Source of the DNA: Candidatus Poribacteria bacterium
GTDB lineage: Bacteria > Poribacteria > WGA-4E > WGA-3G
Direction of reading: 5' to 3'
DNA: 64,000 bases
NCBI GenBank assembly: GCA_028820845.1
Contig: JAPPII010000004.1
Coordinates: 20,314-84,313, forward strand
Made by a program: the position numbers and the translations under genes. Positions 1 to 64,000 of this stretch are shown piece after piece. The notes beneath the pieces are model-generated. The model searched no databases. It was not told where the DNA came from and was given only the letters and a program-made list of their open reading frames with translations. Positions within the stretch are counted from its first letter, which is position 1. Each line of letters begins with the position of its first letter.

Positions 1-2620
1 AGAGCTGCTCCAAGTTAATGAGATTCACCAGTGGGCGTAGGTCTGTTATCGGATTTCGACTCAGGTTAAGTTCTCTGAGGTTCGTGGCAAACTCTAAGCC
101 ACTAATGTTATCGATGCCTTTATCGGAGACCTTTAACTCCTGTAATCGTAGCATTTTTTCTTTCGTAAGCGGTACGTCTGGTAGCAGTCCCATCTCACCG
201 CGCACTGCAATGCGCAACGCAGCGTCTGGCATCCACGCTTCGGCGGGATCGGTTTGTTGGGTCGTCTGTTCGATAACATCGTATTTGAAGTCTGTGAGCT
301 TCAGTTTGGAGAGCGGCGTGAAGTCTGTTATCGGATTTCCCTGTACCCACAAAGTTTCTAAGGCAGTTAACCCCGAAAGTGGATGTACGGCTTCGATGGC
401 GTTATGTCTAATATCCAAGACGCGCAGTTTCGTCAACCCCGCGAGGGGAAGGATATCCGAAATCCCGCTGTTTTCCAGACAGAGATACTCTAAGGCAGTG
501 AGACGCGCTAACTGACGCACGTCTATGAGCGGACTGTTACTCACGTCGAGTTCTCTAAGATTCAATCTGTAGAGTGGACTTAAGTCTATTATCGGATTCC
601 CTTCAATGGATAATATCCGCAGTTTTGTCAATCTCGAAAGCGGTGCTATATCCAAAATGCCGTTTCTTCGTAGAGAGAGAGTCTCTAAGTTTATTAAATT
701 CGTCAACAGATGGAGATCAAGGTTTACCATGGGTGGGGAGACATCTCCGATATGTAAGACTTTAAGTTTCGTTAAGTTTGCGAGCGGTCGTAAGTCTGTT
801 ATTGGATTCTCACTCAGGTACAGTTCTCTGAGATTCGTGGCAAATTCTAAACCTGTGATGTCAAGGATACCTGTGCCTCCCGCATCAAGGTACACCAATC
901 TTAACATCTTCTCTTTTGTCAATGGAACATCTGGTAGGAGTCCGACCTCACCGCGAACGACGGCGCGCAACGCTGGATCTGGCATCCATGCCTCAGAAGG
1001 TTGTGTTTGGACTGCGGGATCCGCGACGGCATCGTATTTTAGATCTATGAGATTCAGTTTGGAGAGGGGATGCAAGTCTTGTATCGGATTCATCTTGATC
1101 CACAATGCTTGCAGATTCATCAAGCCTGTGAGTGGGCTGAAGTCTTTAATATGATTGTCTGTCAGGATGAGATGCTTCAGGCTTTTCAAATTTGCGAGCG
1201 GCGCAACGTTTTGAACGTGGTTGTCAAAAAGGTCTAATTTTTCTAAGTTTATCAGATTTGCAAGCGGACGGAGATCGTCCACATAATTGTCAGCCAAATT
1301 CAGGTAGGTAAGGGCAGTCAGGGAACGCAGTGGAGATATATCAGTTACTTGGTTATTCCAGAGGCTGAGTCCAGTTAGATGGGTCAAGTTCGTGAGGGGT
1401 CTCACGTCTGAGACTTGATTACCACCGACATTGAGATTGATTAGGTCAGTGAGGGCAGCGAGCGGTCTTAAGTCAGTGACATAATTACCCGCATCGCCTA
1501 AATGTAAATCCACTAAATTTTGGGCAAATTCCAAGCCCTTTAAATCCGTAATACCTTTTCCACTCGCATGTAGGCGATGGAGCTCCAGCATTATCTCCTG
1601 CGTTAAAGGGGCGCCTGCCGGAAGTGCCAATTCCTCCCGAACAGCGGCACGCAAGGCGGGATCGGGCATCCAAGGGACGGTATCCGCTGAGTCCACCGAT
1701 GCCCCTGGTGTTGCGGCTGTTTCGGACCCTTGTAATCCGGGACTATTGGTTTCATCGGTCATGAGGGTACGTCCGAATTGATTTTGAAGTGCCGGTTTGG
1801 CGTCGGTGTCAAGGACAATGAGTGTCTCAATAATTTCGATGGTCGGTTCCGATGCTGCCTCGAAACTGTAGGGTCTCTGAAACCGGGCAAGGTATTTGTT
1901 GCTGAGTCCGAGCATCAGCAGCACCAAAATCGCAGCTGCACCGGCTGCGATCCATGGAATGACGGGTTTCGTAGTTGGAGACGGGGTTGACTTCATATTG
2001 ACGGTTTTCTGGGTGATGTTTTCTACGAGGTCAGCAGAAAGTTGGACCCCTCCGAGCGTCTCTTGTATCAAGAGTGTTTCATTTTCTTGTAAACGGCGGC
2101 GTGCGCGCTGCAGACGACTGGTAATCGTATTCACAGAGACCCCAAGGAATCTGCTAATCTCGCGAGTCGTCATTTCACCGAGATAATAGAGCGTCATAAC
2201 AGTCCGTTCGCTCTCTGGGAGTTTATCGAGGAGTTTCTTGACGAGGGCCTGACGATGTTCAGCAGATTCAGCTTCGCGTTGCTCTGATACATAACGGGTG
2301 TATGTGGATTTATCAATTGCTTCCATAGCTGTCTCCAACAACTGGAGTTCGGATTTATGCTTTCGCCGCCAATTGCTGCAGCGTCGACTTGTCATGACAT
2401 AAAGCCATCCAGCAAACTGACGGGGGTCCTTGAGGGTTGAAAGTTTATTGTAGACTTGGAGGAAGGTGTCTTGGGTAATCTCTTCGGCATGGTGAAAGTC
2501 GCCGATCTTCCGCCACGCCAGGGCGTGCACGCTTTTCTGATATTTTCGGACTAAAGCCGTGAAGGCTGCGTCATCGCCCGACAAAATCCTGTGGATCAGT
2601 TGAACATCTTCTTCTATCAT
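1..2620 (-). CDS. ECF (sigma-70 family) RNA polymerase sigma factor domain (about 2003-2620) fused in-frame to one TM helix and a leucine-rich-repeat ectodomain. Partial: the 3' end runs off the window.
   Basis: Minus-strand translation from the ATG at 2620 gives MIEEDVQLIHRILSGDDAAFTALVRKYQKSVHALAWRKIGDFHHAEEITQDTFLQVY...LPESERTVMTLYYLGEMTTREISRFLGVSVNTITSRLQRARRRL, i.e. sigma2 and sigma4 regions. I checked codon by codon from 2620 down to about 1920 and found no stop before MKSTPSPTTKPVIPWIAAGAAAILVLLMLGL, which reads as a TM helix. Downstream are internalin-like LRRs (ITDLKGLEFAQNLVDLHLGDAGNYVTDLRPLAALTDLINLNVGGNQVSDVRPL...). The plus-strand ORFs 18-1154 are antisense artefacts. Confidence 0.6.
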   Translation of the reverse strand, partial: MIEEDVQLIHRILSGDDAAFTALVRKYQKSVHALAWRKIGDFHHAEEITQDTFLQVYNKLSTLKDPRQFAGWLYVMTSRRCSNWRRKHKSELQLLETAMEAIDKSTYTRYVSEQREAESAEHRQALVKKLLDKLPESERTVMTLYYLGEMTTREISRFLGVSVNTITSRLQRARRRLQENETLLIQETLGGVQLSADLVENITQKTVNMKSTPSPTTKPVIPWIAAGAAAILVLLMLGLSNKYLARFQRPYSFEAASEPTIEIIETLIVLDTDAKPALQNQFGRTLMTDETNSPGLQGSETAATPGASVDSADTVPWMPDPALRAAVREELALPAGAPLTQEIMLELHRLHASGKGITDLKGLEFAQNLVDLHLGDAGNYVTDLRPLAALTDLINLNVGGNQVSDVRPLTNLTHLTGLSLWNNQVTDISPLRSLTALTYLNLADNYVDDLRPLANLINLEKLDLFDNHVQNVAPLANLKSLKHLILTDNHIKDFSPLTGLMNLQALWIKMNPIQDLHPLSKLNLIDLKYDAVADPAVQTQPSEAWMPDPALRAVVRGEVGLLPDVPLTKEKMLRLVYLDAGGTGILDITGLEFATNLRELYLSENPITDLRPLANLTKLKVLHIGDVSPPMVNLDLHLLTNLINLETLSLRRNGILDIAPLSRLTKLRILSIEGNPIIDLSPLYRLNLRELDVSNSPLIDVRQLARLTALEYLCLENSGISDILPLAGLTKLRVLDIRHNAIEAVHPLSGLTALETLWVQGNPITDFTPLSKLKLTDFKYDVIEQTTQQTDPAEAWMPDAALRIAVRGEMGLLPDVPLTKEKMLRLQELKVSDKGIDNISGLEFATNLRELNLSRNPITDLRPLVNLINLEQL

Positions 2621-2809
2621 TGTACGCCTCCATGATGAATGGATGGGGTTCGCCTCGTTTCTCGCTGAAGCGAAGTATACTCAGATTCGCAGCAGCCTTG
2701 GGTTAATATACAACGCTTTAACGCGAAAGTCAATTTACGGCAGTGCTGGTGCGATTTTCCAACCGCACCAGCTGGTTAGATATACGCTATGACGCGACGT
2801 AGTATACGC

Positions 2810-5800
2810 CTACTTCAAAATAAGCATCTTTCGCAGGAGCGAGACGTTATCTGCCTGAAATTGGTAGAAATAGATACCGCTTGCGACGCGTTCACCGACT
2901 TCGTTACGACCATTCCAATACGCTGCACGACTCCGCTCTGTGTAATAACCGGCATGCTGATGTCCGAGATTGAGTTGACGGACACGCGTGCCATGCACAT
3001 TGTAGATACTGATTGTCACCTCACTCGCATTCGCCAAGTGATACGGTATCCATGTCTCTGGGTTGAACGGATTCGGATAGTTCGGAAGTAAGGTCGTCTC
3101 TTCAGGTACAAGCAGTGCCAAGAGGCTTTCGAGATAAGCGATCCCTTCTCGGAAGGCAACAGAACCGTCATCTTCAAGTTGTGCCTGGTCTATCCACGCC
3201 TGTACCATCGCAGAATCGAGGTTCTCAATATTGTCCATCACAAGCATGGCAGGGGACGCTGCGCCTGTCGACTCACCAAGATGTTGGGCGACGAGGATGA
3301 GATCCAAAATGGTAATAGTACCGTCGTTTACGTCTGCTTCAGCGTTCGCAGCTGCAGTTTCACCAAACCGCTGCGCGACCCGAATCAGATCCAGAATGCT
3401 GACGCGTCCGTCCTGATTCACATCCCATGCCGGATATTCTCCCACAGTTATAGTGAGGTGAGGCGCGTCCGTAGGTATAACCGTTCCTGTTGCAGAACCA
3501 AACTCAAAATCACTGAGTGTCACTTCGGTTTTCCCACTCGCCTTTGCTGCGAATGTTATTGACAATAACGGACCTGATCCTTTAACCCCGTCTTCAGAGA
3601 TGTGAGCAGCACTGAGTCCGGTAATCTTCCCCAATCTGTTATTGATAGTTCCTTTTTGAAAGAAAGTCGTTCCACCACCGGTCTTCAGGAAGTCGCCTTC
3701 GTTGACTTCAACTGCCTCAAGGGTCGTTGGATCGAATGCGACATCAACCTGCCATCCGGCTAAATCGGCGACGTGTTCTGCATTGAGATCAACCGTAAAC
3801 CTATCGCCAATGAGAACATTTGTTGTGGTTGAAGAGAAGGCAAAATTGCCACCCGGCGGTATCACTGTGTATGCAGTGCCGTCTTCAAATCCGAACAAGC
3901 CCGTCCAACGGTTTTCTTCTGTCTCACTGCTCCCCCTCTCAAAAACAGCAACTAACATAAGGTTTGCGCCCTCTCTGAGCATGACAGGGAAGAATTCTGT
4001 GTAATACGCGTTTCCTCTTGATGTCGGATAGTTGTGAACCAACGCGCCGTTGAGCCAAACTTTAACAGCGTCGCCACTTCCAACAAGCATATTTACCTTC
4101 TGATTTTTCGGAGAACCTATGGTAATCAAACCGTAAGCAACATGACGGGCTGTATCGTCTGTAACTAAGTCTGTAGTTTTCACCACCTCATTTATGTTTC
4201 CGCGTGATGGTGAGATTTTGCCGATTGTCCAGACGTTGTTTCCAAGAGAGGCTCCCTCTTTCACGCCGTTTGTTGCGATGTCCAGTTCTGTTACGGTACC
4301 CTTACTCATCCGTGCCAGAAAATCTATGCCGGATTTAGCAGCATCTATGCTCCACATGCCGGGCGTTGGCGCGATCATCCATAACCACGGCCCCTCTATT
4401 TTCGGGCCCTCTGTTGGGAACCCGGGGTTACCGGCTGTGAATATAGGAATCTTCCCGAATAAGTCTGCTATAGGTGAGAAATCCGATACATTATTGCCTT
4501 CAAGACTTAAGTGTTCCAAGTGACTTAACGACGTGAGGGGCGATACGTCTGATATGCGATTATGCTGAAGCGACAGATCTCTCAAATTTGTTAGGTTTAC
4601 GAGCGGTGAAAGGTCTGATAGGTCTCCCATACTATAAAGTACCAACCTTTTCAAATTTGTTAGATTTGCGAGTGGTGAAAGGTCTGATACCACCCCTGAG
4701 TTGTGGCCCATGTCAAGCCATCTCAAGTTTGTGAGGGCACTCAGCGGGGATATATCATCTATAGCGAGCTCCCAAATTGAAATGCCTTCGAGATGGGCGA
4801 GTTCTGCAAGCGGTGAAAAATCGGATATCATCTTTCCGCTTATCCAAATTTCTTTCAGTGTCTTTAATCTGCCTATGGATCGGGCTAAATCGGATAAATC
4901 GGTTATGAGTTCGCTGCGGAGTTTCAATTGTTCGAGATTTGTCGCCGCCTCCAGTCCTGCGAAATCACGGATGTCATAGTCTCGTGCGCTAAGCGTCCTT
5001 AACGTTGCCATCTCCTCGGCTGTAATTACGGCATTCGGACTCTTGCCAAGTGCTTTCGCAACTGCGGCGCGCAAGTTTGGATCGGAAATATAAACAGATG
5101 CGCCGGGGATGATGTCGGTTTGCGGCGTAACTGGCGTAACGACATTGCTATCAGGAAAACTCAGCGCAGCAACAACGTCACTAAAGTTCGATGTCCATGT
5201 ATCCCGCTTCACCGTACCGGTCTCCAAGACCAGCAACCCTAAACTTTGTAAACTCGCATTCTCACGGATCTTCTGAAGAAATGTCTCCGTTTCTAAACCC
5301 ACACCTGCCGCAGCGTGTGCAGCATCAAGCGGTGCCTGAAATGCCTCGTAGAATCGCTGCGCGGGTTCAATGCCGCCAAATATATCGCCTGCCGCCTCAA
5401 GTGCCTGACGATACCGTTGGGTATCCTCGGATACAAGGCTGTTCATGACAGATTTCGGCACGTAGAGCCGTAAGGCTTGGGCTTTGTTATAGGGTGGGTT
5501 GGCGTTCTGCTGAATAACAGGACGTATCTGGTCTTCAAAGGTTTTCATGCCTTCGGTGTGGCAGCCGATGCACGACAGTCCATTCCGAACGGTCGGATCG
5601 CTCGCAGCCGGATTGGAAACAATACTGATCGGTGCGGCATCCAGTCGGTTCCCACCCCCGTCTGTGAGATAGTATGCTTGTAAACCGTTGGGTAAGTTGA
5701 AGACAACCTCGCCACCATCATAAGTAAAAGATAGCGGATGTGTGAAGATATGCTGCGTTCCGGCACTTCCCGCAAAGTCGTAACTTTTCCAATACGCACC

Positions 5801-6787
5801 ATACCGAGATGTGTGACGTTCCACAACCCGATTATGATTTGAGACCCCCGAATTGTTGAAACCTGCGTGCCAGACGCGTTTTCCCGCAGCGTTCTGGAGA
5901 TTTTCGACGACATTCACCTCAAGCCGCGTTTCCAGCTCCTGAACGGTCGAAGGCAGCCCCAGAATGTCGTGATAGAGGGGTGGCAGTGAAGCAGACGCAA
6001 GGAACCAATCGACATGAACAAATGGCACGTCGCAGTTCATTTTTTGACGTAAAGCCGTCAATTTTTCACGGAGTGTCGTCTCCGTGGGCGCGTTGAACTC
6101 AATACTATACGGATACTCCGCTTCAATCAATGTCCATCGGTTGGCTCCGATCTCCCATTCGTAGTCTCGTAGGTCGATGTAGAAGATTGTCTCTTCTCGG
6201 TCAATGGGTTGTGGTCTGATAACCTCACGTCCCCAAGAAAGGCTGTTCACAAGTTTCGAGAGTGCGCGTTGATAGGCATGCAGTGCCTCGGTCGTTTCAC
6301 CCGCGTTATAAAGATGCGTCATTGTAAAGTAGCGTGCGAAGGTTCGGTCAAACGGTGCGAGTGTGTTGACGTGTCTCTCAATGGTATTCAGCATCTTTTG
6401 CGGTGTAATGAAGGGTCCGCCTGCTTCGGTGGTGCTTCCCCAATCCGGCGCGCCTGCCAGAATCCAACGACGAATGGTATCGGTTGCAGCGGGTGTAAGC
6501 GGGGGTTGTCCAAGCGGCATTCGTTTTTCGGGTCGATTTTCAATGAGACGTTTATAGAGTTCGGAGACGTTCGGTCTTCTCGGAACAACTGCCCCGGTTT
6601 CAATGAGTGTGGTATGCTCAATAATGAGACTCTCGGTGAAGGCACCGTGTTCTCCGTGGCAATTAAGACAGTTCTGTTCAAAAATAGCAGACACTTGTTG
6701 GGCGAGGTTTTCTTGTGCATAAGCACTTCCGAGTCCAAAGGCGATGAGCGTTAGTGTGATTAGAAGAAAAGTTCTTGCTGTTTTCAT
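2810..6787 (-). CDS. Giant secreted multidomain protein (1325 aa). It has a signal peptide, a PSCyt1-type cytochrome-c domain (CxxCH), a DUF1549-like region, an internalin-like LRR block, a LamG-like domain, a cohesin domain, a dockerin type I duplicated segment and a T9SS-type C-terminal sorting domain.
   Basis: Signal peptide MKTARTFLLITLTLIAFGLGSAYAQ. CLNCHGEHG...RMPLGQPPLTPAATDTIRRWILAGAPDW matches the Planctomycete cytochrome-c (PSCyt1) pattern. LRRs: LTNLRWLDMGHNSGVVSDLSPLANLTNLKRLVLYSM...LQHNRISDVSPLTSLSHLEHLSLEGNNVSDFSPI. Cohesin-like: FTVDLNAEHVADLAGWQVDVAFDPTTLEAVEV. Dockerin repeats: DVNQDGRVSILDLIRVAQRFGE and DVNDGTITILDLILVAQHLGE. C-terminal NPFNPETWIPYHL...ISIYNVHGTRVRQL...GIYFYQFQADNVSLLRKMLILK resembles a Por/T9SS tail. 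Confidence 0.8.
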   Translation of the reverse strand: MKTARTFLLITLTLIAFGLGSAYAQENLAQQVSAIFEQNCLNCHGEHGAFTESLIIEHTTLIETGAVVPRRPNVSELYKRLIENRPEKRMPLGQPPLTPAATDTIRRWILAGAPDWGSTTEAGGPFITPQKMLNTIERHVNTLAPFDRTFARYFTMTHLYNAGETTEALHAYQRALSKLVNSLSWGREVIRPQPIDREETIFYIDLRDYEWEIGANRWTLIEAEYPYSIEFNAPTETTLREKLTALRQKMNCDVPFVHVDWFLASASLPPLYHDILGLPSTVQELETRLEVNVVENLQNAAGKRVWHAGFNNSGVSNHNRVVERHTSRYGAYWKSYDFAGSAGTQHIFTHPLSFTYDGGEVVFNLPNGLQAYYLTDGGGNRLDAAPISIVSNPAASDPTVRNGLSCIGCHTEGMKTFEDQIRPVIQQNANPPYNKAQALRLYVPKSVMNSLVSEDTQRYRQALEAAGDIFGGIEPAQRFYEAFQAPLDAAHAAAGVGLETETFLQKIRENASLQSLGLLVLETGTVKRDTWTSNFSDVVAALSFPDSNVVTPVTPQTDIIPGASVYISDPNLRAAVAKALGKSPNAVITAEEMATLRTLSARDYDIRDFAGLEAATNLEQLKLRSELITDLSDLARSIGRLKTLKEIWISGKMISDFSPLAELAHLEGISIWELAIDDISPLSALTNLRWLDMGHNSGVVSDLSPLANLTNLKRLVLYSMGDLSDLSPLVNLTNLRDLSLQHNRISDVSPLTSLSHLEHLSLEGNNVSDFSPIADLFGKIPIFTAGNPGFPTEGPKIEGPWLWMIAPTPGMWSIDAAKSGIDFLARMSKGTVTELDIATNGVKEGASLGNNVWTIGKISPSRGNINEVVKTTDLVTDDTARHVAYGLITIGSPKNQKVNMLVGSGDAVKVWLNGALVHNYPTSRGNAYYTEFFPVMLREGANLMLVAVFERGSSETEENRWTGLFGFEDGTAYTVIPPGGNFAFSSTTTNVLIGDRFTVDLNAEHVADLAGWQVDVAFDPTTLEAVEVNEGDFLKTGGGTTFFQKGTINNRLGKITGLSAAHISEDGVKGSGPLLSITFAAKASGKTEVTLSDFEFGSATGTVIPTDAPHLTITVGEYPAWDVNQDGRVSILDLIRVAQRFGETAAANAEADVNDGTITILDLILVAQHLGESTGAASPAMLVMDNIENLDSAMVQAWIDQAQLEDDGSVAFREGIAYLESLLALLVPEETTLLPNYPNPFNPETWIPYHLANASEVTISIYNVHGTRVRQLNLGHQHAGYYTERSRAAYWNGRNEVGERVASGIYFYQFQADNVSLLRKMLILK

Positions 6788-7325
6788 GGTGTGCGTCCTC
6801 CAGTTTGTGGATAGTATTTTTTGTTTTCCAAAGGTTGCGTGCTACCCCACTCACTGGCGAGGTTTCCTTGAGGAAACACCCAAGCAAAAACACCTCGCCA
6901 ATTGCGGATTTTGCTATAACTTCGTATTAAGACACAATTTTGGGGTAGAAAACGTGCATAAAATGAAAAAAAATGGATTTTTTTTCAAAATGTTCTGTGG
7001 TGAACATGTTTTAGGCGGTTGCCCGCGGCACACGTTTCTGAATGATATGGGGAAGGCATTACGCCTGTTAAGTGGGTTGGAAATTGATCGTGGGGTTGAT
7101 TAGAAATACGTGGGTTTTGACAATGGGACTGTGGCGGACGGCAACCCCCCCTACAGTTTCTTCCGCAAAGGATGGCACAGATTACACGGATTTTGGAGAG
7201 GTGGGAATCAGAGTTTTCTCCTACTGTCGATTCTACAAAGAGATTTTCAGTCGCACGGCTAAGCCTCTAAGAAGTTCTGGTTGCATTTTATACTGCATTC
7301 CCTGATTTCAGAACTGGATGCGGTA

Positions 7326-8879
7326 CTACTCCCGCCACTGCCTTAAAATTCCCTGCAGCTCATCCGCAAGGGGCCGAATGTCACTCTCTCTTTGACCTGC
7401 CTCTAAGCGTGCAACGATCCGGCAGATCTCCGATGCCTCTCTACGTAAACTTTCGGAGAGGCTCTGAAATTTGTTTTTGGCAATCTCTGAAGGCGAATCG
7501 GATGCTGAACTGTATATCGCATCCAATTGGTTCATTAGGTTAGACAAACCTGACCGCGTGTTTCCGAGTCGTCCGATCTCTGCATCTGGGATGTACTTTA
7601 ACCGATCCCACACCCAACTTTCGGGGGCTCCACTACTGGGGAGAAAGAGTATGGACACAGTACTTTTTGCAGCGTCTTGTATTTTAAACGCGATTTCACC
7701 ATTTCTCTGGTCCCCATCAAGAACGAAAACAGTATTTTGAATCTGACCGAATTTTCTTAACGTCTCAGCGGGCATTGGAAACTGACTTGCCCCAGTATCT
7801 CGTCCAATGCGGATTGCTTCCCTATTCATTCCTTCTTTTGCGAGTAAAAAGTCAAATATACCTTCTAAGATACCTTCAGCGATGTCGTCTTCACAGAGCA
7901 GTTTGAGCATCTCGCTGGAACGTCCGTAGAGTGCATTCTGAATTAAGTCCCGATATGCTGGGCGCACAACAACCTCGACTGACGCGTCGTCTCGGTCAAG
8001 AAAAATCCTGCCGTTGAGAGGGACTGAATCAAGAACAACTGGACTGTGAGATGTTACAATAATCTGGAGATCGTTGCGGAGTGCAAGTTGTTGTAGATGC
8101 AACATAAGTAGTTGTTGCACCCAAGGATGCAGTCCGGCTTCTACTTCGTCAATCAAAACGAGTGCCCCATCGAGTTGCGTAATCTCTTTCGACAACCGCA
8201 GGATCGCACGTTCCCCAGCCGCCATGTGTAGTTCTGAATAAGCCGCACCGCCTTCTTGGGCAGCAAAAAGCAAGTTTTTGTTGCCACTGACCAGACTCAC
8301 CACCTCCGAATATCTGAAAGGAAGCATCTGATGGGCAAATTCAATCTGTGATGCAGTTAGAGGTGTTTCTTCCGGCGGTTCGGATTTCAGACGCGACATG
8401 CTGAGAACACCGCGTACCTCAGATGGATTCCTCAGATTGCTCAGAGTTCTGAGATAGACCTGTCGCTCCGGTTGACTGGCGTTTTGACGACCGAAGAAAC
8501 TCCGATTCCAACCCTTGGTACGTCGCCATCGCATGGAGGTCTCGCCTTCAGGAGTCTGGTAATAGAACTCCATCGTGACCGTTTGCTGCATATCTTGATG
8601 TCTGCCAAGTTTAGGGCGATAATCGGGAAAGAGTGTGGATGGAACGAATTCCCTAACCCCCGCACCCGGCACCTTATAAGCGCATGCTGTGGCAAAAAGT
8701 ACCGTTGACTTACCAGTCGTATTTCCACCAGCAATTACACTTACCGGGTAATCAAATGGAACTCTTAAGTTATTGAATCCACGGATACCATCCAAGCGGA
8801 TTGCCGACAAAAAATGCGGTAGATGCGGTTTCTTGCCTTGCAAATTTCTCCCGAGTTCTTCTAAGCGTCTCTCAAGCAC
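7326..8879 (-). CDS. OLD-family (Overcoming Lysogenization Defect) ATP-dependent endonuclease-like protein. It has an N-terminal ABC/AAA_21-type ATPase and a C-terminal TOPRIM-like segment. Candidate stand-alone anti-phage gene.
   Basis: Walker A VIAGGNTTGKSTVLFATA. Walker B and signature region LVLIDEVEAGLHPWVQ...IVTSHSPVVLDS. C-terminal ...DDIAEGILEGIFD... and ...VFVLDGDQRNG... resemble the TOPRIM conserved Glu and DxD motifs. Confidence 0.55.
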   Translation of the reverse strand: MLERRLEELGRNLQGKKPHLPHFLSAIRLDGIRGFNNLRVPFDYPVSVIAGGNTTGKSTVLFATACAYKVPGAGVREFVPSTLFPDYRPKLGRHQDMQQTVTMEFYYQTPEGETSMRWRRTKGWNRSFFGRQNASQPERQVYLRTLSNLRNPSEVRGVLSMSRLKSEPPEETPLTASQIEFAHQMLPFRYSEVVSLVSGNKNLLFAAQEGGAAYSELHMAAGERAILRLSKEITQLDGALVLIDEVEAGLHPWVQQLLMLHLQQLALRNDLQIIVTSHSPVVLDSVPLNGRIFLDRDDASVEVVVRPAYRDLIQNALYGRSSEMLKLLCEDDIAEGILEGIFDFLLAKEGMNREAIRIGRDTGASQFPMPAETLRKFGQIQNTVFVLDGDQRNGEIAFKIQDAAKSTVSILFLPSSGAPESWVWDRLKYIPDAEIGRLGNTRSGLSNLMNQLDAIYSSASDSPSEIAKNKFQSLSESLRREASEICRIVARLEAGQRESDIRPLADELQGILRQWRE

Positions 8880-9140
8880 GAATTACAACCTCCCTATCTC
8901 CTTGCTGTCGCGGTGTACCGATCAAATTAAAGTTTCTATGATGTGACTCCAGCTGCAACTCTGGTTGTCTATAGGTTACAAGATCAATTGTAATTCCTCA
9001 GCAGTAAAGTAACCGCCATTTTTGGCGGGTGGAGTGCCCTACTCAAAACGGTTATAAATATCGTTATCTGGGTTAAGACCGTTAGGCCAGGCTTTGTCGG
9101 AGAAAGGGAGATTGACGACAGCGAATCCGAATAATTTTCG

Positions 9141-10196
9141 CTACCAATCCTCATCGAAGAACGGCGTACTCGGATAACTATAGACGTTACCTTCATAGTT
9201 TTGGAGTTGGATTTCATCGTCATCGAAAGTGACAACAGGGTCTGGCATCAGTGCGATTTTTCCGCCACCACCGGGAGCGTCAATCACGTAATGCGGTACA
9301 CCGAGTCCCGAAATATGGCCACGCAACGCCGAAACAATGTCTAAACCGGTTTGGACGGCTGTTCGGAAGTGATCGGTTCCGACGACAAGATCGGCTTGAT
9401 AGATATAGTAAGGTTTAACTCGGATACGCAACAGTCCTTTCATGAGTTCGACCATCACGGCGGGATCGTCGTTCACGCCTTTGAGGAGGACTGCTTGGTT
9501 ACCGAGCGGTATACCGGCATCGGCTAACATACCACACGCCTTTTCCGTCTCAGGTGTAATCTCGCGTGGGTGATTGAAGTGCGTGTTAATGTAAAAAGGG
9601 TGGGACTGTTTCAAAATCGCACACAACTCAGGCGTAATCCGCTGGGGTAAAGTCACGGGGACGCGTGAGCCAATCCGAATGATTTCCAAGTGTTCAATTG
9701 CCCGCAAGCCGCCGACGATATAGTCGATTTTCTTGTCCGTCAACATGAGCGGATCGCCACCGGAGATGATGACATCACGGATCTCTGGGTGTGCCTGAAT
9801 ATAAGCAAGTCCTCTCTCAACGTTATCTTCAGAGATTGAGTACGGGTCGCCGACTTTCCGTTTACGGGTACAGAAACGGCAGTAAATCGGACACATGTAG
9901 TTCACATAAAAAAGTGCCCGGTCGGGGTAGCGATGAGTGACGTTCGGAACTTCGCTGTCGTCTTCTTCGTGGAGTGGGTCCTCTACGCCTGTGCTAATCA
10001 GTTCCTTTGGATCAGGCACAACCTGTTTCCAGATAGGGTCGCCCGGCTCTTCTATAAGACTGAGATAGTACGGATTAATACGGATCGGAAATTCTTTGTG
10101 AATCCGCCGCATCTCCTCTATGTCAACGTCGAATACGGCGGCGAGTTTTTCGGGGGTGTTAACTGTATCTCTAACGAGACGTTTCCATTCTTCCAT
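9141..10196 (-). CDS. KamA-family radical SAM protein, lysine 2,3-aminomutase-like. At 351 aa it is EpmB/YjeK-sized.
   Basis: CPIYCRFCTRKRKV (CxxxCxxC radical-SAM cluster motif). Overall KamA-like sequence ...HRYPDRALFYVNYMCPIYCRFCTRK...IISGGDPLML. Confidence 0.8.
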   Translation of the reverse strand: MEEWKRLVRDTVNTPEKLAAVFDVDIEEMRRIHKEFPIRINPYYLSLIEEPGDPIWKQVVPDPKELISTGVEDPLHEEDDSEVPNVTHRYPDRALFYVNYMCPIYCRFCTRKRKVGDPYSISEDNVERGLAYIQAHPEIRDVIISGGDPLMLTDKKIDYIVGGLRAIEHLEIIRIGSRVPVTLPQRITPELCAILKQSHPFYINTHFNHPREITPETEKACGMLADAGIPLGNQAVLLKGVNDDPAVMVELMKGLLRIRVKPYYIYQADLVVGTDHFRTAVQTGLDIVSALRGHISGLGVPHYVIDAPGGGGKIALMPDPVVTFDDDEIQLQNYEGNVYSYPSTPFFDEDW

Positions 10197-10258
10197 TTTT
10201 ATTCATGTCCGTCCTTTCTAAATTTGCGTTAACTGATTGCTGATGGATGACACCTATG

Positions 10259-10822
10259 CTATTCTTCTTGATAGTTCTCAATTGACACGCTCTCCATAAC
10301 ATCGCCTTCGCGGAGTACGTCTACGACATCCATGCCCTCAATAACCTTCCCAAATGTAGTGTAACTGCCGTTTAGGTGCGCGTAGCGGGTCGGGTCTGAA
10401 CTGAGACAGATATAAAACTGACTTCCGGCTGAATCGGGATTCTGCGTCCGGGCCATCGCGACGACCCCTTTTTCATGGAGTGGCATCTTCTCGCGAAGAT
10501 CGGAGTCTTGGAATTCGCCACGGATGCTCCATCCGGGGCCGCCTCTGCCTGTCCCTTGTGGATCGCCGCCTTGTATCACGAAACCTGGCACAAACCGGTG
10601 AAAGACCACACCGTTGTAGAAACCGGATTCGATGAGTTTCGCAAAATTTGCGACCGTGGCGGGCGCGGCTTCTGGGTAAAGTTGAATAATAATGTTGCCT
10701 TTTTCGGTTTCAATCGTTACATAGGGTAATTGTTCACCGTTACATGAGATGACTGTCGCTAAGAACGCACTGAATAAGCTAAATCGCATAATCTGAGTGT
10801 GAAAATTTGGGGGTTTCCACAA
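10259..10822 (-). CDS. ppiA: Cyclophilin-type peptidyl-prolyl cis-trans isomerase, secreted or lipoprotein.
   Basis: VVFHRFVPGFVIQGGDPQGTGRGGPGWSIRGEF is a cyclophilin signature. N-terminal hydrophobic segment with a possible lipobox VISC. The true start is probably the internal Met (about 10789). Confidence 0.8.
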   Translation of the reverse strand: MWKPPNFHTQIMRFSLFSAFLATVISCNGEQLPYVTIETEKGNIIIQLYPEAAPATVANFAKLIESGFYNGVVFHRFVPGFVIQGGDPQGTGRGGPGWSIRGEFQDSDLREKMPLHEKGVVAMARTQNPDSAGSQFYICLSSDPTRYAHLNGSYTTFGKVIEGMDVVDVLREGDVMESVSIENYQEE

Positions 10823-11097
10823 AATCCTTTTCTTTTTTTATTACGCTAATTGACACTCTTCGGGAGGTTGTCAGCGTAAATGTTATTTGGGTTTAATAAA
10901 AAATCTCCAACAGTTTCCACGGATGAGAACGTCAGGGTTACTCTCGGAGAAATAAAAGATTCGTATACATTATATCTTCATTTGCACGCCGTGTCAAACA
11001 AAATTTTAAAACGCTTGGAAAGGAAGAGATCGACTTGCCCTTTGTGCGTTGGACATGGTATTCTATATAATATAGGTGGTGATTGCAAGTGCGGAGC

Positions 11098-12189
11098 ATG
11101 TTGATAGAAAATCAAAAGACGCGTGATCTCGTCGCGATTTTGAAATTACTGTCGCCTGGAACGTCTCTGAGAGAAGGCATTGATTATATTATCCAAGGCG
11201 AAATGGGCGGACTTATTGTCGTTGGCGATACGCCGGAAATCTTAGATTTAACGGAGGGCGGTTTCCGAATTAATTGCCAATACACACCGACGCGCCTGTT
11301 TGAATTGTCAAAGATGGATGGTGCCATTATTCTCTCTGAAGATACACAAAGGATAGTGCGTGCCAATGTGACGCTAAGAATCAATCCTGCTATAGCTTCT
11401 CGCGAAACCGGGCTCCGTCACCGCTCAGCCGATAAATTTGCGAAGCAGACGGATCATATCGTCTTGGCTGTGTCGCAGGCAAGGAGCACGCTTACCTTAT
11501 ATCTCAAGGAGCAACGCTATATTTTCCGAGAGCGTCCGATACTGCTTTCGGGTGCGAACCAGACGATGCTGGCACTCACACAGTACGTCAAAGCCAGGCA
11601 GGATGCTGTCGCTGTTCTGAATTGGGCGGAATTAAGCGGGAGTGTTACATTGGCAAATGTCGTCACGGCGATTCAATTGTCTGAACGCGTCCGGCGCGCC
11701 GATCAGGAACTCAATCGCTACAGAATTGAGTTAGGCACTGAAGCAGAATCCTTGCAATACACGCCGGAACTCACATCTGAAATTGAGAGAGGGCTTCTGA
11801 TTATAAAGGACTATTATCATGAGAGCCTGCGTGACGGATCTCAAGCCTTCGAGAAAATTCTAAGATTTGATGCGAATAGCCTCGCCAGTCGAAGCAATAT
11901 CAGTGAGGCTTTAGGCTATCCGCGCGACATTCATAACACGTTCGATATGCTCGAACCACGCGGCTATCGTATGCTGAGCCAAGTGCCTCGAATCCCGTTC
12001 GGTGTTATTGAAAACATCGTTCGCCAGTTCAAGAATTTGAATAACATTTACACCGCCGCTATTGATGAACTCCAAGCGGTTGACGGTGTTGGTGAAACGA
12101 GGGCATCAACCATTAAGGATGCCCTCGCGCAGATGAAAACCACTACTGTCCAACCGCATGCCCTTGCGGCACCTACGTTTGAATGGTGA
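11098..12189 (+). CDS. disA: DNA integrity scanning protein DisA (diadenylate cyclase).
   Basis: DAC domain: LSPGTSLREGIDYIIQGEMGGLIVVGD...DGAIILSED...RANVTLRINP...ETGLRHRSA. C-terminal HhH: LQAVDGVGETRASTIKDAL. The ATG is at 11098; the track's 11083 is a TTG. Confidence 0.85.
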   Translation: MLIENQKTRDLVAILKLLSPGTSLREGIDYIIQGEMGGLIVVGDTPEILDLTEGGFRINCQYTPTRLFELSKMDGAIILSEDTQRIVRANVTLRINPAIASRETGLRHRSADKFAKQTDHIVLAVSQARSTLTLYLKEQRYIFRERPILLSGANQTMLALTQYVKARQDAVAVLNWAELSGSVTLANVVTAIQLSERVRRADQELNRYRIELGTEAESLQYTPELTSEIERGLLIIKDYYHESLRDGSQAFEKILRFDANSLASRSNISEALGYPRDIHNTFDMLEPRGYRMLSQVPRIPFGVIENIVRQFKNLNNIYTAAIDELQAVDGVGETRASTIKDALAQMKTTTVQPHALAAPTFEW

Positions 12190-12262
12190 AGAGAGTTAAT
12201 CTCAAAAGATGCGTTTATCAAAACGATGCTATGTGGACAAAAACTAACAATTAAACCCATTT

Positions 12263-12429
12263 AGGACTTACGCACTCCCCTGGTAGGTGCGGTTTCCAAC
12301 CGCACCGAACCCTGATAGAAAGTGCCTGCACCATTGGTAGGTGCGGTTTCCAACCGCACCGAGCCCTGATAGAAAGTGCCTGCACCATATCAAAATAGGC
12401 GTTCTGACCCCAATTTTGCGTAAGTCCTA
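12263..12429. repeat. MITE-like element bounded by inverted repeats ggacttacgca / tgcgtaagtcc. It contains two tandem 54-bp units, each with a ggtaggtgcggtttccaaccgcacc hairpin (12282-12306 and 12336-12360).
   Basis: Direct reading. The same terminal inverted repeats bound the elements at 15781-15900, 42986-43108, 46161-46273 and 50322-50435. Confidence 0.8.
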
Positions 12430-12463
12430 CTATTGAATAAAAACATTTAAAAGGAGTCCCAAA

Positions 12464-13792
12464 ATGAAACAATTCATCGCTTTATCGCCGAGGGGGAACT
12501 CGGTATTGCGCAGAAATTTGCTCATCGGCTTGCTCCTCGTTTCGTTCGGTTTAGCAGGATGTGGTGGAAAACTTGGGGAAATTGAACCCGCAGCAGTTGA
12601 TACAGCAATAGCGGACGCAGCGGCAGCCGTTGCTGCAGCACGAGAGGCCGACGCGCCATCGCTTGCAGCTGATGCCTTTGCAATCGCCGTGTCTAATCTT
12701 GAAGCCGCGAAAACAGCACTCGCCGAGAAAAAGGGCGACGAAGCACTCCGTCTCGCATACCAAGCGATTAGTGACGCGAGAATCGCACGGAGGGATGCGC
12801 TTAACATTGCCAAAAATGCTGAACTCAATGCAGCGTTACTTCAAAAAGCGACAGGCGCAGACGAACTCCGACAGACACTCAGTGCGAAAGAAAAAAAACT
12901 CGCCGAACTCCGAACAGAGGTTCAGGACCTGCAGCGCAAGCAGGAGAAGCGAAACCAGACGCTTAGCGAACTTGAAGAAAAGAATCGTGAATTAAGAGAT
13001 AAACGGGCAACCTATAGCGCACAAGTCGCCGAGCTCTCCAAAACGTTAGAGGCTATTCAGAAACGCGCCACGCGCGCAGAGACTGAACTCCGTAACTACG
13101 GCAGAGATGTCTTGAACCTTCGTCAGAAACTCGAAGTCGCTGAAAGGATGGCTAAAGAGGAAGGGCATCAGAAGCGAGCCGTTGTCGCTGAGATAAATTC
13201 ACTGAGAAGGGAATTCCGCGAGCAGGCTGCGATCTATACGGAGAAACTCGCAGAGGCAAGTCAGGTGCAGACTGACAAACAGCACGAAGAATATCTAAAA
13301 CAGAAAGCACAAGAGGCGCGCGCCTACGTTGATAGCCAACCTGTCCTTCATCCGCCCAAAACAGGACAGACATCTCTCTCCACAGCACAGATTGCCGCCG
13401 GGAAGGCTGCACTTCGCAATTGGGAAAATACTTGGTATAGCAGAAACTTGGACGCGCATCTATCGTACTATACACCTGGTGTTGTTACCGACAAAGTGGT
13501 CATTCACGAGAGTCAAGAACATCGAAACAAAATCGACTTGCAGCAACTCCAATCTGACCTTCGTGAGATGAACACCTATGGGTGGAGCAAAGTCAAAATG
13601 GACACTCAGGTTGAAGGCGAGAGCATTATCGGTATCAATCGACTGACCCGATTGGTCACACCCGCAGCAGACGAAAACGCTGCTGCCCTCTACAATATCT
13701 GGATTCGCGAAGTCTGGATGCATGAGGTTGGGAACGCTTGGAAAATCCATCACGAAGTCTGGCAAATCTATGAGAACGTGCCAAACTTCTAA
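12464..13792 (+). CDS. Lipoprotein with a long coiled-coil region and a C-terminal NTF2-like (DUF4440/SnoaL-like) domain.
   Basis: Lipobox LVSFGLAGCGG. Heptad-rich Ala/Glu/Lys/Arg middle region. C-terminal AALRNWENTWYSRNLDAHLSYYTPG...WKIHHEVWQIYENVPNF is paralogous to the C-terminus of the next ORF. Confidence 0.6.
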   Translation: MKQFIALSPRGNSVLRRNLLIGLLLVSFGLAGCGGKLGEIEPAAVDTAIADAAAAVAAAREADAPSLAADAFAIAVSNLEAAKTALAEKKGDEALRLAYQAISDARIARRDALNIAKNAELNAALLQKATGADELRQTLSAKEKKLAELRTEVQDLQRKQEKRNQTLSELEEKNRELRDKRATYSAQVAELSKTLEAIQKRATRAETELRNYGRDVLNLRQKLEVAERMAKEEGHQKRAVVAEINSLRREFREQAAIYTEKLAEASQVQTDKQHEEYLKQKAQEARAYVDSQPVLHPPKTGQTSLSTAQIAAGKAALRNWENTWYSRNLDAHLSYYTPGVVTDKVVIHESQEHRNKIDLQQLQSDLREMNTYGWSKVKMDTQVEGESIIGINRLTRLVTPAADENAAALYNIWIREVWMHEVGNAWKIHHEVWQIYENVPNF

Positions 13793-13825
13793 GCACGTCT
13801 CCCAATTAAACACGGAGGGTCAATT

Positions 13826-15232
13826 GTGAAAGACGTACAGAACCAGCAAAACCAGGCGAAGAAACCTAATATACCGCGAAGCCTAATATGGGGTGGGAGT
13901 ATTAGCGGCATTGTTATCGCTTTCGTTGTGCTCTTAGTGGTATTGATGAGTTCCAGTGAAACCCCTACTGCCTTTTTGGCAAAATGGAAGAACGCACTTG
14001 AGTCCGGCAGTGTTAAAAAGTATGACGCGCTCTGGGTGAAGAATTCACGCCAACGTCCTGATACCGGCTATCAGGAGACAGTCGGCCTTCTCAGGGGCGG
14101 CGCGCGGCTGGAGGTTAACCTTGGCGGTGCCACACAAACGTTCCGAGTGCCGCGATATCCCAACCGCTACCGAATTGAGGGAATTCCAGTAACAGCGCAC
14201 CTTTCAGGAGAACCCCAGCAGCAGTTGCGAAATCTTTTTATCGAAAAACAGGGATTTGTTCAACAGCGCTGGAAAATTATTCAAGACGAGATCGTTGGAA
14301 GTGACTTCGTCGCGACACTTCCAGACACGGATCCACCGCAGCAGAATGGAGCACAGCCTAAAAGTCCTGTCTTACCAGTCGTCCTGAGTTGGAAAAGTGC
14401 TTTGGAATCTCAAGATGTGAGGACCTATACCGATCTATGGGACAAGTCTGCTCGCAAAACAAGGGCATCGAGTTTTCGGCGTGCCACTGAACTTCTGTCG
14501 CAGACCCATGTTGTTAATCTCGCAGAAGCGACCTATACGCCTGTCCCGCGTCAGAAAGACCGGCATGTCGTTGACAACATCAGCGTAACTTTACAGGGCG
14601 GTGAGAGTATCATTGAGACGCATGTCCGTACACTTACTATTCAGAAAAAAGGGTTTTTCAGACGTAAATGGAGAATCATTAACGATCAGATCGGTCAGAT
14701 GTCCGACGCTATTGCACTCGCGCCAAACGTGCCGTCGCCCGGGGCGGATACTGTCTCCGGTGAAGCATCTGGGAACCCCTTTGATGGGAACGCACCTATT
14801 GATACGCAGCTCAAGGTGCGGCAGGTTTTGGGGAAGTGGCAGAAGGCTTGGGAAGAGAAGGACCTTAACACCTATATGTCCATCTATTCAGAGAGGTCCC
14901 GGATTACGCGTGTCACTGTCCGCGGTGGAAAAGAAACCTCCGTCCACCTCTCAAAGGGACAGCTCCGAGAGAAGATGAAGCGGTTGAACAGCATATATGC
15001 TGAAATCCAGGTCTCTATCTCTAATTTACAAGTTAACGGAGACCGGGCAGTAGCGGATGTCCAGTTCTTGCAAAAGTTCACCGGTACCCGTGCAAGTGGC
15101 AGCCGACCGGCTTACTCCGATTACGGCACGAAAAAATTGAATCTCATGGTAGATCCGACGGATGGACACTGGCGCATCTACTCAGAGACCTGGAGCCGGT
15201 ATGAGGATGTTCCAGATTTTCCGAAGATGTAG
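13826..15232 (+). CDS. Membrane-anchored protein with three tandem NTF2-like (DUF4440-like) repeats.
   Basis: N-terminal TM segment IWGGSISGIVIAFVVLLVVLM. Three repeats each open with W(K/Q)(N/S/K)ALES..(V/L)..Y..LW.K: FLAKWKNALESGSVKKYDALWVK, VLSWKSALESQDVRTYTDLWDK, VLGKWQKAWEEKDLNTYMSIYSE. The C-terminus ...WRIYSETWSRYEDVPDF mirrors ...WQIYENVPNF of the previous ORF. Confidence 0.55.
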   Translation: MKDVQNQQNQAKKPNIPRSLIWGGSISGIVIAFVVLLVVLMSSSETPTAFLAKWKNALESGSVKKYDALWVKNSRQRPDTGYQETVGLLRGGARLEVNLGGATQTFRVPRYPNRYRIEGIPVTAHLSGEPQQQLRNLFIEKQGFVQQRWKIIQDEIVGSDFVATLPDTDPPQQNGAQPKSPVLPVVLSWKSALESQDVRTYTDLWDKSARKTRASSFRRATELLSQTHVVNLAEATYTPVPRQKDRHVVDNISVTLQGGESIIETHVRTLTIQKKGFFRRKWRIINDQIGQMSDAIALAPNVPSPGADTVSGEASGNPFDGNAPIDTQLKVRQVLGKWQKAWEEKDLNTYMSIYSERSRITRVTVRGGKETSVHLSKGQLREKMKRLNSIYAEIQVSISNLQVNGDRAVADVQFLQKFTGTRASGSRPAYSDYGTKKLNLMVDPTDGHWRIYSETWSRYEDVPDFPKM

Positions 15233-15355
15233 CGGGATAGCGGTCAGCAGTTAGCCGTTGGCAGTCAGTTAAGAGGTGTCTGGTTTATCCCAACCCTCTT
15301 CAACTGACAACTATTCCTCTGACAACCAACAACCCATAACCCATAACCCTGAAAA

Positions 15356-15769
15356 ATGCCCACTGAGTACCGAACCAAGCGAAAAATTGAGTTCGCTGAC
15401 ACCGATATGGCAGGGATTGTCCATTTTACACGATTTTTCGTCTTCATGGAGTCCGCTGAACACGAGTTCCTACGCAGCTTAGGGACAAGTGTCGCAACCG
15501 AATGGAATGGAGACAAAATCGGATGGCCTCGACTCGCCGCTTCGTGTGAGTATCTAAGTCCACTCCGGTTTGAAGATGAGGTTGACATCCGCCTCCGGAT
15601 CTCCAAAAAAGGGACGAAATCGCTCACCTATCAATTTCACTTTACACATCAAGGAAAAGACATCGCACGTGGGGAGATTACCACTGTCTGTTGTGTAACG
15701 AACCCTGGTGAAAAACTACGGGCAATCCCTATCCCCGATTTCATTGCCAATCAGATTTTCTGTTCATGA
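15356..15769 (+). CDS. Hotdog-fold acyl-CoA thioesterase (4HBT/YbgC family).
   Basis: KIEFADTDMAGIVHFTRFFVFMESAEHEFLRSLG is a 4HBT-family signature. Confidence 0.75.
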   Translation: MPTEYRTKRKIEFADTDMAGIVHFTRFFVFMESAEHEFLRSLGTSVATEWNGDKIGWPRLAASCEYLSPLRFEDEVDIRLRISKKGTKSLTYQFHFTHQGKDIARGEITTVCCVTNPGEKLRAIPIPDFIANQIFCS

Positions 15770-15780
15770 AAAAATAATAG

Positions 15781-15900
15781 AACTTACGCATGCTGCTCTT
15801 TTGTAGCACAAACTTCCCAGTTTGTGGCACGAGAACACTGTGTTTTCCGAAAATTCTCATTAAACAGAACGGGCTGCAGTCAAAATTGCGTAAGTCCTGA
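15781..15900. repeat. MITE-like element of the ggacttacgca / tgcgtaagtcc inverted-repeat family, with an internal cacaaact...agtttgtg hairpin.
   Basis: acttacgcatgctgctcttttgtagcacaaacttcccagtttgtg ... gtcaaaattgcgtaagtcctga. Confidence 0.7.
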
Positions 15901-15909
15901 ATAAAAAAC

Positions 15910-16599
15910 ATGAAACAATCGCGTCCTACTACTCCGTTGCTTAAAGTTTCCAATGTCTCCAAAGACTTCGGATCCGTTCAAGTCTTGCGAAATATTTCAT
16001 TTACGCTCACTGACGGGACTTCGGTGGCGATTACCGGCCCATCTGGCTCTGGCAAAAGCACACTGCTACACATTGTCGGAACGTTAGAGGCACCGAGTAG
16101 CGGACGGCTTGAGATTAACAACACGGACCCGTTTCGGCTTTCTGAACCCGAACTCGCCCGCTATCGGAACGCTGTCATCGGATTTGTATTTCAGGATCAT
16201 CATCTGCTCCCGCAGTATTCCGTGCTTGAGAACGTCCTTATTCCGACACTCGTCTCCAAGCGGGCACCTGACCCAACACAACGCGCACACGAACTCCTCA
16301 GACGGATAGGCCTCGCGCACCGCGTGTCGCATCGACCCGCTGAACTTTCCGGGGGTGAACGACAACGCGTCGCTATTGCCCGTGCTCTCATTAATCAACC
16401 CGATATCCTCCTCTGCGATGAACCGACGGGAAACCTCGATACAACAACTTCCGATACCATCGCCGACTTGCTCTTTGAGCTCCACCGTGTAGAGCAGAAG
16501 ATATTGATTGTTGTCACCCACAACCTTGAATTCGCGTCCCGTTTTCAGCAGCACCTGCAACTTGTCGATGGCATTTGCAGCGTCACGCAAAGTGCCTAA
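15910..16599 (+). CDS. ABC transporter ATP-binding protein, LolD/FtsE/MacB family.
   Basis: Walker A GPSGSGKSTLLHIVG. Signature LSGGERQRVAIARAL. Walker B ILLCDEPTGNLD. Confidence 0.9.
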   Translation: MKQSRPTTPLLKVSNVSKDFGSVQVLRNISFTLTDGTSVAITGPSGSGKSTLLHIVGTLEAPSSGRLEINNTDPFRLSEPELARYRNAVIGFVFQDHHLLPQYSVLENVLIPTLVSKRAPDPTQRAHELLRRIGLAHRVSHRPAELSGGERQRVAIARALINQPDILLCDEPTGNLDTTTSDTIADLLFELHRVEQKILIVVTHNLEFASRFQQHLQLVDGICSVTQSA

Positions 16600-19500
16600 C
16601 CCAACAGACGATGCACAGATTTTCTTGGAACGCCCTTAAACACTTCTGGCAGATACACCTCACCGTCGCCCTCTGTACAGCTGTCGCCACCGGTGTGCTT
16701 GCGGGGGCTTTGCTCGTCGGAGATTCTGTCCGTGGAAGTCTCCGCAGCCTCACGACAGAACGGCTCGGTACAATTCAACATGCCCTCCTCGCCGATCACT
16801 TTTTTCAGCCAAATATCTTAGATCGGCAAAACACTGTACCAACGATTTTGTTGAATGGCACGGTTGTTGCGCCACAGGCACAGACCCGTGCATCAAAGGT
16901 TAACGTCATCGGCGTAACAGAAGACTTCTTCACCTTTTGGGTAGGCGATCCCGTGCCGAACCTGAACAAACCCCCTAATCAGCCTTTCAACACGATTGTC
17001 ATCAACGAGGCACTCCAAAGTGAGTTGAAGGTCCAAATCGGCGATATGCTCTTGGTGAACGTCGCGCAAGTTGCTGACATCCATCCCGAATTCTTGCTCG
17101 GTGAACGCGACGCTGCGGAGGCTATCCAGAGCCTCCGATTGGTCATCAGCGATATTGTTCCGACGAAGAACGCCGGTAGGTTCAACCTACGCGCACATCA
17201 AAACCTCCCTTTCAACGCTTTCATCGCGCTTCCAACTTTACAAAAAGCACTCGGACAGGTAGACCAAGTAAATGCCCTCTTCACGGCAGAAACAACCCCT
17301 ATTTCATCTGACCAACTCACGTTGACGCTTGAGGCTCTTGACTTGAACATTCAAATGCATAGAGACCACTTGGATCTCCAAAGTCGGCAGTACCTCCTCA
17401 AACCTGTGTTATCGGAGAGTGCCTTGACGGTTGCAACGGAAAACAGTATCTCGACCCTCCCGACGCTGACCTATCTCGCAAATACAATATCTGCCAACGA
17501 TAGGACGGTTCCATATTCCACAATTGTTGCATTCCCAACGGATGAAGGAGAGTTTTCAGATGACTATCGCGCCAAACCAAATGAAATCGTTCTCAATACG
17601 TGGACAGCGGATGATCTCGGCGTGAAAGTCGGCGATGAAATTAGCATTACATATTATAGTGTCGGGGCGGATGAGACCTATAACACCGAAACAGCATCCT
17701 TTCTTCTGAAGGGGATCGTGCCAATCGAGGGCATCGCTGCCGATAGAGGCATCATTCCTGAGTTCCCGGGTATCCACGACACCGCTGATATGTCTGAATG
17801 GGAATCCCCTTTTCCGATTGATTATACCCTCATCCGCAGCCAAGATGAGACGTATTGGGATGAATACGGACCCACACCGAAAGCGTTTATCTCGCTGGAG
17901 ACGGGCAAGCGACTCTGGCAGAATCGGTTTGGCGATCTTACGACTATTCGCATGAAGGTGCCACAAGGTTCAGACGTGCAGGCAACACGCACGCTTTTTG
18001 AAACCCAGTTCCTCAAAAGGATTCAACCCGAGCAGATCGGATTTCAATTCTTGGCGCTCCAAACAGAAGGACTGCAAGCCGCTACAGGTGCCACGGATTT
18101 CGGGATGCTGTTTAGCAGCCTCAGTATCCTTATTATTCTCGCTGTCGCCTGGCTTGTCGAGCTGTTCTTTCGTATCGGTGTTGAACAACGTTCTCACGAG
18201 ATTGGTATACTACAAGCCGTTGGCTATCCACTCGCTAAAATCCGCCGTCGTTTCTTTTTGGAGGGTGGGAGTGTCGCCGGTATCGGCACGCTTTTGGGAT
18301 GCTTACTCGCCATTGGGTACGCCCAACTGATGCTATTCGGGTTAAAGACGTGGTGGTTGCCTGCTATCGGCACCCCCTTCATCGCATTTCACGCGAGTTT
18401 ATGGAGCCTACTTATCGGGGTATGCGTGACAATGGTCGTCATGCTGAATGCCATCCGTGTTGCCGTCGCGAGGATAGGACGGACTTCGACGGCTACGCTC
18501 CTCGCCGGTGGAGCGGATTTTGATGACGCCGGTGTAAAACCAAAATCTCAAGAAACGAAGACAGCAGGCGGTTTAATATCAAAAATTACCTTTCTGGGGC
18601 TCGGTATCTGGTTCGGTATCATAGCCGGATCCCATCTCTTTGACGATGGATGGTTCGGATTGATTCCTTTGGTTTTGATACTTGCTATTATTTTATTTTC
18701 TATCCGCTATGGACTCCATAAAGCCGAGGGAATCTACGCGCATCTGACCCGTCAGCACATTAATTCAATGTTTTTGTTTTGCTGCATTGGGGTTGTTATC
18801 GGTGTTATCATTGGCTATTTCCCTTTAGTCCAGTGGATTCGAGAGACGGTTTTTTCGTGGTTTGAACATCCGGTTGTTCAATTTCTATTCTCCACACTCT
18901 CTATTCTCGGTGTGGGATGGCTGGCTTTTAGTAGATGGCTCGCCTCCGAGAACGTACCGAAACGGTTCAGCCGGATGCGATTTGCTATCAAAAATGCTGC
19001 GCGGCAGCCCCAACGGAGCAAAGTCTCTGTTACAACCGTCAGCTTGGCGTGCTGTATTATCGTGGCAGTCGGTGCGAATCGGCACGACGCACCCCCAAAA
19101 ACAGAATACGCCTTTGTTGCGGAGTCGGCACTCCCTTTACACCATAGCCTGAATACACCCGACGGGCGGTTTGAACTCGGTTTCTCTGACGCTGCTTCTG
19201 AACTGCTCAGCGCGTCGGAAATCATTCCATTTCGCGTGCTTCCGGGTGAGGACGTGAGTTGTTTAAATCTCTATCAACCTCAGAAACCGCAAATTTTGGG
19301 TGCTTCGGGGGCTATGTTGGTAAAACCGCCGTGGCAGCGATTAGAACTCAGCGATCTCGGAGAAGGGAGAGCACCCGCGATGGGTGACGACAATTCGCTG
19401 CGTTGGATCTTACACCACAATCCTGATGACGATTTTCTTGTCCAAGATGAATTTGGAAAACCGCTGCTTTTGGATATTGAAACGCTTCAGGGGAGTCTCT

Positions 19501-20078
19501 TTCAGAGCCAACTCATTATCTCAGAAGCGAATTTTACAAAGTACTTCCCAAGCCAAAGCGGTTATCAGTTTTTCCTTATCAAAACGCCACCCGAATTGCG
19601 AGAAGAGACGGCACAAGTCTTAGAGAAAACACTCGGTGACTACGGGTTTGACCTGACATCCGCATCGGCGCGATTGGCGAGCTATCGATCGGTTGAGAAT
19701 ACCTATATCTCCACTTTCCAGAGCCTCGGGGGTTTGGGTGTGTTACTCGGTACGTTCGGACTGGCACTGGTGCTGTTTAGAAATATTATCGAACGCCGTG
19801 GTGAACTCGCAACGCTCCGCGCGTTCGGATTCAGCCGACGCCTCCTCTCACGGATGTTATTCCTTGAAAGCTGCTTTCTGCTCACTGTCGGTATGTTCAT
19901 CGGGATTGTCGCAGGACTTGTGGCGATCCTGGCGACGCATGGACACTTTCCCGCTTTCCCGTGGATTTCCCTCACAATTACCTTGCTTTTTATCTTCGGT
20001 TTTGGTATAATTGCAAATGCCGTTGCAGTTACTATAGCACTCCGAAGTCCACTCTTGGCTACCCTTAAATCTGAATAA
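16575..20078 (+). CDS. Large FtsX-like ABC permease with a duplicated FtsX/MacB-type module and a large periplasmic region.
   Basis: Overlaps the ATPase gene by 25 nt. Multiple hydrophobic helices: N-terminal TVALCTAVATGVLAGALLVG, a central block and a C-terminal block GGLGVLLGTFGLALVLF...FLLTVGMFIGIVAGLVAIL. Confidence 0.75.
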   Translation: MQRHAKCLTQQTMHRFSWNALKHFWQIHLTVALCTAVATGVLAGALLVGDSVRGSLRSLTTERLGTIQHALLADHFFQPNILDRQNTVPTILLNGTVVAPQAQTRASKVNVIGVTEDFFTFWVGDPVPNLNKPPNQPFNTIVINEALQSELKVQIGDMLLVNVAQVADIHPEFLLGERDAAEAIQSLRLVISDIVPTKNAGRFNLRAHQNLPFNAFIALPTLQKALGQVDQVNALFTAETTPISSDQLTLTLEALDLNIQMHRDHLDLQSRQYLLKPVLSESALTVATENSISTLPTLTYLANTISANDRTVPYSTIVAFPTDEGEFSDDYRAKPNEIVLNTWTADDLGVKVGDEISITYYSVGADETYNTETASFLLKGIVPIEGIAADRGIIPEFPGIHDTADMSEWESPFPIDYTLIRSQDETYWDEYGPTPKAFISLETGKRLWQNRFGDLTTIRMKVPQGSDVQATRTLFETQFLKRIQPEQIGFQFLALQTEGLQAATGATDFGMLFSSLSILIILAVAWLVELFFRIGVEQRSHEIGILQAVGYPLAKIRRRFFLEGGSVAGIGTLLGCLLAIGYAQLMLFGLKTWWLPAIGTPFIAFHASLWSLLIGVCVTMVVMLNAIRVAVARIGRTSTATLLAGGADFDDAGVKPKSQETKTAGGLISKITFLGLGIWFGIIAGSHLFDDGWFGLIPLVLILAIILFSIRYGLHKAEGIYAHLTRQHINSMFLFCCIGVVIGVIIGYFPLVQWIRETVFSWFEHPVVQFLFSTLSILGVGWLAFSRWLASENVPKRFSRMRFAIKNAARQPQRSKVSVTTVSLACCIIVAVGANRHDAPPKTEYAFVAESALPLHHSLNTPDGRFELGFSDAASELLSASEIIPFRVLPGEDVSCLNLYQPQKPQILGASGAMLVKPPWQRLELSDLGEGRAPAMGDDNSLRWILHHNPDDDFLVQDEFGKPLLLDIETLQGSLFQSQLIISEANFTKYFPSQSGYQFFLIKTPPELREETAQVLEKTLGDYGFDLTSASARLASYRSVENTYISTFQSLGGLGVLLGTFGLALVLFRNIIERRGELATLRAFGFSRRLLSRMLFLESCFLLTVGMFIGIVAGLVAILATHGHFPAFPWISLTITLLFIFGFGIIANAVAVTIALRSPLLATLKSE

Positions 20079-20093
20079 TCACGAAAACACAGT

Positions 20094-20690
20094 ATGTTTG
20101 CGTTGAGAACGACACTTCATGTAGGATATGTGGTGCTGATTGCCTGCTCTCTCCTGATGCAAAGCGGGTGCTCCAGTGATTCTGAGACAGACACGCCGAG
20201 TGCGGTGAATCACACGGAATCGGCGTGGCGTTCTTATGCATCTGGGGACTATGCACAGGCACTGCTCAGTTTTGAGCGCGCCCTGAGTTTCGATGAAACG
20301 CTTGCGGATGCGCATAACGGCATTGGGTGGAGCCATCTCAGTCTATCGCTAAATCCGGTGCTTGCACAGCAGGCGTTCCAAAACGCTGTCCAATTGGACG
20401 CTTCAAATGCTGATGCTTGGGTCGGACTCGCGAACGTGCTCTATCTGCGGAATAAAGATGCCTCTGATTTCAGGGCTGCTATCCGTGCGACTGATAACGC
20501 ACTGCAAGGTGATGCCAAATACCTTTTTCGGCACGATTACCGTTCTAAAGCCGATCTCTATGCGCTGCGGGCATCGTGTTATTACTACCTCAACGAGATT
20601 CAATCTGCAAAGCAGGAAATTAGCAAGGTGCTACAAATTGATGCAACAAATAGGACTGCCATTGTCCTACAGAATTTAATAAAAGAATAG
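20094..20690 (+). CDS. Tetratricopeptide-repeat lipoprotein.
   Basis: Lipobox LLMQSGCSS. Repeated A..AL..F..AL....DA..G.GW TPR-like helices. Confidence 0.6.
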   Translation: MFALRTTLHVGYVVLIACSLLMQSGCSSDSETDTPSAVNHTESAWRSYASGDYAQALLSFERALSFDETLADAHNGIGWSHLSLSLNPVLAQQAFQNAVQLDASNADAWVGLANVLYLRNKDASDFRAAIRATDNALQGDAKYLFRHDYRSKADLYALRASCYYYLNEIQSAKQEISKVLQIDATNRTAIVLQNLIKE

Positions 20691-20925
20691 CGAACCGCGA
20701 ATCGCGAACCGTTTACCGCGAATCGCAAGACACAAACTATGGTAAACCTGAAAAATAAAAAGACACTTTACCCCGCCCCTGGTAGGTGCGGTTTCCAAGA
20801 CAGTGCTGAATGTCTGATTAATTCTAAGGTTTAGCATAAATGAACATTAAGAATTTAAATCGGTAATTCCAATTTTCCCCAAACTCAGTAGTAGTCTGTC
20901 AACCTTCAAATGATGGGGAAACCCC

Positions 20926-20997
20926 GGTTCGTAGTAGTGCGATTTATCGCACGTCAGGAACGGGCAATGAATTGCCCTACTACAAACTGCCTCTTAG
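20926..20997. repeat. 72-nt palindromic element: gttcgtagtag ... ctactacaaac termini with two internal hairpins. The second copy lies in inverse orientation at 25932-26003.
   Basis: ggttcgtagtagtgcgatttatcgcacgtcaggaacgggcaatgaattgccctactacaaac compared with the reverse complement of 25932-26003. Confidence 0.7.
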
Positions 20998-21185
20998 TTT
21001 AGATGTGACAGAACAGTAGGTGCGGTTTGTAACCGCACCGGATATTACCGAAATATTTTCTTAAACTTCATACAGCATACCGCGAACCGTTTACCGCGAA
21101 CCGTAAGACACAAACTAACAGTTTGTGGTACAAAAGACGCGAATAGCGAACCGCGATAAGCGAATAGCGAATAAGGAGAAAAATA

Positions 21186-22078
21186 TGTCTCAAGACGTTA
21201 TCACTTCTACACAGTTAACCAACTTATCACCTGCTCACAGTGGCAAGGTCCGAGACCTCTACGATCTCGGAGATGAACTCCTGATTGTATCCACCGATCG
21301 GATTTCGGCGTTCGATGTCGTTTTACCGAACGGTATTCCTGACAAAGGGAAAGTCTTGACCGGTTTATCCACGTTCTGGTTCAACTACACCGAATCTGTC
21401 GCCGACAATCATCTCATTACAACGGAAGTCGAGGATTATCCCGATGTCTTACAGTCGGATGCAGATCTTTTAAAAGGACGTTCTATGCTCGTCCGCAAAG
21501 CAGAACGCGTTGATGTTGAGTGCGTTGTGCGTGGCTATCTTGCAGGCTCTGGCTGGTCGTCGTATCAGAAAACCGGCGAAATCTGTGGGCAGAAACTGCC
21601 CCCAGGATTACAAGAGTCAGACCGGCTCCCAGAACTCCTTTTCACACCGACAACCAAAGCGGAACAGGGAGAACACGACGAACCAATCTCCATTGAAGAG
21701 ATGCGAAATGAGGTCGGCAGCGACTTGACGGATCGCTTGATTGATGCGAGTTTTGAACTCTTCAGAGCCGCCAGCCAACACGCTGAAAGTGCCGGAATTA
21801 TCCTCTGTGACACCAAGTTTGAGTTTGGGCAGCGCGACGGTAAACTGATTGTTATCGACGAAATTTTCACACCCGACTCCTCCCGTTTCTGGCCCGCCGA
21901 GCTCTACGAACCTGGTAGACCGCAGCAGAGTTTCGATAAACAGTTCGTCAGAGATTACCTTTCCGAGATCGGTTGGAACAAAGAACCGCCTGCCCCAGAA
22001 TTACCGGAGACTGTTATCTCTAAAACAAGCGAAAAATACCGCGAAGCGTATCGTCTCATTGTTGGTGAAGAATTGTAG
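21186..22078 (+). CDS. purC: Phosphoribosylaminoimidazole-succinocarboxamide (SAICAR) synthase.
   Basis: VRDLYDLGDELLIVSTDRISAFDVVLPNGIPDKGKVLTGLSTFWF. The RBS aaggag precedes the ATG at 21186. Confidence 0.9.
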
Positions 22079-22155
22079 GACTTACGCACGCAGCTCTGCT
22101 GTAGCACAAACTTTTAGTTTGTGTATTCTGTAGCACAAACTTTTAGTTTGTGTCC
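22075..22155. repeat. Partial MITE-like element: the left terminal repeat gtaggacttacgcac followed by two tandem gtagcacaaacttttagtttgtgt palindromes.
   Basis: Direct reading. No right-hand tgcgtaagtcc copy. Confidence 0.6.
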
Positions 22156-22169
22156 TGGAGTAACCCGAA

Positions 22170-23357
22170 ATGGCAAGTCCCCTGAACGGTATAAAAGTCT
22201 TGGACCTGACACGAGTGCTCGCCGGTCCTTATGCCACAATGCTTCTCGGCGATCTCGGTGCGGAGGTCATCAAGATTGAACAACCCGGTACAGGGGACGA
22301 ATCTCGCAATTTCGGTCCCTTCAAAAACGGGTTTAGTCTCTACTTCATGAGCGTCAATCGTGGGAAACGGAGCGTGACGCTCAACCTCAAGACCGAACGG
22401 GGACGCGCGATATTCAAACGGTTGTTGAATCAGACCGATATTCTGGTGGAGAATTTCCGTCCCGGAACGATGGAAAAATTGGGTTTGAGTTATGACACGC
22501 TCAAATCTGAGTATCCGTCGCTTATTTATGCAGCGTGTTCCGGTTTTGGGCAGACGGGTCCCTACGCGCAGCAGGGCGCGTATGATATGATTATCCAAGG
22601 GATGGGCGGTATTATCAGTATCACTGGTGAACCCGATAGACCCCCTGTGCGTGTCGGTACCTCTATCAGCGACATTACCGCTGCGCTCTTCACGACAATC
22701 GGTATCCTTTCTGCACTGCACCATCGCAACCAAACGGGTAAGGGACAGTTTGTTGATGTGGCAATGTTAGATAGTCTTGTTGCTGTTTTGGAAAATGCTG
22801 TTGTCCGCTATTTCGCAACGGGTGAGGCACCAAAACCGCTCGGGGCCAGACATCCAGCGATCACACCCTTCGAGGCGTTCGCATCTGCTGACGGACACGT
22901 TATTATTGCCCTTGGAAACGATACCCTTTGGTCAAAGTTCTGTGAGCACGTCGGTAGGCAGGAACTCATCTCGGATAAACGGTTTCGGACGAATGCAGAC
23001 CGAACAGAAAACCACGATCAACTCTTCCCGATCCTTTCGGAGATTATGTCGCAACGCGCAACAGACGATTGGATTGACGCACTCGGCACGATTGGTGTCC
23101 CCTGCGGTCCCATCAATGCGATGGACAAGGTTGTTACCCACCCACAAGTCCAAGCACGGGAGATGATTACACGCGTCGCACACAAAATCACGGGTGAAGT
23201 TGAAGTGCCGGGCGTACCTATTAAACTATCAGAAACCCCCGGCAGCGTGGACGCACCGGCACCGAGTCTCGGCGAACACACGGTTGAGGTCTTGACGGGT
23301 TTGTTGAAAATAGATACGGATGAAATCGAGCAGTTAAGGCAAGATGGGATCATTTAG
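22170..23357 (+). CDS. CaiB/BaiF family (class III) CoA-transferase.
   Basis: IKVLDLTRVLAGPYATMLLGDLGAEVIKIEQPGTGD is a family III CoA-transferase signature. Confidence 0.85.
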   Translation: MASPLNGIKVLDLTRVLAGPYATMLLGDLGAEVIKIEQPGTGDESRNFGPFKNGFSLYFMSVNRGKRSVTLNLKTERGRAIFKRLLNQTDILVENFRPGTMEKLGLSYDTLKSEYPSLIYAACSGFGQTGPYAQQGAYDMIIQGMGGIISITGEPDRPPVRVGTSISDITAALFTTIGILSALHHRNQTGKGQFVDVAMLDSLVAVLENAVVRYFATGEAPKPLGARHPAITPFEAFASADGHVIIALGNDTLWSKFCEHVGRQELISDKRFRTNADRTENHDQLFPILSEIMSQRATDDWIDALGTIGVPCGPINAMDKVVTHPQVQAREMITRVAHKITGEVEVPGVPIKLSETPGSVDAPAPSLGEHTVEVLTGLLKIDTDEIEQLRQDGII

Positions 23358-23587
23358 AACAAACCTTACCGCAAAATAGCGGTCAGCAGTCAGGTCGCTG
23401 CGCTCTCAGCAATCAGTGGATCGTGTGGCAATTTCGTTCGTTATCTTTGCCACAAGCTGCTCTTACTGACGGAAACTGAAACCGACAGTTGATGGGTATT
23501 CCTCTGACTGCTAAGAGTGGAGTGGAGCGTTAGCGGAACGGAACGCCCTGACACCTGACCGCTGACAACTACTTGAAAGGAGTCCAC

Positions 23588-25843
23588 ATGTCGGACGAAA
23601 CCTTGCAAACACTACACGGAACAACCCTTTTGACGCTGGAGGGAGATCTTGCTGCACGGATGGTCGAGACTCTTGACGGGTACGTTACCGACGCGGTAGC
23701 GAGTTCTCCTGAAAAACGCGGGGCTTTATGGAACCGAGATTACAGCTCTCACGATGCATACCTTAAATCCGTTGAACCCAATCGGGAACGGTTTAGAAAA
23801 CAGATTGGCTGCCTCGATGAACGGTTGCCAATTGAGGAACTCAGCTATGTAGCCACTACACGTACATCGGCGCGGATTCTCGAAAGCGAGAAGTACATTG
23901 TATCTCGCGTCCGGTGGCAGGTTTTTGATGCGGTTGACGGAGAAGGGTTGTTGTTAGAACCGACGCAAAATGTCCCGATTACTGGACAGGTTATCGCCCT
24001 ACCGGATGCCGACTGGACACCTGAAATGATCGCTGGAGTGACAGCGGATTTACCACCGAATGCCCAGTTCGCAAGGCGTTTGGCACAAGCGGGGTGTCGC
24101 GTCGTCGTTCCGCTCCTTATTAACCGCGAAGATACCTATTCGGGTAATCCAACCCTCGGTGCAATGACGAATCAACCCCACCGCGAATTCATCTACCGGA
24201 TGGCGTATCAACTCGGTCGGCATATCATCGGGTATGAAGTGCAGAAGGTGTTGTCGTTGGTGGACTGGATGTCGCATGCCGATGTACCGATTGGTGTTAT
24301 CGGTTACGGTGAAGGTGGTCTGATTGCACTCTACAGTGCCGCTGTGGATACACGGATTCAAGCGACGGCTGTCAGCGGCTATTTTCAATCGCGGCAAGCG
24401 GTCTGGCGAGAACCGATCTACAGGAATGTATGGGGATTGTTACACGAGTTTGGTGACGCTGAAATCGCTAGTCTCGTCGCGCCGCGTCCGCTAATTATTG
24501 AAGCGAGCCGTGGACCTGAAATTGCTGGTCCACCACCGCCGCGCTCGGGACGTGGAGGGGGTGCACCCGGACAATTGGTGTCACCGCCGCTCGATGCTGT
24601 AAAGTCGGAATTTGACCGCGCACGCGACTGTTATCAGCAACTCGGTGCTGAAAGTGCGGTCCATCTCATCTCTCCTGAAGACAGATTGCCAGGAGCTCAA
24701 GACACCTTGCGGACGTTCCTCACTGAACTGGGTGCGGAAGGTGTGTCTATTGACAGCTCCCCGCTACTCGCACCATCAGACGTTGACGACTTCGATTATG
24801 CGGCACAGCAGCAGCGGCAGTTTATGCAATTGGTGAATCTGACGCAACGCTTTCTCCGAGAAGCCGCATCGCGACGGCAACAGTTCTTCTGGGAAAAGAC
24901 GGATACCTCGTCGCTTGAAAGTTGGGGAGAGACCTGCCGGGATCCGAAAGTCTATTTCTGGGACGAAGTTATCGGTAGATGTCCGGCTCCCGACGTGCCT
25001 GCCAATCCGAGGACACGACTCATCTATGATGAACCGAACTGGAAAGGGTATGAAGTTGTGCTTGATGTCTGGAAGGACGTTTTTGCCTACGGCATCTTGC
25101 TGCTCCCGAACGACCTGCAACCCGAAGAACAGCGTCCCGTCGTTGTCTGTCAACACGGTTTGGAAGGAAGACCACAGGATACTGCCGATCCGAAAATAGA
25201 GTCCGTTTATTACGCTTACGCCGCAAGTTTGGCAGACAGAGGGTTTATCGCTTATGCCCCGCAGAACCCATACATCGGTCAGGATGCCTTCCGGGTCATC
25301 CAACGCAAAGGGAATCCAATAAAATGGTCGCTCTTTTCACTCATCATTCGCCAACATGAACGGACGCTTGACTGGCTCGCGGCGCAGCCCTTCGTTGATG
25401 CCGATCGGATTGGGTTTTACGGATTATCCTACGGTGGGAAGACGGCGATGCGGGTGCCGGCTGTGCTTGACCGTTACGCCTGCTCCATCTGTTCTGCGGA
25501 TTTCAACGAATGGATCGTGAAAAATGCCACTTTTGACGCTCGTTATAGTTATATGTTCGGCGGCGAGTATGAGATGCCGGAGTTCGATCTGGGAAACACG
25601 TTCAACTACGGCGAGATGGCGGGATTGATTGCGCCGCGTCCGTTCATGGTGGAACGCGGACACGAAGACGGTGTCGCACCTGACGAATGGGTCGCCCACG
25701 AATTCGCTGTTGTTCGACGACTTTATGTCCAACTCGGTATTGCCGATAGAACGGAGATTGAGTTCTTTGACGGCGGGCATCAGATTAACGCTGAAGCCAC
25801 ATTCCGTTTCCTCCATCGCCACCTAAATTGGCCCGAACCGTAG
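23588..25843 (+). CDS. Two-module alpha/beta-hydrolase-fold protein. The N-terminal module lacks the Ser nucleophile; the C-terminal module has GxSxG and His.
   Basis: N-terminal module ...VIGYGEGGLIALYSAAV..., with Glu at the nucleophile position. C-terminal module GFYGLSYGGKTAM plus ...FFDGGHQ.... The RBS aaggag precedes the ATG at 23588. Confidence 0.55.
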   Translation: MSDETLQTLHGTTLLTLEGDLAARMVETLDGYVTDAVASSPEKRGALWNRDYSSHDAYLKSVEPNRERFRKQIGCLDERLPIEELSYVATTRTSARILESEKYIVSRVRWQVFDAVDGEGLLLEPTQNVPITGQVIALPDADWTPEMIAGVTADLPPNAQFARRLAQAGCRVVVPLLINREDTYSGNPTLGAMTNQPHREFIYRMAYQLGRHIIGYEVQKVLSLVDWMSHADVPIGVIGYGEGGLIALYSAAVDTRIQATAVSGYFQSRQAVWREPIYRNVWGLLHEFGDAEIASLVAPRPLIIEASRGPEIAGPPPPRSGRGGGAPGQLVSPPLDAVKSEFDRARDCYQQLGAESAVHLISPEDRLPGAQDTLRTFLTELGAEGVSIDSSPLLAPSDVDDFDYAAQQQRQFMQLVNLTQRFLREAASRRQQFFWEKTDTSSLESWGETCRDPKVYFWDEVIGRCPAPDVPANPRTRLIYDEPNWKGYEVVLDVWKDVFAYGILLLPNDLQPEEQRPVVVCQHGLEGRPQDTADPKIESVYYAYAASLADRGFIAYAPQNPYIGQDAFRVIQRKGNPIKWSLFSLIIRQHERTLDWLAAQPFVDADRIGFYGLSYGGKTAMRVPAVLDRYACSICSADFNEWIVKNATFDARYSYMFGGEYEMPEFDLGNTFNYGEMAGLIAPRPFMVERGHEDGVAPDEWVAHEFAVVRRLYVQLGIADRTEIEFFDGGHQINAEATFRFLHRHLNWPEP

Positions 25844-25868
25844 TTCTATTGTTTACAGTGCCTCCGCC

Positions 25869-25906
25869 TCTTCTTGTAGGAGCGAGCTGTGCTCGCGACT
25901 TGTATG
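25869..25906. repeat. REP-like palindrome tcttcttgtaggagcgagctgtgctcgcgactt. Copies also at 29570-29612 and 63283-63318.
   Basis: Three near-identical copies in intergenic positions. Confidence 0.8.
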
Positions 25907-26049
25907 CTGCTTCGTTTGCTTTCAAATTACGGTTTGTAGTAGGGAAACCATTCATTGCCCGTTGTTGAACTTCGGACGTGCGATGAATCGCACTACTACG
26001 AACCTATCCTAACATTCAGAATGGATGAAACACTACGTATTGCAAAATC

Positions 26050-27102
26050 ATGCTTTATTCTATCATTGTAAGCGCGGGACTGGAAACAATCGCACGCGAG
26101 GAATTAACCGAACGCTTTGGCGACACCGGACACCTGAAAATCCTTGAACGCAGACCCCAACGACTCCTTTTTCAGTATAGGGGCAACCCGCGCGATTTGT
26201 TGTCCCTACGAACAGCAGAGCATCTTTTTTTCGTCCTGAAGCGGACACCGAAAATGACGCGCTCACGGAGTTCTCTGGCGGCATTGAGCGGTTCGCTCAC
26301 ACGCTTCAATTTCAAAGAGATGTCCGAGTGTTGTCGGCAAGTCGGTATCAATGTCCGAAAGCGCACACCGTTTCGGGTGACAAGTCGGTTGTCTGGGAAG
26401 CGCAACTTTCGGAGACTTGACCTTCAGCGCGTCGTGGAACGTGCCTTATTGGATCGCGGATGGTATCTGGCGAAGGGTGGCGCGTCACTGGATATATGGG
26501 CAGAGGTACACGGAGACGACGGTTATATTAGCGTCAAACTCTCATCGAACGAGATGGCACAGCGTCCCTATAAACACGCACATATACCGGCATCGCTCAA
26601 ACCGACGGTAGCATACAGCATGGTGCGGCTTTCACGTCCACATCCGACCGATGTCTTTTTGGACGCTATGTGTGGTGCAGGGACCATTCTATTGGAACGT
26701 GCGTTCATCGGTCGCTACGGTTACCTCATCGGCGGTGATATTTCTACAGAGGCGTTGGATGCCACTGTGGTGAATTTCGGTAGACAACATCAACCGCGTC
26801 AGTTCTTCCGTTGGGATGCGCACACCTTACCCCTACAGCCGAACACGGTCGATAAGATTGTCTGTAACCTTCCATTCGGCGAGACAATCGGGAATATCTC
26901 ACAACTCACAAACCTATACCGCCAGTGTCTTGGAGAGTATGCGCGCGTTCTGAGACCGAGAGGCAGGATGGTGCTGCTCACCTCGCAACGCGAATTGCTT
27001 CAGAGAGCACTCAAACAACAACGTTCCCTCAGGGTTACCCAACAATTAACGGTCGATGTCCGCGGCATGCGCGCATGGATTTATGTTATTCGCTTCACAT
27101 AG
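26050..27102 (+). CDS. THUMP-domain class I SAM-dependent RNA methyltransferase (RlmL/Trm14-like).
   Basis: FLDAMCGAGTILLERA (SAM-binding motif I of the THUMP-MTase family) and VCNLPFGE (a D/NPP(Y/F)-type catalytic motif). Confidence 0.7.
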   Translation: MLYSIIVSAGLETIAREELTERFGDTGHLKILERRPQRLLFQYRGNPRDLLSLRTAEHLFFVLKRTPKMTRSRSSLAALSGSLTRFNFKEMSECCRQVGINVRKRTPFRVTSRLSGKRNFRRLDLQRVVERALLDRGWYLAKGGASLDIWAEVHGDDGYISVKLSSNEMAQRPYKHAHIPASLKPTVAYSMVRLSRPHPTDVFLDAMCGAGTILLERAFIGRYGYLIGGDISTEALDATVVNFGRQHQPRQFFRWDAHTLPLQPNTVDKIVCNLPFGETIGNISQLTNLYRQCLGEYARVLRPRGRMVLLTSQRELLQRALKQQRSLRVTQQLTVDVRGMRAWIYVIRFT

Positions 27103-27173
27103 CGTTGACACGCCACCTTGTATTGTACCACAAACTGTTAGTTTGTGTCTTCTCGCTGTTCATCAGAAAGCAC

Positions 27174-28259
27174 CTAAATCTCAGGCACTCGGACCGCAAC
27201 CTCTTTCCCTGCTGCGTGTGAGCGGAAGATACCGTCCATAATCACATTCGTGAGTAGGACACCCTCTGGGGGTATCGGAGACGGTGCGTCCGCTTTAACG
27301 GCTTCACGGAACGCCGTCATCTGTGCCTCCCAAACATCGACCTCTGGGAATCCTGAGAGTTGGATCGTGGTCATCCCCTCTGGTGGGTTCGGCGCTGCTG
27401 TCAAACCTTCCGATTCAACTAACTTCTTAAGTTCACCGCCGTATTCATCGGCATAGATAGTGGGTCCACCCAAAGAGATACCCATTTCCTTACCGAGACA
27501 GAAACTCGGACCGAGTGAATCCTGATGAATTGCCCAAGAGATCTTGAACACCATCACGCTGCCGTCTTCAAACCGGACCCACGCCACACCGAACTCTTCG
27601 ACATCCATAATACCGCGGAACCTCGGATCTTGCTGCGAAATATAGTCTTCGGTGATAGCCGAGACGCGCACGGGTTTCGGATACCCCATCGCATACAACG
27701 AGTTGTGCATGTTATAGACCCCGATGTCAACGATTGCACCGGCACCCGCAGTCTTTTTATAGATGAACGTACGCCCTGGATTCCCACGCCGTCTGCCTCC
27801 TGAGGATTCGGAATAGTAGATGTCGCCGAGAAAACCTTCATCGATGACCTTCTTGGCGAACTGGAGTCTCGGATTGAACGTGCTGTGGAGACCGATTTGC
27901 AGGATTTTACCGGATGCCTTTGCTGCGCGTGCCATAGCCGTTGCATCGGGGAGTTTGGCTGCCATCGGTTTTTCACAGAAGACGTGTTTACCGGCATTCA
28001 GTGCCGCGACAGTGGGTCGGCGGTGACCTTGGTTGTAAGTACAGACGCTAACTGTATCGATCTCGTCCATCTCAAGCATTTTGTTGTAGCTTGTGAAGAC
28101 GTGTTTTTTCGGGACACCCCACTGTTCGGCGGCTTCGTTTGCCTTGCTTTTGATGATGTCGCAGACGGCAACGATCTCAAAACCCCCGACTTTCATGTAG
28201 GTTCTCTGGTGTGCGCGGGAAATACCACCTGTGCCCACAATACCGACTCGAATCGTCAT
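27174..28259 (-). CDS. Gfo/Idh/MocA family NAD(P)-dependent oxidoreductase, copy 1 of a tandem pair.
   Basis: MTIRVGIVGTGGISRAHQ...VAVCDI... N-terminal Rossmann fold. Largely identical to 28356-29441. Confidence 0.85.
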   Translation of the reverse strand: MTIRVGIVGTGGISRAHQRTYMKVGGFEIVAVCDIIKSKANEAAEQWGVPKKHVFTSYNKMLEMDEIDTVSVCTYNQGHRRPTVAALNAGKHVFCEKPMAAKLPDATAMARAAKASGKILQIGLHSTFNPRLQFAKKVIDEGFLGDIYYSESSGGRRRGNPGRTFIYKKTAGAGAIVDIGVYNMHNSLYAMGYPKPVRVSAITEDYISQQDPRFRGIMDVEEFGVAWVRFEDGSVMVFKISWAIHQDSLGPSFCLGKEMGISLGGPTIYADEYGGELKKLVESEGLTAAPNPPEGMTTIQLSGFPEVDVWEAQMTAFREAVKADAPSPIPPEGVLLTNVIMDGIFRSHAAGKEVAVRVPEI

Positions 28260-28355
28260 ACTATTCTCCCCTCGTAAGTAGAATTAAATGAGGATGGTTC
28301 ATTATTCACAGAATTTTCGTACCGCAAACTGTTAGTTTGCAGGCTGCCAAAAACC

Positions 28356-29441
28356 CTAAATCTCAGGCACTCGGACCGCTACCTCTTTCTGTGCTTTATG
28401 CGATCGGAAGATACCATCCATAATCACATTTGTGAGCAGGACCCCTTCTGGTGGTATTGGCGACGGTGCGTCTGCTTTGACGGCTTCACGGAACGCGATC
28501 ATCTGTGCCGCCCAGTTATCTTCCTCTGGGAATCCTGAGAACCGAATCGTCGTCATTCCTTCCGGCGGGTTCGGTTCCGCTGTCAACCCTTCCGATTCAA
28601 CAAACTTCTTGAGATCCCCGCTGTATGCATCGGCGTAGACAACCGGTCCATCCAACGAGATCCCCGCTTTTTGACCAAGATGGAAGTTGCCGCCGAGAGA
28701 ATCCTGATGCACCGCCCAGGAGATTTTGAACACCAGCACGCCACCATTTTCAAACCGGACCCACGCCACACCGAACTCTTCGACATCCATGATACCGCGG
28801 AATCTCGGATCTTGCTGCGAAATGTAATCCTCGGTGATAGCAGAGACGCGCACGGGTTTCGGATACCCCATCGCATACAGCGATCTGTGCATGTTATAGA
28901 CACCGATATCAACGGTTGCCCCCGCGCCTGCTGTCTTTTTGTAGATGAACGTATGTCCCGGATTCCCACGTCGTCTGCACCCGGCAGATTCGGAGTAGTA
29001 GATGTCGCCGAGCAAGCCTTCATCGATCATCTTCCTTGCGAATTGGAGTCTCGGACTAAACGTCGGGTTGAGACCGATTTGCAGGATTTTGCCGGATGCC
29101 TTTGCTGCGCGGGCCATAGCAGTCGCATCGGGTAGCGTCGCTGCCATCGGTTTTTCACAGAGGACGTGTTTACCGGCGTTCAGTGCAGCGACGGTGGGTC
29201 GACGGTGTCCTTGATTATACGTGCAGACGCTAACTGCATCCAGTGCGTCCATTTCGAGCATTTTATTATAGCTGGAGAAGGCGTGCTTTCTGGGGACACC
29301 CCACTCGTCAGCGGCTTGATTCGCCTTACTTTTGATGATGTCGCAGACAGCAACAATCTCGAAACCCCCGACTTTCGTATAATACTGCTGGTGCGCACGC
29401 GAAATGCCACCCGTACCAATGATACCGACTCGGACTGTCAT
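28356..29441 (-). CDS. Gfo/Idh/MocA family oxidoreductase, copy 2 of the tandem pair.
   Basis: MTVRVGIIGTGGISRAHQQYYTKVGGFEIVAVCDIIKSKAN... Confidence 0.85.
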   Translation of the reverse strand: MTVRVGIIGTGGISRAHQQYYTKVGGFEIVAVCDIIKSKANQAADEWGVPRKHAFSSYNKMLEMDALDAVSVCTYNQGHRRPTVAALNAGKHVLCEKPMAATLPDATAMARAAKASGKILQIGLNPTFSPRLQFARKMIDEGLLGDIYYSESAGCRRRGNPGHTFIYKKTAGAGATVDIGVYNMHRSLYAMGYPKPVRVSAITEDYISQQDPRFRGIMDVEEFGVAWVRFENGGVLVFKISWAVHQDSLGGNFHLGQKAGISLDGPVVYADAYSGDLKKFVESEGLTAEPNPPEGMTTIRFSGFPEEDNWAAQMIAFREAVKADAPSPIPPEGVLLTNVIMDGIFRSHKAQKEVAVRVPEI

Positions 29442-29864
29442 ATTATATCACCCCATGAGCAGAATTGAATTGACATAAGAGTGTAGACGAAACCGGTTTG
29501 CAATGCAAGCGAAAAATAATCCATCATTTGTATACTTTGCAGACGCGCCACTTTCACTTCTAACATGCCGGCTCTTTCTTCCTGTAGGAGCGAGCTGTGC
29601 TCGCGACTTTTTTATCTCCCGATTTAAAAACTAATCTTCACCAAAATTAGTAGGCGAGGTTTCTAACCTCGCCGGTTCTCAGTCCACGATATAAACATTT
29701 CCCATTCATGCTTGCTCATAGTGCCTTGATAATTCTAAAATCTACTGCAACGACCTTCGGAAATTTGACACTTATTTGCATATTGTGATATACTTTGTAT
29801 ACCAACAGCCAAAATCAAACGTTGTATTTTCTATACATATACTTTGCTGGAAGGGACAAAATTT

Positions 29865-31271
29865 ATGACAGAGGCACCGTACAGCATCTTTGATTCACGC
29901 ACTCCTGACGATATCCACCATGAGATTCAAAAGGTTTATCTTGAAAACGCCCGACCATGGGTCATCGGATACAGCGGCGGAAAAGACTCGACGACTGCAC
30001 TTCAACTGATTTGGTATGCCCTTGCTGAATTGCCGCCAGAACAAAGGAAATATCCGGTCTACGTGATTTCATCTGATACATTGGTTGAGACACCGGTGAT
30101 TGTGAGCTACATCACTGGCACCTTAGACCGTATCGAGACGACTGCCCGCGAACAAAAGATGCCGTTTCAGACGGCCCTCGTCCGTCCAAAGACGGAAGAT
30201 ACCTTCTGGGTGAATCTCATCGGCAAAGGTTACCCTGCCCCGTATACACGCTTCCGGTGGTGTACGGACCGAATGAAAATCCAGCCAGCGAATCGGTTCA
30301 TATTGGAAAAAGTTGCTGAACACGGTGAAGTTATAATGGTTCTCGGGGTTCGCAAAGGTGAAAGTGCAACGCGCGATCAAGTCTTAAGTTTGCACCGTAT
30401 GAAAGATTCGCTCCTTTCACGACACACGACGTTACCCAATGCTTTTGTTTATACGCCTGTGGTCGATTTTACCATGGAAGACGTGTGGATGTATCTGTTA
30501 TCCAATCCCTCCCCGTGGGGCGGTGATAATCGACAGTTGGTGACACTCTATCGCAACACGAGCGCGGAAGGTGAGTGTCCTTTGGTGGTTGACGAGACAA
30601 CGCCATCTTGTGGAAACAGCCGCTTTGGATGCTGGACCTGCACTGTTGTAACAAAGGATAAAGCGATGGAAGGCCTAATTGATAGCGGGGAAGATTGGAT
30701 GCTACCCCTGCTTGAATTCCGTGACTTTCTTGCTGAGACCCAAGATCCTGTAAGGAAACCTGAAGTCCGCGAGCATCGTCGACGGAATGGACAAGTTATG
30801 ATCCTCAATAACAAACTTGTCCACGGTCCCTATACGTTGGACTTTTGCAAGGAACTCTTAACAAGACTTCTCACAACCCAGCAACAGGTTCGTAGAGACG
30901 GACCTGACCCAGATATCAAACTCATCACGGACGACGAGCTCGAAGAGATACGCAGGATCTGGCGAACCGAACGCCAAGATTGGGAAGACGCTGTCCCACA
31001 AATCTACACTGAGATTGTTGGAGACCGCGATTGGATCGTTGATAATACCCTCTCCTTTACTGAAAAGGATAAAGATATTTTGGAGGCGATCTGCAATGAA
31101 AACGGAATCCCTGTTACCCTTGTTGCAAAATTATTGGACACAGAGCGACAGATGGATGGAATGAGTCGACGTGCTGGAATACAATCCCGAATTGACGAGA
31201 TATTCCATGAGGATTGGCGTTCAGAAGAAGAAGTCCGGGCCGGTTTAGATAACGGTGATTTCCAACAATGA
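29865..31271 (+). CDS. dndC: DndC-like PAPS-reductase-fold ATP pyrophosphatase (DNA phosphorothioation protein DndC family).
   Basis: PP-loop WVIGYSGGKDSTTALQLIW. DndC-type Cys cluster ...ECPLVVDETTPSCGNSRFGCWTCTVV.... The ATG at 29865 is preceded by ggaaggg. A TTGACA-N18-TATACT promoter candidate lies at about 29776-29806. Confidence 0.8.
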   Translation: MTEAPYSIFDSRTPDDIHHEIQKVYLENARPWVIGYSGGKDSTTALQLIWYALAELPPEQRKYPVYVISSDTLVETPVIVSYITGTLDRIETTAREQKMPFQTALVRPKTEDTFWVNLIGKGYPAPYTRFRWCTDRMKIQPANRFILEKVAEHGEVIMVLGVRKGESATRDQVLSLHRMKDSLLSRHTTLPNAFVYTPVVDFTMEDVWMYLLSNPSPWGGDNRQLVTLYRNTSAEGECPLVVDETTPSCGNSRFGCWTCTVVTKDKAMEGLIDSGEDWMLPLLEFRDFLAETQDPVRKPEVREHRRRNGQVMILNNKLVHGPYTLDFCKELLTRLLTTQQQVRRDGPDPDIKLITDDELEEIRRIWRTERQDWEDAVPQIYTEIVGDRDWIVDNTLSFTEKDKDILEAICNENGIPVTLVAKLLDTERQMDGMSRRAGIQSRIDEIFHEDWRSEEEVRAGLDNGDFQQ

Positions 31272-33295
31272 TTATCCACAAGCTCACTCTTAACAATATT
31301 GGTCTGTTCCGCGGGACACAAACTATTAATCTTACACCGAACGGCAAGGGCCCCATAATCCTTATTGGCGGGATGAACGGGGCTGGTAAAACGACGCTCT
31401 TAGACGCAATTCGTCTTTGTTTGTACGGCAGGCGGTCCCTTGGGAACCGCGTCAGCCACAATGAATATTATGACTATCTCTCTTCATTGATTCATCGCGG
31501 TTCTGATTCAACAATACCTTTGAATCACGCTGCTGTATCACTTGAGTTTGAATATGCACACAGTGGAGAAACGAAACAATACCGTATTGAACGCACATGG
31601 CAACGGTCTGGCTCAAAACACCATAGCGTTAGCGAAGGTTTGACAATCTCCGAAAATAACTGGTTGAATACCGAATTTGACGCGGAACATTGGCAGGATC
31701 GTATTTATGAGTTTATCCCTATTGGGGTCTCCCAATTCTTTTTTTTCGACGGTGAGGACATCCAAAAATTGGCAGACGACTCCAAGCACGACCTATATCT
31801 CGCTGAGTCAACCAAAGCGTTGCTTGGGATAAACTTGGTGGAGCGATTACAATCGGATTTGCGTATCTACGCGAATCGTCTCGTGAAGCGTGATAGCCCT
31901 GAACCGGTCCAGAAAGAAATTGTGGAAGTAGAAGCAGAAATTGCTACGCTTGAGTCTGCACTCAGAGATACATACGTACGTGCAGAAGCTTTGGACATTC
32001 AAAGTGAGAAACTGGAAAACCAGATTGAGAGACAAGAATTGATCATTGCAGCCGAAGGTGGAGGTTATGCAGCGAAGCGAGAAAGCCTGAAAGTACAACA
32101 GGGACAGCTTCTTGCTGATATTGAGGCGTTGGAGACTGATATCCGAGACCTATGCGGTGAACTGTTTCCGTTTGCCTTAGTCCCTGATCTGCTCAAGAAA
32201 CTGGAAGATCGGCTCCTTAAAGAGATTGAATTAGACGAATGGGAAGCAAAGAATCTCGCCTTAGAATCTGTCAACACTGAAGTACTTAAGACCTTGGCAT
32301 CTGCCGCATTTTGGGATAGTGTCTCTTTACCTGAACCACAAATTGAAGCAGTTCGTTCCAAAATCACGCCATTCCTGAAAACCCAACTTGAAAAAACAAA
32401 ACGTGAACAACCAGAGACACTTCGCGGCTTCAAGAAGATCCGGGACCGCTCTCCTTCGGAGTACGGTCACCTATTGGAGTGGATTGATGCCTGCCTTAAT
32501 GAAGTGCCTCAAGAATTTCGTGAGTTGAATGATACATTAGCAAAAGCACAATTAGAACTGCAAAAGGTGGATCAGGACCTTCAGAAAGTCCCAGCCGAAG
32601 AGGTCTTGAAACCACTGATCGAAAAATTGTCCCTGTCAAATCAAGAACTTGGACAACTCCATAAAGAGGAACAAGAGGCAGAACAATCTATCAAATCTTT
32701 AGAGTATCAACTTGAAGTGGCAGAGCGAAAATTGGATAAACTGCGTCACACACAACAATTAGGAGAAGCACACGTCCAACGTCAACAACGCGTAGAAAAC
32801 GTGCAATCGGTGCTTTCTGCTTACACAACACGGTTGACCCAAGCTAAAATCGCTACATTGAGTGAGGCCATTGTACAAGGTTTTAATCAACTTTCACATA
32901 AACCCGATCGGATTAGACGCGTTGAAATTGACCCCCTGACCTTTGCTGTGACGCTCTATGATACCCAGAATCGCGCACTACGAAAAGAGAAGTTATCCGC
33001 GGGTGAGAAACAAATTTACACAACTGCCCTTTTATGGGCATTAGCGAAAACATCAGGTAAGGCATTACCGATGATTCTTGACACCCCGCTTGGACGTTTG
33101 GACAGTAGTCACAGACGACTTCTTATTGAACGTTATTTTCCGTATGCGAGTCATCAAGTTGTTCTGTTGTCAACCGACACCGAGGTCCAGGGATACTTGC
33201 GTTCGCTATTGGATCCCTACATTTCGCGTACTTTCCACTTGGTGTATCAACAAGTTGAAGGGTATACGACAATAAAGGAAGGCTATTTTGGGTAA
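31268..33295 (+). CDS. dndD: DndD-like SMC/ABC-type ATPase (DNA sulfur modification protein DndD family).
   Basis: N-terminus MIIHKLTLNNIGLFRGTQTINLTPNGKGPIILIGGMNGAGKTTLLDAIRLCLYG is the characteristic DndD start with Walker A. Long coiled-coil middle region. C-terminal signature and Walker B ...LSAGEKQIYTTALLWAL...PMILDTPLGRLD. The start overlaps the dndC stop (ATGA). Confidence 0.85.
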   Translation: MIIHKLTLNNIGLFRGTQTINLTPNGKGPIILIGGMNGAGKTTLLDAIRLCLYGRRSLGNRVSHNEYYDYLSSLIHRGSDSTIPLNHAAVSLEFEYAHSGETKQYRIERTWQRSGSKHHSVSEGLTISENNWLNTEFDAEHWQDRIYEFIPIGVSQFFFFDGEDIQKLADDSKHDLYLAESTKALLGINLVERLQSDLRIYANRLVKRDSPEPVQKEIVEVEAEIATLESALRDTYVRAEALDIQSEKLENQIERQELIIAAEGGGYAAKRESLKVQQGQLLADIEALETDIRDLCGELFPFALVPDLLKKLEDRLLKEIELDEWEAKNLALESVNTEVLKTLASAAFWDSVSLPEPQIEAVRSKITPFLKTQLEKTKREQPETLRGFKKIRDRSPSEYGHLLEWIDACLNEVPQEFRELNDTLAKAQLELQKVDQDLQKVPAEEVLKPLIEKLSLSNQELGQLHKEEQEAEQSIKSLEYQLEVAERKLDKLRHTQQLGEAHVQRQQRVENVQSVLSAYTTRLTQAKIATLSEAIVQGFNQLSHKPDRIRRVEIDPLTFAVTLYDTQNRALRKEKLSAGEKQIYTTALLWALAKTSGKALPMILDTPLGRLDSSHRRLLIERYFPYASHQVVLLSTDTEVQGYLRSLLDPYISRTFHLVYQQVEGYTTIKEGYFG

Positions 33296-33588
33296 TACTA
33301 AAATTTGGACAGTTCGTTTTGTTTCAAGTTGTGTTTTCCAATACCTCGGTGTTTTTCAGCAAGTTTTCCTAAAGGTGTAGTTCGCCAAAAAACAGGATTT
33401 CGGGTGAGAATATAAGCAACCCTTGCAGAATGCCACACGCGCATTCTGCATTGATTCCGGGGTGACATGTGTCATAAAATCTGAAGTAGGTGTCAAAAAA
33501 TTTGTGTTCAATTCAACTGCCTCACGGGAATTCTTAAAATTGTCCAAAGTTTAGTAAATCTATACACAAGTAGGGAAACAACATATTA

Positions 33589-34575
33589 ATGAAAAAGATA
33601 CGTAAAAGGACAATAGGATCTGTTAAGTCAGAACTTCTTGCTAAGGCACGAGAGGCAGCTTTATGTGCTATCCAAATTTTCAATTCCCCTCAAATTTTCT
33701 TCAAATCAGAGACTTTTATAGTCCTTATGGTAATAGCATGGACCTATATGCTTCATGCTTACTACAGATCTAAAGGTATCGAATACCGGTATTATAAACA
33801 GAGAGGTAAGAGAAAATCCTTTGAGCGAACTAAACATAAATCTTATAGATATTGGGAACTTGAAACCTGTTTAAGGCGTGATGAGTGCCCAATTGACATT
33901 AACACAACTAATAATCTTCTATTTCTGATAGGGCTCCGTCACGAAATTGAACATCAAATGACTCGTTCACTTGATAACTATCTGAGTGGCCACTATCAAG
34001 CATGTGCTCTGAACTTCAATCACTACATGAAGGAACTCTTTGGAGACAGATATGGCATCGATGATCATTTGGCATTCAGCATCCAGTTTATGAAACATTC
34101 GGAGGAACAAATTCTTGGTTCCAAGCCTGAGCCAAATATTCCAGAGCATCTACAAACTTATATTACTGAATTTAATGCTAGCCTAACCGAGGATCAGCGT
34201 AACAGTGAAAATTATGTAATCCGGCTAGTGTTCCGACCAAAGTTAGTTAATCGCCCGGGGCAAGCAGACAAGGTTATTGACTTTGTTAAGCCTGACTCAG
34301 CAGCTCCTTTTGAAGATAACGGGACATTGTACGTAACAACAAAGGAGATCGAACGTCCTAAACTCCTCCCTTCCGCTGTGGCGGCAAAGGTGCAAGAAGC
34401 AGGTTTTAAAAAGTTCAGGACTCAACCAGAGCATGTCAGGATGTGGAAAGCAGAAGATGCAAAGAATCCCAGCAAAGGATATGGCGTTGAAGTGCAAGGT
34501 CAATGGTATTGGTATGAATCTTGGGTTAAACGCTGTCTTGAATTGTGTAAAGCAGCTGGCGATCTTTACCGTTGA
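33589..34575 (+). CDS. Hypothetical protein with a HEPN-like R-x4-H motif; possible abortive-infection-type effector.
   Basis: LLFLIGLRHEIEHQMT contains RHEIEH (Rx4H) inside a predicted helical region. No other family recognised. AT-rich codon usage typical of the island. Confidence 0.35.
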   Translation: MKKIRKRTIGSVKSELLAKAREAALCAIQIFNSPQIFFKSETFIVLMVIAWTYMLHAYYRSKGIEYRYYKQRGKRKSFERTKHKSYRYWELETCLRRDECPIDINTTNNLLFLIGLRHEIEHQMTRSLDNYLSGHYQACALNFNHYMKELFGDRYGIDDHLAFSIQFMKHSEEQILGSKPEPNIPEHLQTYITEFNASLTEDQRNSENYVIRLVFRPKLVNRPGQADKVIDFVKPDSAAPFEDNGTLYVTTKEIERPKLLPSAVAAKVQEAGFKKFRTQPEHVRMWKAEDAKNPSKGYGVEVQGQWYWYESWVKRCLELCKAAGDLYR

Positions 34576-34616
34576 GAGACCAATCGAGTGTTAAATAATC
34601 CTTAAGCCATTCGTAG

Positions 34617-35573
34617 TTACTTTCTAAAAGCTTCCTCACGATGCCACGCCAAAGCATCTTGAGCCGGGTAAAGTGCGTCGTGTTCAGGCAACAATATAGT
34701 CTTCTCGCTCAGTTGAGTTAGCATCCACTCCGTTGGTCTTCTTTCTGACATGAGTACAGAGACAATAACTTGATAGGTCTCGTTCAAAGAAATTAAGCCT
34801 TTGTCAAAAGCCCAATGGTGCAATTTGCAAAGCGAGATTCCATTCCGCACATCGTCATTTCTTGAAATACGAAATGGAATGATGTGCGCGGCATCAGTCG
34901 CACTTTCCCCATCCATTGTGACAATGCGTAACCGACAAACAGCACAAGTATAATCGTACATTCTCATAATTGCTTGACGAAAGCCCGCAGTACGAATTGG
35001 ATTCTCTCTTTCAATTGGTGCTATCGGTTGCTGGGATGAAAATGTCTGTTCGACCTGTCGGATCAGCAACTGTCTGTACTCTCCAATTTGTTGTTCTTCT
35101 GTAATGAGGCTTTTGATCGCTTGCTCGAATTTAGAGAAATAGGTGTGAATAAGCGTTTGACGGAGAACCTCTCGATCTCGCGGGGTAGTGAGCAAAACAA
35201 AAAGCTCATCATCTAAACTTGCGTATGCAACAACTTCCCGAAGGCGGGATATTGATGTAATTCTACTCCTAACACTCAGGGCTTTTTCGTAACCAGCGTT
35301 TGGATGAAGGTGCCAGAAACCTCTGCCCGTTAGATGAAAAAATGGCAGAGCAATATTAGGTTTTCGATCTGTTACTACCTTCGTCCAATATTTCAGGAAA
35401 GTTTCTGCCAAATCTGGAGACAATAGTACTTTATTTTCCTGAATTTGTCCTTGCTCAATCAGTGCGATAATGACTAACAGAAGAAGCGGTTGGTGGGGTG
35501 CCGCACCATGTGCTCGGTCTATCCGCAAGCTTTTGAATTTTTGGACGTATTTTTGTAGGATAGTATTAGCCAT
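34617..35573 (-). CDS. HNH endonuclease with an about 200-aa N-terminal domain of unknown type (possibly a DNA or modification reader).
   Basis: C-terminal HNH: YDYTCAVCRL...DAAHIIPFRISRNDDVRNGISLCKLHHWAFDKG. Confidence 0.75.
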   Translation of the reverse strand: MANTILQKYVQKFKSLRIDRAHGAAPHQPLLLLVIIALIEQGQIQENKVLLSPDLAETFLKYWTKVVTDRKPNIALPFFHLTGRGFWHLHPNAGYEKALSVRSRITSISRLREVVAYASLDDELFVLLTTPRDREVLRQTLIHTYFSKFEQAIKSLITEEQQIGEYRQLLIRQVEQTFSSQQPIAPIERENPIRTAGFRQAIMRMYDYTCAVCRLRIVTMDGESATDAAHIIPFRISRNDDVRNGISLCKLHHWAFDKGLISLNETYQVIVSVLMSERRPTEWMLTQLSEKTILLPEHDALYPAQDALAWHREEAFRK

Positions 35574-35782
35574 CTTTTTACTGATACTGTGTTAAGTAAG
35601 ACTGGCAATTTTCTGGTGTCGGGTGTGAGACCGCAACCTATTTTTCACTAATACTGTGTAGCTTAAACACGGGGTATAAAAGTCTTTGACAAGATCTGCT
35701 CCATCGGAACGATATTCGTATTTTAACGAGATTTCTTTGAGTGATATAAAAGTTTTTCCAAAAAGTTAACTGTTTTCTAACA

Positions 35783-35845
35783 CCACAATTTTAACATATT
35801 TTGTAAAAAAATTCAAAATTTTCCTGACCGCTATCAAAGTCTACT
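35783..35845 (-). promoter_or_regulatory. Promoter/operator copy A, upstream of the HNH gene. Reverse strand reads TTGAAT-N17-TTAAAAT.
   Basis: About 55 bp nearly identical to 37738-37800: cacaattttaacatattttgtaaaaaaattcaaaattttcctgacc against cggcaattctaacatatttcgtgaaaaaatgtcaaaattttcctaac. Confidence 0.6.
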
Positions 35846-35956
35846 AATCCTGAAAATCCTGATTCAGATGATTAACGCCTCCCATTGTAAATGCAGAGTA
35901 GCAATTCTGTTGGCTACACGCCTCTATCATGAAATTAGAATCAATAAAGCCGTAAC

Positions 35957-37219
35957 TTACAAGACTCTTTTCGGTAATTGAACCTGGTTCGTCTCTTGTT
36001 CTAATGCCTTAGCATAATCCTCGCGTAATTTATTTACATCCCCCGAAAATTGATTCAGCATATAGAATAACAAATTTTTAGCGAGCGTCTTACCTTTTAT
36101 GATCATCTTTTTTTTTGTAGGGTGCCAGATGATACCATTATAGGGGACTTGGGTCAGGTCTGTAGGTAATTTTGAAAGCATCTTGAAACATTCAGGGAGT
36201 GGATACTTCTCTGCAAGTACCGCGATGACTTCTGTTAATATCTTGAGACCTATAGGACGAAAAAGGACGCTGCCTCCGTCTGAATGTCTATATTTCTTAA
36301 CAACTGTTGAATTGTCAGATGTATTAGCAAATTCCTGCAAGGGTAAAAAACTATTTGTAAGGCGTTTAAAGTAATCACAAGCATTGTCGTAATGCTGATT
36401 GAGAATCTCATCTGATTGGCGTATTTTCGTGAGTTCATCTTTTTTCTCTTTAAGTGTCTTTCTTTTTGAGAGGACGTATACTTTGGTAAAGAGTATGTCT
36501 AACAGATCGTAAAGATTCCCAATCGTCGTGAGACAGGTCTGATTACTTTTTGGGATACTATCGGGCACATTGTTTAAAATTCGTGGGTCCATAAACATCG
36601 GATTTCCCGCAACCAACCGTCGGACAATAATAGCTATCGTATCGTTCTCATCAAGAGCGATAATTTCTCCTTTTGAAACCCGGACAGCATTTTTATTTAA
36701 AGTCGTGAAAAGCCTCCGGCTCCTTTCCACTCCTTCTATATCCGTTCTGTGCGCGATGAAAATAATAGACAATTCCTCTTCGCCCAATTGTGGGTTCTCT
36801 GTTACAGCTGCTTTAATTCCTATGAGGCGGTGTTGCCCATCTAATGTGAATAGTTTTTCTTCTCCGTTCAGACTTAGAATTCCGATCCCCGCGACTACAT
36901 CTTCTGGAATCTCTTCAGGATCCAATTGGTTGTTGCTCTTGATATGGGTAATATCATACCAGCTGGGGTCGCCTTCATAGGCTGCGACAATCAGCGAATT
37001 AAAAAAACGTTGTTCCTGTTTTAAGAGATAATCTCTTATCTCGTTCCCTCGTTTTCTTTTTATCTCTCGTTGTACCATCTCGCTCAAGGTTTTGCTTTGG
37101 TAAATTTCCTCAGCAATTTTAACCCTTTCAGCGATGTCTTTAAGTTTCATGAGGGTAGGGTAATAGACCCAATCACCCACTATGCCTCTTAGCGACGGAA
37201 GATATAATTTTTCCATCAT
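35957..37219 (-). CDS. dndB: DGQHR-domain protein (DndB family).
   Basis: ...KLFTLDGQHRLIGIKAAV... contains the DGQHR motif. The N-terminus MMEKLYLPSLRGIVGDWVYYPTLMKL is typical of DndB-like proteins. Confidence 0.75.
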   Translation of the reverse strand: MMEKLYLPSLRGIVGDWVYYPTLMKLKDIAERVKIAEEIYQSKTLSEMVQREIKRKRGNEIRDYLLKQEQRFFNSLIVAAYEGDPSWYDITHIKSNNQLDPEEIPEDVVAGIGILSLNGEEKLFTLDGQHRLIGIKAAVTENPQLGEEELSIIFIAHRTDIEGVERSRRLFTTLNKNAVRVSKGEIIALDENDTIAIIVRRLVAGNPMFMDPRILNNVPDSIPKSNQTCLTTIGNLYDLLDILFTKVYVLSKRKTLKEKKDELTKIRQSDEILNQHYDNACDYFKRLTNSFLPLQEFANTSDNSTVVKKYRHSDGGSVLFRPIGLKILTEVIAVLAEKYPLPECFKMLSKLPTDLTQVPYNGIIWHPTKKKMIIKGKTLAKNLLFYMLNQFSGDVNKLREDYAKALEQETNQVQLPKRVL

Positions 37220-37716
37220 TTTAGTCCTTTGATTATGTCTCGTACTTCCGCTGAATATCCTCGTTCAACGAAAGGTGGTGTGAAGGTATCTAATAGCATG
37301 CGCTCTAGCTGTTTTAAATCCATCTCGGTTGGATCTACTTCGACGTAATAAAAATACAGATAGTTTTCCCATGTATTTAGCATAAGGTGAATACGTCTTC
37401 TTTTGGGATGCTGTTTGTAATAGAGATAATCTCTAAATCTTTTTTGTAAGTCCCGCTCGCTCTCATGTCCTGTTTGTCCGAGGTATACTAAATAACCATG
37501 CGCTGGAAAATTACCAATTCTGGGTTCAATGAAAAAAGCGTAAATTCCCTTCTCAGTAGGGATCTTATTCGCGTTGTTTCTTTCAAACTTTACGCATTGC
37601 CAATCTAATGCAATCCGTGGGGCAGTGTAGGTATCCCACTGTTCTTTCCAAAGAAAAAAGGATCTTTGATAAATACTTACATCTTTTTGCTGATCAATTG
37701 GATCTTGGTATACCAT
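37216..37716 (-). CDS. Small GIY-YIG-like nuclease domain protein, translationally coupled to the DGQHR gene by a 4-nt overlap.
   Basis: EKGIYAFFIEP...HGYLVYLGQTGHESERDLQKRFRDYLYY parallels GIY...YVGKAKDLKKRLSSY of GIY-YIG nucleases. The GIY-to-YxG spacing is longer than usual. Confidence 0.45.
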   Translation of the reverse strand: MVYQDPIDQQKDVSIYQRSFFLWKEQWDTYTAPRIALDWQCVKFERNNANKIPTEKGIYAFFIEPRIGNFPAHGYLVYLGQTGHESERDLQKRFRDYLYYKQHPKRRRIHLMLNTWENYLYFYYVEVDPTEMDLKQLERMLLDTFTPPFVERGYSAEVRDIIKGLK

Positions 37717-37737
37717 AACGTCTCCTAAAGCGGTTTA

Positions 37738-37800
37738 CACGGCAATTCTAACATATTTCGTGAAAAAATGTCAAAATTTTCCTAACACTACCAAAATCCG
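37738..37800 (-). promoter_or_regulatory. Promoter/operator copy B, upstream of the GIY-YIG/DGQHR operon. Reverse strand reads TTGACA-N17-TTAGAAT.
   Basis: Same 55-bp element as 35783-35845. Confidence 0.6.
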
Positions 37801-37922
37801 CGTCATCCGTGCAATCCGCGTTATCCGAGATTTGCGGCGTACTCGCCCAAAAGCGACGTGCATTCAGACGAAAAAAAATCCTAATTCCGACAGACAACCC
37901 ATAACTTATAACCCATTTTTAC

Positions 37923-37951
37923 TTGACATCCGTTAGCAAAAAGAGTATAAT
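37923..37951 (+). promoter_or_regulatory. Perfect consensus sigma70-type promoter TTGACA-N17-TATAAT with no ORF within about 500 bp (orphan).
   Basis: acTTGACAtccgttagcaaaaagagTATAATat. Confidence 0.6.
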
Positions 37952-38321
37952 ATATCATTAAGATTTCCAAAGAGGTGAATAGCGTATCAAACTATAGCCG
38001 ACAGCCAATTGCCAACAGCCAACAGCCACAAAAAAATGTTACACTTTTGGCAAAATTGCGTTTTTTCGCATAACAGAAAATCGAAAGTAAAACGTCTACG
38101 AACCCCGACACCCACTGGGTTCTCTTACGGTATAGGCAACACACCAAATGTACACCGGTGTAACATTAGTGTAACATTTTTAACGCAAATTGCTGAAAAA
38201 TATACCGTTAAGTTAAAACCGTATTCACGCCCGTATGATCCTGTGAATCCTTGAATCCTGTCCATCCGCATTCTGACAATCCGCTGCCAAAATATTTAAA
38301 CACCCCTCCAAAATTTTATAT

Positions 38322-38350
38322 TTGACAAATTTCTGGGAAAAATGTAAAAT
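38322..38350 (+). promoter_or_regulatory. Promoter TTGACA-N17-TAAAAT for the secreted paralogue pair.
   Basis: tTTGACAaatttctgggaaaaatgTAAAATat, 125 nt upstream of the ATG at 38475. Confidence 0.6.
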
Positions 38351-38474
38351 ATACAACAATAAGGCAGGAAACGATTGTAACTTTGCAACAAAAGCGTGTT
38401 AACATCGTTTTGTATAATAGGTGATTGCGCATCGCAATGCGGATTTTTTACACTAACCGATAGGAGATTCTCAC

Positions 38475-39305
38475 ATGAGACTATTTATGACTGTTGCTGG
38501 CGTACTATGCGCTGCAACCCTTGCGCTTCTGGCACCCACAGCCGATGCTGCAAATAAAGTAGATGTGTTCATCTACACGGACACAGTGCAGTGGATCGGT
38601 CAAGCCGCAGCAGTAGAAGAAGCCGAAATACTGGCGGACCTACTTGACGGACAAGACGGAATCGGCGAACTCATCCTTCACGGGCCAGCAAAAACTGTTG
38701 AAGCCTGGACAAAAGACCATACCGTGGACAATGGACACCATCTCATTGTCATGTTCGGTGATGTACCCGTCGAAATTTACGACGTCGGGAAAGATGCCAA
38801 AAAAGAAACCGTCGCCGAGGAGTTCCTTGATGCAGGTAACACCTTCTCGAACAGTGCCGACTACTTTTTCTGGGGACAGGGCGGCAGAAATGAAGAAGCC
38901 GGTATCAAGAATATGATGGATATCCCCAATATGGTGCAGTGGGATGATAATACGGCTATGGAGGTTACCAAAGAGGGGAAAGAACTTACACCCACACTTG
39001 ATGACTACGCGACAGACCGACCCTTCCACGTTGATAAACTTGATGGTGATTGGGTTTTAGAAATCGCATTCGCTTCGGATACTGGAGACCAAAAAGCCGA
39101 CCGCTGTGACCCTTGTATCGTCCACAATACGAAAACGAATGGACGACTCATTCAGGTCTACCAAACCGCTAACCAAGATGACCCGAAAGGCGAAGTTATC
39201 GCCGAAATTATTCTCAACTACTACCTTGAGACTGTCGGCGCCCTTGACGTTGACCCTCAAGATAAACTTCCCGCTTTATGGGGAGATATGAAAAGAAGGA
39301 GATAA
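38475..39305 (+). CDS. Secreted hypothetical protein, paralogue A.
   Basis: Signal peptide MRLFMTVAGVLCAATLALLAPTADA. Shares GRNEEAGIKNMMDI, DRPFHVDKLDGDWVLE and VYQTANQDDPKGEVIAEII blocks with the next ORF. Confidence 0.6.
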   Translation: MRLFMTVAGVLCAATLALLAPTADAANKVDVFIYTDTVQWIGQAAAVEEAEILADLLDGQDGIGELILHGPAKTVEAWTKDHTVDNGHHLIVMFGDVPVEIYDVGKDAKKETVAEEFLDAGNTFSNSADYFFWGQGGRNEEAGIKNMMDIPNMVQWDDNTAMEVTKEGKELTPTLDDYATDRPFHVDKLDGDWVLEIAFASDTGDQKADRCDPCIVHNTKTNGRLIQVYQTANQDDPKGEVIAEIILNYYLETVGALDVDPQDKLPALWGDMKRRR

Positions 39306-39311
39306 CATTTA

Positions 39312-40115
39312 ATGCGAAATATTTTTCTGTCACTCACGCTTATTGCTTTACTGGCACTGCCGCTAACGCCGGTCTTTGCTGCCGGTGAAGTCGCTATCTA
39401 CACAGGTGTCACGCAGTGGATCGGTAAAGCACCCGCCGACGAACAGGCAGAAATCTGTGTCGATATGCTCAACGATGCTGGTATCTCTAACACATGGTAC
39501 GATGCCGAGGCAGATACGGATGCCTTGGCGGATTGGATGGAGAGTGTCACCGGTGATGGTGGACTGGATATCTGTGTCCTCTATGGTGATTTTCCACCAA
39601 GCCTCTACCCAGAAGGTAATACACAAACGGATGGCTCCATTGCCGAAACGTTCATCGAAACCACCGATGGCGATGTGTTCATCAATCACGCCGATTACAT
39701 GTTCTGGGGACTCGCTGGCAGGAACGAAGAAGGCGGGCTAAAGAATATGATGGATATCGACGGGATCACCATGTGGGACGATAACACCGACATGGTTGTC
39801 ACCTCTGAAGGTGCCGCTATCTCTCCTACGCTCACTGATTTCCAATCTGACCGTCCCTTCCACGTCGATGAATTGGAAGGCAATTGGGAAGTCGAAGTTT
39901 CCCTCGCACAGAACGATGACGGCACTCGTGCCGATCCGATTATCGTGCGCGATGGAAACCTTGGTCGACTGATTCCAGTGATACAGACAGCAAACGGCGA
40001 TGAACCGAAAGGCGCAGTTGCCGCTGAAATTATCACCTGGCTCATGGCCACAACGCCGGTCGAACCTGCTGACAAGCTTTCCACAACGTGGGGTGCTTTG
40101 AAAGCAGTCCGATAA
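39312..40115 (+). CDS. Secreted hypothetical protein, paralogue B (tandem duplicate of 38475-39305).
   Basis: Signal peptide MRNIFLSLTLIALLALPLTPVFA. Shares GRNEEGGLKNMMDI, DRPFHVDELEGNWEVE and VIQTANGDEPKGAVAAEII. Confidence 0.6.
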   Translation: MRNIFLSLTLIALLALPLTPVFAAGEVAIYTGVTQWIGKAPADEQAEICVDMLNDAGISNTWYDAEADTDALADWMESVTGDGGLDICVLYGDFPPSLYPEGNTQTDGSIAETFIETTDGDVFINHADYMFWGLAGRNEEGGLKNMMDIDGITMWDDNTDMVVTSEGAAISPTLTDFQSDRPFHVDELEGNWEVEVSLAQNDDGTRADPIIVRDGNLGRLIPVIQTANGDEPKGAVAAEIITWLMATTPVEPADKLSTTWGALKAVR

Positions 40116-40262
40116 GCATGATTTCCAATCTTGATATGCTGTTTATAGGCGCGCTTTATAAGCGCGCCTATCAATAAAAACGCTTGTAGGGGCAGGTCTT
40201 GGGTCTGCCCGCTGTTAATTGAACCGCCCAACCCTATAGAAATACCCACCTATAAATTAGAG

Positions 40263-41135
40263 ATGAGATTTAGAACGTCCAACATCTTGTTTACACTCTC
40301 GCTGCTTTTGTTGTTGATACCAGCTTGTCACGATCCAATAGAGTCCCCTCTCGTTGGCACCCTTCCTATTGAAACCATCACGACACCTAAAGACAATGCC
40401 GTCATGGTTTATGTCCCTGCTGGCGAGTTCCTCATGGGCACCAGTGATGCAGAGATTGAACACTACAAAGAAATCTTTCCGCTCCGTGACACTGCCCGAT
40501 ATGACAATGAACGTCCGCAGCGTACCGTCTATCTTGATGCCTTCTACATCGACAAGTTTGAGGTGACAAACCGACAATACAAACAGTTTCTCAGCGAAAC
40601 GGATTATGAACCAGAACACTATCTTGATCGCCTTCCGTATAATGCTCCCGACCTTCCTGCCGTTGTCTTGAAATGGGAAGATGCCGTCGCGTATACGGTG
40701 TGGGCAGGCAAGCGGTTGCCTACCGAGGCGGAGTGGGAGAAAGCCGCACGCGGCACAGATGGACGCACCTGGCCCTGGGGCAATGTGTTTGACGATACAA
40801 AACTCAGTGGTAACGATGGCAGAGGACACAGAGATGGTTATAAAGAAACCGCACCTGTCGGACAGTTCCCGCAAGGCGCGAGTCCCTACGGCGCACACGA
40901 TATGGCGGGCAATCTCTGGGAATGGGTCTCGGATTGGTACGATCCAAACTATTACCGCACCAACCCTCCGAATGTCAATCCACAAGGCCCCGAAACCGGC
41001 GATGGTCACGTTCTAAAAGGTGGTGGTTGGGCGGAAAATTTGGATTTCACCCGATGCGCCAGCCGACTCGGTGGAGAGCCTGGCTCCCTCTTACGCGGGT
41101 TTCGGTGCGTAATGGATGCACCCTTTGGAGAATAG
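40263..41135 (+). CDS. Formylglycine-generating-enzyme family protein (SUMF1/EgtB/PvdO fold), lipoprotein.
   Basis: Lipobox LLLLIPACHD. ...RVIRGGSW-type core (HVLKGGGWAEN) and GNLWEWVSDWYDPNYY, typical of the FGE-sulfatase domain. Confidence 0.8.
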   Translation: MRFRTSNILFTLSLLLLLIPACHDPIESPLVGTLPIETITTPKDNAVMVYVPAGEFLMGTSDAEIEHYKEIFPLRDTARYDNERPQRTVYLDAFYIDKFEVTNRQYKQFLSETDYEPEHYLDRLPYNAPDLPAVVLKWEDAVAYTVWAGKRLPTEAEWEKAARGTDGRTWPWGNVFDDTKLSGNDGRGHRDGYKETAPVGQFPQGASPYGAHDMAGNLWEWVSDWYDPNYYRTNPPNVNPQGPETGDGHVLKGGGWAENLDFTRCASRLGGEPGSLLRGFRCVMDAPFGE

Positions 41136-41152
41136 CATTCTCAAACACGCAC

Positions 41153-41181
41153 TTGACAATCCTCTCGTAAATGCGTATAAT
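41153..41181 (+). promoter_or_regulatory. Perfect consensus promoter TTGACA-N17-TATAAT.
   Basis: cTTGACAatcctctcgtaaatgcgTATAATag, upstream of the TTG start at 41206. Confidence 0.6.
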
Positions 41182-41205
41182 AGATAAGCGTGGGAGGGTT
41201 GGCTA

Positions 41206-41679
41206 TTGAAACGGATTGTCACGCACGCAGACCCAGACCTTGACGCGATTGTGAGTGCTTGGATTGCCCAAGATTTTCTCTTTCAGGCACACGCATCAGA
41301 GGTCTTGTTTGTGAACCGAAAAGTGCCAGAAAAACTCATGCAGCATGCCGATTGCTTGGTGGATGTTGGGAACGTCTATTGTCCTGAAAACTATCGGTTT
41401 GATCACAAACCCCCCGCATTTGAGAACAGAAATAGCACGTGTGCGGCGCGGCTCATCTATGAGTATCTGTTAGGTACCGATGTTGCTGTCAAACACCTTG
41501 CGCATTTGGTAGAGATAACTTATCAAGGCGATACACACCGGAATTCAGAAGCACTCAAACAGAGTCGGATTGATGGACCGCATGCGAAATTAAAGCAGTT
41601 AAAAACAGAATATGAGGACACAGCAGCGGTCTATCAACAGATGGTTCTTTGGCTAAGGAGTTATACAAAAGACTTATGA
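41206..41679 (+). CDS. Small hypothetical protein with a DHH-motif-I-like N-terminus.
   Basis: IVTHADPDLDAIVSAWIA resembles DHH phosphoesterase motif I. Too short for a complete DHH/DHHA1 enzyme. Confidence 0.3.
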   Translation: MKRIVTHADPDLDAIVSAWIAQDFLFQAHASEVLFVNRKVPEKLMQHADCLVDVGNVYCPENYRFDHKPPAFENRNSTCAARLIYEYLLGTDVAVKHLAHLVEITYQGDTHRNSEALKQSRIDGPHAKLKQLKTEYEDTAAVYQQMVLWLRSYTKDL

Positions 41680-42983
41680 AGAAATTTAGATGTTTACTCG
41701 TCGTCCTGTTTGTCATCGCAGGATTCGCTGGCGCAGATGAATGGCATCAATGGCGTGGCGAAAATCGCGAAGGCGTTTGGATGGAAACGGGGATTATTGA
41801 AGCGTTTGAAGGTTCAGAGATTCCAATCCGGTGGCGTGTACCTATCAGTAGCGGTTATAGCGGACCAACTGTCGCCGATGGACGTGTCTACGTCACCGAT
41901 AAACTGATGAAACCGAAGCAGGTTGAACGCGTACACTGCTTTGACTGGGAAACGGGAGAGAAGCTCTGGTCTTACACCTACGATTGCGTCTATAAAATCG
42001 ACTACGCCGCTGGACCCCGCGCAACTGTGACTGTGCATGGCGGACTTGCCTACGCCTTGGGTGCAATGGGACATCTCCACTGTTTTGACGCTACCACAGG
42101 TGAAGTCATCTGGAAAAAGGATCTCAATACCGAATACAATATTGAGATGCCTATCTGGGGGATCGCAAGCGCACCGCTGGTGGAAGGTGAACATCTCATC
42201 GTTCAAATCGGAGGTACACCGGAGGCGTGTATTGTTGCCTTTGACCGAAAAACCGGGGAAGAAAAATGGAGAGCCGTGGACGATACCGCCTCTTATTCGG
42301 CACCCATTATCATTACACACGCCGGTCAACGGGTTTTAATCTCTTGGACAGGGAATAACATTGCTGCGCTCGACCCAGAAACCGGAACAGTCCATTGGCT
42401 CTATTCATTTCCTTCTACCCGTTGGGAGATCGGCATTGCAACCCCAATTTTCTATGAGAATGAATTGTTTTTCACAAACTTCTATGAAGGTTCGCTGCTC
42501 CTGAAATTGGCACCAGATAGTTTAGATGTCGAACTCGCATGGCACCGAACGGGTAAAGATGAGCGGAATACAGAGGCGATTCAGACGACGATGTCAACCC
42601 CGGTTCGGGTTGGTCATTATATTTACGGTGTAGATAGCTACGGTGAATTCCGTTGTATTGATGCCCGAAATGGCGATCGGATTTGGGAAGACCTCTCCGC
42701 CGTGCCGACAGCACGCTGGAGCACTATCCATTCTGTCAAACATCCCGCAGCGTCAGAAAACAGAGTCTGGATGTTCAACGAACGCGGCGAACTGCTCATC
42801 ACAGACCTCACGCCTGAAGGATTGAATATCGTCAGTCGTGCTAAACTGATTGAACCGACGCGGGATCAACTGAACCGCAGAGGCGGCGTTACATGGGCAC
42901 ACCCCGCTTATGCCTATAAACACGTCTTCGCACGGAACGACGAAGAACTTATTTGTGCAAACTTAGCAAAAACCAAAAAATAG
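41676..42983 (+). CDS. PQQ-like beta-propeller repeat protein (BamB-like fold), secreted.
   Basis: Signal peptide MKKFRCLLVVLFVIAGFAGA. ADEWHQWRGENREGVW opening motif. Repeated ...DG.VY.....G.L.A.D..TG...W blades. Confidence 0.75.
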   Translation: MKKFRCLLVVLFVIAGFAGADEWHQWRGENREGVWMETGIIEAFEGSEIPIRWRVPISSGYSGPTVADGRVYVTDKLMKPKQVERVHCFDWETGEKLWSYTYDCVYKIDYAAGPRATVTVHGGLAYALGAMGHLHCFDATTGEVIWKKDLNTEYNIEMPIWGIASAPLVEGEHLIVQIGGTPEACIVAFDRKTGEEKWRAVDDTASYSAPIIITHAGQRVLISWTGNNIAALDPETGTVHWLYSFPSTRWEIGIATPIFYENELFFTNFYEGSLLLKLAPDSLDVELAWHRTGKDERNTEAIQTTMSTPVRVGHYIYGVDSYGEFRCIDARNGDRIWEDLSAVPTARWSTIHSVKHPAASENRVWMFNERGELLITDLTPEGLNIVSRAKLIEPTRDQLNRRGGVTWAHPAYAYKHVFARNDEELICANLAKTKK

Positions 42984-42985
42984 TT

Positions 42986-43108
42986 GGGATTTACGCAGAG
43001 TTCTCTTTTGTAGCATAACCTGTTAGGTTGTGCCATCCAAATGTCTCTATTCGTCCAGAAATCTCTATCTCACAAAATGCTGGACAGTCAAAATTGCGTA
43101 AGTCCTGA
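42986..43108. repeat. MITE-like element (gggatttacgca ... tgcgtaagtcctga).
   Basis: Terminal inverted repeats as in the other copies. The internal portion is related to the 15781-15900 copy. Confidence 0.7.
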
Positions 43109-43135
43109 TAGTATAAAAACCACGGAGGCAAAATA

Positions 43136-46129
43136 TTGGAAACCAGTCGGATGCCGGACGTAAAATTACATCCCGGCGAACAACTGCACGGCTTTGAGGT
43201 AAAAGCCGTCACGCCAATTGAGGAATTACGAGCAGTAACGATTGAATTGGCACATCAACACAGTGGCGCACGCCTGCTACATATCTATACGAACGACACT
43301 GAAAATCTTTTCTCCATTAATTTCCCGACCCCGCCATCGGATGATACCGGGGTCCCGCATATCCTTGAGCATGCCGTCTTGGCAGGATCACACAAATTTC
43401 CGGTGAAAGAGCCGTTCTTTGAAATGATTAAAATGAGCATGGCGACCTTTATCAACGCCATGACAAGTTCCGATTTCACCTGTTATCCGGTATCGAGCAA
43501 CGTGAAAAAAGATCTCTTCAACTTGGCGGAAGTCTACTTTGACGCGGTCTTCCATCCATTACTGACTGAAAACACCTTCAAGCGCGAAGGACATCATCTC
43601 GCACCCGTTGATCCTGATGATCCGATAGGCGATTTAAAAATAACAGGCATCGTCTATAACGAGATGAAAGGCGCATTCTCGGACCCAGAAGCCTGTTTAT
43701 ACCGTTCTGTGATGAGACGACTCCTCCCGGATACGCTTTACGCCAATGAATCCGGCGGTGATCCAGATGCCATTCCCGATCTGACCTACACGCAGCTGAA
43801 GGGATTTCACGAAACCTATTATCATCCAAGCAACGGCTATTTCGTTCTTTACGGCGATATTCCAACGAGCGACTATCTCACCTTCCTTGCCGATAGGTTA
43901 GATAATATCCCGAAGAATGCAGCAAGTACGGTGCTACGTCCACTACGTCCAGAGGTCACACACCAACCGAGATGGGACGCGCCACGGACAGCAACGGATA
44001 CCTATCCTGTTGGTGCTGATGAACCGCTCACGGAAAAAACGTATCTAATGCTCAGTTGGCTCATCGGAGACGCGACCAATCCGGAAGAGGCGGTTCTTGG
44101 TCGTATTATGAGCCTCATTCTGCTCGGTAACGAAGCCGCACCGCTCCGTAAAGCGATTATTGATGCCAAACTCGGTGCGGACATTGTTTTCTCCGGCGCA
44201 AGTTCTATCGGACCAGAAGCCACTTTTTACCTCGCACTCAAAGGGAGTGAAGCCGATCGCCTTGAAGCCTTTAGTCAATTGGTCGTTGATACCCTAACAG
44301 AGATTGTTGATTCAGAGATTGATAGCGAAAAAGTTGAAGCAGCATTCCAGCAAGCGACTTACCACTACCAAGAAGTCGCCTCGATGTTCCCGCTCCGCAT
44401 GCTCTACCGAGTCATTGAGGGATGGATATATGAGAAGGATTCGGACACCTTCCTGAAGATGGGTCAAACGCTTGATACGGTTCGTCAGCAGTGGCAAGAG
44501 AATCCATCAATTTTCAATGAATTTATCCGAGAGAGGCTTATCGAAAACCCCCACCGTCTCGCCAGTATACTATCGCCAGATCGGGACATGCAGGGAAAGA
44601 TTGAGGCTGAACTCGCAGAACGGATGAAAGAAACACGCGCACAACTGACAGATGAACAAGTCCAGCAAATCGCTGCGGATGCCGCGGAACTGGAGCGTCT
44701 CAATGGTGTTCCCAATTCACCGGAAGCGTTGGCAGGGCTGCCGCAGCTTCAGGTCAGTGATCTCCCTGAAAAACCGAGACATATTCCGACGACGGTTGAA
44801 AGTATCGGCGGACAGGAGCTGCTACGCAACGATGTTTTTGCCAACGGTGTTAACTACCTCGTGTTGAACTTCGATTTGCAAGGATTACCGGAACATCTCT
44901 GGACGTATTTTCCCAGATACGCAGATGCGATTAGCAAACTCGGTGCTGCCGATATGAATTACGAAGAGATGGCACAACGAACATCAGCCGTCACTGGCGG
45001 GATTGGATGCTCACCCTGGTTTTCTACGCACGCACGGGATGCGGATCGGGCCTTGCGAGGTCTATCCTTTCATCTCAAAGCACTTGATAATAAAATAGAT
45101 GCTGCGCTCGATGTTCTGCATGACCTGCTATTTGCTGTGAACCCACGCGATACGGAGCGCCTTCGGGATGTCCTGCTCCAAGCCGTTGCGGAATATCGCA
45201 CGGAGATGATTCACGACGGTTCAAGTACGGCGATTCATCACGCTTCACGGGGGCTTTCATCAAATGCACATCTCGCGGAATTAATCTATGGGCTGCCACA
45301 ACTCCGCAACAGCGAAACCCTTCTCAACGGATTCGACGAACTTAATGCCGACCTTATGGGTCATATAGAAGGGATACGCGATTTCTTGCTGACGCGTGGA
45401 CGGGTAACCGCCAGTTTCACGGGTTCGGATACCGCTTTTGAAACCACGCGGACGAAACTCGGGGTGTGGCTTGACGCGATGGGAGATGAACCGGTGACCT
45501 CGCAACCCATTGCGTTTCAGCAGTTTGAGATACCCCCAAGAGAGGGATTAGCGGGTCCCATTCAGATTGCGCACTGTGCACACGTAATGCCAGCGCCGCA
45601 CTATTCACATCCGGATTCAACGCTCTTGACGATCGGGGCGCATCTCATTCGACTCGATTACATACTCAGTGAAATCCGTTTTAAAGGCAATGCTTACGGT
45701 GCAAGGTTCACCTATAGTCCTTATGATGCCGTGCTGTGTCAGTCCTCGTTCCGTGATCCGCATGTTGCACGGACGATCAACGTCTTTGAACAGACTGTTG
45801 ACTACGTTAAACAGATAGAATGGACACAGACGGACATAGACCGAGCAATCATTGCTACGGCGAAGGATGGTGAGAAACCGATTCGTCCAAGTCAAGCCGC
45901 AAGCAGTGCGCTGAGTCAACATCTCGTTGGGCAGACGCGCGAGATGCGAGAGGAACGCTACGCGCAACTCCGCCGTGCAACGCCGACTGAGGTCAAACGG
46001 GCACTCCTTCAGCTCTTAGAAGAAAACCGAGATAAAGCGGCGGTGTGTGCCGTTTCCAGTCGTGAGAAACTGGAAGCCGCAAACGCTGAATTGGCACAAC
46101 CGCTTGTTATTGAAGACATTTTAACCTAA
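43136..46129 (+). CDS. M16-family zinc metallopeptidase (pitrilysin/PreP-like, about 1000 aa).
   Basis: Inverted zinc motif HILEHAVLAGSHKFP (HxxEH). Four M16 half-domains can be inferred from the length. The start is TTG at 43136 or ATG at 43151. Confidence 0.85.
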   Translation: METSRMPDVKLHPGEQLHGFEVKAVTPIEELRAVTIELAHQHSGARLLHIYTNDTENLFSINFPTPPSDDTGVPHILEHAVLAGSHKFPVKEPFFEMIKMSMATFINAMTSSDFTCYPVSSNVKKDLFNLAEVYFDAVFHPLLTENTFKREGHHLAPVDPDDPIGDLKITGIVYNEMKGAFSDPEACLYRSVMRRLLPDTLYANESGGDPDAIPDLTYTQLKGFHETYYHPSNGYFVLYGDIPTSDYLTFLADRLDNIPKNAASTVLRPLRPEVTHQPRWDAPRTATDTYPVGADEPLTEKTYLMLSWLIGDATNPEEAVLGRIMSLILLGNEAAPLRKAIIDAKLGADIVFSGASSIGPEATFYLALKGSEADRLEAFSQLVVDTLTEIVDSEIDSEKVEAAFQQATYHYQEVASMFPLRMLYRVIEGWIYEKDSDTFLKMGQTLDTVRQQWQENPSIFNEFIRERLIENPHRLASILSPDRDMQGKIEAELAERMKETRAQLTDEQVQQIAADAAELERLNGVPNSPEALAGLPQLQVSDLPEKPRHIPTTVESIGGQELLRNDVFANGVNYLVLNFDLQGLPEHLWTYFPRYADAISKLGAADMNYEEMAQRTSAVTGGIGCSPWFSTHARDADRALRGLSFHLKALDNKIDAALDVLHDLLFAVNPRDTERLRDVLLQAVAEYRTEMIHDGSSTAIHHASRGLSSNAHLAELIYGLPQLRNSETLLNGFDELNADLMGHIEGIRDFLLTRGRVTASFTGSDTAFETTRTKLGVWLDAMGDEPVTSQPIAFQQFEIPPREGLAGPIQIAHCAHVMPAPHYSHPDSTLLTIGAHLIRLDYILSEIRFKGNAYGARFTYSPYDAVLCQSSFRDPHVARTINVFEQTVDYVKQIEWTQTDIDRAIIATAKDGEKPIRPSQAASSALSQHLVGQTREMREERYAQLRRATPTEVKRALLQLLEENRDKAAVCAVSSREKLEAANAELAQPLVIEDILT

Positions 46130-46160
46130 ATCATAAGGCAGTCGGCAGACTGATAATTGT

Positions 46161-46273
46161 AGGACTTACGCACCCCACTGGTAGGGTTTTTGCTTGGGTG
46201 TTTCTTCACGGTTTCCAAACGCACCGAATCTTGTGAAAATAGGCAAAATTCAGTCATTTTGCGTAAGTCCTGA
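46161..46273. repeat. MITE-like element (aggacttacgcac ... ttttgcgtaagtcctga).
   Basis: Its interior is related to 63340-63410. Confidence 0.7.
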
Positions 46274-46289
46274 ATTGATAAGGAGGATG

Positions 46290-47627
46290 AAAATTAAAAT
46301 GGTAAAAAGAATTGCACTCTTGACGATCTGTATCTTTGCTTTAGCGGCGATTGCGTTGATAGCGTCACAACCTGACGGTTTTGAGAAAAATTGGCATCAC
46401 TGGCGCGGTCCGTATGCTACGGGGGTCGCAGTAGATGCGAATCCGCCCATCACGTGGAGTGAGACCGAAAATGTGCGTTGGAAAATCGCTGTTCCGGGCG
46501 TAGGGCATGCCACACCAATCATCTGGGGAGACAAAATCTTCGTCCAAACGGCTGTTGAAGGTACAAAAGCAGAATCTGAAGACGACGACAATCCATTCGG
46601 CGGTTTCTTTGGCGGAAGGGATGACGGTCCGATATATAAATTTACCCTTCTCGCTATTAGTCGGAGTGATGGCAGCGTGCTTTGGCAGAAGACGCTTCGA
46701 GCAATAGTGCCTCATGAGGGAACACATCGAGATGCAACCTACGCTTCAAATTCGCCGGTCACCGATGGTGAATTCGTCTACGCCTACTTCGGTTCACGTG
46801 GGCTTTATTGTGTGGATATGGACGGCAACGTGAAATGGGAAAAAGACGTTGGTATGATGTATAAAAGCAATACCTTTGGTGAAGGCAGTTCCCCAGTTCT
46901 CTACGACAACACGCTCGTTATCGTGCAGGACCATGAGCGTGATTCCTTCATTACTGCGTTCGACAAGCGGACCGGGGATGTCTTGTGGAAAACCGATCGC
47001 AACGAAAGAACGACGTGGTTCTCTCCGATTGTTGCTGAACACGATGGGAAACCACAGGTGATTACGACTGGCACAAATCGTGTCCGTGGTTACGATCTCG
47101 CAACGGGTAAACTGTTGTGGGAAGGCGACGGCTTAACTCGCAATGCTATTCCTTCACCGGTTGCTGCAGGTGAATTCGTTTACCTCATGAGTGGTTTCCG
47201 AGGCAATGTCTTGCAGGCAGTTTCCCTCGCCTCTGCAGCGGGAGATATTAACGACTCGGATGCTATCGCATGGGAATTTAATCGCGATACACCCTATGTG
47301 CCATCACCCCTCCTCTCTGACGGTATACTTTACTTCCTGAAAAGCAATGACGGTATCCTGTCCGCTTTCAATACCGAAACCGGAGAGGCACATTATGGAC
47401 CGGTACGGCTCAAAGGTGTTTCTGGCGTTTATGCCTCTATTGTTGGCGCGGCGGATCGTCTTTACGTTGCTGGACGGAATGGGGTCGTGAACGTTGTTCA
47501 ACAGGGTCCCGAATTTAAAATCTTGGCAGAAAATACTTTGGACGATAGTTTCAACGCATCGCCAGCGATTGTAGGGAACGAGTTATACCTCCGCGGTGGG
47601 AAGTATCTCTATTGTATCGCGGAGTAA
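46290..47627 (+). CDS. PQQ-like beta-propeller repeat protein, paralogue of 41676-42983.
   Basis: RBS aaggagg, then MKIKMVKRIALLTICIFALAAIALIAS signal peptide. NWHHWRGPYATGVA opening motif. Confidence 0.75.
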   Translation, partial: KIKMVKRIALLTICIFALAAIALIASQPDGFEKNWHHWRGPYATGVAVDANPPITWSETENVRWKIAVPGVGHATPIIWGDKIFVQTAVEGTKAESEDDDNPFGGFFGGRDDGPIYKFTLLAISRSDGSVLWQKTLRAIVPHEGTHRDATYASNSPVTDGEFVYAYFGSRGLYCVDMDGNVKWEKDVGMMYKSNTFGEGSSPVLYDNTLVIVQDHERDSFITAFDKRTGDVLWKTDRNERTTWFSPIVAEHDGKPQVITTGTNRVRGYDLATGKLLWEGDGLTRNAIPSPVAAGEFVYLMSGFRGNVLQAVSLASAAGDINDSDAIAWEFNRDTPYVPSPLLSDGILYFLKSNDGILSAFNTETGEAHYGPVRLKGVSGVYASIVGAADRLYVAGRNGVVNVVQQGPEFKILAENTLDDSFNASPAIVGNELYLRGGKYLYCIAE

Positions 47628-47712
47628 GTAGCAATTAGCAGTCAGCAGTCAGCAAATCAACGGTATGAATGCCTTATGGCATTCCCCGGGATTGCTGACC
47701 GCTGACCGCTAT

Positions 47713-48459
47713 CTAATATGTCGCTCTTCCACCACTCACATCATAACACTGACCCGTCACAAAACTCGCCTCATCCGAAGCCAAGAAATTCACGACCGCC
47801 GCAACTTCTTCCGGTTGCCCAACGCGCCCCAACGGAATCTTACCCACCATATAATCAATCGTTGACTGCGCCATACCTTCCAAAATCGGTGTTTGAATGA
47901 CAGCGGGAGAGACGGCATTCACACGGATATTATAATCCGTTACCTCTTTAGCGAGTGCCTTTGTTAGGGTGATAACCCCTCCCTTAGATACCGAATACGG
48001 AATCAACGTCGGATTGCCCTCTTTTCCAGCAATTGAGGCGATATTCACAATTCTGCCGTAATTCTGCGCAATCATCGGACGGATAACCGCTTTACAACAT
48101 AGAAAAACGCCTGTGAGATTTACGCCTATCACGGCATCCCAATCCGCCTCTTCTAAGTCGGTAAGTGGGAGTGTACGTCCCGCGATGCCGGCATTGTTAA
48201 CAAGGATATCAACGCGACCGAGCGTGGAAATAACCTTCTCAACGGCGGCGTTAACGTCAGCGGACTGTGAGACATCGGCTTGAAGGGGTAGCGACCTGCG
48301 TCCGATGCCCTCAATTTCCTGTGCCACCGCTGCTGCTGCATCCATATTCAAATCCATGATAGCGACATCCGCGCCAACGTTGGCGAGTCTGACGGCTATG
48401 GCTTTTCCGATACCTTGTCCAGCACCTGTTACGATAGCGATTTTATTGTCTAAATTCAT
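47713..48459 (-). CDS. SDR-family oxidoreductase (FabG-like).
   Basis: KIAIVTGAGQGIGKAIA glycine-rich NAD(P)-binding motif. YSVSKGG catalytic Y-x3-K. Confidence 0.85.
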   Translation of the reverse strand: MNLDNKIAIVTGAGQGIGKAIAVRLANVGADVAIMDLNMDAAAAVAQEIEGIGRRSLPLQADVSQSADVNAAVEKVISTLGRVDILVNNAGIAGRTLPLTDLEEADWDAVIGVNLTGVFLCCKAVIRPMIAQNYGRIVNIASIAGKEGNPTLIPYSVSKGGVITLTKALAKEVTDYNIRVNAVSPAVIQTPILEGMAQSTIDYMVGKIPLGRVGQPEEVAAVVNFLASDEASFVTGQCYDVSGGRATY

Positions 48460-48462
48460 ATG

Positions 48463-49041
48463 CTAATTCTCACTTGCCAAGTGCAAGCTTTCTCTCCTCT
48501 CTTCCAAAAATGTGTCTAATTCAATTCCAAATGCGTCTGCTATCCGATTGACATAACAGAAAAATCCGACAACCTCCACAATAGCGAAAAGTGCCTCGTC
48601 CGTCAACCCATAACTGCGGAGATGTTCCAAATCTGCCAGTGTGACAGCAGACGCTGATTTTGTTACCTTAACAGCGAATTCAAGAATCGCTTTCGTGGTA
48701 TCGTCAATATCGGCAGTTCGGAAATCCTTCGTAAAAGCTGCAATCTGTTCGTCTGTGAGTTGAACCCGCAACTCATCTGCGTGTGCAACGATTCAGTAGT
48801 GGCATTCATTCACTTTCGAGACGACAGTCGCGATCATCTCCCGTTGCATCCGAGTCAAGGGGCAATCCTCATCGTGCATCACTGCTTTGTAAAGTTCGAC
48901 AAAGGCGCGCATGCTTTTCGGGCGCGCACTAAAAAGCCTGACGATGTTGTAAAGTTCACCCGCCCGCGCGATAGCAGCGTCGTATTCCTCTTTCACGATA
49001 CCCGTTGCATCGGTCTCGTCTACAGTCTGAATCCATGCCAT
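48463..49041 (-). CDS. AhpD/carboxymuconolactone-decarboxylase-family peroxidase-related protein with an in-frame UGA at 48793-48795. Predicted selenocysteine in a CxxUxxxH motif.
   Basis: Minus-strand reading is ...VVSKVNECHY-[TGA]-IVAHADELRVQLTDEQIAAF..., continuous in one frame (both parts have phase 48793 mod 3 = 48769 mod 3). The stop falls exactly at the second Cys of the AhpD CxxCxxxH active-site motif. The ORF track splits the gene into 48793-49041 and 48463-48771. Confidence 0.65.
48754..48776 (-). promoter_or_regulatory. SECIS-like hairpin 3' of the in-frame UGA.
   Basis: The mRNA reads UGA AUC GUU GCA CAC GCA GA-UGAGUUG-CGGGUU-CAACUCA. It forms a 7-bp stem with a 6-nt loop containing GGUU, and the stem starts about 18 nt after the UGA. 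Confidence 0.5.
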
Positions 49042-49044
49042 GTG

Positions 49045-50274
49045 TTACTCTCCAATGACAACCCCATATTCCCCGACAACCGCACCTTTATGCCCTGTCT
49101 GGTAGTGCAAGTGCCGTTCACCGATAATGGGTTGTGTGCTTTGGACTTCAACGGTGCCACGAACTTTTCCCATTGCCCCCTCATCTAAATCCACACAACA
49201 GAGGGGCTTAATCTGGCGATGCACCTGCCGACGAATATCACCGTTTTTATTCCGAACGATAATATTGACGAAGGCATCTGCTTCCCCTACATTGAGGAAT
49301 CGGAACCAGTCCCTAGCACCCGCTGCGACTTCAGGGAAGAAAAGTCGGATACCCACATGTCCACCCTCTGCGGATGCACCCGGTAGGTCGATAATAGCCG
49401 TTCCGCTTTGCATGTGCCGTTCTGCGACAACGGGTTGATCGCTACGGACCTCTACGGAAGATTTCACTTTAATGTCATCCATATCCGGTGTCCAGCACTC
49501 AAAAGGTCCCAAGGGGCTATGTCTTTTCGTCCATGTTGCTTGTGCGTTATCGTCCTTACGCGCAATCATGGTTACCTCAGCAGGTTCCCTGCCGACGTTG
49601 ACAATCACGACCCAGTCTTCCCATGCGGGTCCGACCTCAGGAAAATAGAGCGTGCGAGGCGCATCAGCGATCACTTGCCCGAATTGCCCAACGGATGTTT
49701 TCCCACCTTGGTAGTGGAGATGACGTTCTGCCACAATCGGTTGCGAACTCTGCATCTCAACCGTGCCGGTGACGTTCCCCATAACGCCTTCGTTGAGATC
49801 CCAACAGCAGAAAGGTTTGATGACGTGGTGGCGTTGCCGAAGCACCCTACCGTTTCTGTTTCGGACGGTAATGTTGACGTGTGCGTCCGCTTCACCGACG
49901 TTTAGGACCCGAAACCAATCGTGTGCGCCTGATACCAATTCTGGAAAGAAAAGTCGCTGTCCGACTGTCTCGTATTCTGGGGCTGCACCGATAAAGTCGA
50001 GAACGTTTGTGCCCCTGTGCATGTGCCGTTCGGCGACAATCGGTTGATCCGCACTGAACTGCATTGAGGAGTTTTCCTTTATCGCCTCAACGTTTGGTGT
50101 CCAGCACTCGAAGGGTTGTATCGTTTTCTCTTCTGACCATGTGGGTTGTCCGTTACGGGCATGTCTGGCTATCGCTGTTACGCGCGTCGGTTCCGTGCCG
50201 ACGTTCGTTACCTGAACCCAGTCTTGCCACTGGGGACCGACTTCTGGGAAATAAAGCGTTGTTGCACCTGCCAT
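49045..50274 (-). CDS. Hypothetical cytoplasmic protein built from four tandem repeats of about 100 aa (A-B-A-B).
   Basis: Each repeat starts L(Y/F)FPE(V/L)...(D/Q)W(V/F)(Q/R)V.NVG.E.. and ends ...QP(I/V)(V/I)(A/G)ERH(M/L)H. A-type: LYFPEVGPQWQDWVQVTNVGTEP... B-type: LFFPELVSGAHDWFRVLNVGEADAHVNI...PFCCWDLNEG... Confidence 0.55.
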   Translation of the reverse strand: MAGATTLYFPEVGPQWQDWVQVTNVGTEPTRVTAIARHARNGQPTWSEEKTIQPFECWTPNVEAIKENSSMQFSADQPIVAERHMHRGTNVLDFIGAAPEYETVGQRLFFPELVSGAHDWFRVLNVGEADAHVNITVRNRNGRVLRQRHHVIKPFCCWDLNEGVMGNVTGTVEMQSSQPIVAERHLHYQGGKTSVGQFGQVIADAPRTLYFPEVGPAWEDWVVIVNVGREPAEVTMIARKDDNAQATWTKRHSPLGPFECWTPDMDDIKVKSSVEVRSDQPVVAERHMQSGTAIIDLPGASAEGGHVGIRLFFPEVAAGARDWFRFLNVGEADAFVNIIVRNKNGDIRRQVHRQIKPLCCVDLDEGAMGKVRGTVEVQSTQPIIGERHLHYQTGHKGAVVGEYGVVIGE

Positions 50275-50321
50275 TCGTTCCTCCTATCTATTCATTGTGC
50301 CTATTTAATTTTTTTAATCCT

Positions 50322-50435
50322 ATAGGACTTACACACTCCATTGGTAGGTGCGGTTTCCAACCGCACCTACCCCTGATAGCAAGTGTCTTCATCATATCAA
50401 GATGGACGTTCTGACGCAATTTTGCGTAAGTCCTA
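50322..50435. repeat. MITE-like element (taggacttacacac ... ttttgcgtaagtcctat) containing a ggtaggtgcggtttccaaccgcacc hairpin (50343-50367).
   Basis: Direct reading. Confidence 0.75.
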
Positions 50436-50665
50436 TTCTATCTATTACTAAGATGTATAAAATTTTGACGCGTAATTCTGACCAATAACCAACAACCATA
50501 AAACTGACAACTATCTCTATTTTAACTTGCATATATATCTATTTTCCACTACAATTTCGGTCAACGTCATTTGGTGTGAGAAATTCGTCCACTCTGCAAG
50601 GACTTACGACTCTACCCGCTAAATGACCTTCACAATCCCTACACACATCTTGAGGAGAAGTTTTA

Positions 50666-50953
50666 ATGGCAGCGAAAAAACTCTCGGACGCTGAAATTCA
50701 GGAAAACCTCGAACAACTCAGCGGTTGGACCATGGAAGACGGTAAATTACACAAGGAATTCCAGTTTGATACTTTTGTTACTGCGTTCGGATTTATGGCA
50801 CAACTTGCCCTAATTGCTGAATCAATGAATCATCACCCAGAATGGTTCAATGTCTATAACCGCGTGACAATTGATTTGACGACCCACGATGCAGGCGGCA
50901 TCAGCGAATTGGACTTCCAGTGGGCAAAACACGCAGATTCGATTAGTGACTAA
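50666..50953 (+). CDS. phhB: Pterin-4a-carbinolamine dehydratase (PCD/DCoH).
   Basis: [61 protein letters not shown]. Confidence 0.85.
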
Positions 50954-50989
50954 TCTGATGAACAGTACATGTCCAGATAGGAGAGGCGT

Positions 50990-51937
50990 ATGGAAAAAAT
51001 AAAAGTCTTAATTGGCAGTCGGCAGGCACCGGAAATTGAGGCGATGTTATCAGACGTTCCAGAGAACGTGGAAGTGAGTTTCCTCCCGCATGGAGACCCG
51101 TTGCGCGCACATATCGCCGGTGTCGAGATTTTATTTGGGCACATCGGTGAAGACGCAATGTCTGAAGCAAACGCATTGCGTTGGGCACACCAACCACATG
51201 CCGGCGTTGAGGGATTCATGTACCCGAGCTTCAAAGCGAGCGATGTTGTCCTCACAAATTGTCGGGGCTTATACGGCACACAGATCGCCGAACACGCCTT
51301 CGCGCTCCTTTTATCCCTTACCCGACACATTCCAATACAGTTGGAATTTATGAAGACAAAACATTGGGAGCGCACACAATGTATTGAACTCGCGGGGATG
51401 ACGATGGGCATCCTTGGACTCGGTGGTATCGGAAGGGCAATCGCTGCACGTGCGCGCGCATTTGAATTTGAGGTCGTCGCTGCGGATGTTGAATCAATTG
51501 ACAAACCCGATACTGTTTCGGAACTCTATAATTTGGACGGATTGATGCCGTTTCTGGCGCAGTCGAACATCGTTATGGTCTGTTGTCCGAGCACACCTGA
51601 AACGCATAAACTCCTATCACACGCACAGTTCAGTCAGATGCCAGACAGTAGTTACGTCGTGAATGTGAGTCGCGGCAAGGTTATTGACGAAGAGGCGTTG
51701 GTAGCTGCGCTTCGGAGTGGGAAGTTAGCAGGGGCAGGGTTAGACGTGACCTACACGGAACCGTGTCCACCAGAGAGTCCATTGTGGGAACAGGAGAACG
51801 TAATTTTAACTTCGCACAGTGCCGGTGCTTCACAGCACATTCGGAGACGCGCCATGCAACTCTTTATCGACAACCTACATCGCTATGTTGCAAGTGAACC
51901 GTTGGTTAACGTTGTTGATAAGACGAAGGGCTACTAA
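50990..51937 (+). CDS. D-isomer-specific 2-hydroxyacid dehydrogenase family protein.
   Basis: NAD-binding GILGLGGIGRAIAARARAFEFEV. Catalytic-region pattern ...VNVSRG...D...L. Confidence 0.8.
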   Translation: MEKIKVLIGSRQAPEIEAMLSDVPENVEVSFLPHGDPLRAHIAGVEILFGHIGEDAMSEANALRWAHQPHAGVEGFMYPSFKASDVVLTNCRGLYGTQIAEHAFALLLSLTRHIPIQLEFMKTKHWERTQCIELAGMTMGILGLGGIGRAIAARARAFEFEVVAADVESIDKPDTVSELYNLDGLMPFLAQSNIVMVCCPSTPETHKLLSHAQFSQMPDSSYVVNVSRGKVIDEEALVAALRSGKLAGAGLDVTYTEPCPPESPLWEQENVILTSHSAGASQHIRRRAMQLFIDNLHRYVASEPLVNVVDKTKGY

Positions 51938-51962
51938 ATCGTAACACAGAAATGGAGAAAAA

Positions 51963-53036
51963 ATGAGCCAGAAAACATATCGCGCCGCCGCTATCGGGCA
52001 TACCGGAGCAGGCAACTTTGGACACGCGCTTCATACCCCATATAGAGGTATAGACAACGCTGAGTTTATCGCTGTCGCTGATCCGGACGAGGCTGGCAGA
52101 GAAAAAGCCGCAGCAGAGGCAGGTGCGGTCCGCAGCTACGCTGATTATCGGGATATGCTTGAGAAAGAAGACCTTGATATTGTAAGCGTCTGTCCGCGCT
52201 GGACGACTGAGCATGTGGACATGGTGACTGCGTGTATTGAGGCAGGATGCCACGTTTACTCTGAAAAACCGATGACGGCAACACTCGCCGATGGCGATCT
52301 AATTGTTAAAACGGCGAAAGCACACGGCAAGAAGGTTGCAGTCGCACATCAGGCGGTCTATCTCCCCGCAACCCATGCAATTAAGAAGATGCTCAACGAC
52401 GGAAAGATCGGCACTGTCCAAGCCATTCATGCCAGTGGTAAGCAGGACCATCGCGGTGGTGGGGAGGATATGATCGTCCTTGGGACCCACCTATTTAATA
52501 TGATGCGCTTCTTCGTCGGTGATGTCGCATGGATGCAGGGACACGTTACCAACAACGGCAAAGAGGTCGCTTATGGTGACGACCACAAGCCGACGGAACC
52601 TGTTGGACCCGTTGCTGGCGATTGTATCAACAGTTACTTCTCTTTCAAAAGTGGTGTCTGTGGTTTCTTTGAATCCCGGAGAGATCAGGCGGGTTCTGGT
52701 CGATACGGTATGGAGATCGTCGGCAGCGACGGTATTTTCTCGCTCCGCGGTGATGTCGCAAATCGACTTATGGTCTACCCCTATCCCGTCCTTGTCCCTG
52801 CAAGTCCAGATCAAGCGTGGGAAGCCATCGACTTAGACGACACACCTTTCTCCAGTGGTAATGATCTTGCTATTCGCGATCTCATTGATGCGATTGAGAA
52901 CGACCGAAAACCAATTTCCGCTGCTGAAGACGCGGTCGCTGCACTCGAGATGATTCTCGGTGCTTATGAGTCCCAACTCTCTGGCGGACGCGTCTCCTTC
53001 CCAATTGCAAACCGCGCGCATCCGCTGAGCAGATAA
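51963..53036 (+). CDS. Gfo/Idh/MocA family oxidoreductase.
   Basis: YRAAAIGHTGAGNFGHALHTPYRGIDNAEFIAVADPDEAGR... N-terminal Rossmann fold. Confidence 0.8.
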   Translation: MSQKTYRAAAIGHTGAGNFGHALHTPYRGIDNAEFIAVADPDEAGREKAAAEAGAVRSYADYRDMLEKEDLDIVSVCPRWTTEHVDMVTACIEAGCHVYSEKPMTATLADGDLIVKTAKAHGKKVAVAHQAVYLPATHAIKKMLNDGKIGTVQAIHASGKQDHRGGGEDMIVLGTHLFNMMRFFVGDVAWMQGHVTNNGKEVAYGDDHKPTEPVGPVAGDCINSYFSFKSGVCGFFESRRDQAGSGRYGMEIVGSDGIFSLRGDVANRLMVYPYPVLVPASPDQAWEAIDLDDTPFSSGNDLAIRDLIDAIENDRKPISAAEDAVAALEMILGAYESQLSGGRVSFPIANRAHPLSR

Positions 53037-53085
53037 TTCCGAAACTATTATATGTTTGGCGAGGTCTCTGTGCCTCGCCACCTTC

Positions 53086-53802
53086 CTATGCCGGTATGAT
53101 TTTCCGCACACCGTTTTCATAGCGGATCTCATAATCGGTATCCGGCACCTCCATCGCACGGACAGCGAGCTCACCAAACGTGACGAGCGGTTCGGAGAGC
53201 AGTAGCAATTCATCAAGCGATTCGGACGGTGTCTTTTCTGTTGTATCCAACACAATCTTGCGTCCTTTTTGCGCAAATAACGACCTATCAATCTCCTCTT
53301 GAAAGAGGCGTTTGAGCTCTGGAATATCGGCTTTTTTGATAATCTGATATTCGTGCGGGTCTGTCTCCATCCGTTCTACGATCGCCTCATCGCTGGCATC
53401 AACGTGAATCATAACGACATCCGGCAACCGCGCTTCAATGACCTGTGTTTCGTATCCACGCTGGGCATTAATATGGTACTTTGAGTAATACGTACTGTCT
53501 GGGTCATCTCCATAGAACGAGGAGTAGACGAGTTCCTCGATATGCCAACCTGCAATCATCGTATTCGGATAGTTTTTGATGACTTCAACGTGGTATTGGA
53601 GTTGCATCCGCTGCATCCGCTCCTTCACATCGTCGGGGAAATTCACGTACGCCGCTCTTGATTCTGGGCTGAGGGTTGAATCGGGGATAGTGAAGTGATC
53701 ATCGACGTGAACCATCAATTTCCGGTGCCGATAGTAGTTCGTCAACAGGTCTACCAGCGTCGATTTTCCAGCATATTCGATACCGACAAAAATACATCTC
53801 AT
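53086..53802 (-). CDS. P-loop NTPase (AAA_28/NadR-kinase-like).
   Basis: MRCIFVGIEYAGKSTLVDLL Walker A. The track ORF extends to 53889, but the likely start is the Met at 53802. Confidence 0.5.
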   Translation of the reverse strand: MRCIFVGIEYAGKSTLVDLLTNYYRHRKLMVHVDDHFTIPDSTLSPESRAAYVNFPDDVKERMQRMQLQYHVEVIKNYPNTMIAGWHIEELVYSSFYGDDPDSTYYSKYHINAQRGYETQVIEARLPDVVMIHVDASDEAIVERMETDPHEYQIIKKADIPELKRLFQEEIDRSLFAQKGRKIVLDTTEKTPSESLDELLLLSEPLVTFGELAVRAMEVPDTDYEIRYENGVRKIIPA

Positions 53803-53922
53803 AAGAAAGACCTCGCTATTGAATTGGTGTGAATGAACAACGTTCCACAGTGTGTCCTTATATCTATCACGAAAATGGAAAAAAGTCAAACACCTAATTC
53901 CTGTTTCCTATTTCTGATGTCC

Positions 53923-53951
53923 TTGACAATGGGGCATTTACGATGTATAAT
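53923..53951 (+). promoter_or_regulatory. Perfect consensus promoter TTGACA-N17-TATAAT, 57 nt upstream of the dus gene.
   Basis: cTTGACAatggggcatttacgatgTATAATaa. Confidence 0.6.
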
Positions 53952-54007
53952 AACTTTATCCAAAATTGAACATAACGAAATTATCTTAATCCAAAAATAT
54001 TCACTAA

Positions 54008-55045
54008 ATGTTAACAATCGGCAACCTCCACATTTCAGATTTCCCACTACTGCTCGCTCCAATGGAAGATGTGAGCGATCCACCTTTTCGCGCCGTCTGC
54101 AAGGATAACGGTGCGGATCTCATGTACACCGAATTCATCTCCTCCGAAGCACTCATCCGCGATGCCGCGCCGAGCGTTGCCAAATTGGACATCTTTGAAG
54201 CAGAAAGACCCATCGGTATCCAAATTTTTGGTCACGACATCGAAGCCATGCGCGCTTCTGTCGAAATCACCGAACGCGTTCAACCCGATATTATCGACAT
54301 CAACTATGGCTGCCCCGTCAAAAAGGTTACGTGTAAAGGCGCGGGTGCCGGTATCCTGCAGGACATCCCTAAAATGGTGAAGATGACCGCCGAGATGGTA
54401 AAAGCCACGAAACTCCCTGTCACCGTCAAAACCCGACTCGGTTGGGACGATAAAACGAAGTACATCGTCGAAGTCGCTGAACGCCTACAAGATGTCGGTA
54501 TTCGAGCCATCGCGATTCACGGCAGAACCCGTCGGCAGATGTATAAGGGCAGTGCCGACTGGACACTCATCGGTCGGATTAAGGATAACCCGCGCATGAA
54601 GATTCCGGTGTTTGGCAACGGTGATGTTGATAGTCCACAGAAAGCAGCGCAGATGCGCCAACAATACGGCGTTGACGGTATTATGATTGGACGCGCCGCC
54701 ATCGGTTACCCTTGGATTTTTAACGAGATAAAACACTATTTCGCGACGGATGAATTGCTCCCACCGCCCTCCATAGATGAGCGGATCGCCGTCTTTAGAA
54801 GACATCTCGATTTCTCTATTAAGTGGAAGGGCTTAAAACTCGGTCTCATTGAGATGCGTCGGCACTACAGCAATTATTTCAAGGGCATTCCCTACGTCAA
54901 ACCTTTTCGCAACCGCCTCGTTACATCTGATAGCTACGACGATGTTTTAGGGATTGTAGAGGAACTCCGTACGCACGCCTTAACATCGGTTCTATCTCTG
55001 GTAGGAAACCATCCAAGTGCCGATACCCTACCAAAAAATGCTTGA
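54008..55045 (+). CDS. dusB: tRNA-dihydrouridine synthase (DusB-like).
   Basis: LLAPMEDVSDPPFRAVCKDNGADLMYTEFISSEAL...INYGCPVKKV... Confidence 0.85.
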   Translation: MLTIGNLHISDFPLLLAPMEDVSDPPFRAVCKDNGADLMYTEFISSEALIRDAAPSVAKLDIFEAERPIGIQIFGHDIEAMRASVEITERVQPDIIDINYGCPVKKVTCKGAGAGILQDIPKMVKMTAEMVKATKLPVTVKTRLGWDDKTKYIVEVAERLQDVGIRAIAIHGRTRRQMYKGSADWTLIGRIKDNPRMKIPVFGNGDVDSPQKAAQMRQQYGVDGIMIGRAAIGYPWIFNEIKHYFATDELLPPPSIDERIAVFRRHLDFSIKWKGLKLGLIEMRRHYSNYFKGIPYVKPFRNRLVTSDSYDDVLGIVEELRTHALTSVLSLVGNHPSADTLPKNA

Positions 55046-55109
55046 CGTGAAAGCCAAATAATTTTATCATACCTCTCAGAAAACACATCTCGGCAATAAA
55101 GGACGGACA

Positions 55110-55934
55110 ATGGATAAAATACCCTTTATGAAACTCAGTGGTGCGGGTAACGACTTCGTGATTATCAATAATTTTGCGGAGATTGTGGATAGCACCGATA
55201 CAAATTTTGTGACGAAACTCTGTCAACGCCGCATGTCAGTCGGTGCTGACGGCGTGCTTCTCGTTGAAAAAGCGGACGACGTTGACTTTCGTATGCGCTA
55301 CTTCAATGCTGATGGCGGCGAGGTAGAGACTTGTGGAAACGGCGCACGCTGCATTTCCAAATTTGCCTACCTAAACGGTCTCGCGTCCGAACAGATGCGA
55401 TTCCTGACGAATGCTGGAATTTATGAATCTGAAATCGTCGGTGAGAACGTTAAAGTGCGTATGAGCGATCCAACGGATATCCGACTCAATGTCCCGCTGC
55501 AATTGGATGATGGAGTGCACACCGTGGGCTTCGCAAACAGTGGCGTGCCGCACGTCGTTTTCTTTGTGGAGGACTTAGAGGACACGGATGTTTTCGATCT
55601 CGGTCAACAGACGCGGTATCACGATGATTTCAAACCGGCTGGGACGAACGCCAACTTTATCCGAGTCCAATCCTCTGCGTTAATTGATATTCGGACGTAT
55701 GAACGCGGTGTTGAGGATGAAACACTCGCTTGTGGGACTGGCTCGATTGCGTCGACGATTGTCGCTGCGACGTTAGGCAAGGTGGAATCGCCAGTTGATG
55801 TAAAAACAGCGAGTGGTGCGGTTTTGAAAATCCATTTTGACGTGGAAAACGGAGAAGCTCGGAACGTCTATCTTGAAGGCGATGCCCGCGTGATCTACGT
55901 GGGTGAACTCACAACGGACGCGTGGAATTATTAA
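55110..55934 (+). CDS. dapF: Diaminopimelate epimerase.
   Basis: FMKLSGAGNDFVIINN...CGNGARC...CGTGSIAS (two active-site Cys motifs). Confidence 0.9.
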   Translation: MDKIPFMKLSGAGNDFVIINNFAEIVDSTDTNFVTKLCQRRMSVGADGVLLVEKADDVDFRMRYFNADGGEVETCGNGARCISKFAYLNGLASEQMRFLTNAGIYESEIVGENVKVRMSDPTDIRLNVPLQLDDGVHTVGFANSGVPHVVFFVEDLEDTDVFDLGQQTRYHDDFKPAGTNANFIRVQSSALIDIRTYERGVEDETLACGTGSIASTIVAATLGKVESPVDVKTASGAVLKIHFDVENGEARNVYLEGDARVIYVGELTTDAWNY

Positions 55935-56018
55935 AAGTAGCAGGCACACGCCGTTTGCCATAAGCATCGTAGCAGGCACACGCCGTTGTGCCGTAAGCAT
56001 CAAGGAGGGTTTACTTAC

Positions 56019-56894
56019 ATGTTTCAAGGCTCGTATGTTGCACTGGTCACACCCTTTAAGGACGATGAATCGCTTGACGAGGCGAAACTCAAGGAACTGA
56101 TTCAATTTCAGCTTGACGGCGGCACACACGGCATCGTCCCGTGTGGCACAACAGGTGAATCCCCTGCGCTGTCTGAGGCTGAACACGATAGGGTCATAGA
56201 AATTACAGTTGAGACGGTGAATGGGCAAGTACCTGTCATCGCCGGGACGGGTTCCAACTCAACGACGCGCACCCTACGCGCAACGCAGCACGCCAAAGCC
56301 GCTGGTGCGGACGCTGCGCTAATTGTCACGCCCTATTACAACAAACCTACCCAAGATGGGCTGTATGCCCACTACATGAAGATTGCCGATACAGTGGACA
56401 TCCCGATCGTCGTTTATAACGTTCCGGGGCGTTGCGGTACGGACATCCTTTCACCGACGATTGCGCGGCTCGCTGAACATCCGAATATCGTCGCCCTCAA
56501 AGAGGCGACCGGTGAACTCAAGCGCGCCAGTGAAGTCGTCGACTTATGTCCCGATGATTTCGTTGTGCTCTCCGGTGATGATGTGAACACGCTGCCAATC
56601 ATGGCTGTCGGCGGTAAAGGCGTTATCTCTGTCGTCGCAAACGTCGCACCGGCAGACGTTGCTGAGATGTGCAATGCTTTCCATGCAGGCAATCTCGATC
56701 TCGCCCGTAAACTCCACTATAAGACGTTATCTTTGGCGGTGGATCTCTTTATTGAAACGAATCCCATTCCCGCAAAAACCGCCCTCCAACTGATGGGCAA
56801 ACTCAACGGAAAATTGCGGTTGCCACTCGCACCGATGACCGCTGCGAATCTTGAATCCTTACGGAAGACGATTAAGGAAGCAGGATTGATTTAA
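56019..56894 (+). CDS. dapA: 4-hydroxy-tetrahydrodipicolinate synthase.
   Basis: MFQGSYVALVTPF...GIVPCGTTGESPALS...VIAGTGSNST...YYNKPTQDGLY. The RBS aggagggt precedes the ATG at 56019. Confidence 0.9.
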   Translation: MFQGSYVALVTPFKDDESLDEAKLKELIQFQLDGGTHGIVPCGTTGESPALSEAEHDRVIEITVETVNGQVPVIAGTGSNSTTRTLRATQHAKAAGADAALIVTPYYNKPTQDGLYAHYMKIADTVDIPIVVYNVPGRCGTDILSPTIARLAEHPNIVALKEATGELKRASEVVDLCPDDFVVLSGDDVNTLPIMAVGGKGVISVVANVAPADVAEMCNAFHAGNLDLARKLHYKTLSLAVDLFIETNPIPAKTALQLMGKLNGKLRLPLAPMTAANLESLRKTIKEAGLI

Positions 56895-56906
56895 TGAAAA
56901 AAGTAG

Positions 56907-56935
56907 AAGGTGCGGTTGCTGACCGCACCTTTTTC
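56907..56935 (+). terminator. Rho-independent terminator after dapA.
   Basis: aaggtgcggttgctgaccgcaccttttt: GC-rich stem plus a T-run, 13 nt after the dapA stop. Confidence 0.7.
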
Positions 56936-56978
56936 ATTCTGCTCTTCTTATAGCCTTGCAAGGGAAGCTCAAAAGCTC

Positions 56979-57500
56979 ATGAACCTATCTGCCCTAAAGG
57001 TGTCTTCATTGTTGAGTATTGGGGCTGTAGCGTATTTATTGGCTTTCTTCACGCATAGCACTTTAAGGGAATGGCAACTCATATTGGCGGTGGTTATGGG
57101 AGTAGTGATCGTTATTGTCATTCCCGTTCTATACTTACAAAATACACATATAAGCAACAATAGACCCTTACGACTCAGCGAGTCCATTTATGCTTTCATT
57201 TTTGCTGGACTGGCTACCACTCCTGTATTAGCAACTTGGATCAAGGGGACAGCGGACGCGTATCTGCTACTTGTTCTGGTGGCGATGACGACTGTTATTA
57301 TACCTATTTTGTATGTAGAAAATACACGTTTAACTCGTGTAAATAGCTACGAAGAATCCGATATCCGTCTTTACCTTAAAGGACTTATTTTTGCCGGATT
57401 TTCTATTGGCGTTGGACTCATAGGTTGGGGTAGTGGAACAATGAGTACGGTTATTGTGAAAGCAATACCTCAATTTCCCGAATTGCTTCTGGTTAAATAA
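56979..57500 (+). CDS. Hypothetical integral membrane protein.
   Basis: Five or six hydrophobic helices (LLSIGAVAYLLAFF, LILAVVMGVVIVIVIPVLYL, ...). The start is chosen after the terminator hairpin. Confidence 0.4.
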   Translation: MNLSALKVSSLLSIGAVAYLLAFFTHSTLREWQLILAVVMGVVIVIVIPVLYLQNTHISNNRPLRLSESIYAFIFAGLATTPVLATWIKGTADAYLLLVLVAMTTVIIPILYVENTRLTRVNSYEESDIRLYLKGLIFAGFSIGVGLIGWGSGTMSTVIVKAIPQFPELLLVK

Positions 57501-57769
57501 AACTGATACAAATAGCGTGTTTAACCCCTTGCATTCCAGAGGCGTTCTATGTGTCTAAATAAGTGGCAACTTGGGTTATGATAGAACTTATAATGGGGAG
57601 GTTCGATGACCTTCTTACCTTTCTATACATTGTTTTTGGAGGAGTGCTTATAGGATTTATCCTCATAATATGGCTGGCTTTATGGATATACAAGCACTTC
57701 AGGTGAAAACATTGTGAAGGAAACTTTATTCGATTTCTTCAGTAGATTTTGCAATCGGTTTTGCGTCCG

Positions 57770-59083
57770 CTAAAATCCGTCCGGTAACAACCGATGCACC
57801 GCGTCAATTACCAACTGCTCAACACCCGGCGCAAAACGGGTCGGCGGACCGAAGTAGAGCATGGCACCCCCACCTTCATAACCGCCTTCTGCTAACACCC
57901 GCTCAGACGGAATATACCCCGGAAATGCGTTCGCGTACGCACCGACCCAGAGCCGTTTGGCGTCCAACTCACGCTTCAGACGGAGTGAGTAATCGACGAC
58001 CACCTCACTTGCCAGGAAAACAACGGCAAGTTCGTTGCCAAATCGCCACGCCTGCACAGGATAGGAGAGTTCCGTTTGTATCGCCTCTCCGCGCTGCAAG
58101 CGTTCAAGGTGCTTTTGTGCGTGATAGGCATCGTGACCACCCGCTGCAACGCGTGCCTCCCACTCTTCACGGGTCGGTAGCGTGTCAAACGGCAGATTGA
58201 CCCTCTCAAACGCACCGATCGGGACACTGGAGATCGGTTTTGCGTCTCTTGTTAGCATCCGTTGGATTTCTTCTGAAAGTGCCTCTCCATGGGCTTTCGC
58301 ATACGCCAAACGCGTGCTGAAAACCTCTTCTTCGCCATCAGGCATCGGCATCATCCGCGATTCAGGATTCGCATCAGCACCGCAGCCGATTGTGATGAGG
58401 GCAGTTACACCGGGAAGTGCGCTTTGGATATCCTCTTGGGCAAATCCTGCCCAGTCGCCACAGATGTGGTTGTCTGTACCCGCCAACGTCGTGCAGTGAC
58501 ACGCATAACTTGCCCACACAGCGCGCAACGTCCCATCTTCACCTTTGACTTGCAGGCACGGCAACGAATGATCTACCGGTCCCCCTTCGGTTCGCCGATT
58601 CTTTGCGAAACCGAGTTCTCCGATGCTCCACGTCAACTGTGACGGCTCGCGATTTGCGAGTGCTTCCAGTGCAACGGCTTCCATCCAGTCGGTGAGTTGA
58701 CGGGTATACCGATCAATCTTCTCCTGATGCGCTGGCGGTATATCCGTACTGAACAGAAACGGTGCTGCATTGGTTAAACACGGCGCGCTGTGTGTATGTG
58801 AAAAACAGGCGACGAAATGCGCACGGGAAATCCCTGTCTTTTCTTTCATTCGGCGCGACACTTCCTCAGTGAGTTCGTCCGGTAAACCGCAATTTTCGAC
58901 TGCAACCAAGACAACGGGATCCTCAGTATCGTCCCCAATAGCGAGTGCCTTTGCCCATATCGGCTGAATGATGCCGTCGGATTCTTCGCGACGGCTGCCA
59001 TAACCACTCAGTCGAATCGGATAATCTGGCGTAATGTCCACTTCGGCAACGCCAATCTGAATAACGTTATTTTTAGCTGTCAT
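57770..59083 (-). CDS. Neutral/alkaline ceramidase-like protein (N-terminal domain family).
   Basis: IQIGVAEVDITPDYPIRLSGYGSRREES...GIIQPIWAKALAIGDD resembles the neutral ceramidase N-terminal pattern. Confidence 0.5.
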   Translation of the reverse strand: MTAKNNVIQIGVAEVDITPDYPIRLSGYGSRREESDGIIQPIWAKALAIGDDTEDPVVLVAVENCGLPDELTEEVSRRMKEKTGISRAHFVACFSHTHSAPCLTNAAPFLFSTDIPPAHQEKIDRYTRQLTDWMEAVALEALANREPSQLTWSIGELGFAKNRRTEGGPVDHSLPCLQVKGEDGTLRAVWASYACHCTTLAGTDNHICGDWAGFAQEDIQSALPGVTALITIGCGADANPESRMMPMPDGEEEVFSTRLAYAKAHGEALSEEIQRMLTRDAKPISSVPIGAFERVNLPFDTLPTREEWEARVAAGGHDAYHAQKHLERLQRGEAIQTELSYPVQAWRFGNELAVVFLASEVVVDYSLRLKRELDAKRLWVGAYANAFPGYIPSERVLAEGGYEGGGAMLYFGPPTRFAPGVEQLVIDAVHRLLPDGF

Positions 59084-59129
59084 ACGGCTTAACTCCTTGA
59101 ATGAGATAGGGTTTACGCGGTAAAAAACT

Positions 59130-59154
59130 GGTAGGTGCGGTTTCTAACCGCACC
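59130..59154. repeat. REP-like hairpin ggtaggtgcggtttcYaaccgcacc, representative copy. Others at 12282-12306, 12336-12360, 21016-21039, 50343-50367 and a partial copy at 20780-20800.
   Basis: At least six copies in 64 kb. Several are followed by ggaYattaccgaa. Confidence 0.8.
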
Positions 59155-59191
59155 GGACATTACGAATCTATTTTTTGCTCTGCATCTTGAA

Positions 59192-60346
59192 TTAGAGTCG
59201 TAAGGTGAATGCCAATAGGTGTCGGTTTGATGTGTAGGTGAAACTTCCCAACCCGAACGTGTATTCCAAATAAGTAGTACCGAGCCTTAACCCCGCACCA
59301 ACTGAAAAGTATAGCGTTGCGTTTTCACGTCCTGCCCCGGCTCGGAGTGCTGTTGTTATTAGATATCCACTGCTCCACGTTTTGTGTAATTCAGTCCCAA
59401 CGGCGAAACCGAGTCCGCTCTGTCCCGTATCCCGCCAAATATCTGCCCCCACTGCAATCCATTTCAGAGGTTCATAGGAGATCCCTATACCAAATCGAAA
59501 CGGCAGAGGTTCTACTAAATCTGCCCGTAGAAGGTTTTCAAAGAGGATACCTACCTGTAGCGGTGGGTTTACATGATGCGCATCGAGCCATACCTCGCGT
59601 TGCAACCCAATATCTAATTCTAATCGGTTGGCTGTCCTGTCATAAGTCGGTTGCTGTTCGTGAACAATATCCCGAACTCTATCTCCGAATTGTAGTTCTT
59701 CCGTAATTGCCGCTATCAGTTGCTCCGGCGCATGCACATCTACGTCGGGACCGTGCCGTGCTGCGAGGTTCAAGGTGGACACAACCGCCCCGGTTTTCAC
59801 GTCCTGTGCGATCCACTTTAATCGGACCCCTATGACCGATCCGGCGACTTTGCGGCTAAGTCCTACCACCCAATTATCTTCACGGAACAATGAGTAATCT
59901 GTGATGAGATCGGTTTCAGCGGAAAACCGACGGGCGTTCGTATTGTATTCAGCACGAGTCGCAGAGAGCGTAAAATTCGCGTAATTGGTGGATTTAGCGT
60001 TGTATCCGGCACTGAACCCCCATTCGTTGAAGGCATGTGAGTAGTAGATTGACGGATATAAATCTGTATTGACTTCAGCGGCGAACTGGTTTCTACCGTG
60101 TTTCGGCAGTTCTGTCCAGTGAAGATTCTCAGCGGCGATGCCGAACGCAAAATTGTGGTGTTTAACCGATACAAGCGATGCCGGATTCCCAAATACACCC
60201 GCGTCATCTGCAGATGTTGCGATACGGGTGCCACCCATACCAGCAATACGGAGCATCTCATTTGCCTCGCTGGCGGTGGGTATAACCGCCACTAAAAGAC
60301 AAAGTGTTGAAATACGCATAAAATGTCGGGCGCTAAAAAACTTCAA
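59192..60346 (-). CDS. Predicted outer-membrane beta-barrel protein.
   Basis: Signal peptide MKFFSARHFMRISTLCLLVAVIPTASEA. Alternating amphipathic beta-strand pattern. Aromatic-rich C-terminus. Confidence 0.45.
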   Translation of the reverse strand: MKFFSARHFMRISTLCLLVAVIPTASEANEMLRIAGMGGTRIATSADDAGVFGNPASLVSVKHHNFAFGIAAENLHWTELPKHGRNQFAAEVNTDLYPSIYYSHAFNEWGFSAGYNAKSTNYANFTLSATRAEYNTNARRFSAETDLITDYSLFREDNWVVGLSRKVAGSVIGVRLKWIAQDVKTGAVVSTLNLAARHGPDVDVHAPEQLIAAITEELQFGDRVRDIVHEQQPTYDRTANRLELDIGLQREVWLDAHHVNPPLQVGILFENLLRADLVEPLPFRFGIGISYEPLKWIAVGADIWRDTGQSGLGFAVGTELHKTWSSGYLITTALRAGAGRENATLYFSVGAGLRLGTTYLEYTFGLGSFTYTSNRHLLAFTLRL

Positions 60347-60377
60347 TATTCGCTATCCGCTAATCGCTATCTGCTAT

Positions 60378-61307
60378 TTAATCGTTAAAAAATTCCACAC
60401 GCATCACGTCAGCGAAAATGTCCTCTAACGTATGTTTCACCTCACGCAGCTGGCGGAGTTGGACCCCGGTATCGTAAGCGAGTTTGAAGAAGATTTGTGT
60501 ATCCGTCTGTTCTCCGTTTTCGGATGTAACGTGAAGGCGTTTGTCGGGTCGCAATTCAATCTGGTAATTATGACGTTCCAGAGCGTCAATATAAGCATCG
60601 GTGTCGCCTACGATTTTCAAGTCGTATGCTCGTCCTTTCTCCCTTCTAAGTGCGTCTATCTGTGCATGCGCAGCAACACTTCCGTGTGAAAGTGCGATAA
60701 TCTCCTCACATGCGGACTCTACATCGGGAAGCAAGTGCGAGGATAAAATTACATTGATATTTTTATCGGTTGCGATGTCTTTAACGAGTTCAAGCATTTC
60801 CTCTCTACCATTGGTATCCATGCCGTTTGTCGGTTCGTCGAGCAGTAGCAACTTTGGATCGTGTATCAATGCTTGGGCTAATTTCACGCGCTGTTTCATT
60901 CCAACGGAGTATTCACCCACGATGCGGTAGCGTTCTTCGTCTAACCCAACGTAGTAGAGGACTTCGTGTGCCCGTTGCAGGGCATCCCGTCTCGGCATCC
61001 CACAGAGTTCACCAGCGTAGGCAACGAGTTGGACAGCAGTCATTCCCGGAATTAAACATTCGTCTTCTGGCATATATCCGACCTGTCTGCGTATTTCCAG
61101 CGGTTGTCTCTCTACGTCCATTCCAAATACCGCTGCACTGCCTTGGTTGGGTTTGACGAAACCGAGTAGCGTTTTAAGCAACGTGCTTTTTCCGGCACCA
61201 TTGGGTCCGAGTAAGCCGACAGCACCGCCTTGCACCTCCAACGAGAGGTTATCTAACGCCGCAGTCGTGCCAAAAAAGAGTGATACATTCTTGATTTCAA
61301 TTAGCAT
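60378..61307 (-). CDS. ABC transporter ATP-binding protein (ABC-2 type).
   Basis: VGLLGPNGAGKSTLLKTLLG. Signature region ...YSVGMKQRVKLAQAL...LLLLDEPTNGMD. Confidence 0.85.
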   Translation of the reverse strand: MLIEIKNVSLFFGTTAALDNLSLEVQGGAVGLLGPNGAGKSTLLKTLLGFVKPNQGSAAVFGMDVERQPLEIRRQVGYMPEDECLIPGMTAVQLVAYAGELCGMPRRDALQRAHEVLYYVGLDEERYRIVGEYSVGMKQRVKLAQALIHDPKLLLLDEPTNGMDTNGREEMLELVKDIATDKNINVILSSHLLPDVESACEEIIALSHGSVAAHAQIDALRREKGRAYDLKIVGDTDAYIDALERHNYQIELRPDKRLHVTSENGEQTDTQIFFKLAYDTGVQLRQLREVKHTLEDIFADVMRVEFFND

Positions 61308-62410
61308 TCTTTAAAAATCCGTTTCACGCGGGACCCTATCTGCGTCAATATCTCATAAGAGATCGTTCCTGCGCGGTGAGCGATTTCATCAACCGTAATT
61401 TCAGCATTTTCCTGTTTACCAATCAGTACCACTTCATCACCGACGGATACGTTAGCTGCATCGCTGAGCTGCACCACGCTCACGTCCATACAGACCCTTC
61501 CGATGATTGGACACCGCACACCACCGATGAGTACCTCACCGACCCCAGAAAGCCCACGCGGATAGCCGTCGCCATAGCCTACCTGTACCATCGCGATACG
61601 GGTCTGGTGTGGTGCTTTGTGGGTCAATCCGTAGCTAATGCCTTCCCCTTCTGAAACAGAACCTACCCATCCAACCCGTGTTTTCCAGGTGAGGGCTGAT
61701 TCTAACGCAATTGGTTTTTCGGATGCAGGATAGATGCCGTATAAACTCAAACCCGGACGGATGGCATCGAAATGCGATGCTGCAACCGCAAGTGTTGCTG
61801 CGCTGTTCGCTGCATGAACCATCTTTACACGATTGCTTACAAGCACCGATGAAAAACGTTTTAGTTGGACAGCGACAAAACTTTTATCCGTCTCATCTGC
61901 AGTCGCAAGGTGTGTAAACAGCCCTTCAATCTCAAGTTGCTCCAGTGTTTCGAGTTTCTTTAGAAACTGCTTCGCCTCCGTCCAACGAACACCGCTCCGA
62001 TTCATGCCTGTATTGATATTAACGTGAATCTTTAGGTTTCTCGGCGCAACTTCGTTTAATCGACTCGCGAACTCCCAATCCGCTACCGTTGGTGTCAATT
62101 CGTGTTCAACGATTTGCGTCGCTTCCTCAGTCAGAGAACTAAAGAGGATAAGAACAGGTTTGTGGATCCCTGTCTGACGGAGCCTAATTCCTTCTTCAGC
62201 TGTTGCGACTGCGAACATATCAGTGACTGTGGACAACGTTTCTGCGACGCGGATCATCCCGTGTCCATAAGCATCTGCTTTTATAACGGCGATGAGTTGT
62301 TTGCCAGCATAAGCCTTGATTGCTTCAGCGTTTCGCCGAATTGCCCCCAGATTGATTTCTGTGTGTGTTCGGAAATAATGCATGTTGTCTTTTGGTTCCC
62401 GTTGCGCCAA
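61301..62410 (-). CDS. alr: Alanine racemase.
   Basis: LIAVIKADAYGHGMIRVAE is the PLP-binding Lys motif. Confidence 0.85.
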   Translation of the reverse strand: MAQREPKDNMHYFRTHTEINLGAIRRNAEAIKAYAGKQLIAVIKADAYGHGMIRVAETLSTVTDMFAVATAEEGIRLRQTGIHKPVLILFSSLTEEATQIVEHELTPTVADWEFASRLNEVAPRNLKIHVNINTGMNRSGVRWTEAKQFLKKLETLEQLEIEGLFTHLATADETDKSFVAVQLKRFSSVLVSNRVKMVHAANSAATLAVAASHFDAIRPGLSLYGIYPASEKPIALESALTWKTRVGWVGSVSEGEGISYGLTHKAPHQTRIAMVQVGYGDGYPRGLSGVGEVLIGGVRCPIIGRVCMDVSVVQLSDAANVSVGDEVVLIGKQENAEITVDEIAHRAGTISYEILTQIGSRVKRIFKEC

Positions 62411-62483
62411 TAGAGGAATTATATCACAGTCTGTCCAAATTTCCTAATTGTTTCGCAGACTGTACCGGTAGGACTACCGGTTT

Positions 62484-63275
62484 TCATGATCCTCCGTTCT
62501 GACTACTGGAGGCGGTGTTGCCTTGAAACCACAGAAAAAGCAGGATAAACACGATTGAGTTTGCCAACAACATCGTTGAGATAGCGTTAATCTCTGGGGT
62601 GATGCCGAACTTCAGCATGGAATAGATATGGACGGACAGGGTTGTGTAGCCAACGCCAGCAGTAAAGAAGGTGATGACAAAATCATCTATGGAGAGCGTG
62701 AAGGCGAGCAGCGCACCGCCGATAATTCCAGGGGCAATAAGAGGGAGCGTTATCCGCCAAAACGTCTGCCACTCGTTGGCGCCCAGATCGCGCGCTGCCT
62801 CTTCCAGTGTGTGATCATAGCCTTGTAAGCGGGCCCGGACGACAACGGTGACGTACGCGATGTTGAAAACGCCGTGCGCGATAATTACAGTGAGCAGACC
62901 GAGAGGGATGCGGACTTGCACATAGAAGGTCAATAGCGCGATCGCCAGCACAATGTCGGGGATGATGATCGGAAGATAGAGGCATCGTTCAAGGGCAGTT
63001 CGGAAACGAAACCGATGCCTCTCTATAGCAAGTGCCGCTGTTGTACCGATAACAGTTGCGATACAGGTAGCAATACCCGCAACAATCAAACTGTTTCGAC
63101 AAGCTCGCCATAATGCCGCATTTTCAAACAGCTTCGCATACCAACCCAAGGTAAACCCTTGCCAGACAGAAATCTGTTCACCGCTGTTGAACGAGAACAC
63201 GACAACTGCTAATATCGGAACGTAGAGGAACAGATAGACCAGACCTATATTGCATTCAAGAATCTTTTTCATCAT
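62484..63275 (-). CDS. potC: ABC transporter permease (PotC-like, spermidine/putrescine type).
   Basis: EAARDLGANEWQTFWRITLPLIAPG EAA-loop motif. Confidence 0.75.
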   Translation of the reverse strand: MMKKILECNIGLVYLFLYVPILAVVVFSFNSGEQISVWQGFTLGWYAKLFENAALWRACRNSLIVAGIATCIATVIGTTAALAIERHRFRFRTALERCLYLPIIIPDIVLAIALLTFYVQVRIPLGLLTVIIAHGVFNIAYVTVVVRARLQGYDHTLEEAARDLGANEWQTFWRITLPLIAPGIIGGALLAFTLSIDDFVITFFTAGVGYTTLSVHIYSMLKFGITPEINAISTMLLANSIVFILLFLWFQGNTASSSQNGGS

Positions 63276-63441
63276 CGTCTATTTTTGTAGGAGCGAGCTC
63301 CTGCTCGCGACTTTCACTACGACTCACACTTTTCAATCGAATCGGTAAGGTTTTCGCTTGGGTATTTCTGCGGATTTCTTCACGGTTTGGAACCGCACTC
63401 AACATTACCGAATTTATTTTTTTCACACAGTTAGAACGGTA

Positions 63442-64000
63442 TTAATTAGTTTCAGGCTCGTTCTGCTGTAAAGAGCGAAAGTATAGTATCGTACCAACAA
63501 GTACGATGCCCATCAGCATAAATGAAAGCGCGGAGCCAAAGGGCCAATCCCGTGCTGTTTTAAATTGTCTCTCAATCACATTCCCAATGTAGCTCACTTT
63601 CCCACCACCGAGCAAATCTGGGGTTAGGAACGCACCGACCGTCGGAATAAAAACCAGCATCGATCCCGCGAGAATACCGGGCAGACTCAACGGAACAGTT
63701 ATATGCCAAAACGCATGCCGTGGCGATGCCCCTAAATCTTGTGCCGCTTCTAACAGCGACATATCTAATTGCTCCAGTGCCGCATACAACGGGAGTATCA
63801 TGAACGGAAGGTAACCGTAGACGAGTCCTATCTGCACCGCTAACGGCGTATTCAGTAGTTCTAACGGTGTCCAATTAGGAAAAACAGCCCCAAAGAGGCT
63901 GTTCATAAGTCCTTCTGTGCGTAGAATCAATATCCATGCGTAGGTACGGATAAGGAAGTTCGTCCAGAACGGAACAACAACGAGGAGTAATAAAATGTTG
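63442..64000 (-). CDS. potB: ABC transporter permease (PotB-like). Partial: the N-terminus lies beyond the window.
   Basis: EAAQDLGASPRHAFWHITVPLSLPGILAG. Confidence 0.7.
   Translation of the reverse strand, partial: NILLLLVVVPFWTNFLIRTYAWILILRTEGLMNSLFGAVFPNWTPLELLNTPLAVQIGLVYGYLPFMILPLYAALEQLDMSLLEAAQDLGASPRHAFWHITVPLSLPGILAGSMLVFIPTVGAFLTPDLLGGGKVSYIGNVIERQFKTARDWPFGSALSFMLMGIVLVGTILYFRSLQQNEPETN

What the first reader, a model, noticed from the sequence alone, without database searches (positions are those of the whole stretch)
35783..37800. Duplicated 55-bp promoter/operator in front of both the GIY-YIG-DGQHR operon and the HNH gene
Nearly identical 55-bp segments lie immediately upstream of the HNH gene (35783-35845) and of the GIY-YIG gene (37738-37800). 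On the coding strand they read TTGAAT-N17-TTAAAAT and TTGACA-N17-TTAGAAT. Duplication of a whole promoter/operator is uncommon. It argues that the three minus-strand genes form one co-regulated module. DndB-family proteins are DNA-binding regulators of dnd operons, so the shared element may be the DGQHR protein's operator, i.e. autoregulation.
Basis: seen in the sequence. Interest (0 to 1): 0.6.

Follow-up and report, generated by a model that had tools for sequence, protein, structure and literature searches.

The report
Island promoter present twice; one stranded
The repeated segment is real: it is the conserved promoter of a phosphorothioate-linked (Dnd/Pbe) defence island of Poribacteria, and the second copy is a leftover still attached to the stub of a deleted helicase-nuclease gene (pbeA), not a purpose-built shared operator.

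Summary
The repeat exists (35780-35841 and 37737-37798, sense strand minus). It is 74% identical ungapped, 83% gapped and 37/43 in the core, far above chance (alignment score 67 against 21.7±2.5 in shuffles). Both copies are sigma-70-type promoters with a TRTGn extended -10.

A profile built only from relatives' promoters finds exactly these two sites in the 64 kb (E about 1e-11; next best 1.9). Every related locus has one copy. In complete Poribacteria islands, that copy heads pbeA-pbeB-pbeC-pbeD-GIY-YIG-DGQHR. In pbe-less loci it heads GIY-YIG-DGQHR(-HNH).

Copy 2 is that promoter, 22 nt before the GIY-YIG gene. Copy 1 is not immediately upstream of HNH: it lies about 208 nt away. It is followed by the pbeA 5'UTR and a pbeA stub: the start codon is ATG->ATA, 28 codons stay in frame, then come indels and a stop.

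In the closest relatives HNH follows DGQHR by 17-111 nt with no promoter. Each copy resembles a promoter in another genome more than its partner, so this is rearrangement debris, not a recent local duplication.

The core is under purifying selection (0.83 identity against 0.63 at 4-fold sites). An overlapping operator therefore cannot be excluded, but nothing here supports DGQHR binding.

The parts
37737..37798 (-). Copy 2 of the island promoter. The -35 TTGACA is at 37774-37769, the spacer is 18 nt, the -10 TAGAAT is at 37750-37745 and is preceded by TATGT (TRTGn). An A/T tract GGAAAATTTT lies upstream. About 22 nt of 5'UTR with an AGGAG ribosome-binding site precede the GIY-YIG ATG at 37716.
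   Evidence: nhmmer profile from 8 other genomes: E 4.3e-11. It is orthologous to the promoter before GIY-YIG in L003, L004, L007, L014, L029-L032 and is 41/43 identical to L031.
35780..35841 (-). Copy 1 of the island promoter. The -35 TTGAAT is at 35816-35811, the spacer is 17 nt, and the -10 TAAAAT is at 35793-35788 with TATGT before it. It is followed by a pbeA-type 5'UTR (…AACAGTTAACTTTTTGGAAAAAC…).
   Evidence: nhmmer E 3.1e-11. It aligns together with its leader to the pbeA promoters of L035, L036, L006 and L038. The core is closest to L004's (40/43).
35589..35747 (-). pbeA pseudogene stub. The start codon is ATG->ATA at 35747. 28 codons (35747-35664) are 86% identical to the PbeA N-terminus. 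A 5-nt deletion then gives a stop, followed by a 12-nt deletion. Homology fades about 16 nt before the HNH ATG.
   Evidence: tblastn of L006 PbeA: residues 1-28, 85.7%, E 2e-10. Nucleotide alignments. L006 718-2778 matches PADLOC PbeA with E 1.3e-248. No pbeB, pbeC or pbeD in the window.
37216..37716 (-). GIY-YIG-like (URI) nuclease gene, 166 aa, first gene behind copy 2.
   Evidence: Pfam GIY-YIG E 0.0012, below the cut-off for this protein. 8 of 10 orthologues hit GIY-YIG, best E 6e-6. Invariant residues: G57, Y59, Y78, G80, R93, E126.
35957..37219 (-). DGQHR-domain (DndB/ParB-superfamily) gene, 420 aa. It overlaps the GIY-YIG stop by 4 nt.
   Evidence: Pfam DndB 1.2e-33. TIGR03187 114 bits, above its cut-off; TIGR03233 DndB equivalog 74 bits against a cut-off of 328.
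34617..35573 (-). SBD-HNH (ScoMcrA-like, phosphorothioate-binding) endonuclease gene, 318 aa. It is probably transcribed by read-through from copy 2 and/or from copy 1 through the 208-nt pbeA-stub leader.
   Evidence: Pfam HNH_2 3.9e-13. Precomputed PF26340 DNA-SBD_ScoMcrA. NF045808 135 bits, below its cut-off of 180. No minus-strand terminator and no other promoter match in 35574-35956.
35846..35861 (-). Two CAGGATT repeats just upstream of copy 1. They are part of the duplicated upstream region shared with L004 and L031.
   Evidence: (spacer 80-112 matches L004 5350-5382).
37796..37827 (-). Four tandem 9-nt units, CGGATNNNN, upstream of copy 2. They lie between copy 2 and the divergent plus-strand promoter at 37923-37951.
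   Evidence: the only cluster of 3 or more CGGAT within 60 nt in the 64 kb..

Best explanation
The repeated segment of about 60 nt is the operon promoter of a Dnd/Pbe phosphorothioate-associated defence island that sits at a fixed chromosomal site in Candidatus Poribacteria.

It is a sigma-70-type promoter with four recognisable parts: a promoter-proximal A/T tract, a -35 hexamer TTGAC(A), a 17-18 nt spacer ending in TRTGn (extended -10), and a -10 hexamer TA(A/G)AAT.

In intact islands a single copy drives pbeA-pbeB-pbeC-pbeD-GIY-YIG-DGQHR. In islands that lost pbeABCD the same promoter is fused to a short new 5'UTR and drives GIY-YIG-DGQHR(-HNH).

The window carries both forms:
- Copy 2 drives GIY-YIG-DGQHR.
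- Copy 1 still has its upstream GGATT repeats, its pbeA 5'UTR and the first ~55 codons of pbeA, now dead (ATG->ATA, frameshift, stop). It is left between DGQHR and the SBD-HNH gene.

The two copies therefore result from recombination or cassette exchange followed by deletion in a fast-rearranging defence locus.

What is shown and what is inferred:
- Shown: the homology, the gene stub, the one-copy rule in relatives, and the selective constraint on the core.
- Inferred: both copies still fire. HNH would then be transcribed both by read-through from copy 2 and from copy 1 through a 208-nt leader made of the pbeA stub. Any co-regulation follows from shared ancestry of the promoters.
For: (1) Both copies match the sigma-70 consensus with TG. 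Copy 2 is 22 nt plus an AGGAG ribosome-binding site from the GIY-YIG ATG.

(2) A profile from 8 relatives finds only the two copies in the 64 kb. It finds one copy per related locus, always at the head of the island operon: before GIY-YIG in L003, L004, L007, L014, L029-L032 and before pbeA in L035-L041 and L006.

(3) Copy 1 plus 260 nt downstream aligns with the pbeA promoter, 5'UTR and 5' coding region of L035, L036, L006 and L038. It carries ATA for ATG and 5-nt and 12-nt deletions. PbeA and PbeC identity comes from PADLOC (E 1e-248 and 9e-128).

(4) The nearest relative for the flanks is L031: p276 99%, DndC 94.5% and HNH 94% amino-acid identity, flanks about 90-92% nt. It has one promoter and a promoter-less gap of about 111 nt between DGQHR and HNH. 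Its promoter/GIY-YIG/DGQHR stretch (window 37979-35957) is only 75% nt identical overall, although its promoter core is 41/43 identical to copy 2, so the cassette was exchanged. The nearest relative for the cassette, L025 (DGQHR 92% nt), has HNH 17 nt after DGQHR.

(5) Copy 1 is closest to L004's promoter (40/43). Copy 2 is closest to L031's (41/43). Copy 1 against copy 2 is 37/43.

(6) The locus type rearranges often. L014 has an in-frame GIY-YIG::DGQHR deletion, tandem HNH genes and a decayed promoter/pbeA leader before HNH2. L030 and L029 have truncated HNH copies. L025 and L032 have damaged GIY-YIG genes.

(7) Mean pairwise identity of the core is 0.83, against 0.63 at 4-fold sites of DGQHR and 0.59 in the 45 nt upstream.
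Against: No transcription data exist, so promoter activity is inferred from consensus and conservation only, and the promoter rules of Poribacteria are not established.

The order of events is not resolved: tandem duplication plus deletions, or import of a P-pbeA' fragment by recombination. The one locus with pbeA after DGQHR (L028) has no copy of the element.

The spacer (T6-YRYR-AAA) is more conserved than RNA polymerase contacts alone obviously require. A regulator site may overlap it.

Only 64 kb of the genome could be searched for further copies.
Confidence: 0.8

Rival explanations
1. One reading: the shared element is an operator as well as a promoter. An island-encoded regulator, proposed to be the DGQHR/DndB-like protein, binds both copies and co-represses GIY-YIG-DGQHR and HNH (autoregulation). 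This could coexist with the relic origin of copy 1.
For: Canonical DndB represses its own dndBCDE promoter (PMC4507180).

The whole 43-nt core is conserved above the neutral rate, including spacer positions not normally read by RNA polymerase. The spacer has a weak T-tract/A-tract dyad (TTTC-AC-GAAA, TTCGCGAA, TTTTATAAAA).

The element is island-specific and not a generic promoter consensus of this genome. In every locus the DGQHR gene lies in the operon behind it.
Against: The protein is not a DndB equivalog (74 against 328 bits).

The known DndB operator TACG-N10-CGTA is absent.

Nearly all invariant positions map to the A/T tract, -35, TRTGn and -10.

The dyad is kept in only 4 of 7 sequence variants, so there is no convincing covariation.

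The dndC-dndD operon, the classical DndB target, has no copy.

L014 keeps an intact core although its DGQHR motif region is deleted.

Others have proposed that DndB-family proteins act as ParB-like NTPases or nucleases rather than as transcription factors (PMC10853773).
Confidence: 0.15
2. The two copies are direct repeats that bound a mobile or exchangeable GIY-YIG-DGQHR cassette (spacing 1957 nt). They would serve as recombination anchors for cassette swapping, as conserved promoter cassettes do in some phage genomes.
For: The repeats flank exactly the two-gene cassette. Against L031, the stretch holding the GIY-YIG/DGQHR cassette and its promoter region is 75% nt identical while the flanks are about 90-92%. 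The left breakpoint lies close to copy 2, whose core is itself 41/43 identical to L031's.
Against: All other loci have a single copy, so the cassette is normally not flanked by repeats.

Copy 1 runs on into pbeA sequence, which shows it belongs to another gene.

No integrase or transposase lies next to it in the window.

The right-hand breakpoint of the exchange is at the HNH start, not at copy 1.
Confidence: 0.05
3. Chance resemblance of two A/T-rich strong promoters, that is, convergence on the sigma-70 consensus.
For: A strict 24-base pattern of the element also hit 16 unrelated A/T-rich contigs in metagenomes. This shows that such promoters arise independently.
Against: The permutation z-score is about 18. 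Similarity extends to non-consensus spacer and flanking positions and to about 30 nt upstream. Both copies have clear orthologues at syntenic positions. Other strong promoters in the window, such as the 12/12 match at 37923, do not match the profile.
Confidence: 0.01

Closest known systems
Operon promoter of PbeABCD / CxC-ABC-ATPase systems linked to Dnd modification genes (Xiong et al. 2019, PMC6459918; Aravind-lab reappraisal 2024, PMC10853773)
   Same: Related loci carry pbeA (HKD nuclease + SF2 helicase), pbeB (small protein), pbeC (ABC ATPase) and pbeD (DndE-like) next to dndC, dndD and dndE. The element is the promoter in front of pbeA there. Copy 1 in the window is that promoter with a pbeA stub.
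   Different: I did not find this promoter described in the papers read. In the window pbeABCD is gone, and the island also carries GIY-YIG-like and DGQHR genes in the same operon plus an SBD-HNH gene.
DndB-repressed dndBCDE promoter of Salmonella enterica (He et al. 2015, PMC4507180)
   Same: A DndB-family gene lies in the operon behind the promoter, so autoregulation is conceivable.
   Different: The Salmonella operator is two TACG-N10-CGTA palindromes, and none is present here. Here the DGQHR gene is the last gene, not the first. It is not a DndB equivalog. The operon contains nucleases, not dndCDE.
Promoter relics left on gene stubs after deletion (ordinary pseudogene decay in defence islands)
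   Same: A promoter, a 5'UTR and a 5' gene fragment with a mutated start codon and frameshifts lie next to a newer gene.
   Different: Both the relic and the working copy of the same promoter survive in one locus, 1957 nt apart. The relic is well enough preserved (4/6 at -35, 5/6 at -10 and TG) that it may still be used.
Promoter-bearing regulatory cassettes (PeSL) flanking shuffled genes in T4-type phages (recalled from memory, not checked here)
   Same: Conserved promoter sequences recur at the borders of exchangeable gene cassettes.
   Different: This is not a phage. There is no associated stem-loop: the leader fold z-score is 0.27. Only this genome has two copies.

Membership tests
Sigma-70-type promoter with extended -10 | -35 and -10 hexamers close to TTGACA and TATAAT, with a 16-18 nt spacer | tested here: met
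   Copy 2 is TTGACA-18-TAGAAT (11/12). Copy 1 is TTGAAT-17-TAAAAT (9/12)..
Sigma-70-type promoter with extended -10 | TGn (TRTGn) immediately upstream of the -10 | tested here: met
   TATGT precedes the -10 in both copies and in 13 of 14 homologous promoters.
Sigma-70-type promoter with extended -10 | Placed at the head of an operon at a sensible distance from a ribosome-binding site and start codon | tested here: met
   For copy 2, about 22 nt of 5'UTR with AGGAG precede the ATG. For copy 1, about 34 nt precede the former pbeA start, as in L035 and L036.
Sigma-70-type promoter with extended -10 | Transcription start mapped downstream of the -10 | not testable with these tools
   No RNA data were available for this uncultivated organism.
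DndB operator / DndB autoregulated promoter | The regulator is a DndB orthologue | tested here: not met
   TIGR03233 scores 73.7 bits against a cut-off of 328. Only the generic DGQHR-domain model passes.
DndB operator / DndB autoregulated promoter | Palindromic TACG-N10-CGTA sites in the promoter region | tested here: not met
   The only occurrence in the window is at 60609. The motif is taken from PMC4507180.
DndB operator / DndB autoregulated promoter | Specific binding of the protein to the element, and repression | not testable with these tools
   This needs EMSA, footprinting or reporter assays.
pbeA gene (PbeABCD system) | Sequence homology to PbeA | tested here: met
   28 codons are 86% identical to the N-terminus of L006 PbeA, E 2e-10. 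The nucleotide alignment runs to about codon 55. The reference protein matches PADLOC PbeA with E 1e-248.
pbeA gene (PbeABCD system) | Intact open reading frame of about 686 aa followed by pbeB, pbeC and pbeD | tested here: not met
   The start codon is ATA, there is a stop after codon 28, and there are 5-nt and 12-nt deletions. No pbeB, pbeC or pbeD is present in the window. It is a pseudogene stub.
Dispersed repeat / MITE / REP element | Many copies in varied contexts, terminal inverted repeats or a stable fold | tested here: not met
   There are two copies in 64 kb and one per related locus, always at the island operon head. The metagenome scan gave one true homologue. The rest of the genome was not searchable.

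The most novel reading that the evidence does not exclude
The 43-nt core is more than a promoter. It would be the common operator of an island-encoded regulator (the DGQHR/ParB-like protein or a partner) that holds the nuclease operons of the Poribacteria Dnd/Pbe island (pbeABCD-GIY-YIG-DGQHR, and in this genome also SBD-HNH) under one switch. The relic copy 1 would have been kept because it puts the phosphorothioate-sensing HNH nuclease under that same switch.
Probability: 0.12. Interest if true: 0.5.

Novelty: new member of a known kind. Interest (0 to 1): 0.27.

Why it matters
This shows how a striking duplicated promoter can be explained by comparison with related loci. One conserved island promoter became present twice through cassette exchange and gene loss.

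It gives a precise, testable promoter for a widespread Poribacteria Dnd/Pbe defence island, which would be useful for expressing or studying these uncultivated systems.

It also documents that this island sheds and swaps nuclease modules (pbeABCD against SBD-HNH) while keeping its promoter.

It does not reveal a new regulatory principle.

Tried and rejected
(1) Rfam: the whole window at gathering thresholds and 35500-38500 at E<=1 gave no RNA family.

(2) Leader RNA (35782-35560): the fold z-score is 0.27, so there is no structure.

(3) Metagenome scan with a 24-base pattern of the element: 17 hits, of which 16 were chance A/T-rich promoters and only L014 was homologous.

(4) Repeat in the leader, ACACAGTAT[T/C]AGT… (35575-35592 and 35642-35659): I first read it as a duplicated DGQHR/HNH junction. 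I rejected that because the upstream copy is pbeA coding sequence, codons ~31-35.

(5) L028, which has pbeA after DGQHR, as the donor architecture: it has no copy of the element, so it is not a direct model.

(6) Salmonella DndB operator motif: absent.

(7) PDB sequence searches for the DGQHR and GIY-YIG-like proteins, the latter also as a profile: no informative hits.

(8) Covariation in the spacer dyad: 4 concordant and 3 discordant variants, not convincing.

(9) Conserved 200-nt block at 38032-38236: RNAalifold gave a weak consensus (-8.65 kcal/mol, 2 compensatory pairs), so I do not claim it as an RNA.
Full report
OBSERVATION

The minus strand carries three genes:
- a 166-aa GIY-YIG-like gene (37716-37216);
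- a 420-aa DGQHR/DndB-family gene (37219-35957);
- a 318-aa SBD-HNH gene (35573-34617).

The repeat finder reports a 62-nt direct repeat at 35780-35841 and 37737-37798, 74% identical without gaps. Two compensating 1-nt indels shift the register. The gapped local alignment has 53 of 64 columns identical, and the promoter core is 37/43 identical.

The similarity is not chance:
- A degenerate 30-mer matched twice in the window and never in 100 shuffles.
- The Smith-Waterman score between the two intergenic regions is 67, against 21.7 ± 2.5 (maximum 32) in 500 dinucleotide shuffles.

On the coding strand copy 2 reads TTGACA-18-TAGAAT and copy 1 reads TTGAAT-17-TAAAAT, each with TG before the -10. 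'Nearly identical' is generous. 'Immediately upstream of the HNH gene' is wrong: the -10 of copy 1 ends at 35788 and the HNH ATG is at 35573.

WHERE THE WINDOW COMES FROM

The DGQHR protein is found exactly on an ENA metagenome scaffold of 194,880 nt (L001). Its relatives are almost all Candidatus Poribacteria MAGs. The plus strand next door carries dndC (fused to the Sp-DndD small protein), dndD and a DUF3644/PDC-S19 gene. The locus is therefore a phosphorothioate (Dnd) island.

WHAT THE ELEMENT IS

The same segment lies directly before the GIY-YIG gene in L003, L004, L007, L014, L029, L030, L031 and L032.

I built a profile from those eight sequences, leaving out the window. It finds exactly two sites in the 64-kb window: copy 1 (E 3.1e-11) and copy 2 (E 4.3e-11). 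The next best site has E 1.9. It finds one site in each related locus. Other strong promoters in the window, such as the perfect TTGACA-17-TATAAT at 37923, do not match. The element is therefore specific to this island and is not the general promoter consensus of the genome.

Fetching loci through PbeA homologues showed the complete form of the island. It sits at the same chromosomal site, between the conserved 276/267-aa genes and dndE-dndD-dndC:

promoter -> pbeA-pbeB-pbeC-pbeD-GIY-YIG-DGQHR.

The PbeA and PbeC assignments come from PADLOC (E 1.3e-248 and 9e-128). There the same element sits before pbeA (E 7e-11 in L035, 5e-6 in L036, 7e-6 in L038; weak in L006), and no second copy precedes the GIY-YIG gene. 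The element is thus the single operon promoter of the island. In pbe-less islands it is joined to a short 5'UTR with a GGAG ribosome-binding site in front of the GIY-YIG gene.

WHAT COPY 1 IS

The 384-nt DGQHR-HNH spacer was compared with all loci. From copy 1 onward, about 260 nt align with the promoter, 5'UTR and first ~55 codons of pbeA in L035, L036, L006 and L038. In the window:
- the pbeA start codon is ATA (35747);
- 28 codons remain in frame and are 86% identical to PbeA (tblastn E 2e-10);
- a 5-nt deletion then creates a stop, followed by a 12-nt deletion;
- homology ends about 16 nt before the HNH ATG.

pbeB, pbeC, pbeD and dndE are absent from the window. Copy 1 is therefore the promoter of a decayed pbeA gene. 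It only appears to belong to HNH because the rest of pbeABCD is gone.

HOW THE TWO COPIES AROSE (INFERENCE)

The nearest relative for the flanking DNA is L031: p276 99%, DndC 94.5%, DndD 90% and HNH 94% amino-acid identity, with flanks 90-92% nt identical. L031 has one promoter and a promoter-less DGQHR-HNH gap of about 111 nt. Its promoter/GIY-YIG/DGQHR stretch (window 37979-35957) is only 75% nt identical to the window's overall (GIY-YIG 63%, DGQHR 77% amino acid), although its promoter core is 41/43 identical to copy 2.

The nearest relative for the cassette is L025 (DGQHR 92% nt), which has HNH 17 nt after DGQHR. L003 and L029 have gaps of about 30 nt.

Copy 1 is most like L004's promoter (40/43) and shares L004's and L031's upstream CAGGATT repeats. 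Copy 2 is most like L031's (41/43). The two window copies share 37/43. The copies are therefore not a fresh local duplication. The GIY-YIG-DGQHR-[P-pbeA'] stretch was assembled by recombination between island variants and then trimmed by deletion.

The locus type is visibly unstable:
- L014 has an in-frame deletion fusing the GIY-YIG N-terminus to the DGQHR C-terminus. It also has two tandem HNH genes, with a decayed copy of the promoter plus the same pbeA-type leader in front of the second.
- L030 and L029 carry truncated HNH genes.
- L025 and L032 carry damaged GIY-YIG genes.

DOES IT WORK, AND IS IT AN OPERATOR?

Among eight orthologous promoters the core has a mean pairwise identity of 0.83. 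The comparison values are 0.63 at 4-fold degenerate sites of the adjacent DGQHR gene and 0.59 in the 45 nt upstream. The core is therefore under purifying selection.

The consensus is TCArGAAAATTTTGAC-TTTTTT-yryrAAAtATGTTArAAT. Most invariant positions correspond to a promoter-proximal A/T tract, the -35, the TRTGn motif and the -10, which are RNA polymerase contacts by established knowledge of sigma-70 promoters. The T6…A3 spacer is also conserved and weakly dyad-symmetric, but only 4 of 7 variants keep the symmetry. A regulator site overlapping the promoter cannot be excluded.

The specific proposal that the DGQHR protein binds the element has no support:
- The protein passes only the generic DGQHR-domain model and fails the DndB equivalog.
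- The footprinted DndB operator of Salmonella, TACG-N10-CGTA (PMC4507180), is absent.
- dndC-dndD has no copy of the element.
- The role of DndB-family proteins as transcription factors is itself disputed (PMC10853773).

No minus-strand terminator and no other promoter match lies between DGQHR and HNH, and the leader has no significant fold. I infer that HNH is transcribed by read-through from copy 2 and, if copy 1 still fires, from copy 1 as well.

COMPARISON WITH KNOWN SYSTEMS AND NOVELTY

The genes belong to known kinds:
- Dnd modification genes and the PbeABCD / CxC-ABC system (PMC6459918; PMC10853773);
- a URI/GIY-YIG nuclease and an SBD-HNH nuclease, both noted in Dnd neighbourhoods.

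The element is an ordinary sigma-70-type promoter. I did not find it described in the papers read.

The module idea is supported by synteny and by the GIY-YIG::DGQHR fusion protein in L038-L041, not by the promoter duplication.

VERDICT

The explanation is mostly mundane: one island promoter is present twice, and one copy is stranded on a gene stub. Interest is low to moderate. The residual open point is whether the unusually conserved spacer or the neighbouring CGGAT repeats are a regulator site.

Noticed in passing
L038:11726-13459 (also L039, L040, L041): The GIY-YIG-like and DGQHR genes are fused into a single 577-aa protein in one Poribacteria lineage. This gene-fusion signal indicates that the two proteins act together, probably as a nuclease plus a ParB-like NTPase/DNA-binding module.
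   Followed up: partly
window 29844-34575; L031: The window has dndC (with the Sp-DndD domain) and dndD. It has no dndE and no pbeBCD (tblastn E>1). Complete islands (L035-L041) have dndE. In their place sit a DUF3644/PDC-S19 gene and a phosphorothioate-binding SBD-HNH nuclease. The modification arm may be defective, which would fit the presence of a PT-dependent nuclease.
   Followed up: partly
window 37796-37827 and 38238-38283 (minus strand): There are four tandem 9-nt units, CGGATNNNN, between copy 2 and the divergent plus-strand promoter, and a second cluster of five (C/A)GGAT motifs 450 nt away. These are the only such clusters in the 64 kb. Similar GGATT repeats precede copy 1 and the promoters of L004, L031 and L006. 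They could be a regulator-binding array.
   Followed up: partly
window 37923-37951 (+) and 38032-38236: A perfect TTGACA-17-TATAAT promoter on the plus strand lies in a block that is nearly identical to L031 over about 65 nt. It is about 520 nt upstream of the next long ORF. It points into a block of about 200 nt conserved in L031, L004 and L003. The block contains the palindrome TGT(T)ACACCGGTGTAACA and flanking ATGTTACAC half-sites. It has no Rfam match and only a weak consensus fold. It could be an operator cluster or an unannotated small RNA or protein.
   Followed up: partly
L014:1687-2184 and 2339-4438: An in-frame deletion joins about 20 codons of the GIY-YIG gene to the last ~142 codons of DGQHR. 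It is followed by two tandem SBD-HNH paralogues. The spacer between them holds a decayed copy of the promoter and the pbeA-type leader.
   Followed up: yes
window 35957-37979 against L031:3964-5940: The promoter/GIY-YIG/DGQHR stretch is about 75% nt identical to the closest relative, while both flanks are about 90-92% identical. This is an allelic cassette replacement inside an otherwise collinear locus.
   Followed up: yes
L036:5324-6448: An IS605-type OrfB/TnpB (Cas12f-like) gene is inserted between the conserved 278-aa flank gene and the pbeA promoter in one relative.
   Followed up: no
L031:5940-6052, L032:5280-5429, L007:7330-7427, L014:2230-2339: Loci without the pbeA stub share a conserved leader of about 100 nt before HNH, with a hairpin (CCTTTCC…GGAAAGG). 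Gene callers extend HNH by 17 codons into it, giving 335-aa products.
   Followed up: no
window 38475-39305 and 39312-40115 (+): Two tandem paralogous genes (276 and 267 aa, 45% identical; this explains repeats D1, D3 and D4) have no Pfam or NCBIfam match. They are conserved at the island's left border in all Poribacteria loci.
   Followed up: no

What the first reader, a model, noticed from the sequence alone, without database searches (positions are those of the whole stretch)
37216..37716. Minimal GIY-YIG-like protein translationally coupled (ATGA overlap) to a DndB-family DGQHR protein
DGQHR/DndB proteins are known as regulators within dnd clusters. Here the DGQHR gene is fused in an operon with a 166-aa GIY-YIG-like nuclease. 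This pairing, a ParB/Srx-fold DNA binder plus a nicking nuclease, could function as a sensor-effector pair.
Basis: inference. Interest (0 to 1): 0.65.

Follow-up and report, generated by a model that had tools for sequence, protein, structure and literature searches.

The report
GIY-YIG nuclease paired with DGQHR protein
A small, unannotated GIY-YIG-type nuclease gene always sits directly in front of a special DndB-like (DGQHR) gene next to DNA-phosphorothioation (Dnd or Ssp) genes in many bacteria, so the two probably form an undescribed nuclease-plus-sensor module of these sulfur-based DNA defence systems.

Summary
A 166-aa ORF (37716-37216, minus strand) ends in an ATGA overlap with a 420-aa DGQHR ORF (37219-35957). 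The small protein belongs to a large family (733 clusters at 50% identity) of stand-alone proteins of about 165 aa. Their GIY, YxG, Arg, Tyr and Glu positions are invariant or nearly so. Only GIY-YIG Pfam models recur across members, UvrC's GIY-YIG domain is the only PDB sequence match, and the AlphaFold model (pLDDT 95.6) has the matching strand-helix order. The partner is not canonical DndB: it scores 74 bits against a 328-bit cut-off, and one locus carries both. In every locus with downstream DNA (42, about 35 non-redundant, at least six phyla or classes) the GIY gene is followed by this DGQHR subtype. The pair lies beside dndCD(E), sspABCD, sspFGH, pbeABCD or phosphorothioate-binding HNH genes. 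RefSeq calls the small protein "hypothetical", and I found no paper describing the pair. The best reading is a split counterpart of the phosphorothioate-sensing effectors SspE and DndI, using a GIY-YIG nuclease instead of HNH. That function is inferred, not shown. It is a new variant of a known kind and is moderately to highly interesting.

The parts
37216..37716 (-). Gene for a 166-aa stand-alone GIY-YIG (URI)-type nuclease-like protein. It has an N-terminal extension (residues 1-55, invariant W39), a core beta(57-63, GIY), beta(75-81, YLG), alpha(90-102, R93 and Y97), alpha(107-115), beta(120-126), alpha(134-145, E138), and a C-terminal helix.
35957..37219 (-). Gene for a 420-aa DGQHR-domain (ParB/Srx-like) protein. 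Q50-R51, D127-G-Q-H-R131 and F171xxxN175 are invariant. It belongs to a subfamily distinct from canonical DndB, DpdB and TIGR04172.
37216..37219 (-). ATGA stop/start overlap that couples the two genes. An AAGGA ribosome-binding motif lies at 37225-37229, inside the upstream gene.
   Evidence: read directly; the same overlap occurs in L001, L031, L033, L035, L038, L040, L041 and L043
37745..37774 (-). Promoter-like site (TTGACA, 18 nt, TAGAAT, with TG) about 30 nt upstream of the GIY start. An AGGAG Shine-Dalgarno motif lies at 37722-37726.
   Evidence: consensus match only
37795..37827 (+). Three to four tandem 9-nt repeats (NATCCGYGY) 20-50 nt upstream of the -35 hexamer. They could be an operator, but their function is unknown.
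   Evidence: 3 exact matches, 0 of 100 shuffles reach the count; also upstream of the pair in L020 and L023
34617..35573 (-). Downstream gene on the same strand: a ScoMcrA-like HNH endonuclease of the phosphorothioate-DNA-binding type (318 aa). It is the most frequent neighbour of the pair in Poribacteria.
35661..35747 (-). Remnant of the N-terminus of a PbeA-type helicase (29 aa, 76% identity) in the 383-nt gap between the DGQHR and HNH genes. It is a trace of an earlier GIY-DGQHR-pbeABCD arrangement such as that in L009.
33589..34575 (+). DUF3644 gene, matching the PADLOC defence candidate PDC-S19. It occupies the place where dndE is found in related loci.
31268..33295 (+). dndD (SMC/ABC-type ATPase), convergent with the pair.
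29844..31271 (+). dndC (PAPS-reductase-type sulfurtransferase with a C-terminal Sp-DndD region).

Best explanation
The two genes encode a conserved two-protein module that belongs to DNA-phosphorothioation (PT) systems. The DGQHR protein is a ParB/Srx-fold DNA- and NTP-binding subunit. The 166-aa protein is a catalytically competent GIY-YIG (URI) endonuclease made in fixed proportion by translational coupling. The most likely mode of action (inferred) is that of a split counterpart of the single-chain PT-sensing effectors SspE and DndI, which combine a ParB-like DUF262 NTPase with a DUF1524 HNH nickase. In that reading the DGQHR subunit reads the PT status of DNA and uses NTP binding or hydrolysis as a switch, and the GIY-YIG subunit nicks or cuts DNA lacking the host's PT pattern. 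The pair would act beside other restriction modules (SBD-HNH, PbeABCD, SspFGH). Shown here: the gene pair, its coupling, the GIY-YIG assignment with a conserved catalytic set, the separate DGQHR subfamily, and the strict co-occurrence and PT-system context. Inferred: physical complex, PT sensing, NTPase activity, nuclease activity and a defence role.
For: GIY-YIG identity:
- PF01541 is hit by 35 of 45 close members.
- Among 130 diverse members, 24 hit PF01541, 17 hit PF20815 and 1 hits PF22945; no other Pfam family is hit by more than one member.
- The family profile finds only UvrC GIY-YIG domains in the PDB (E 0.03-0.04), with GVY, YIG, R and Y in register.
- Y59, Y78, G80 and R93 are invariant; G57, Y97 and E138 are each 129/130.
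- The AF2 model has pLDDT 95.6 and a beta-beta-alpha-alpha-beta-alpha core.
- In the Foldseek search of BFVD, the named hits with high probability are GIY-YIG or intron-associated endonucleases.

Pairing:
- The GIY gene is followed by the DGQHR gene in every locus with downstream DNA.
- Pairwise distances of the two proteins correlate at r = 0.91.
- In L023 and L024 both genes decay together.

The partner keeps QR, DGQHR and FxxxN, including the Arg equivalent to DndI R87, which is needed for ATPase activity (PMC11662687). It is not canonical DndB, which coexists with the pair in L033.

Context resembles that of SspE and DndI:
- sspABCD-GIY-DGQHR on Roseobacter litoralis pROLI83 and in L041, and convergent in L040.
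- GIY-DGQHR-sspFGH on Rhizobium pTiK1_93; dndI is likewise co-transcribed with dndFGH (PMC11662687).
- pbeABCD-GIY-DGQHR opposite dndCDE.
- GIY-DGQHR followed by SBD-HNH.

Wang et al. report that 83.9% of sspBCD modules lack sspE or sspFGH and expected further partners (PMC8092258).
Against: - No biochemical or genetic data exist.
- Foldseek against the PDB found no GIY-YIG structure, even with the high-confidence model. hhalign against I-TevI alone was insignificant.
- The window protein has Val at the conserved GIY-YIG Asn position (N in 79/130, S in 26, V in 16). Its own Pfam score is below the gathering cut-off.
- In L021, L031 and L038 the pair lies inside or at the end of the modification operon (dndC-dndD-GIY-DGQHR-dndE, or dndCDE-GIY-DGQHR). 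In Poribacteria it stays constant beside dndCDE while the restriction modules vary. Both patterns fit a modification-side role equally well.
- The DGQHR protein has no DUF262 match, and no PT-binding pocket has been identified.
Confidence: 0.45

Rival explanations
1. Modification-side accessory. The DGQHR protein acts like DndB, as a regulator or limiter of phosphorothioation. The GIY-YIG protein supplies a nick or incision used during sulfur insertion, or used to remove or limit PT, so the pair tunes PT level rather than restricting invaders.
For: - The pair is embedded in dndC-dndD-GIY-DGQHR-dndE::HerA (L021) and appended to dndCDE (L031 and L038) and to sspBCD (L041 and pROLI83).
- Poribacterial dndCDE loci have no canonical dndB, and the pair is the constant neighbour while restriction modules vary.
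- Canonical DndB is a PT-limiting repressor (PMC4507180). The 2024 reappraisal left open a nuclease- or NTPase-linked role for DndB (PMC10853773).
- Tandem repeats lie just upstream of the pair's promoter.
Against: - A canonical DndB is present in addition to the pair in L033.
- Ssp loci with the pair already have the SspB nickase.
- The pair heads an sspFGH restriction operon with no modification genes within 9 kb.
- The pair persists with SBD-HNH where dndCD(E) are missing or incomplete (window lacks dndE; L013, L017, L028).
Confidence: 0.25
2. Back-up suicide (abortive-infection or toxin-like) effector. The stand-alone GIY-YIG nuclease is a non-discriminating DNase held in check by the DGQHR protein and released when the main PT system is inhibited. 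This is what was proposed in general terms for URI nucleases at the borders of Dnd neighbourhoods.
For: - PMC10853773 reports URI nucleases at the boundaries of Dnd loci and proposes this role.
- The nuclease has no recognisable DNA-recognition domain of its own (166 aa).
- Gene order with translational coupling resembles two-gene toxin-regulator modules.
- The pair sits in defence islands beside SIR2, PIN and RES toxins.
Against: - The association is with one specific DGQHR subfamily in every locus, not a loose border position.
- The pair often lies inside operons.
- The DGQHR partner keeps the full NTPase-type motif set, which suggests an active sensor rather than a simple antitoxin.
- Nothing distinguishes this from the main explanation except target choice (self or non-self).
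Confidence: 0.15
3. The small ORF is a selfish homing-type GIY-YIG endonuclease, or a catalytically dead GIY-like fold, that merely happens to lie upstream of the DGQHR gene.
For: The best structural matches are phage intron-associated or homing GIY-YIG endonucleases. The Asn of the canonical motif set is missing in the window protein.
Against: - There are no NUMOD, IENR or other homing-endonuclease DNA-binding domains, and the proteins are uniformly about 165 aa.
- The partner and the gene order are the same from 29% to 91% identity across phyla.
- The two proteins co-diverge (r = 0.91) and the gene is under purifying selection (omega 0.09-0.24).
- The Tyr, Tyr, Arg, Tyr and Glu positions are invariant or nearly so.
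Confidence: 0.04

Closest known systems
SspE (PT-sensing effector of SspABCD-SspE; PMC9646914, PMC8092258)
   Same: It combines a ParB/Srx-like NTPase module carrying a DGQ(Q/H)R motif with a nicking nuclease. It is encoded next to sspABCD. The GIY-DGQHR pair occupies that position in pROLI83, L040 and L041.
   Different: SspE is one polypeptide with DUF262 plus a DUF1524 HNH domain. Here there are two proteins, the nuclease is GIY-YIG, and the ParB-like part is of the DndB/DGQHR type (PF14072) with no DUF262 match. PT sensing has not been tested here.
DndI (IscS-DndBCDE-DndI; PMC11662687)
   Same: It is a PT-associated ParB-like ATPase plus nickase. It coexists with canonical DndB and is co-transcribed with an FGH-type restriction module. 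The pair likewise coexists with canonical DndB (L033) and precedes sspFGH on pTiK1_93.
   Different: DndI is a single chain with DUF262 (DGQQR) and an HNH domain, and its crystal structure and biochemistry are available. The pair is split, uses GIY-YIG, and is uncharacterised.
Canonical DndB (TIGR03233; repressor of dndBCDE, PMC4507180)
   Same: It shares the PF14072/DGQHR domain with the QR, DGQHR and FxxxN motifs and is associated with the dnd locus.
   Different: The window protein scores 74 bits against the 328-bit cut-off. It is about 50 aa longer and has extra conserved motifs (for example YRHxxGGxxLFRPxG). It always has a GIY partner. Canonical DndB in L033 has no such partner.
URI/GIY-YIG nucleases noted in Dnd neighbourhoods (PMC10853773)
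   Same: This is probably the same kind of gene: stand-alone GIY-YIG nucleases near Dnd modification genes.
   Different: That paper describes them only as border-located, sometimes on the opposite strand, and as proposed suicide back-ups. The obligate, translationally coupled pairing with a dedicated DGQHR subfamily and the link to Ssp systems are not described in the text or in the held supplement.
UvrC N-terminal GIY-YIG domain (PDB 1YCZ, 1YD0, 1YD6)
   Same: It is the best and only solved-structure sequence match. The P-x3-G-V-Y, Y-I-G, R-x3-Y and Glu positions align.
   Different: E-values are marginal (0.03-0.04). In the pair's family the GIY-to-YIG spacer is 18 residues rather than about 10, there is a 55-aa N-terminal extension, no UvrC partner domains are present, and Foldseek against the PDB finds no match.
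GmrSD / BrxU type IV enzymes (PMC4619093)
   Same: They pair a ParB-like DGQQR NTPase domain with a nuclease domain, sometimes split into two genes (GmrS and GmrD), and they read DNA modification.
   Different: They use DUF262 plus a DUF1524 HNH domain and target modified bases, and they are not linked to PT systems.

Membership tests
GIY-YIG (URI) nuclease superfamily | N-terminal 'GIY' strand with a conserved Tyr | tested here: met
   G57-I-Y59. Y59 is 130/130 and G57 is 129/130 in diverse members. It aligns to GVY of UvrC.
GIY-YIG (URI) nuclease superfamily | 'YIG' strand with conserved Tyr and Gly | tested here: met
   Y78-L-G80, both 130/130. The spacer to GIY is 18 residues, longer than the usual 10 or so.
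GIY-YIG (URI) nuclease superfamily | Catalytic Arg in the first helix, with Tyr/His/Lys four residues later | tested here: met
   R93 is 130/130 and Y97 is 129/130. They are in register with R39 and Y43 of T. maritima UvrC in the HMM alignment.
GIY-YIG (URI) nuclease superfamily | Metal-binding Glu in the third helix | tested here: met
   E138 is 129/130 and lies in helix 134-145 of the model.
GIY-YIG (URI) nuclease superfamily | Conserved Asn downstream of the Glu | tested here: not met
   The window protein has V150. The family has N in 79/130, S in 26 and V in 16. The feature is present in most of the family but lost in the poribacterial clade.
GIY-YIG (URI) nuclease superfamily | Significant profile match (Pfam PF01541 gathering score 22.6 bits) | tested here: inconclusive
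   The window protein scores 19.6 bits, E 1.2e-3, below the cut-off. 35 of 45 close relatives match at E <= 0.01, best 9.8e-7. Only GIY-YIG-type models recur across 130 members.
GIY-YIG (URI) nuclease superfamily | beta-beta-alpha-alpha-beta-alpha fold | tested here: inconclusive
GIY-YIG (URI) nuclease superfamily | Endonuclease activity | not testable with these tools
   Needs a biochemical assay.
DGQHR domain proteins (TIGR03187 / PF14072) | Domain model above cut-off, with the QR, DGQHR and FxxxN motifs | tested here: met
   TIGR03187 scores 114 bits against a 58.85-bit cut-off, and PF14072 has E 1.2e-33. The motifs are invariant in A3.
Canonical DndB (TIGR03233 equivalog) | Score at or above the 328-bit equivalog cut-off | tested here: not met
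   The window protein scores 73.7 bits. Other GIY-paired DGQHR proteins score 46-76 bits. The true DndB in L033 scores 492.7 bits.
Canonical DndB (TIGR03233 equivalog) | First gene of a dndBCDE operon | tested here: not met
   In the window and most poribacterial loci the gene is convergent with dndCD(E). Elsewhere it lies after dndE or dndD, or next to ssp genes.
SspE / DndI type PT-sensing effectors | DUF262 (DGQQR) fused to a DUF1524 HNH domain in one protein | tested here: not met
   Neither protein has a DUF262 or DUF1524 hit at E <= 1. PADLOC gives only DndB for the large protein and nothing for the small one.
SspE / DndI type PT-sensing effectors | Encoded adjacent to PT modification genes and compatible with FGH-type modules | tested here: met
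   The pair lies next to dndCD(E), sspABCD and sspFGH.
SspE / DndI type PT-sensing effectors | PT-stimulated NTPase and DNA nicking | not testable with these tools
   Needs biochemistry.
DpdB and TIGR04172 (DGQHR_dnd_1) | Equivalog scores (300 and 450 bits) | tested here: not met
   The scores are 11.7 and 31.7 bits.

The most novel reading that the evidence does not exclude
The pair is a phosphorothioate 'editor'. The DGQHR subunit recognises PT sites and, through an NTP switch, directs the UvrC-like GIY-YIG subunit to incise next to them. PT marks would then be removed or their density limited. This would give a dedicated eraser or limiter that works with both double-strand (Dnd) and single-strand (Ssp) PT systems, and could explain why only a minority of consensus sites carry PT. 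The evidence does not exclude this. The pair is tied to PT systems of every type, it lies inside modification operons in some lineages, its closest solved relative is a repair incision domain, and canonical DndB already limits PT levels.
Probability: 0.08. Interest if true: 0.85.

Novelty: new variant of a known kind. Interest (0 to 1): 0.66.

Why it matters
PT-based defence is known to use several restriction partners (DndFGH, PbeABCD, SspE, SspFGH, DndI). Most sspBCD modules, 83.9% in one survey (PMC8092258), and many dnd modules have no known partner. A widespread two-gene module (733 clusters at 50% identity) attaches to both Dnd and Ssp systems and combines a ParB-like switch with a different nuclease chemistry (GIY-YIG instead of HNH). 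It would be one of the missing partners. If so, the 'ParB-like NTPase plus nuclease' design has been assembled independently with different nucleases, and as separate subunits. The idea is directly testable in cultured strains (Roseobacter litoralis pROLI83, Rhizobium pTi plasmids). At present the small gene is annotated 'hypothetical protein', and none of its family members tested here matched any NCBIfam or PADLOC model.

Tried and rejected
- hhalign of the family profile against I-TevI alone was insignificant, although in register.
- The profile of close relatives (A1) against PDB sequences gave only a spurious Sfi1p hit. The broader profile (A2) gave UvrC.
The third word-index homologue search added almost nothing beyond the first.
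- A PDB sequence search with the DGQHR protein gave nothing relevant.
- Rfam found nothing in the window.
- Literature searches for DGQHR or DndB with GIY-YIG, and for phosphorothioate with GIY-YIG, found only a generic mention of URI nucleases near Dnd genes.
- Rejected: canonical DndB identity; identity with SspF or SspG (no PADLOC hit, and in pTiK1_93 the pair is followed by bona fide SspF, SspG and SspH); homing endonuclease or chance ORF.
- A search for dndE in the window found none.
Full report
**1. Observation**

The minus strand carries a 166-aa ORF (37716-37216, ATG start) and a 420-aa ORF (37219-35957) containing LDGQHRL.
- The plus-strand bases 37216-37219 are TCAT, so on the coding strand the two genes share ATGA, a stop/start overlap of 4 nt.
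- AGGAG lies 5 nt before the first ATG (37722-37726). AAGGA lies 5 nt before the second ATG, inside the first gene (37225-37229; read).
- A sigma-70-like site, TTGACA-18-TAGAAT with TG, lies at 37774..37745.

The small ORF is not a chance ORF.
- It has 80 close homologues of the same length with a conserved start.
- Its dN/dS is 0.09 against the closest relative. Against more distant relatives it is 0.13-0.24, where dS is largely saturated.

**2. What the small protein is**

On its own the window protein matches Pfam GIY-YIG just below the gathering score (19.6 versus 22.6 bits, E 1.2e-3). It matches nothing in NCBIfam or PADLOC. At family level the assignment is solid.
- 35 of 45 close relatives hit PF01541 (best E 9.8e-7).
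- An exhaustive profile search finds 733 cluster representatives (494 at E <= 1e-10). All of the best 150 are small stand-alone proteins, mostly 160-180 aa (123-245 aa overall), and most match over nearly their full length. None is a fusion.
- Among 130 diverse members (about 30% identity to the query), the only Pfam families hit by more than one member are GIY-YIG-type models: PF01541 x24 and PF20815 x17. A third GIY-YIG-type model, PF22945, is hit once.
- The profile of these 130 members finds, in all PDB sequences at E <= 10, only the N-terminal GIY-YIG domains of UvrC (1YD6 E 0.033, 1YCZ E 0.041). GVY, YIG and R-x3-Y are in register.
- Conservation is exactly that of the catalytic set: Y59, Y78, G80 and R93 are 130/130, and G57, Y97 and E138 are 129/130.
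- The usual downstream Asn is present in 79/130 members. It is Val in the window protein and its clade.
- Extra family-specific features are an invariant W39 in a 55-residue N-terminal extension, R106, and an 18-residue GIY-to-YIG spacer.

With the diverse alignment AlphaFold gives pLDDT 95.6 and pTM 0.89. The predicted order of elements is beta57-63, beta75-81, alpha90-102, alpha107-115, beta120-126, alpha134-145, which is the GIY-YIG order. An extra strand and helices precede it, and a C-terminal helix follows.

Foldseek against viral predicted structures returns hits at probability about 1.0 (E 1e-3 to 1e-2, TM about 0.45-0.5). The named high-probability hits are "GIY-YIG domain-containing protein", "intron associated endonuclease" or "endonuclease".

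Two results count against the assignment.
- hhalign against I-TevI alone is insignificant.

I put the GIY-YIG assignment at about 0.9.

**3. What the partner is**

The 420-aa protein passes the DGQHR domain model (TIGR03187, 114 bits against 58.85) and PF14072 (E 1e-33). It fails the DndB equivalog (73.7 against 328 bits), TIGR04172 and DpdB.
- The same holds for the GIY-linked DGQHR proteins of five other loci (46-76 bits).
- In locus L033 a true DndB (368 aa, 492.7 bits) heads dndBCDE next to dndA. A GIY-DGQHR pair (169 and 419 aa) lies at the end of pbeABCD on the other strand.

The partner is therefore a paralogous subfamily, not the dnd repressor. It keeps the ParB/Srx-type motifs Q50-R51, D127-GQH-R131 and F171xxxN175.

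**4. Conservation of the pair**

I mapped both families with tblastn and HMMs onto all fetched loci.
- The GIY gene is followed on the same strand by this DGQHR subtype in every locus where downstream DNA exists: 42 loci, about 35 non-redundant.
- The two genes are immediately adjacent in all but L019, which has a 1-kb insertion between them. L023 and L024 are remnants in which one deletion spans both genes.
- The spacing is a 4-nt overlap in many lineages and a gap of about 3-45 nt in most others.
- Hosts include Ca. Poribacteria (most loci; the window is 91% identical to L002 and syntenic with L026), Latescibacterota, Kapaibacterium, Gemmatimonadota, Colwellia, Rhizobium and Roseobacter.
- Pairwise distances of the two proteins correlate at r = 0.91.

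**5. Context**

The pair is always in PT-system neighbourhoods, but of every type.
- In the window: dndC, dndD, DUF3644/PDC-S19, then on the minus strand SBD-type HNH, DGQHR and GIY.
- pbeABCD-GIY-DGQHR convergent with dndCDE (L001, L003, L012, L016, L019, L033).
- GIY-DGQHR-pbeABCD (L009).
- GIY-DGQHR followed by one or two SBD-HNH genes, with or without dndCD nearby (L005-L008, L013, L014, L020, L028).
- GIY-DGQHR, SNF2 helicase, ParB_N, HTH_ParB and a 340-aa protein opposite dndCDE (L026).
- Inside or at the end of the modification operon: dndC-dndD-GIY-DGQHR-dndE::HerA (L021) and dndC-D-E::FtsK-GIY-DGQHR (L031, L038).
- With Ssp systems: GIY-DGQHR-sspB-sspC (L035), sspBCD-GIY-DGQHR (L041), sspA|sspBCD convergent with the pair (L040), and sspABCD-GIY-DGQHR on Roseobacter litoralis plasmid pROLI83.
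- With the restriction module: GIY-DGQHR-sspF-sspG-sspH on Rhizobium pTiK1_93, and next to SspH in Colwellia.

RefSeq annotates the small gene as "hypothetical protein" and the large one as "DGQHR domain-containing protein" or "DndB".

**6. Mechanism**

The characterised PT effectors SspE and DndI are single chains joining a ParB-like DUF262 NTPase (DGQQR) to an HNH nickase.
- PT-DNA stimulates their NTPase and controls nicking.
- DndI coexists with DndB and is co-transcribed with dndFGH (PMC11662687; PMC9646914; PMC8092258).

The GIY-DGQHR pair has the same logic (ParB-like motif set plus nuclease), the same genomic positions, and the same coexistence with DndB and FGH modules. It differs in being split into two coupled genes and in using a GIY-YIG nuclease. 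My best explanation (0.45) is a split, URI-based analogue of SspE and DndI. Every functional step is inferred.

The main rival (0.25) is a modification-side role: DndB-like limitation of PT plus an incision activity. Operon-internal positions favour it, as does the constancy of the pair beside dndCDE while restriction modules vary. Against it stand the coexisting true DndB, the SspB nickase present in ssp loci, the sspFGH-only context, and persistence where dnd genes are incomplete.

A back-up suicide nuclease, as proposed generically for URI genes at Dnd borders (PMC10853773), gets 0.15. A selfish or dead GIY-YIG gets about 0.04.

**7. Comparison and novelty**

The 2024 reappraisal of Dnd systems lists URI/GIY-YIG among nucleases found near Dnd genes, "at the boundaries ... 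sometimes on the opposite strand". Neither its text nor the held supplement describes an obligate pairing with a DGQHR subfamily or the Ssp link. No other searchable paper does either. None of the family members tested matched any PADLOC or NCBIfam model.

I rate it a new variant of a known kind (a ParB-like NTPase plus nuclease PT module), not categorically new. It is readily testable in cultured strains.

**8. State of this particular locus**

The window's PT locus looks eroded or remodelled.
- No dndE is detectable anywhere in the 64 kb.
- A DUF3644/PDC-S19 gene sits where dndE lies in relatives.
- A 29-aa PbeA N-terminal remnant lies between the DGQHR and HNH genes.
- The island has 38-45% GC against 50-55% in the flanks.

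The pair itself is intact and has its own promoter-like site.

Noticed in passing
window 35661-35747 (-): A 29-aa remnant of a PbeA-type helicase N-terminus (76% identity to L001 PbeA) lies in the 383-nt gap between the DGQHR and HNH genes. This suggests that a pbeABCD module once followed the pair (as in L009) and was replaced by the SBD-HNH gene.
   Followed up: partly
window 29844-34575: The dnd modification set looks incomplete. dndC (with a C-terminal Sp-DndD region) and dndD are intact, but tblastn detects no dndE anywhere in the 64-kb window. A DUF3644 gene (PADLOC candidate PDC-S19, E 1.5e-140) sits where dndE lies in related loci. A PT-DNA-binding HNH enzyme lies next to a possibly defunct PT writer.
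   Followed up: partly
window 37795-37827 (+); L020 7523-7545; L023 9670-9692: Three to four tandem 9-nt repeats (NATCCGYGY) lie just upstream of the pair's promoter-like site (0 of 100 shuffles reach the count). The same repeat occurs upstream of the pair in two other poribacterial loci. It may be an operator, but this is untested.
   Followed up: partly
window 37923-37951 (+) and 38322-38350 (+): A perfect-consensus sigma-70 promoter (TTGACA-17-TATAAT, 12 of 12) points away from the pair, about 520 nt before the next plus-strand ORF (38475). A second site (11 of 12) lies closer to that ORF. There is no Rfam match in the 760-nt intergenic region, which also holds several short direct and inverted repeats.
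   Followed up: partly
window 31000-38000: This is a low-GC island (38-45%, lowest over the GIY-DGQHR pair) between flanks of 50-55% GC, consistent with a horizontally acquired, frequently remodelled defence island. The flanking genes (FGE-sulfatase, the 267-aa and 276-aa proteins, GFO_IDH_MocA pair) are syntenic with L026-L029, while the content between them varies.
   Followed up: partly
L023 9998-10303; L024 10001-10417; L019 10001-12701; L004 8626-13929: The pair shows decay and rearrangement. In L023 and L024 a single internal deletion fuses a GIY fragment to a DGQHR C-terminal fragment. L019 has a truncated GIY and a 1-kb insertion before the DGQHR gene. L004 has an extra full DGQHR copy upstream of the GIY gene and a further DGQHR fragment downstream of the pair.
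   Followed up: no
window 35957-37716 compared with L002 10001-11757: Against the closest relative, the GIY gene is 91% identical (dS 0.49) but the adjacent DGQHR gene is only 79% identical (dS 1.06). This suggests a recombination breakpoint inside or between the two genes.
   Followed up: no
L026 9263-13236 (also L027): An uncharacterised four-gene module (SNF2/DpdE-like helicase, ParB_N protein, HTH_ParB protein, 340-aa protein without any family match) lies between the pair and dndEDC. It may be another candidate PT-linked restriction module.
   Followed up: no
L021 11765-13297; L031 4268-5698; L038 3766-5262: In these loci DndE is fused to a HerA/FtsK/TrwB-type ATPase. In PADLOC, the L021 and L038 fusions match the C-terminal translocase region of DndH/SspH (L031 was not scanned in PADLOC). 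The pair lies directly beside this fusion gene.
   Followed up: no
L043 10648-15072 (Roseobacter litoralis pROLI83): Convergent with sspABCD-GIY-DGQHR is a three-gene set: a phospholipase-D-family nuclease, an ATPase and a DEAD-box helicase with a weak PbeA match. It may be a further restriction module sharing the same PT mark.
   Followed up: no
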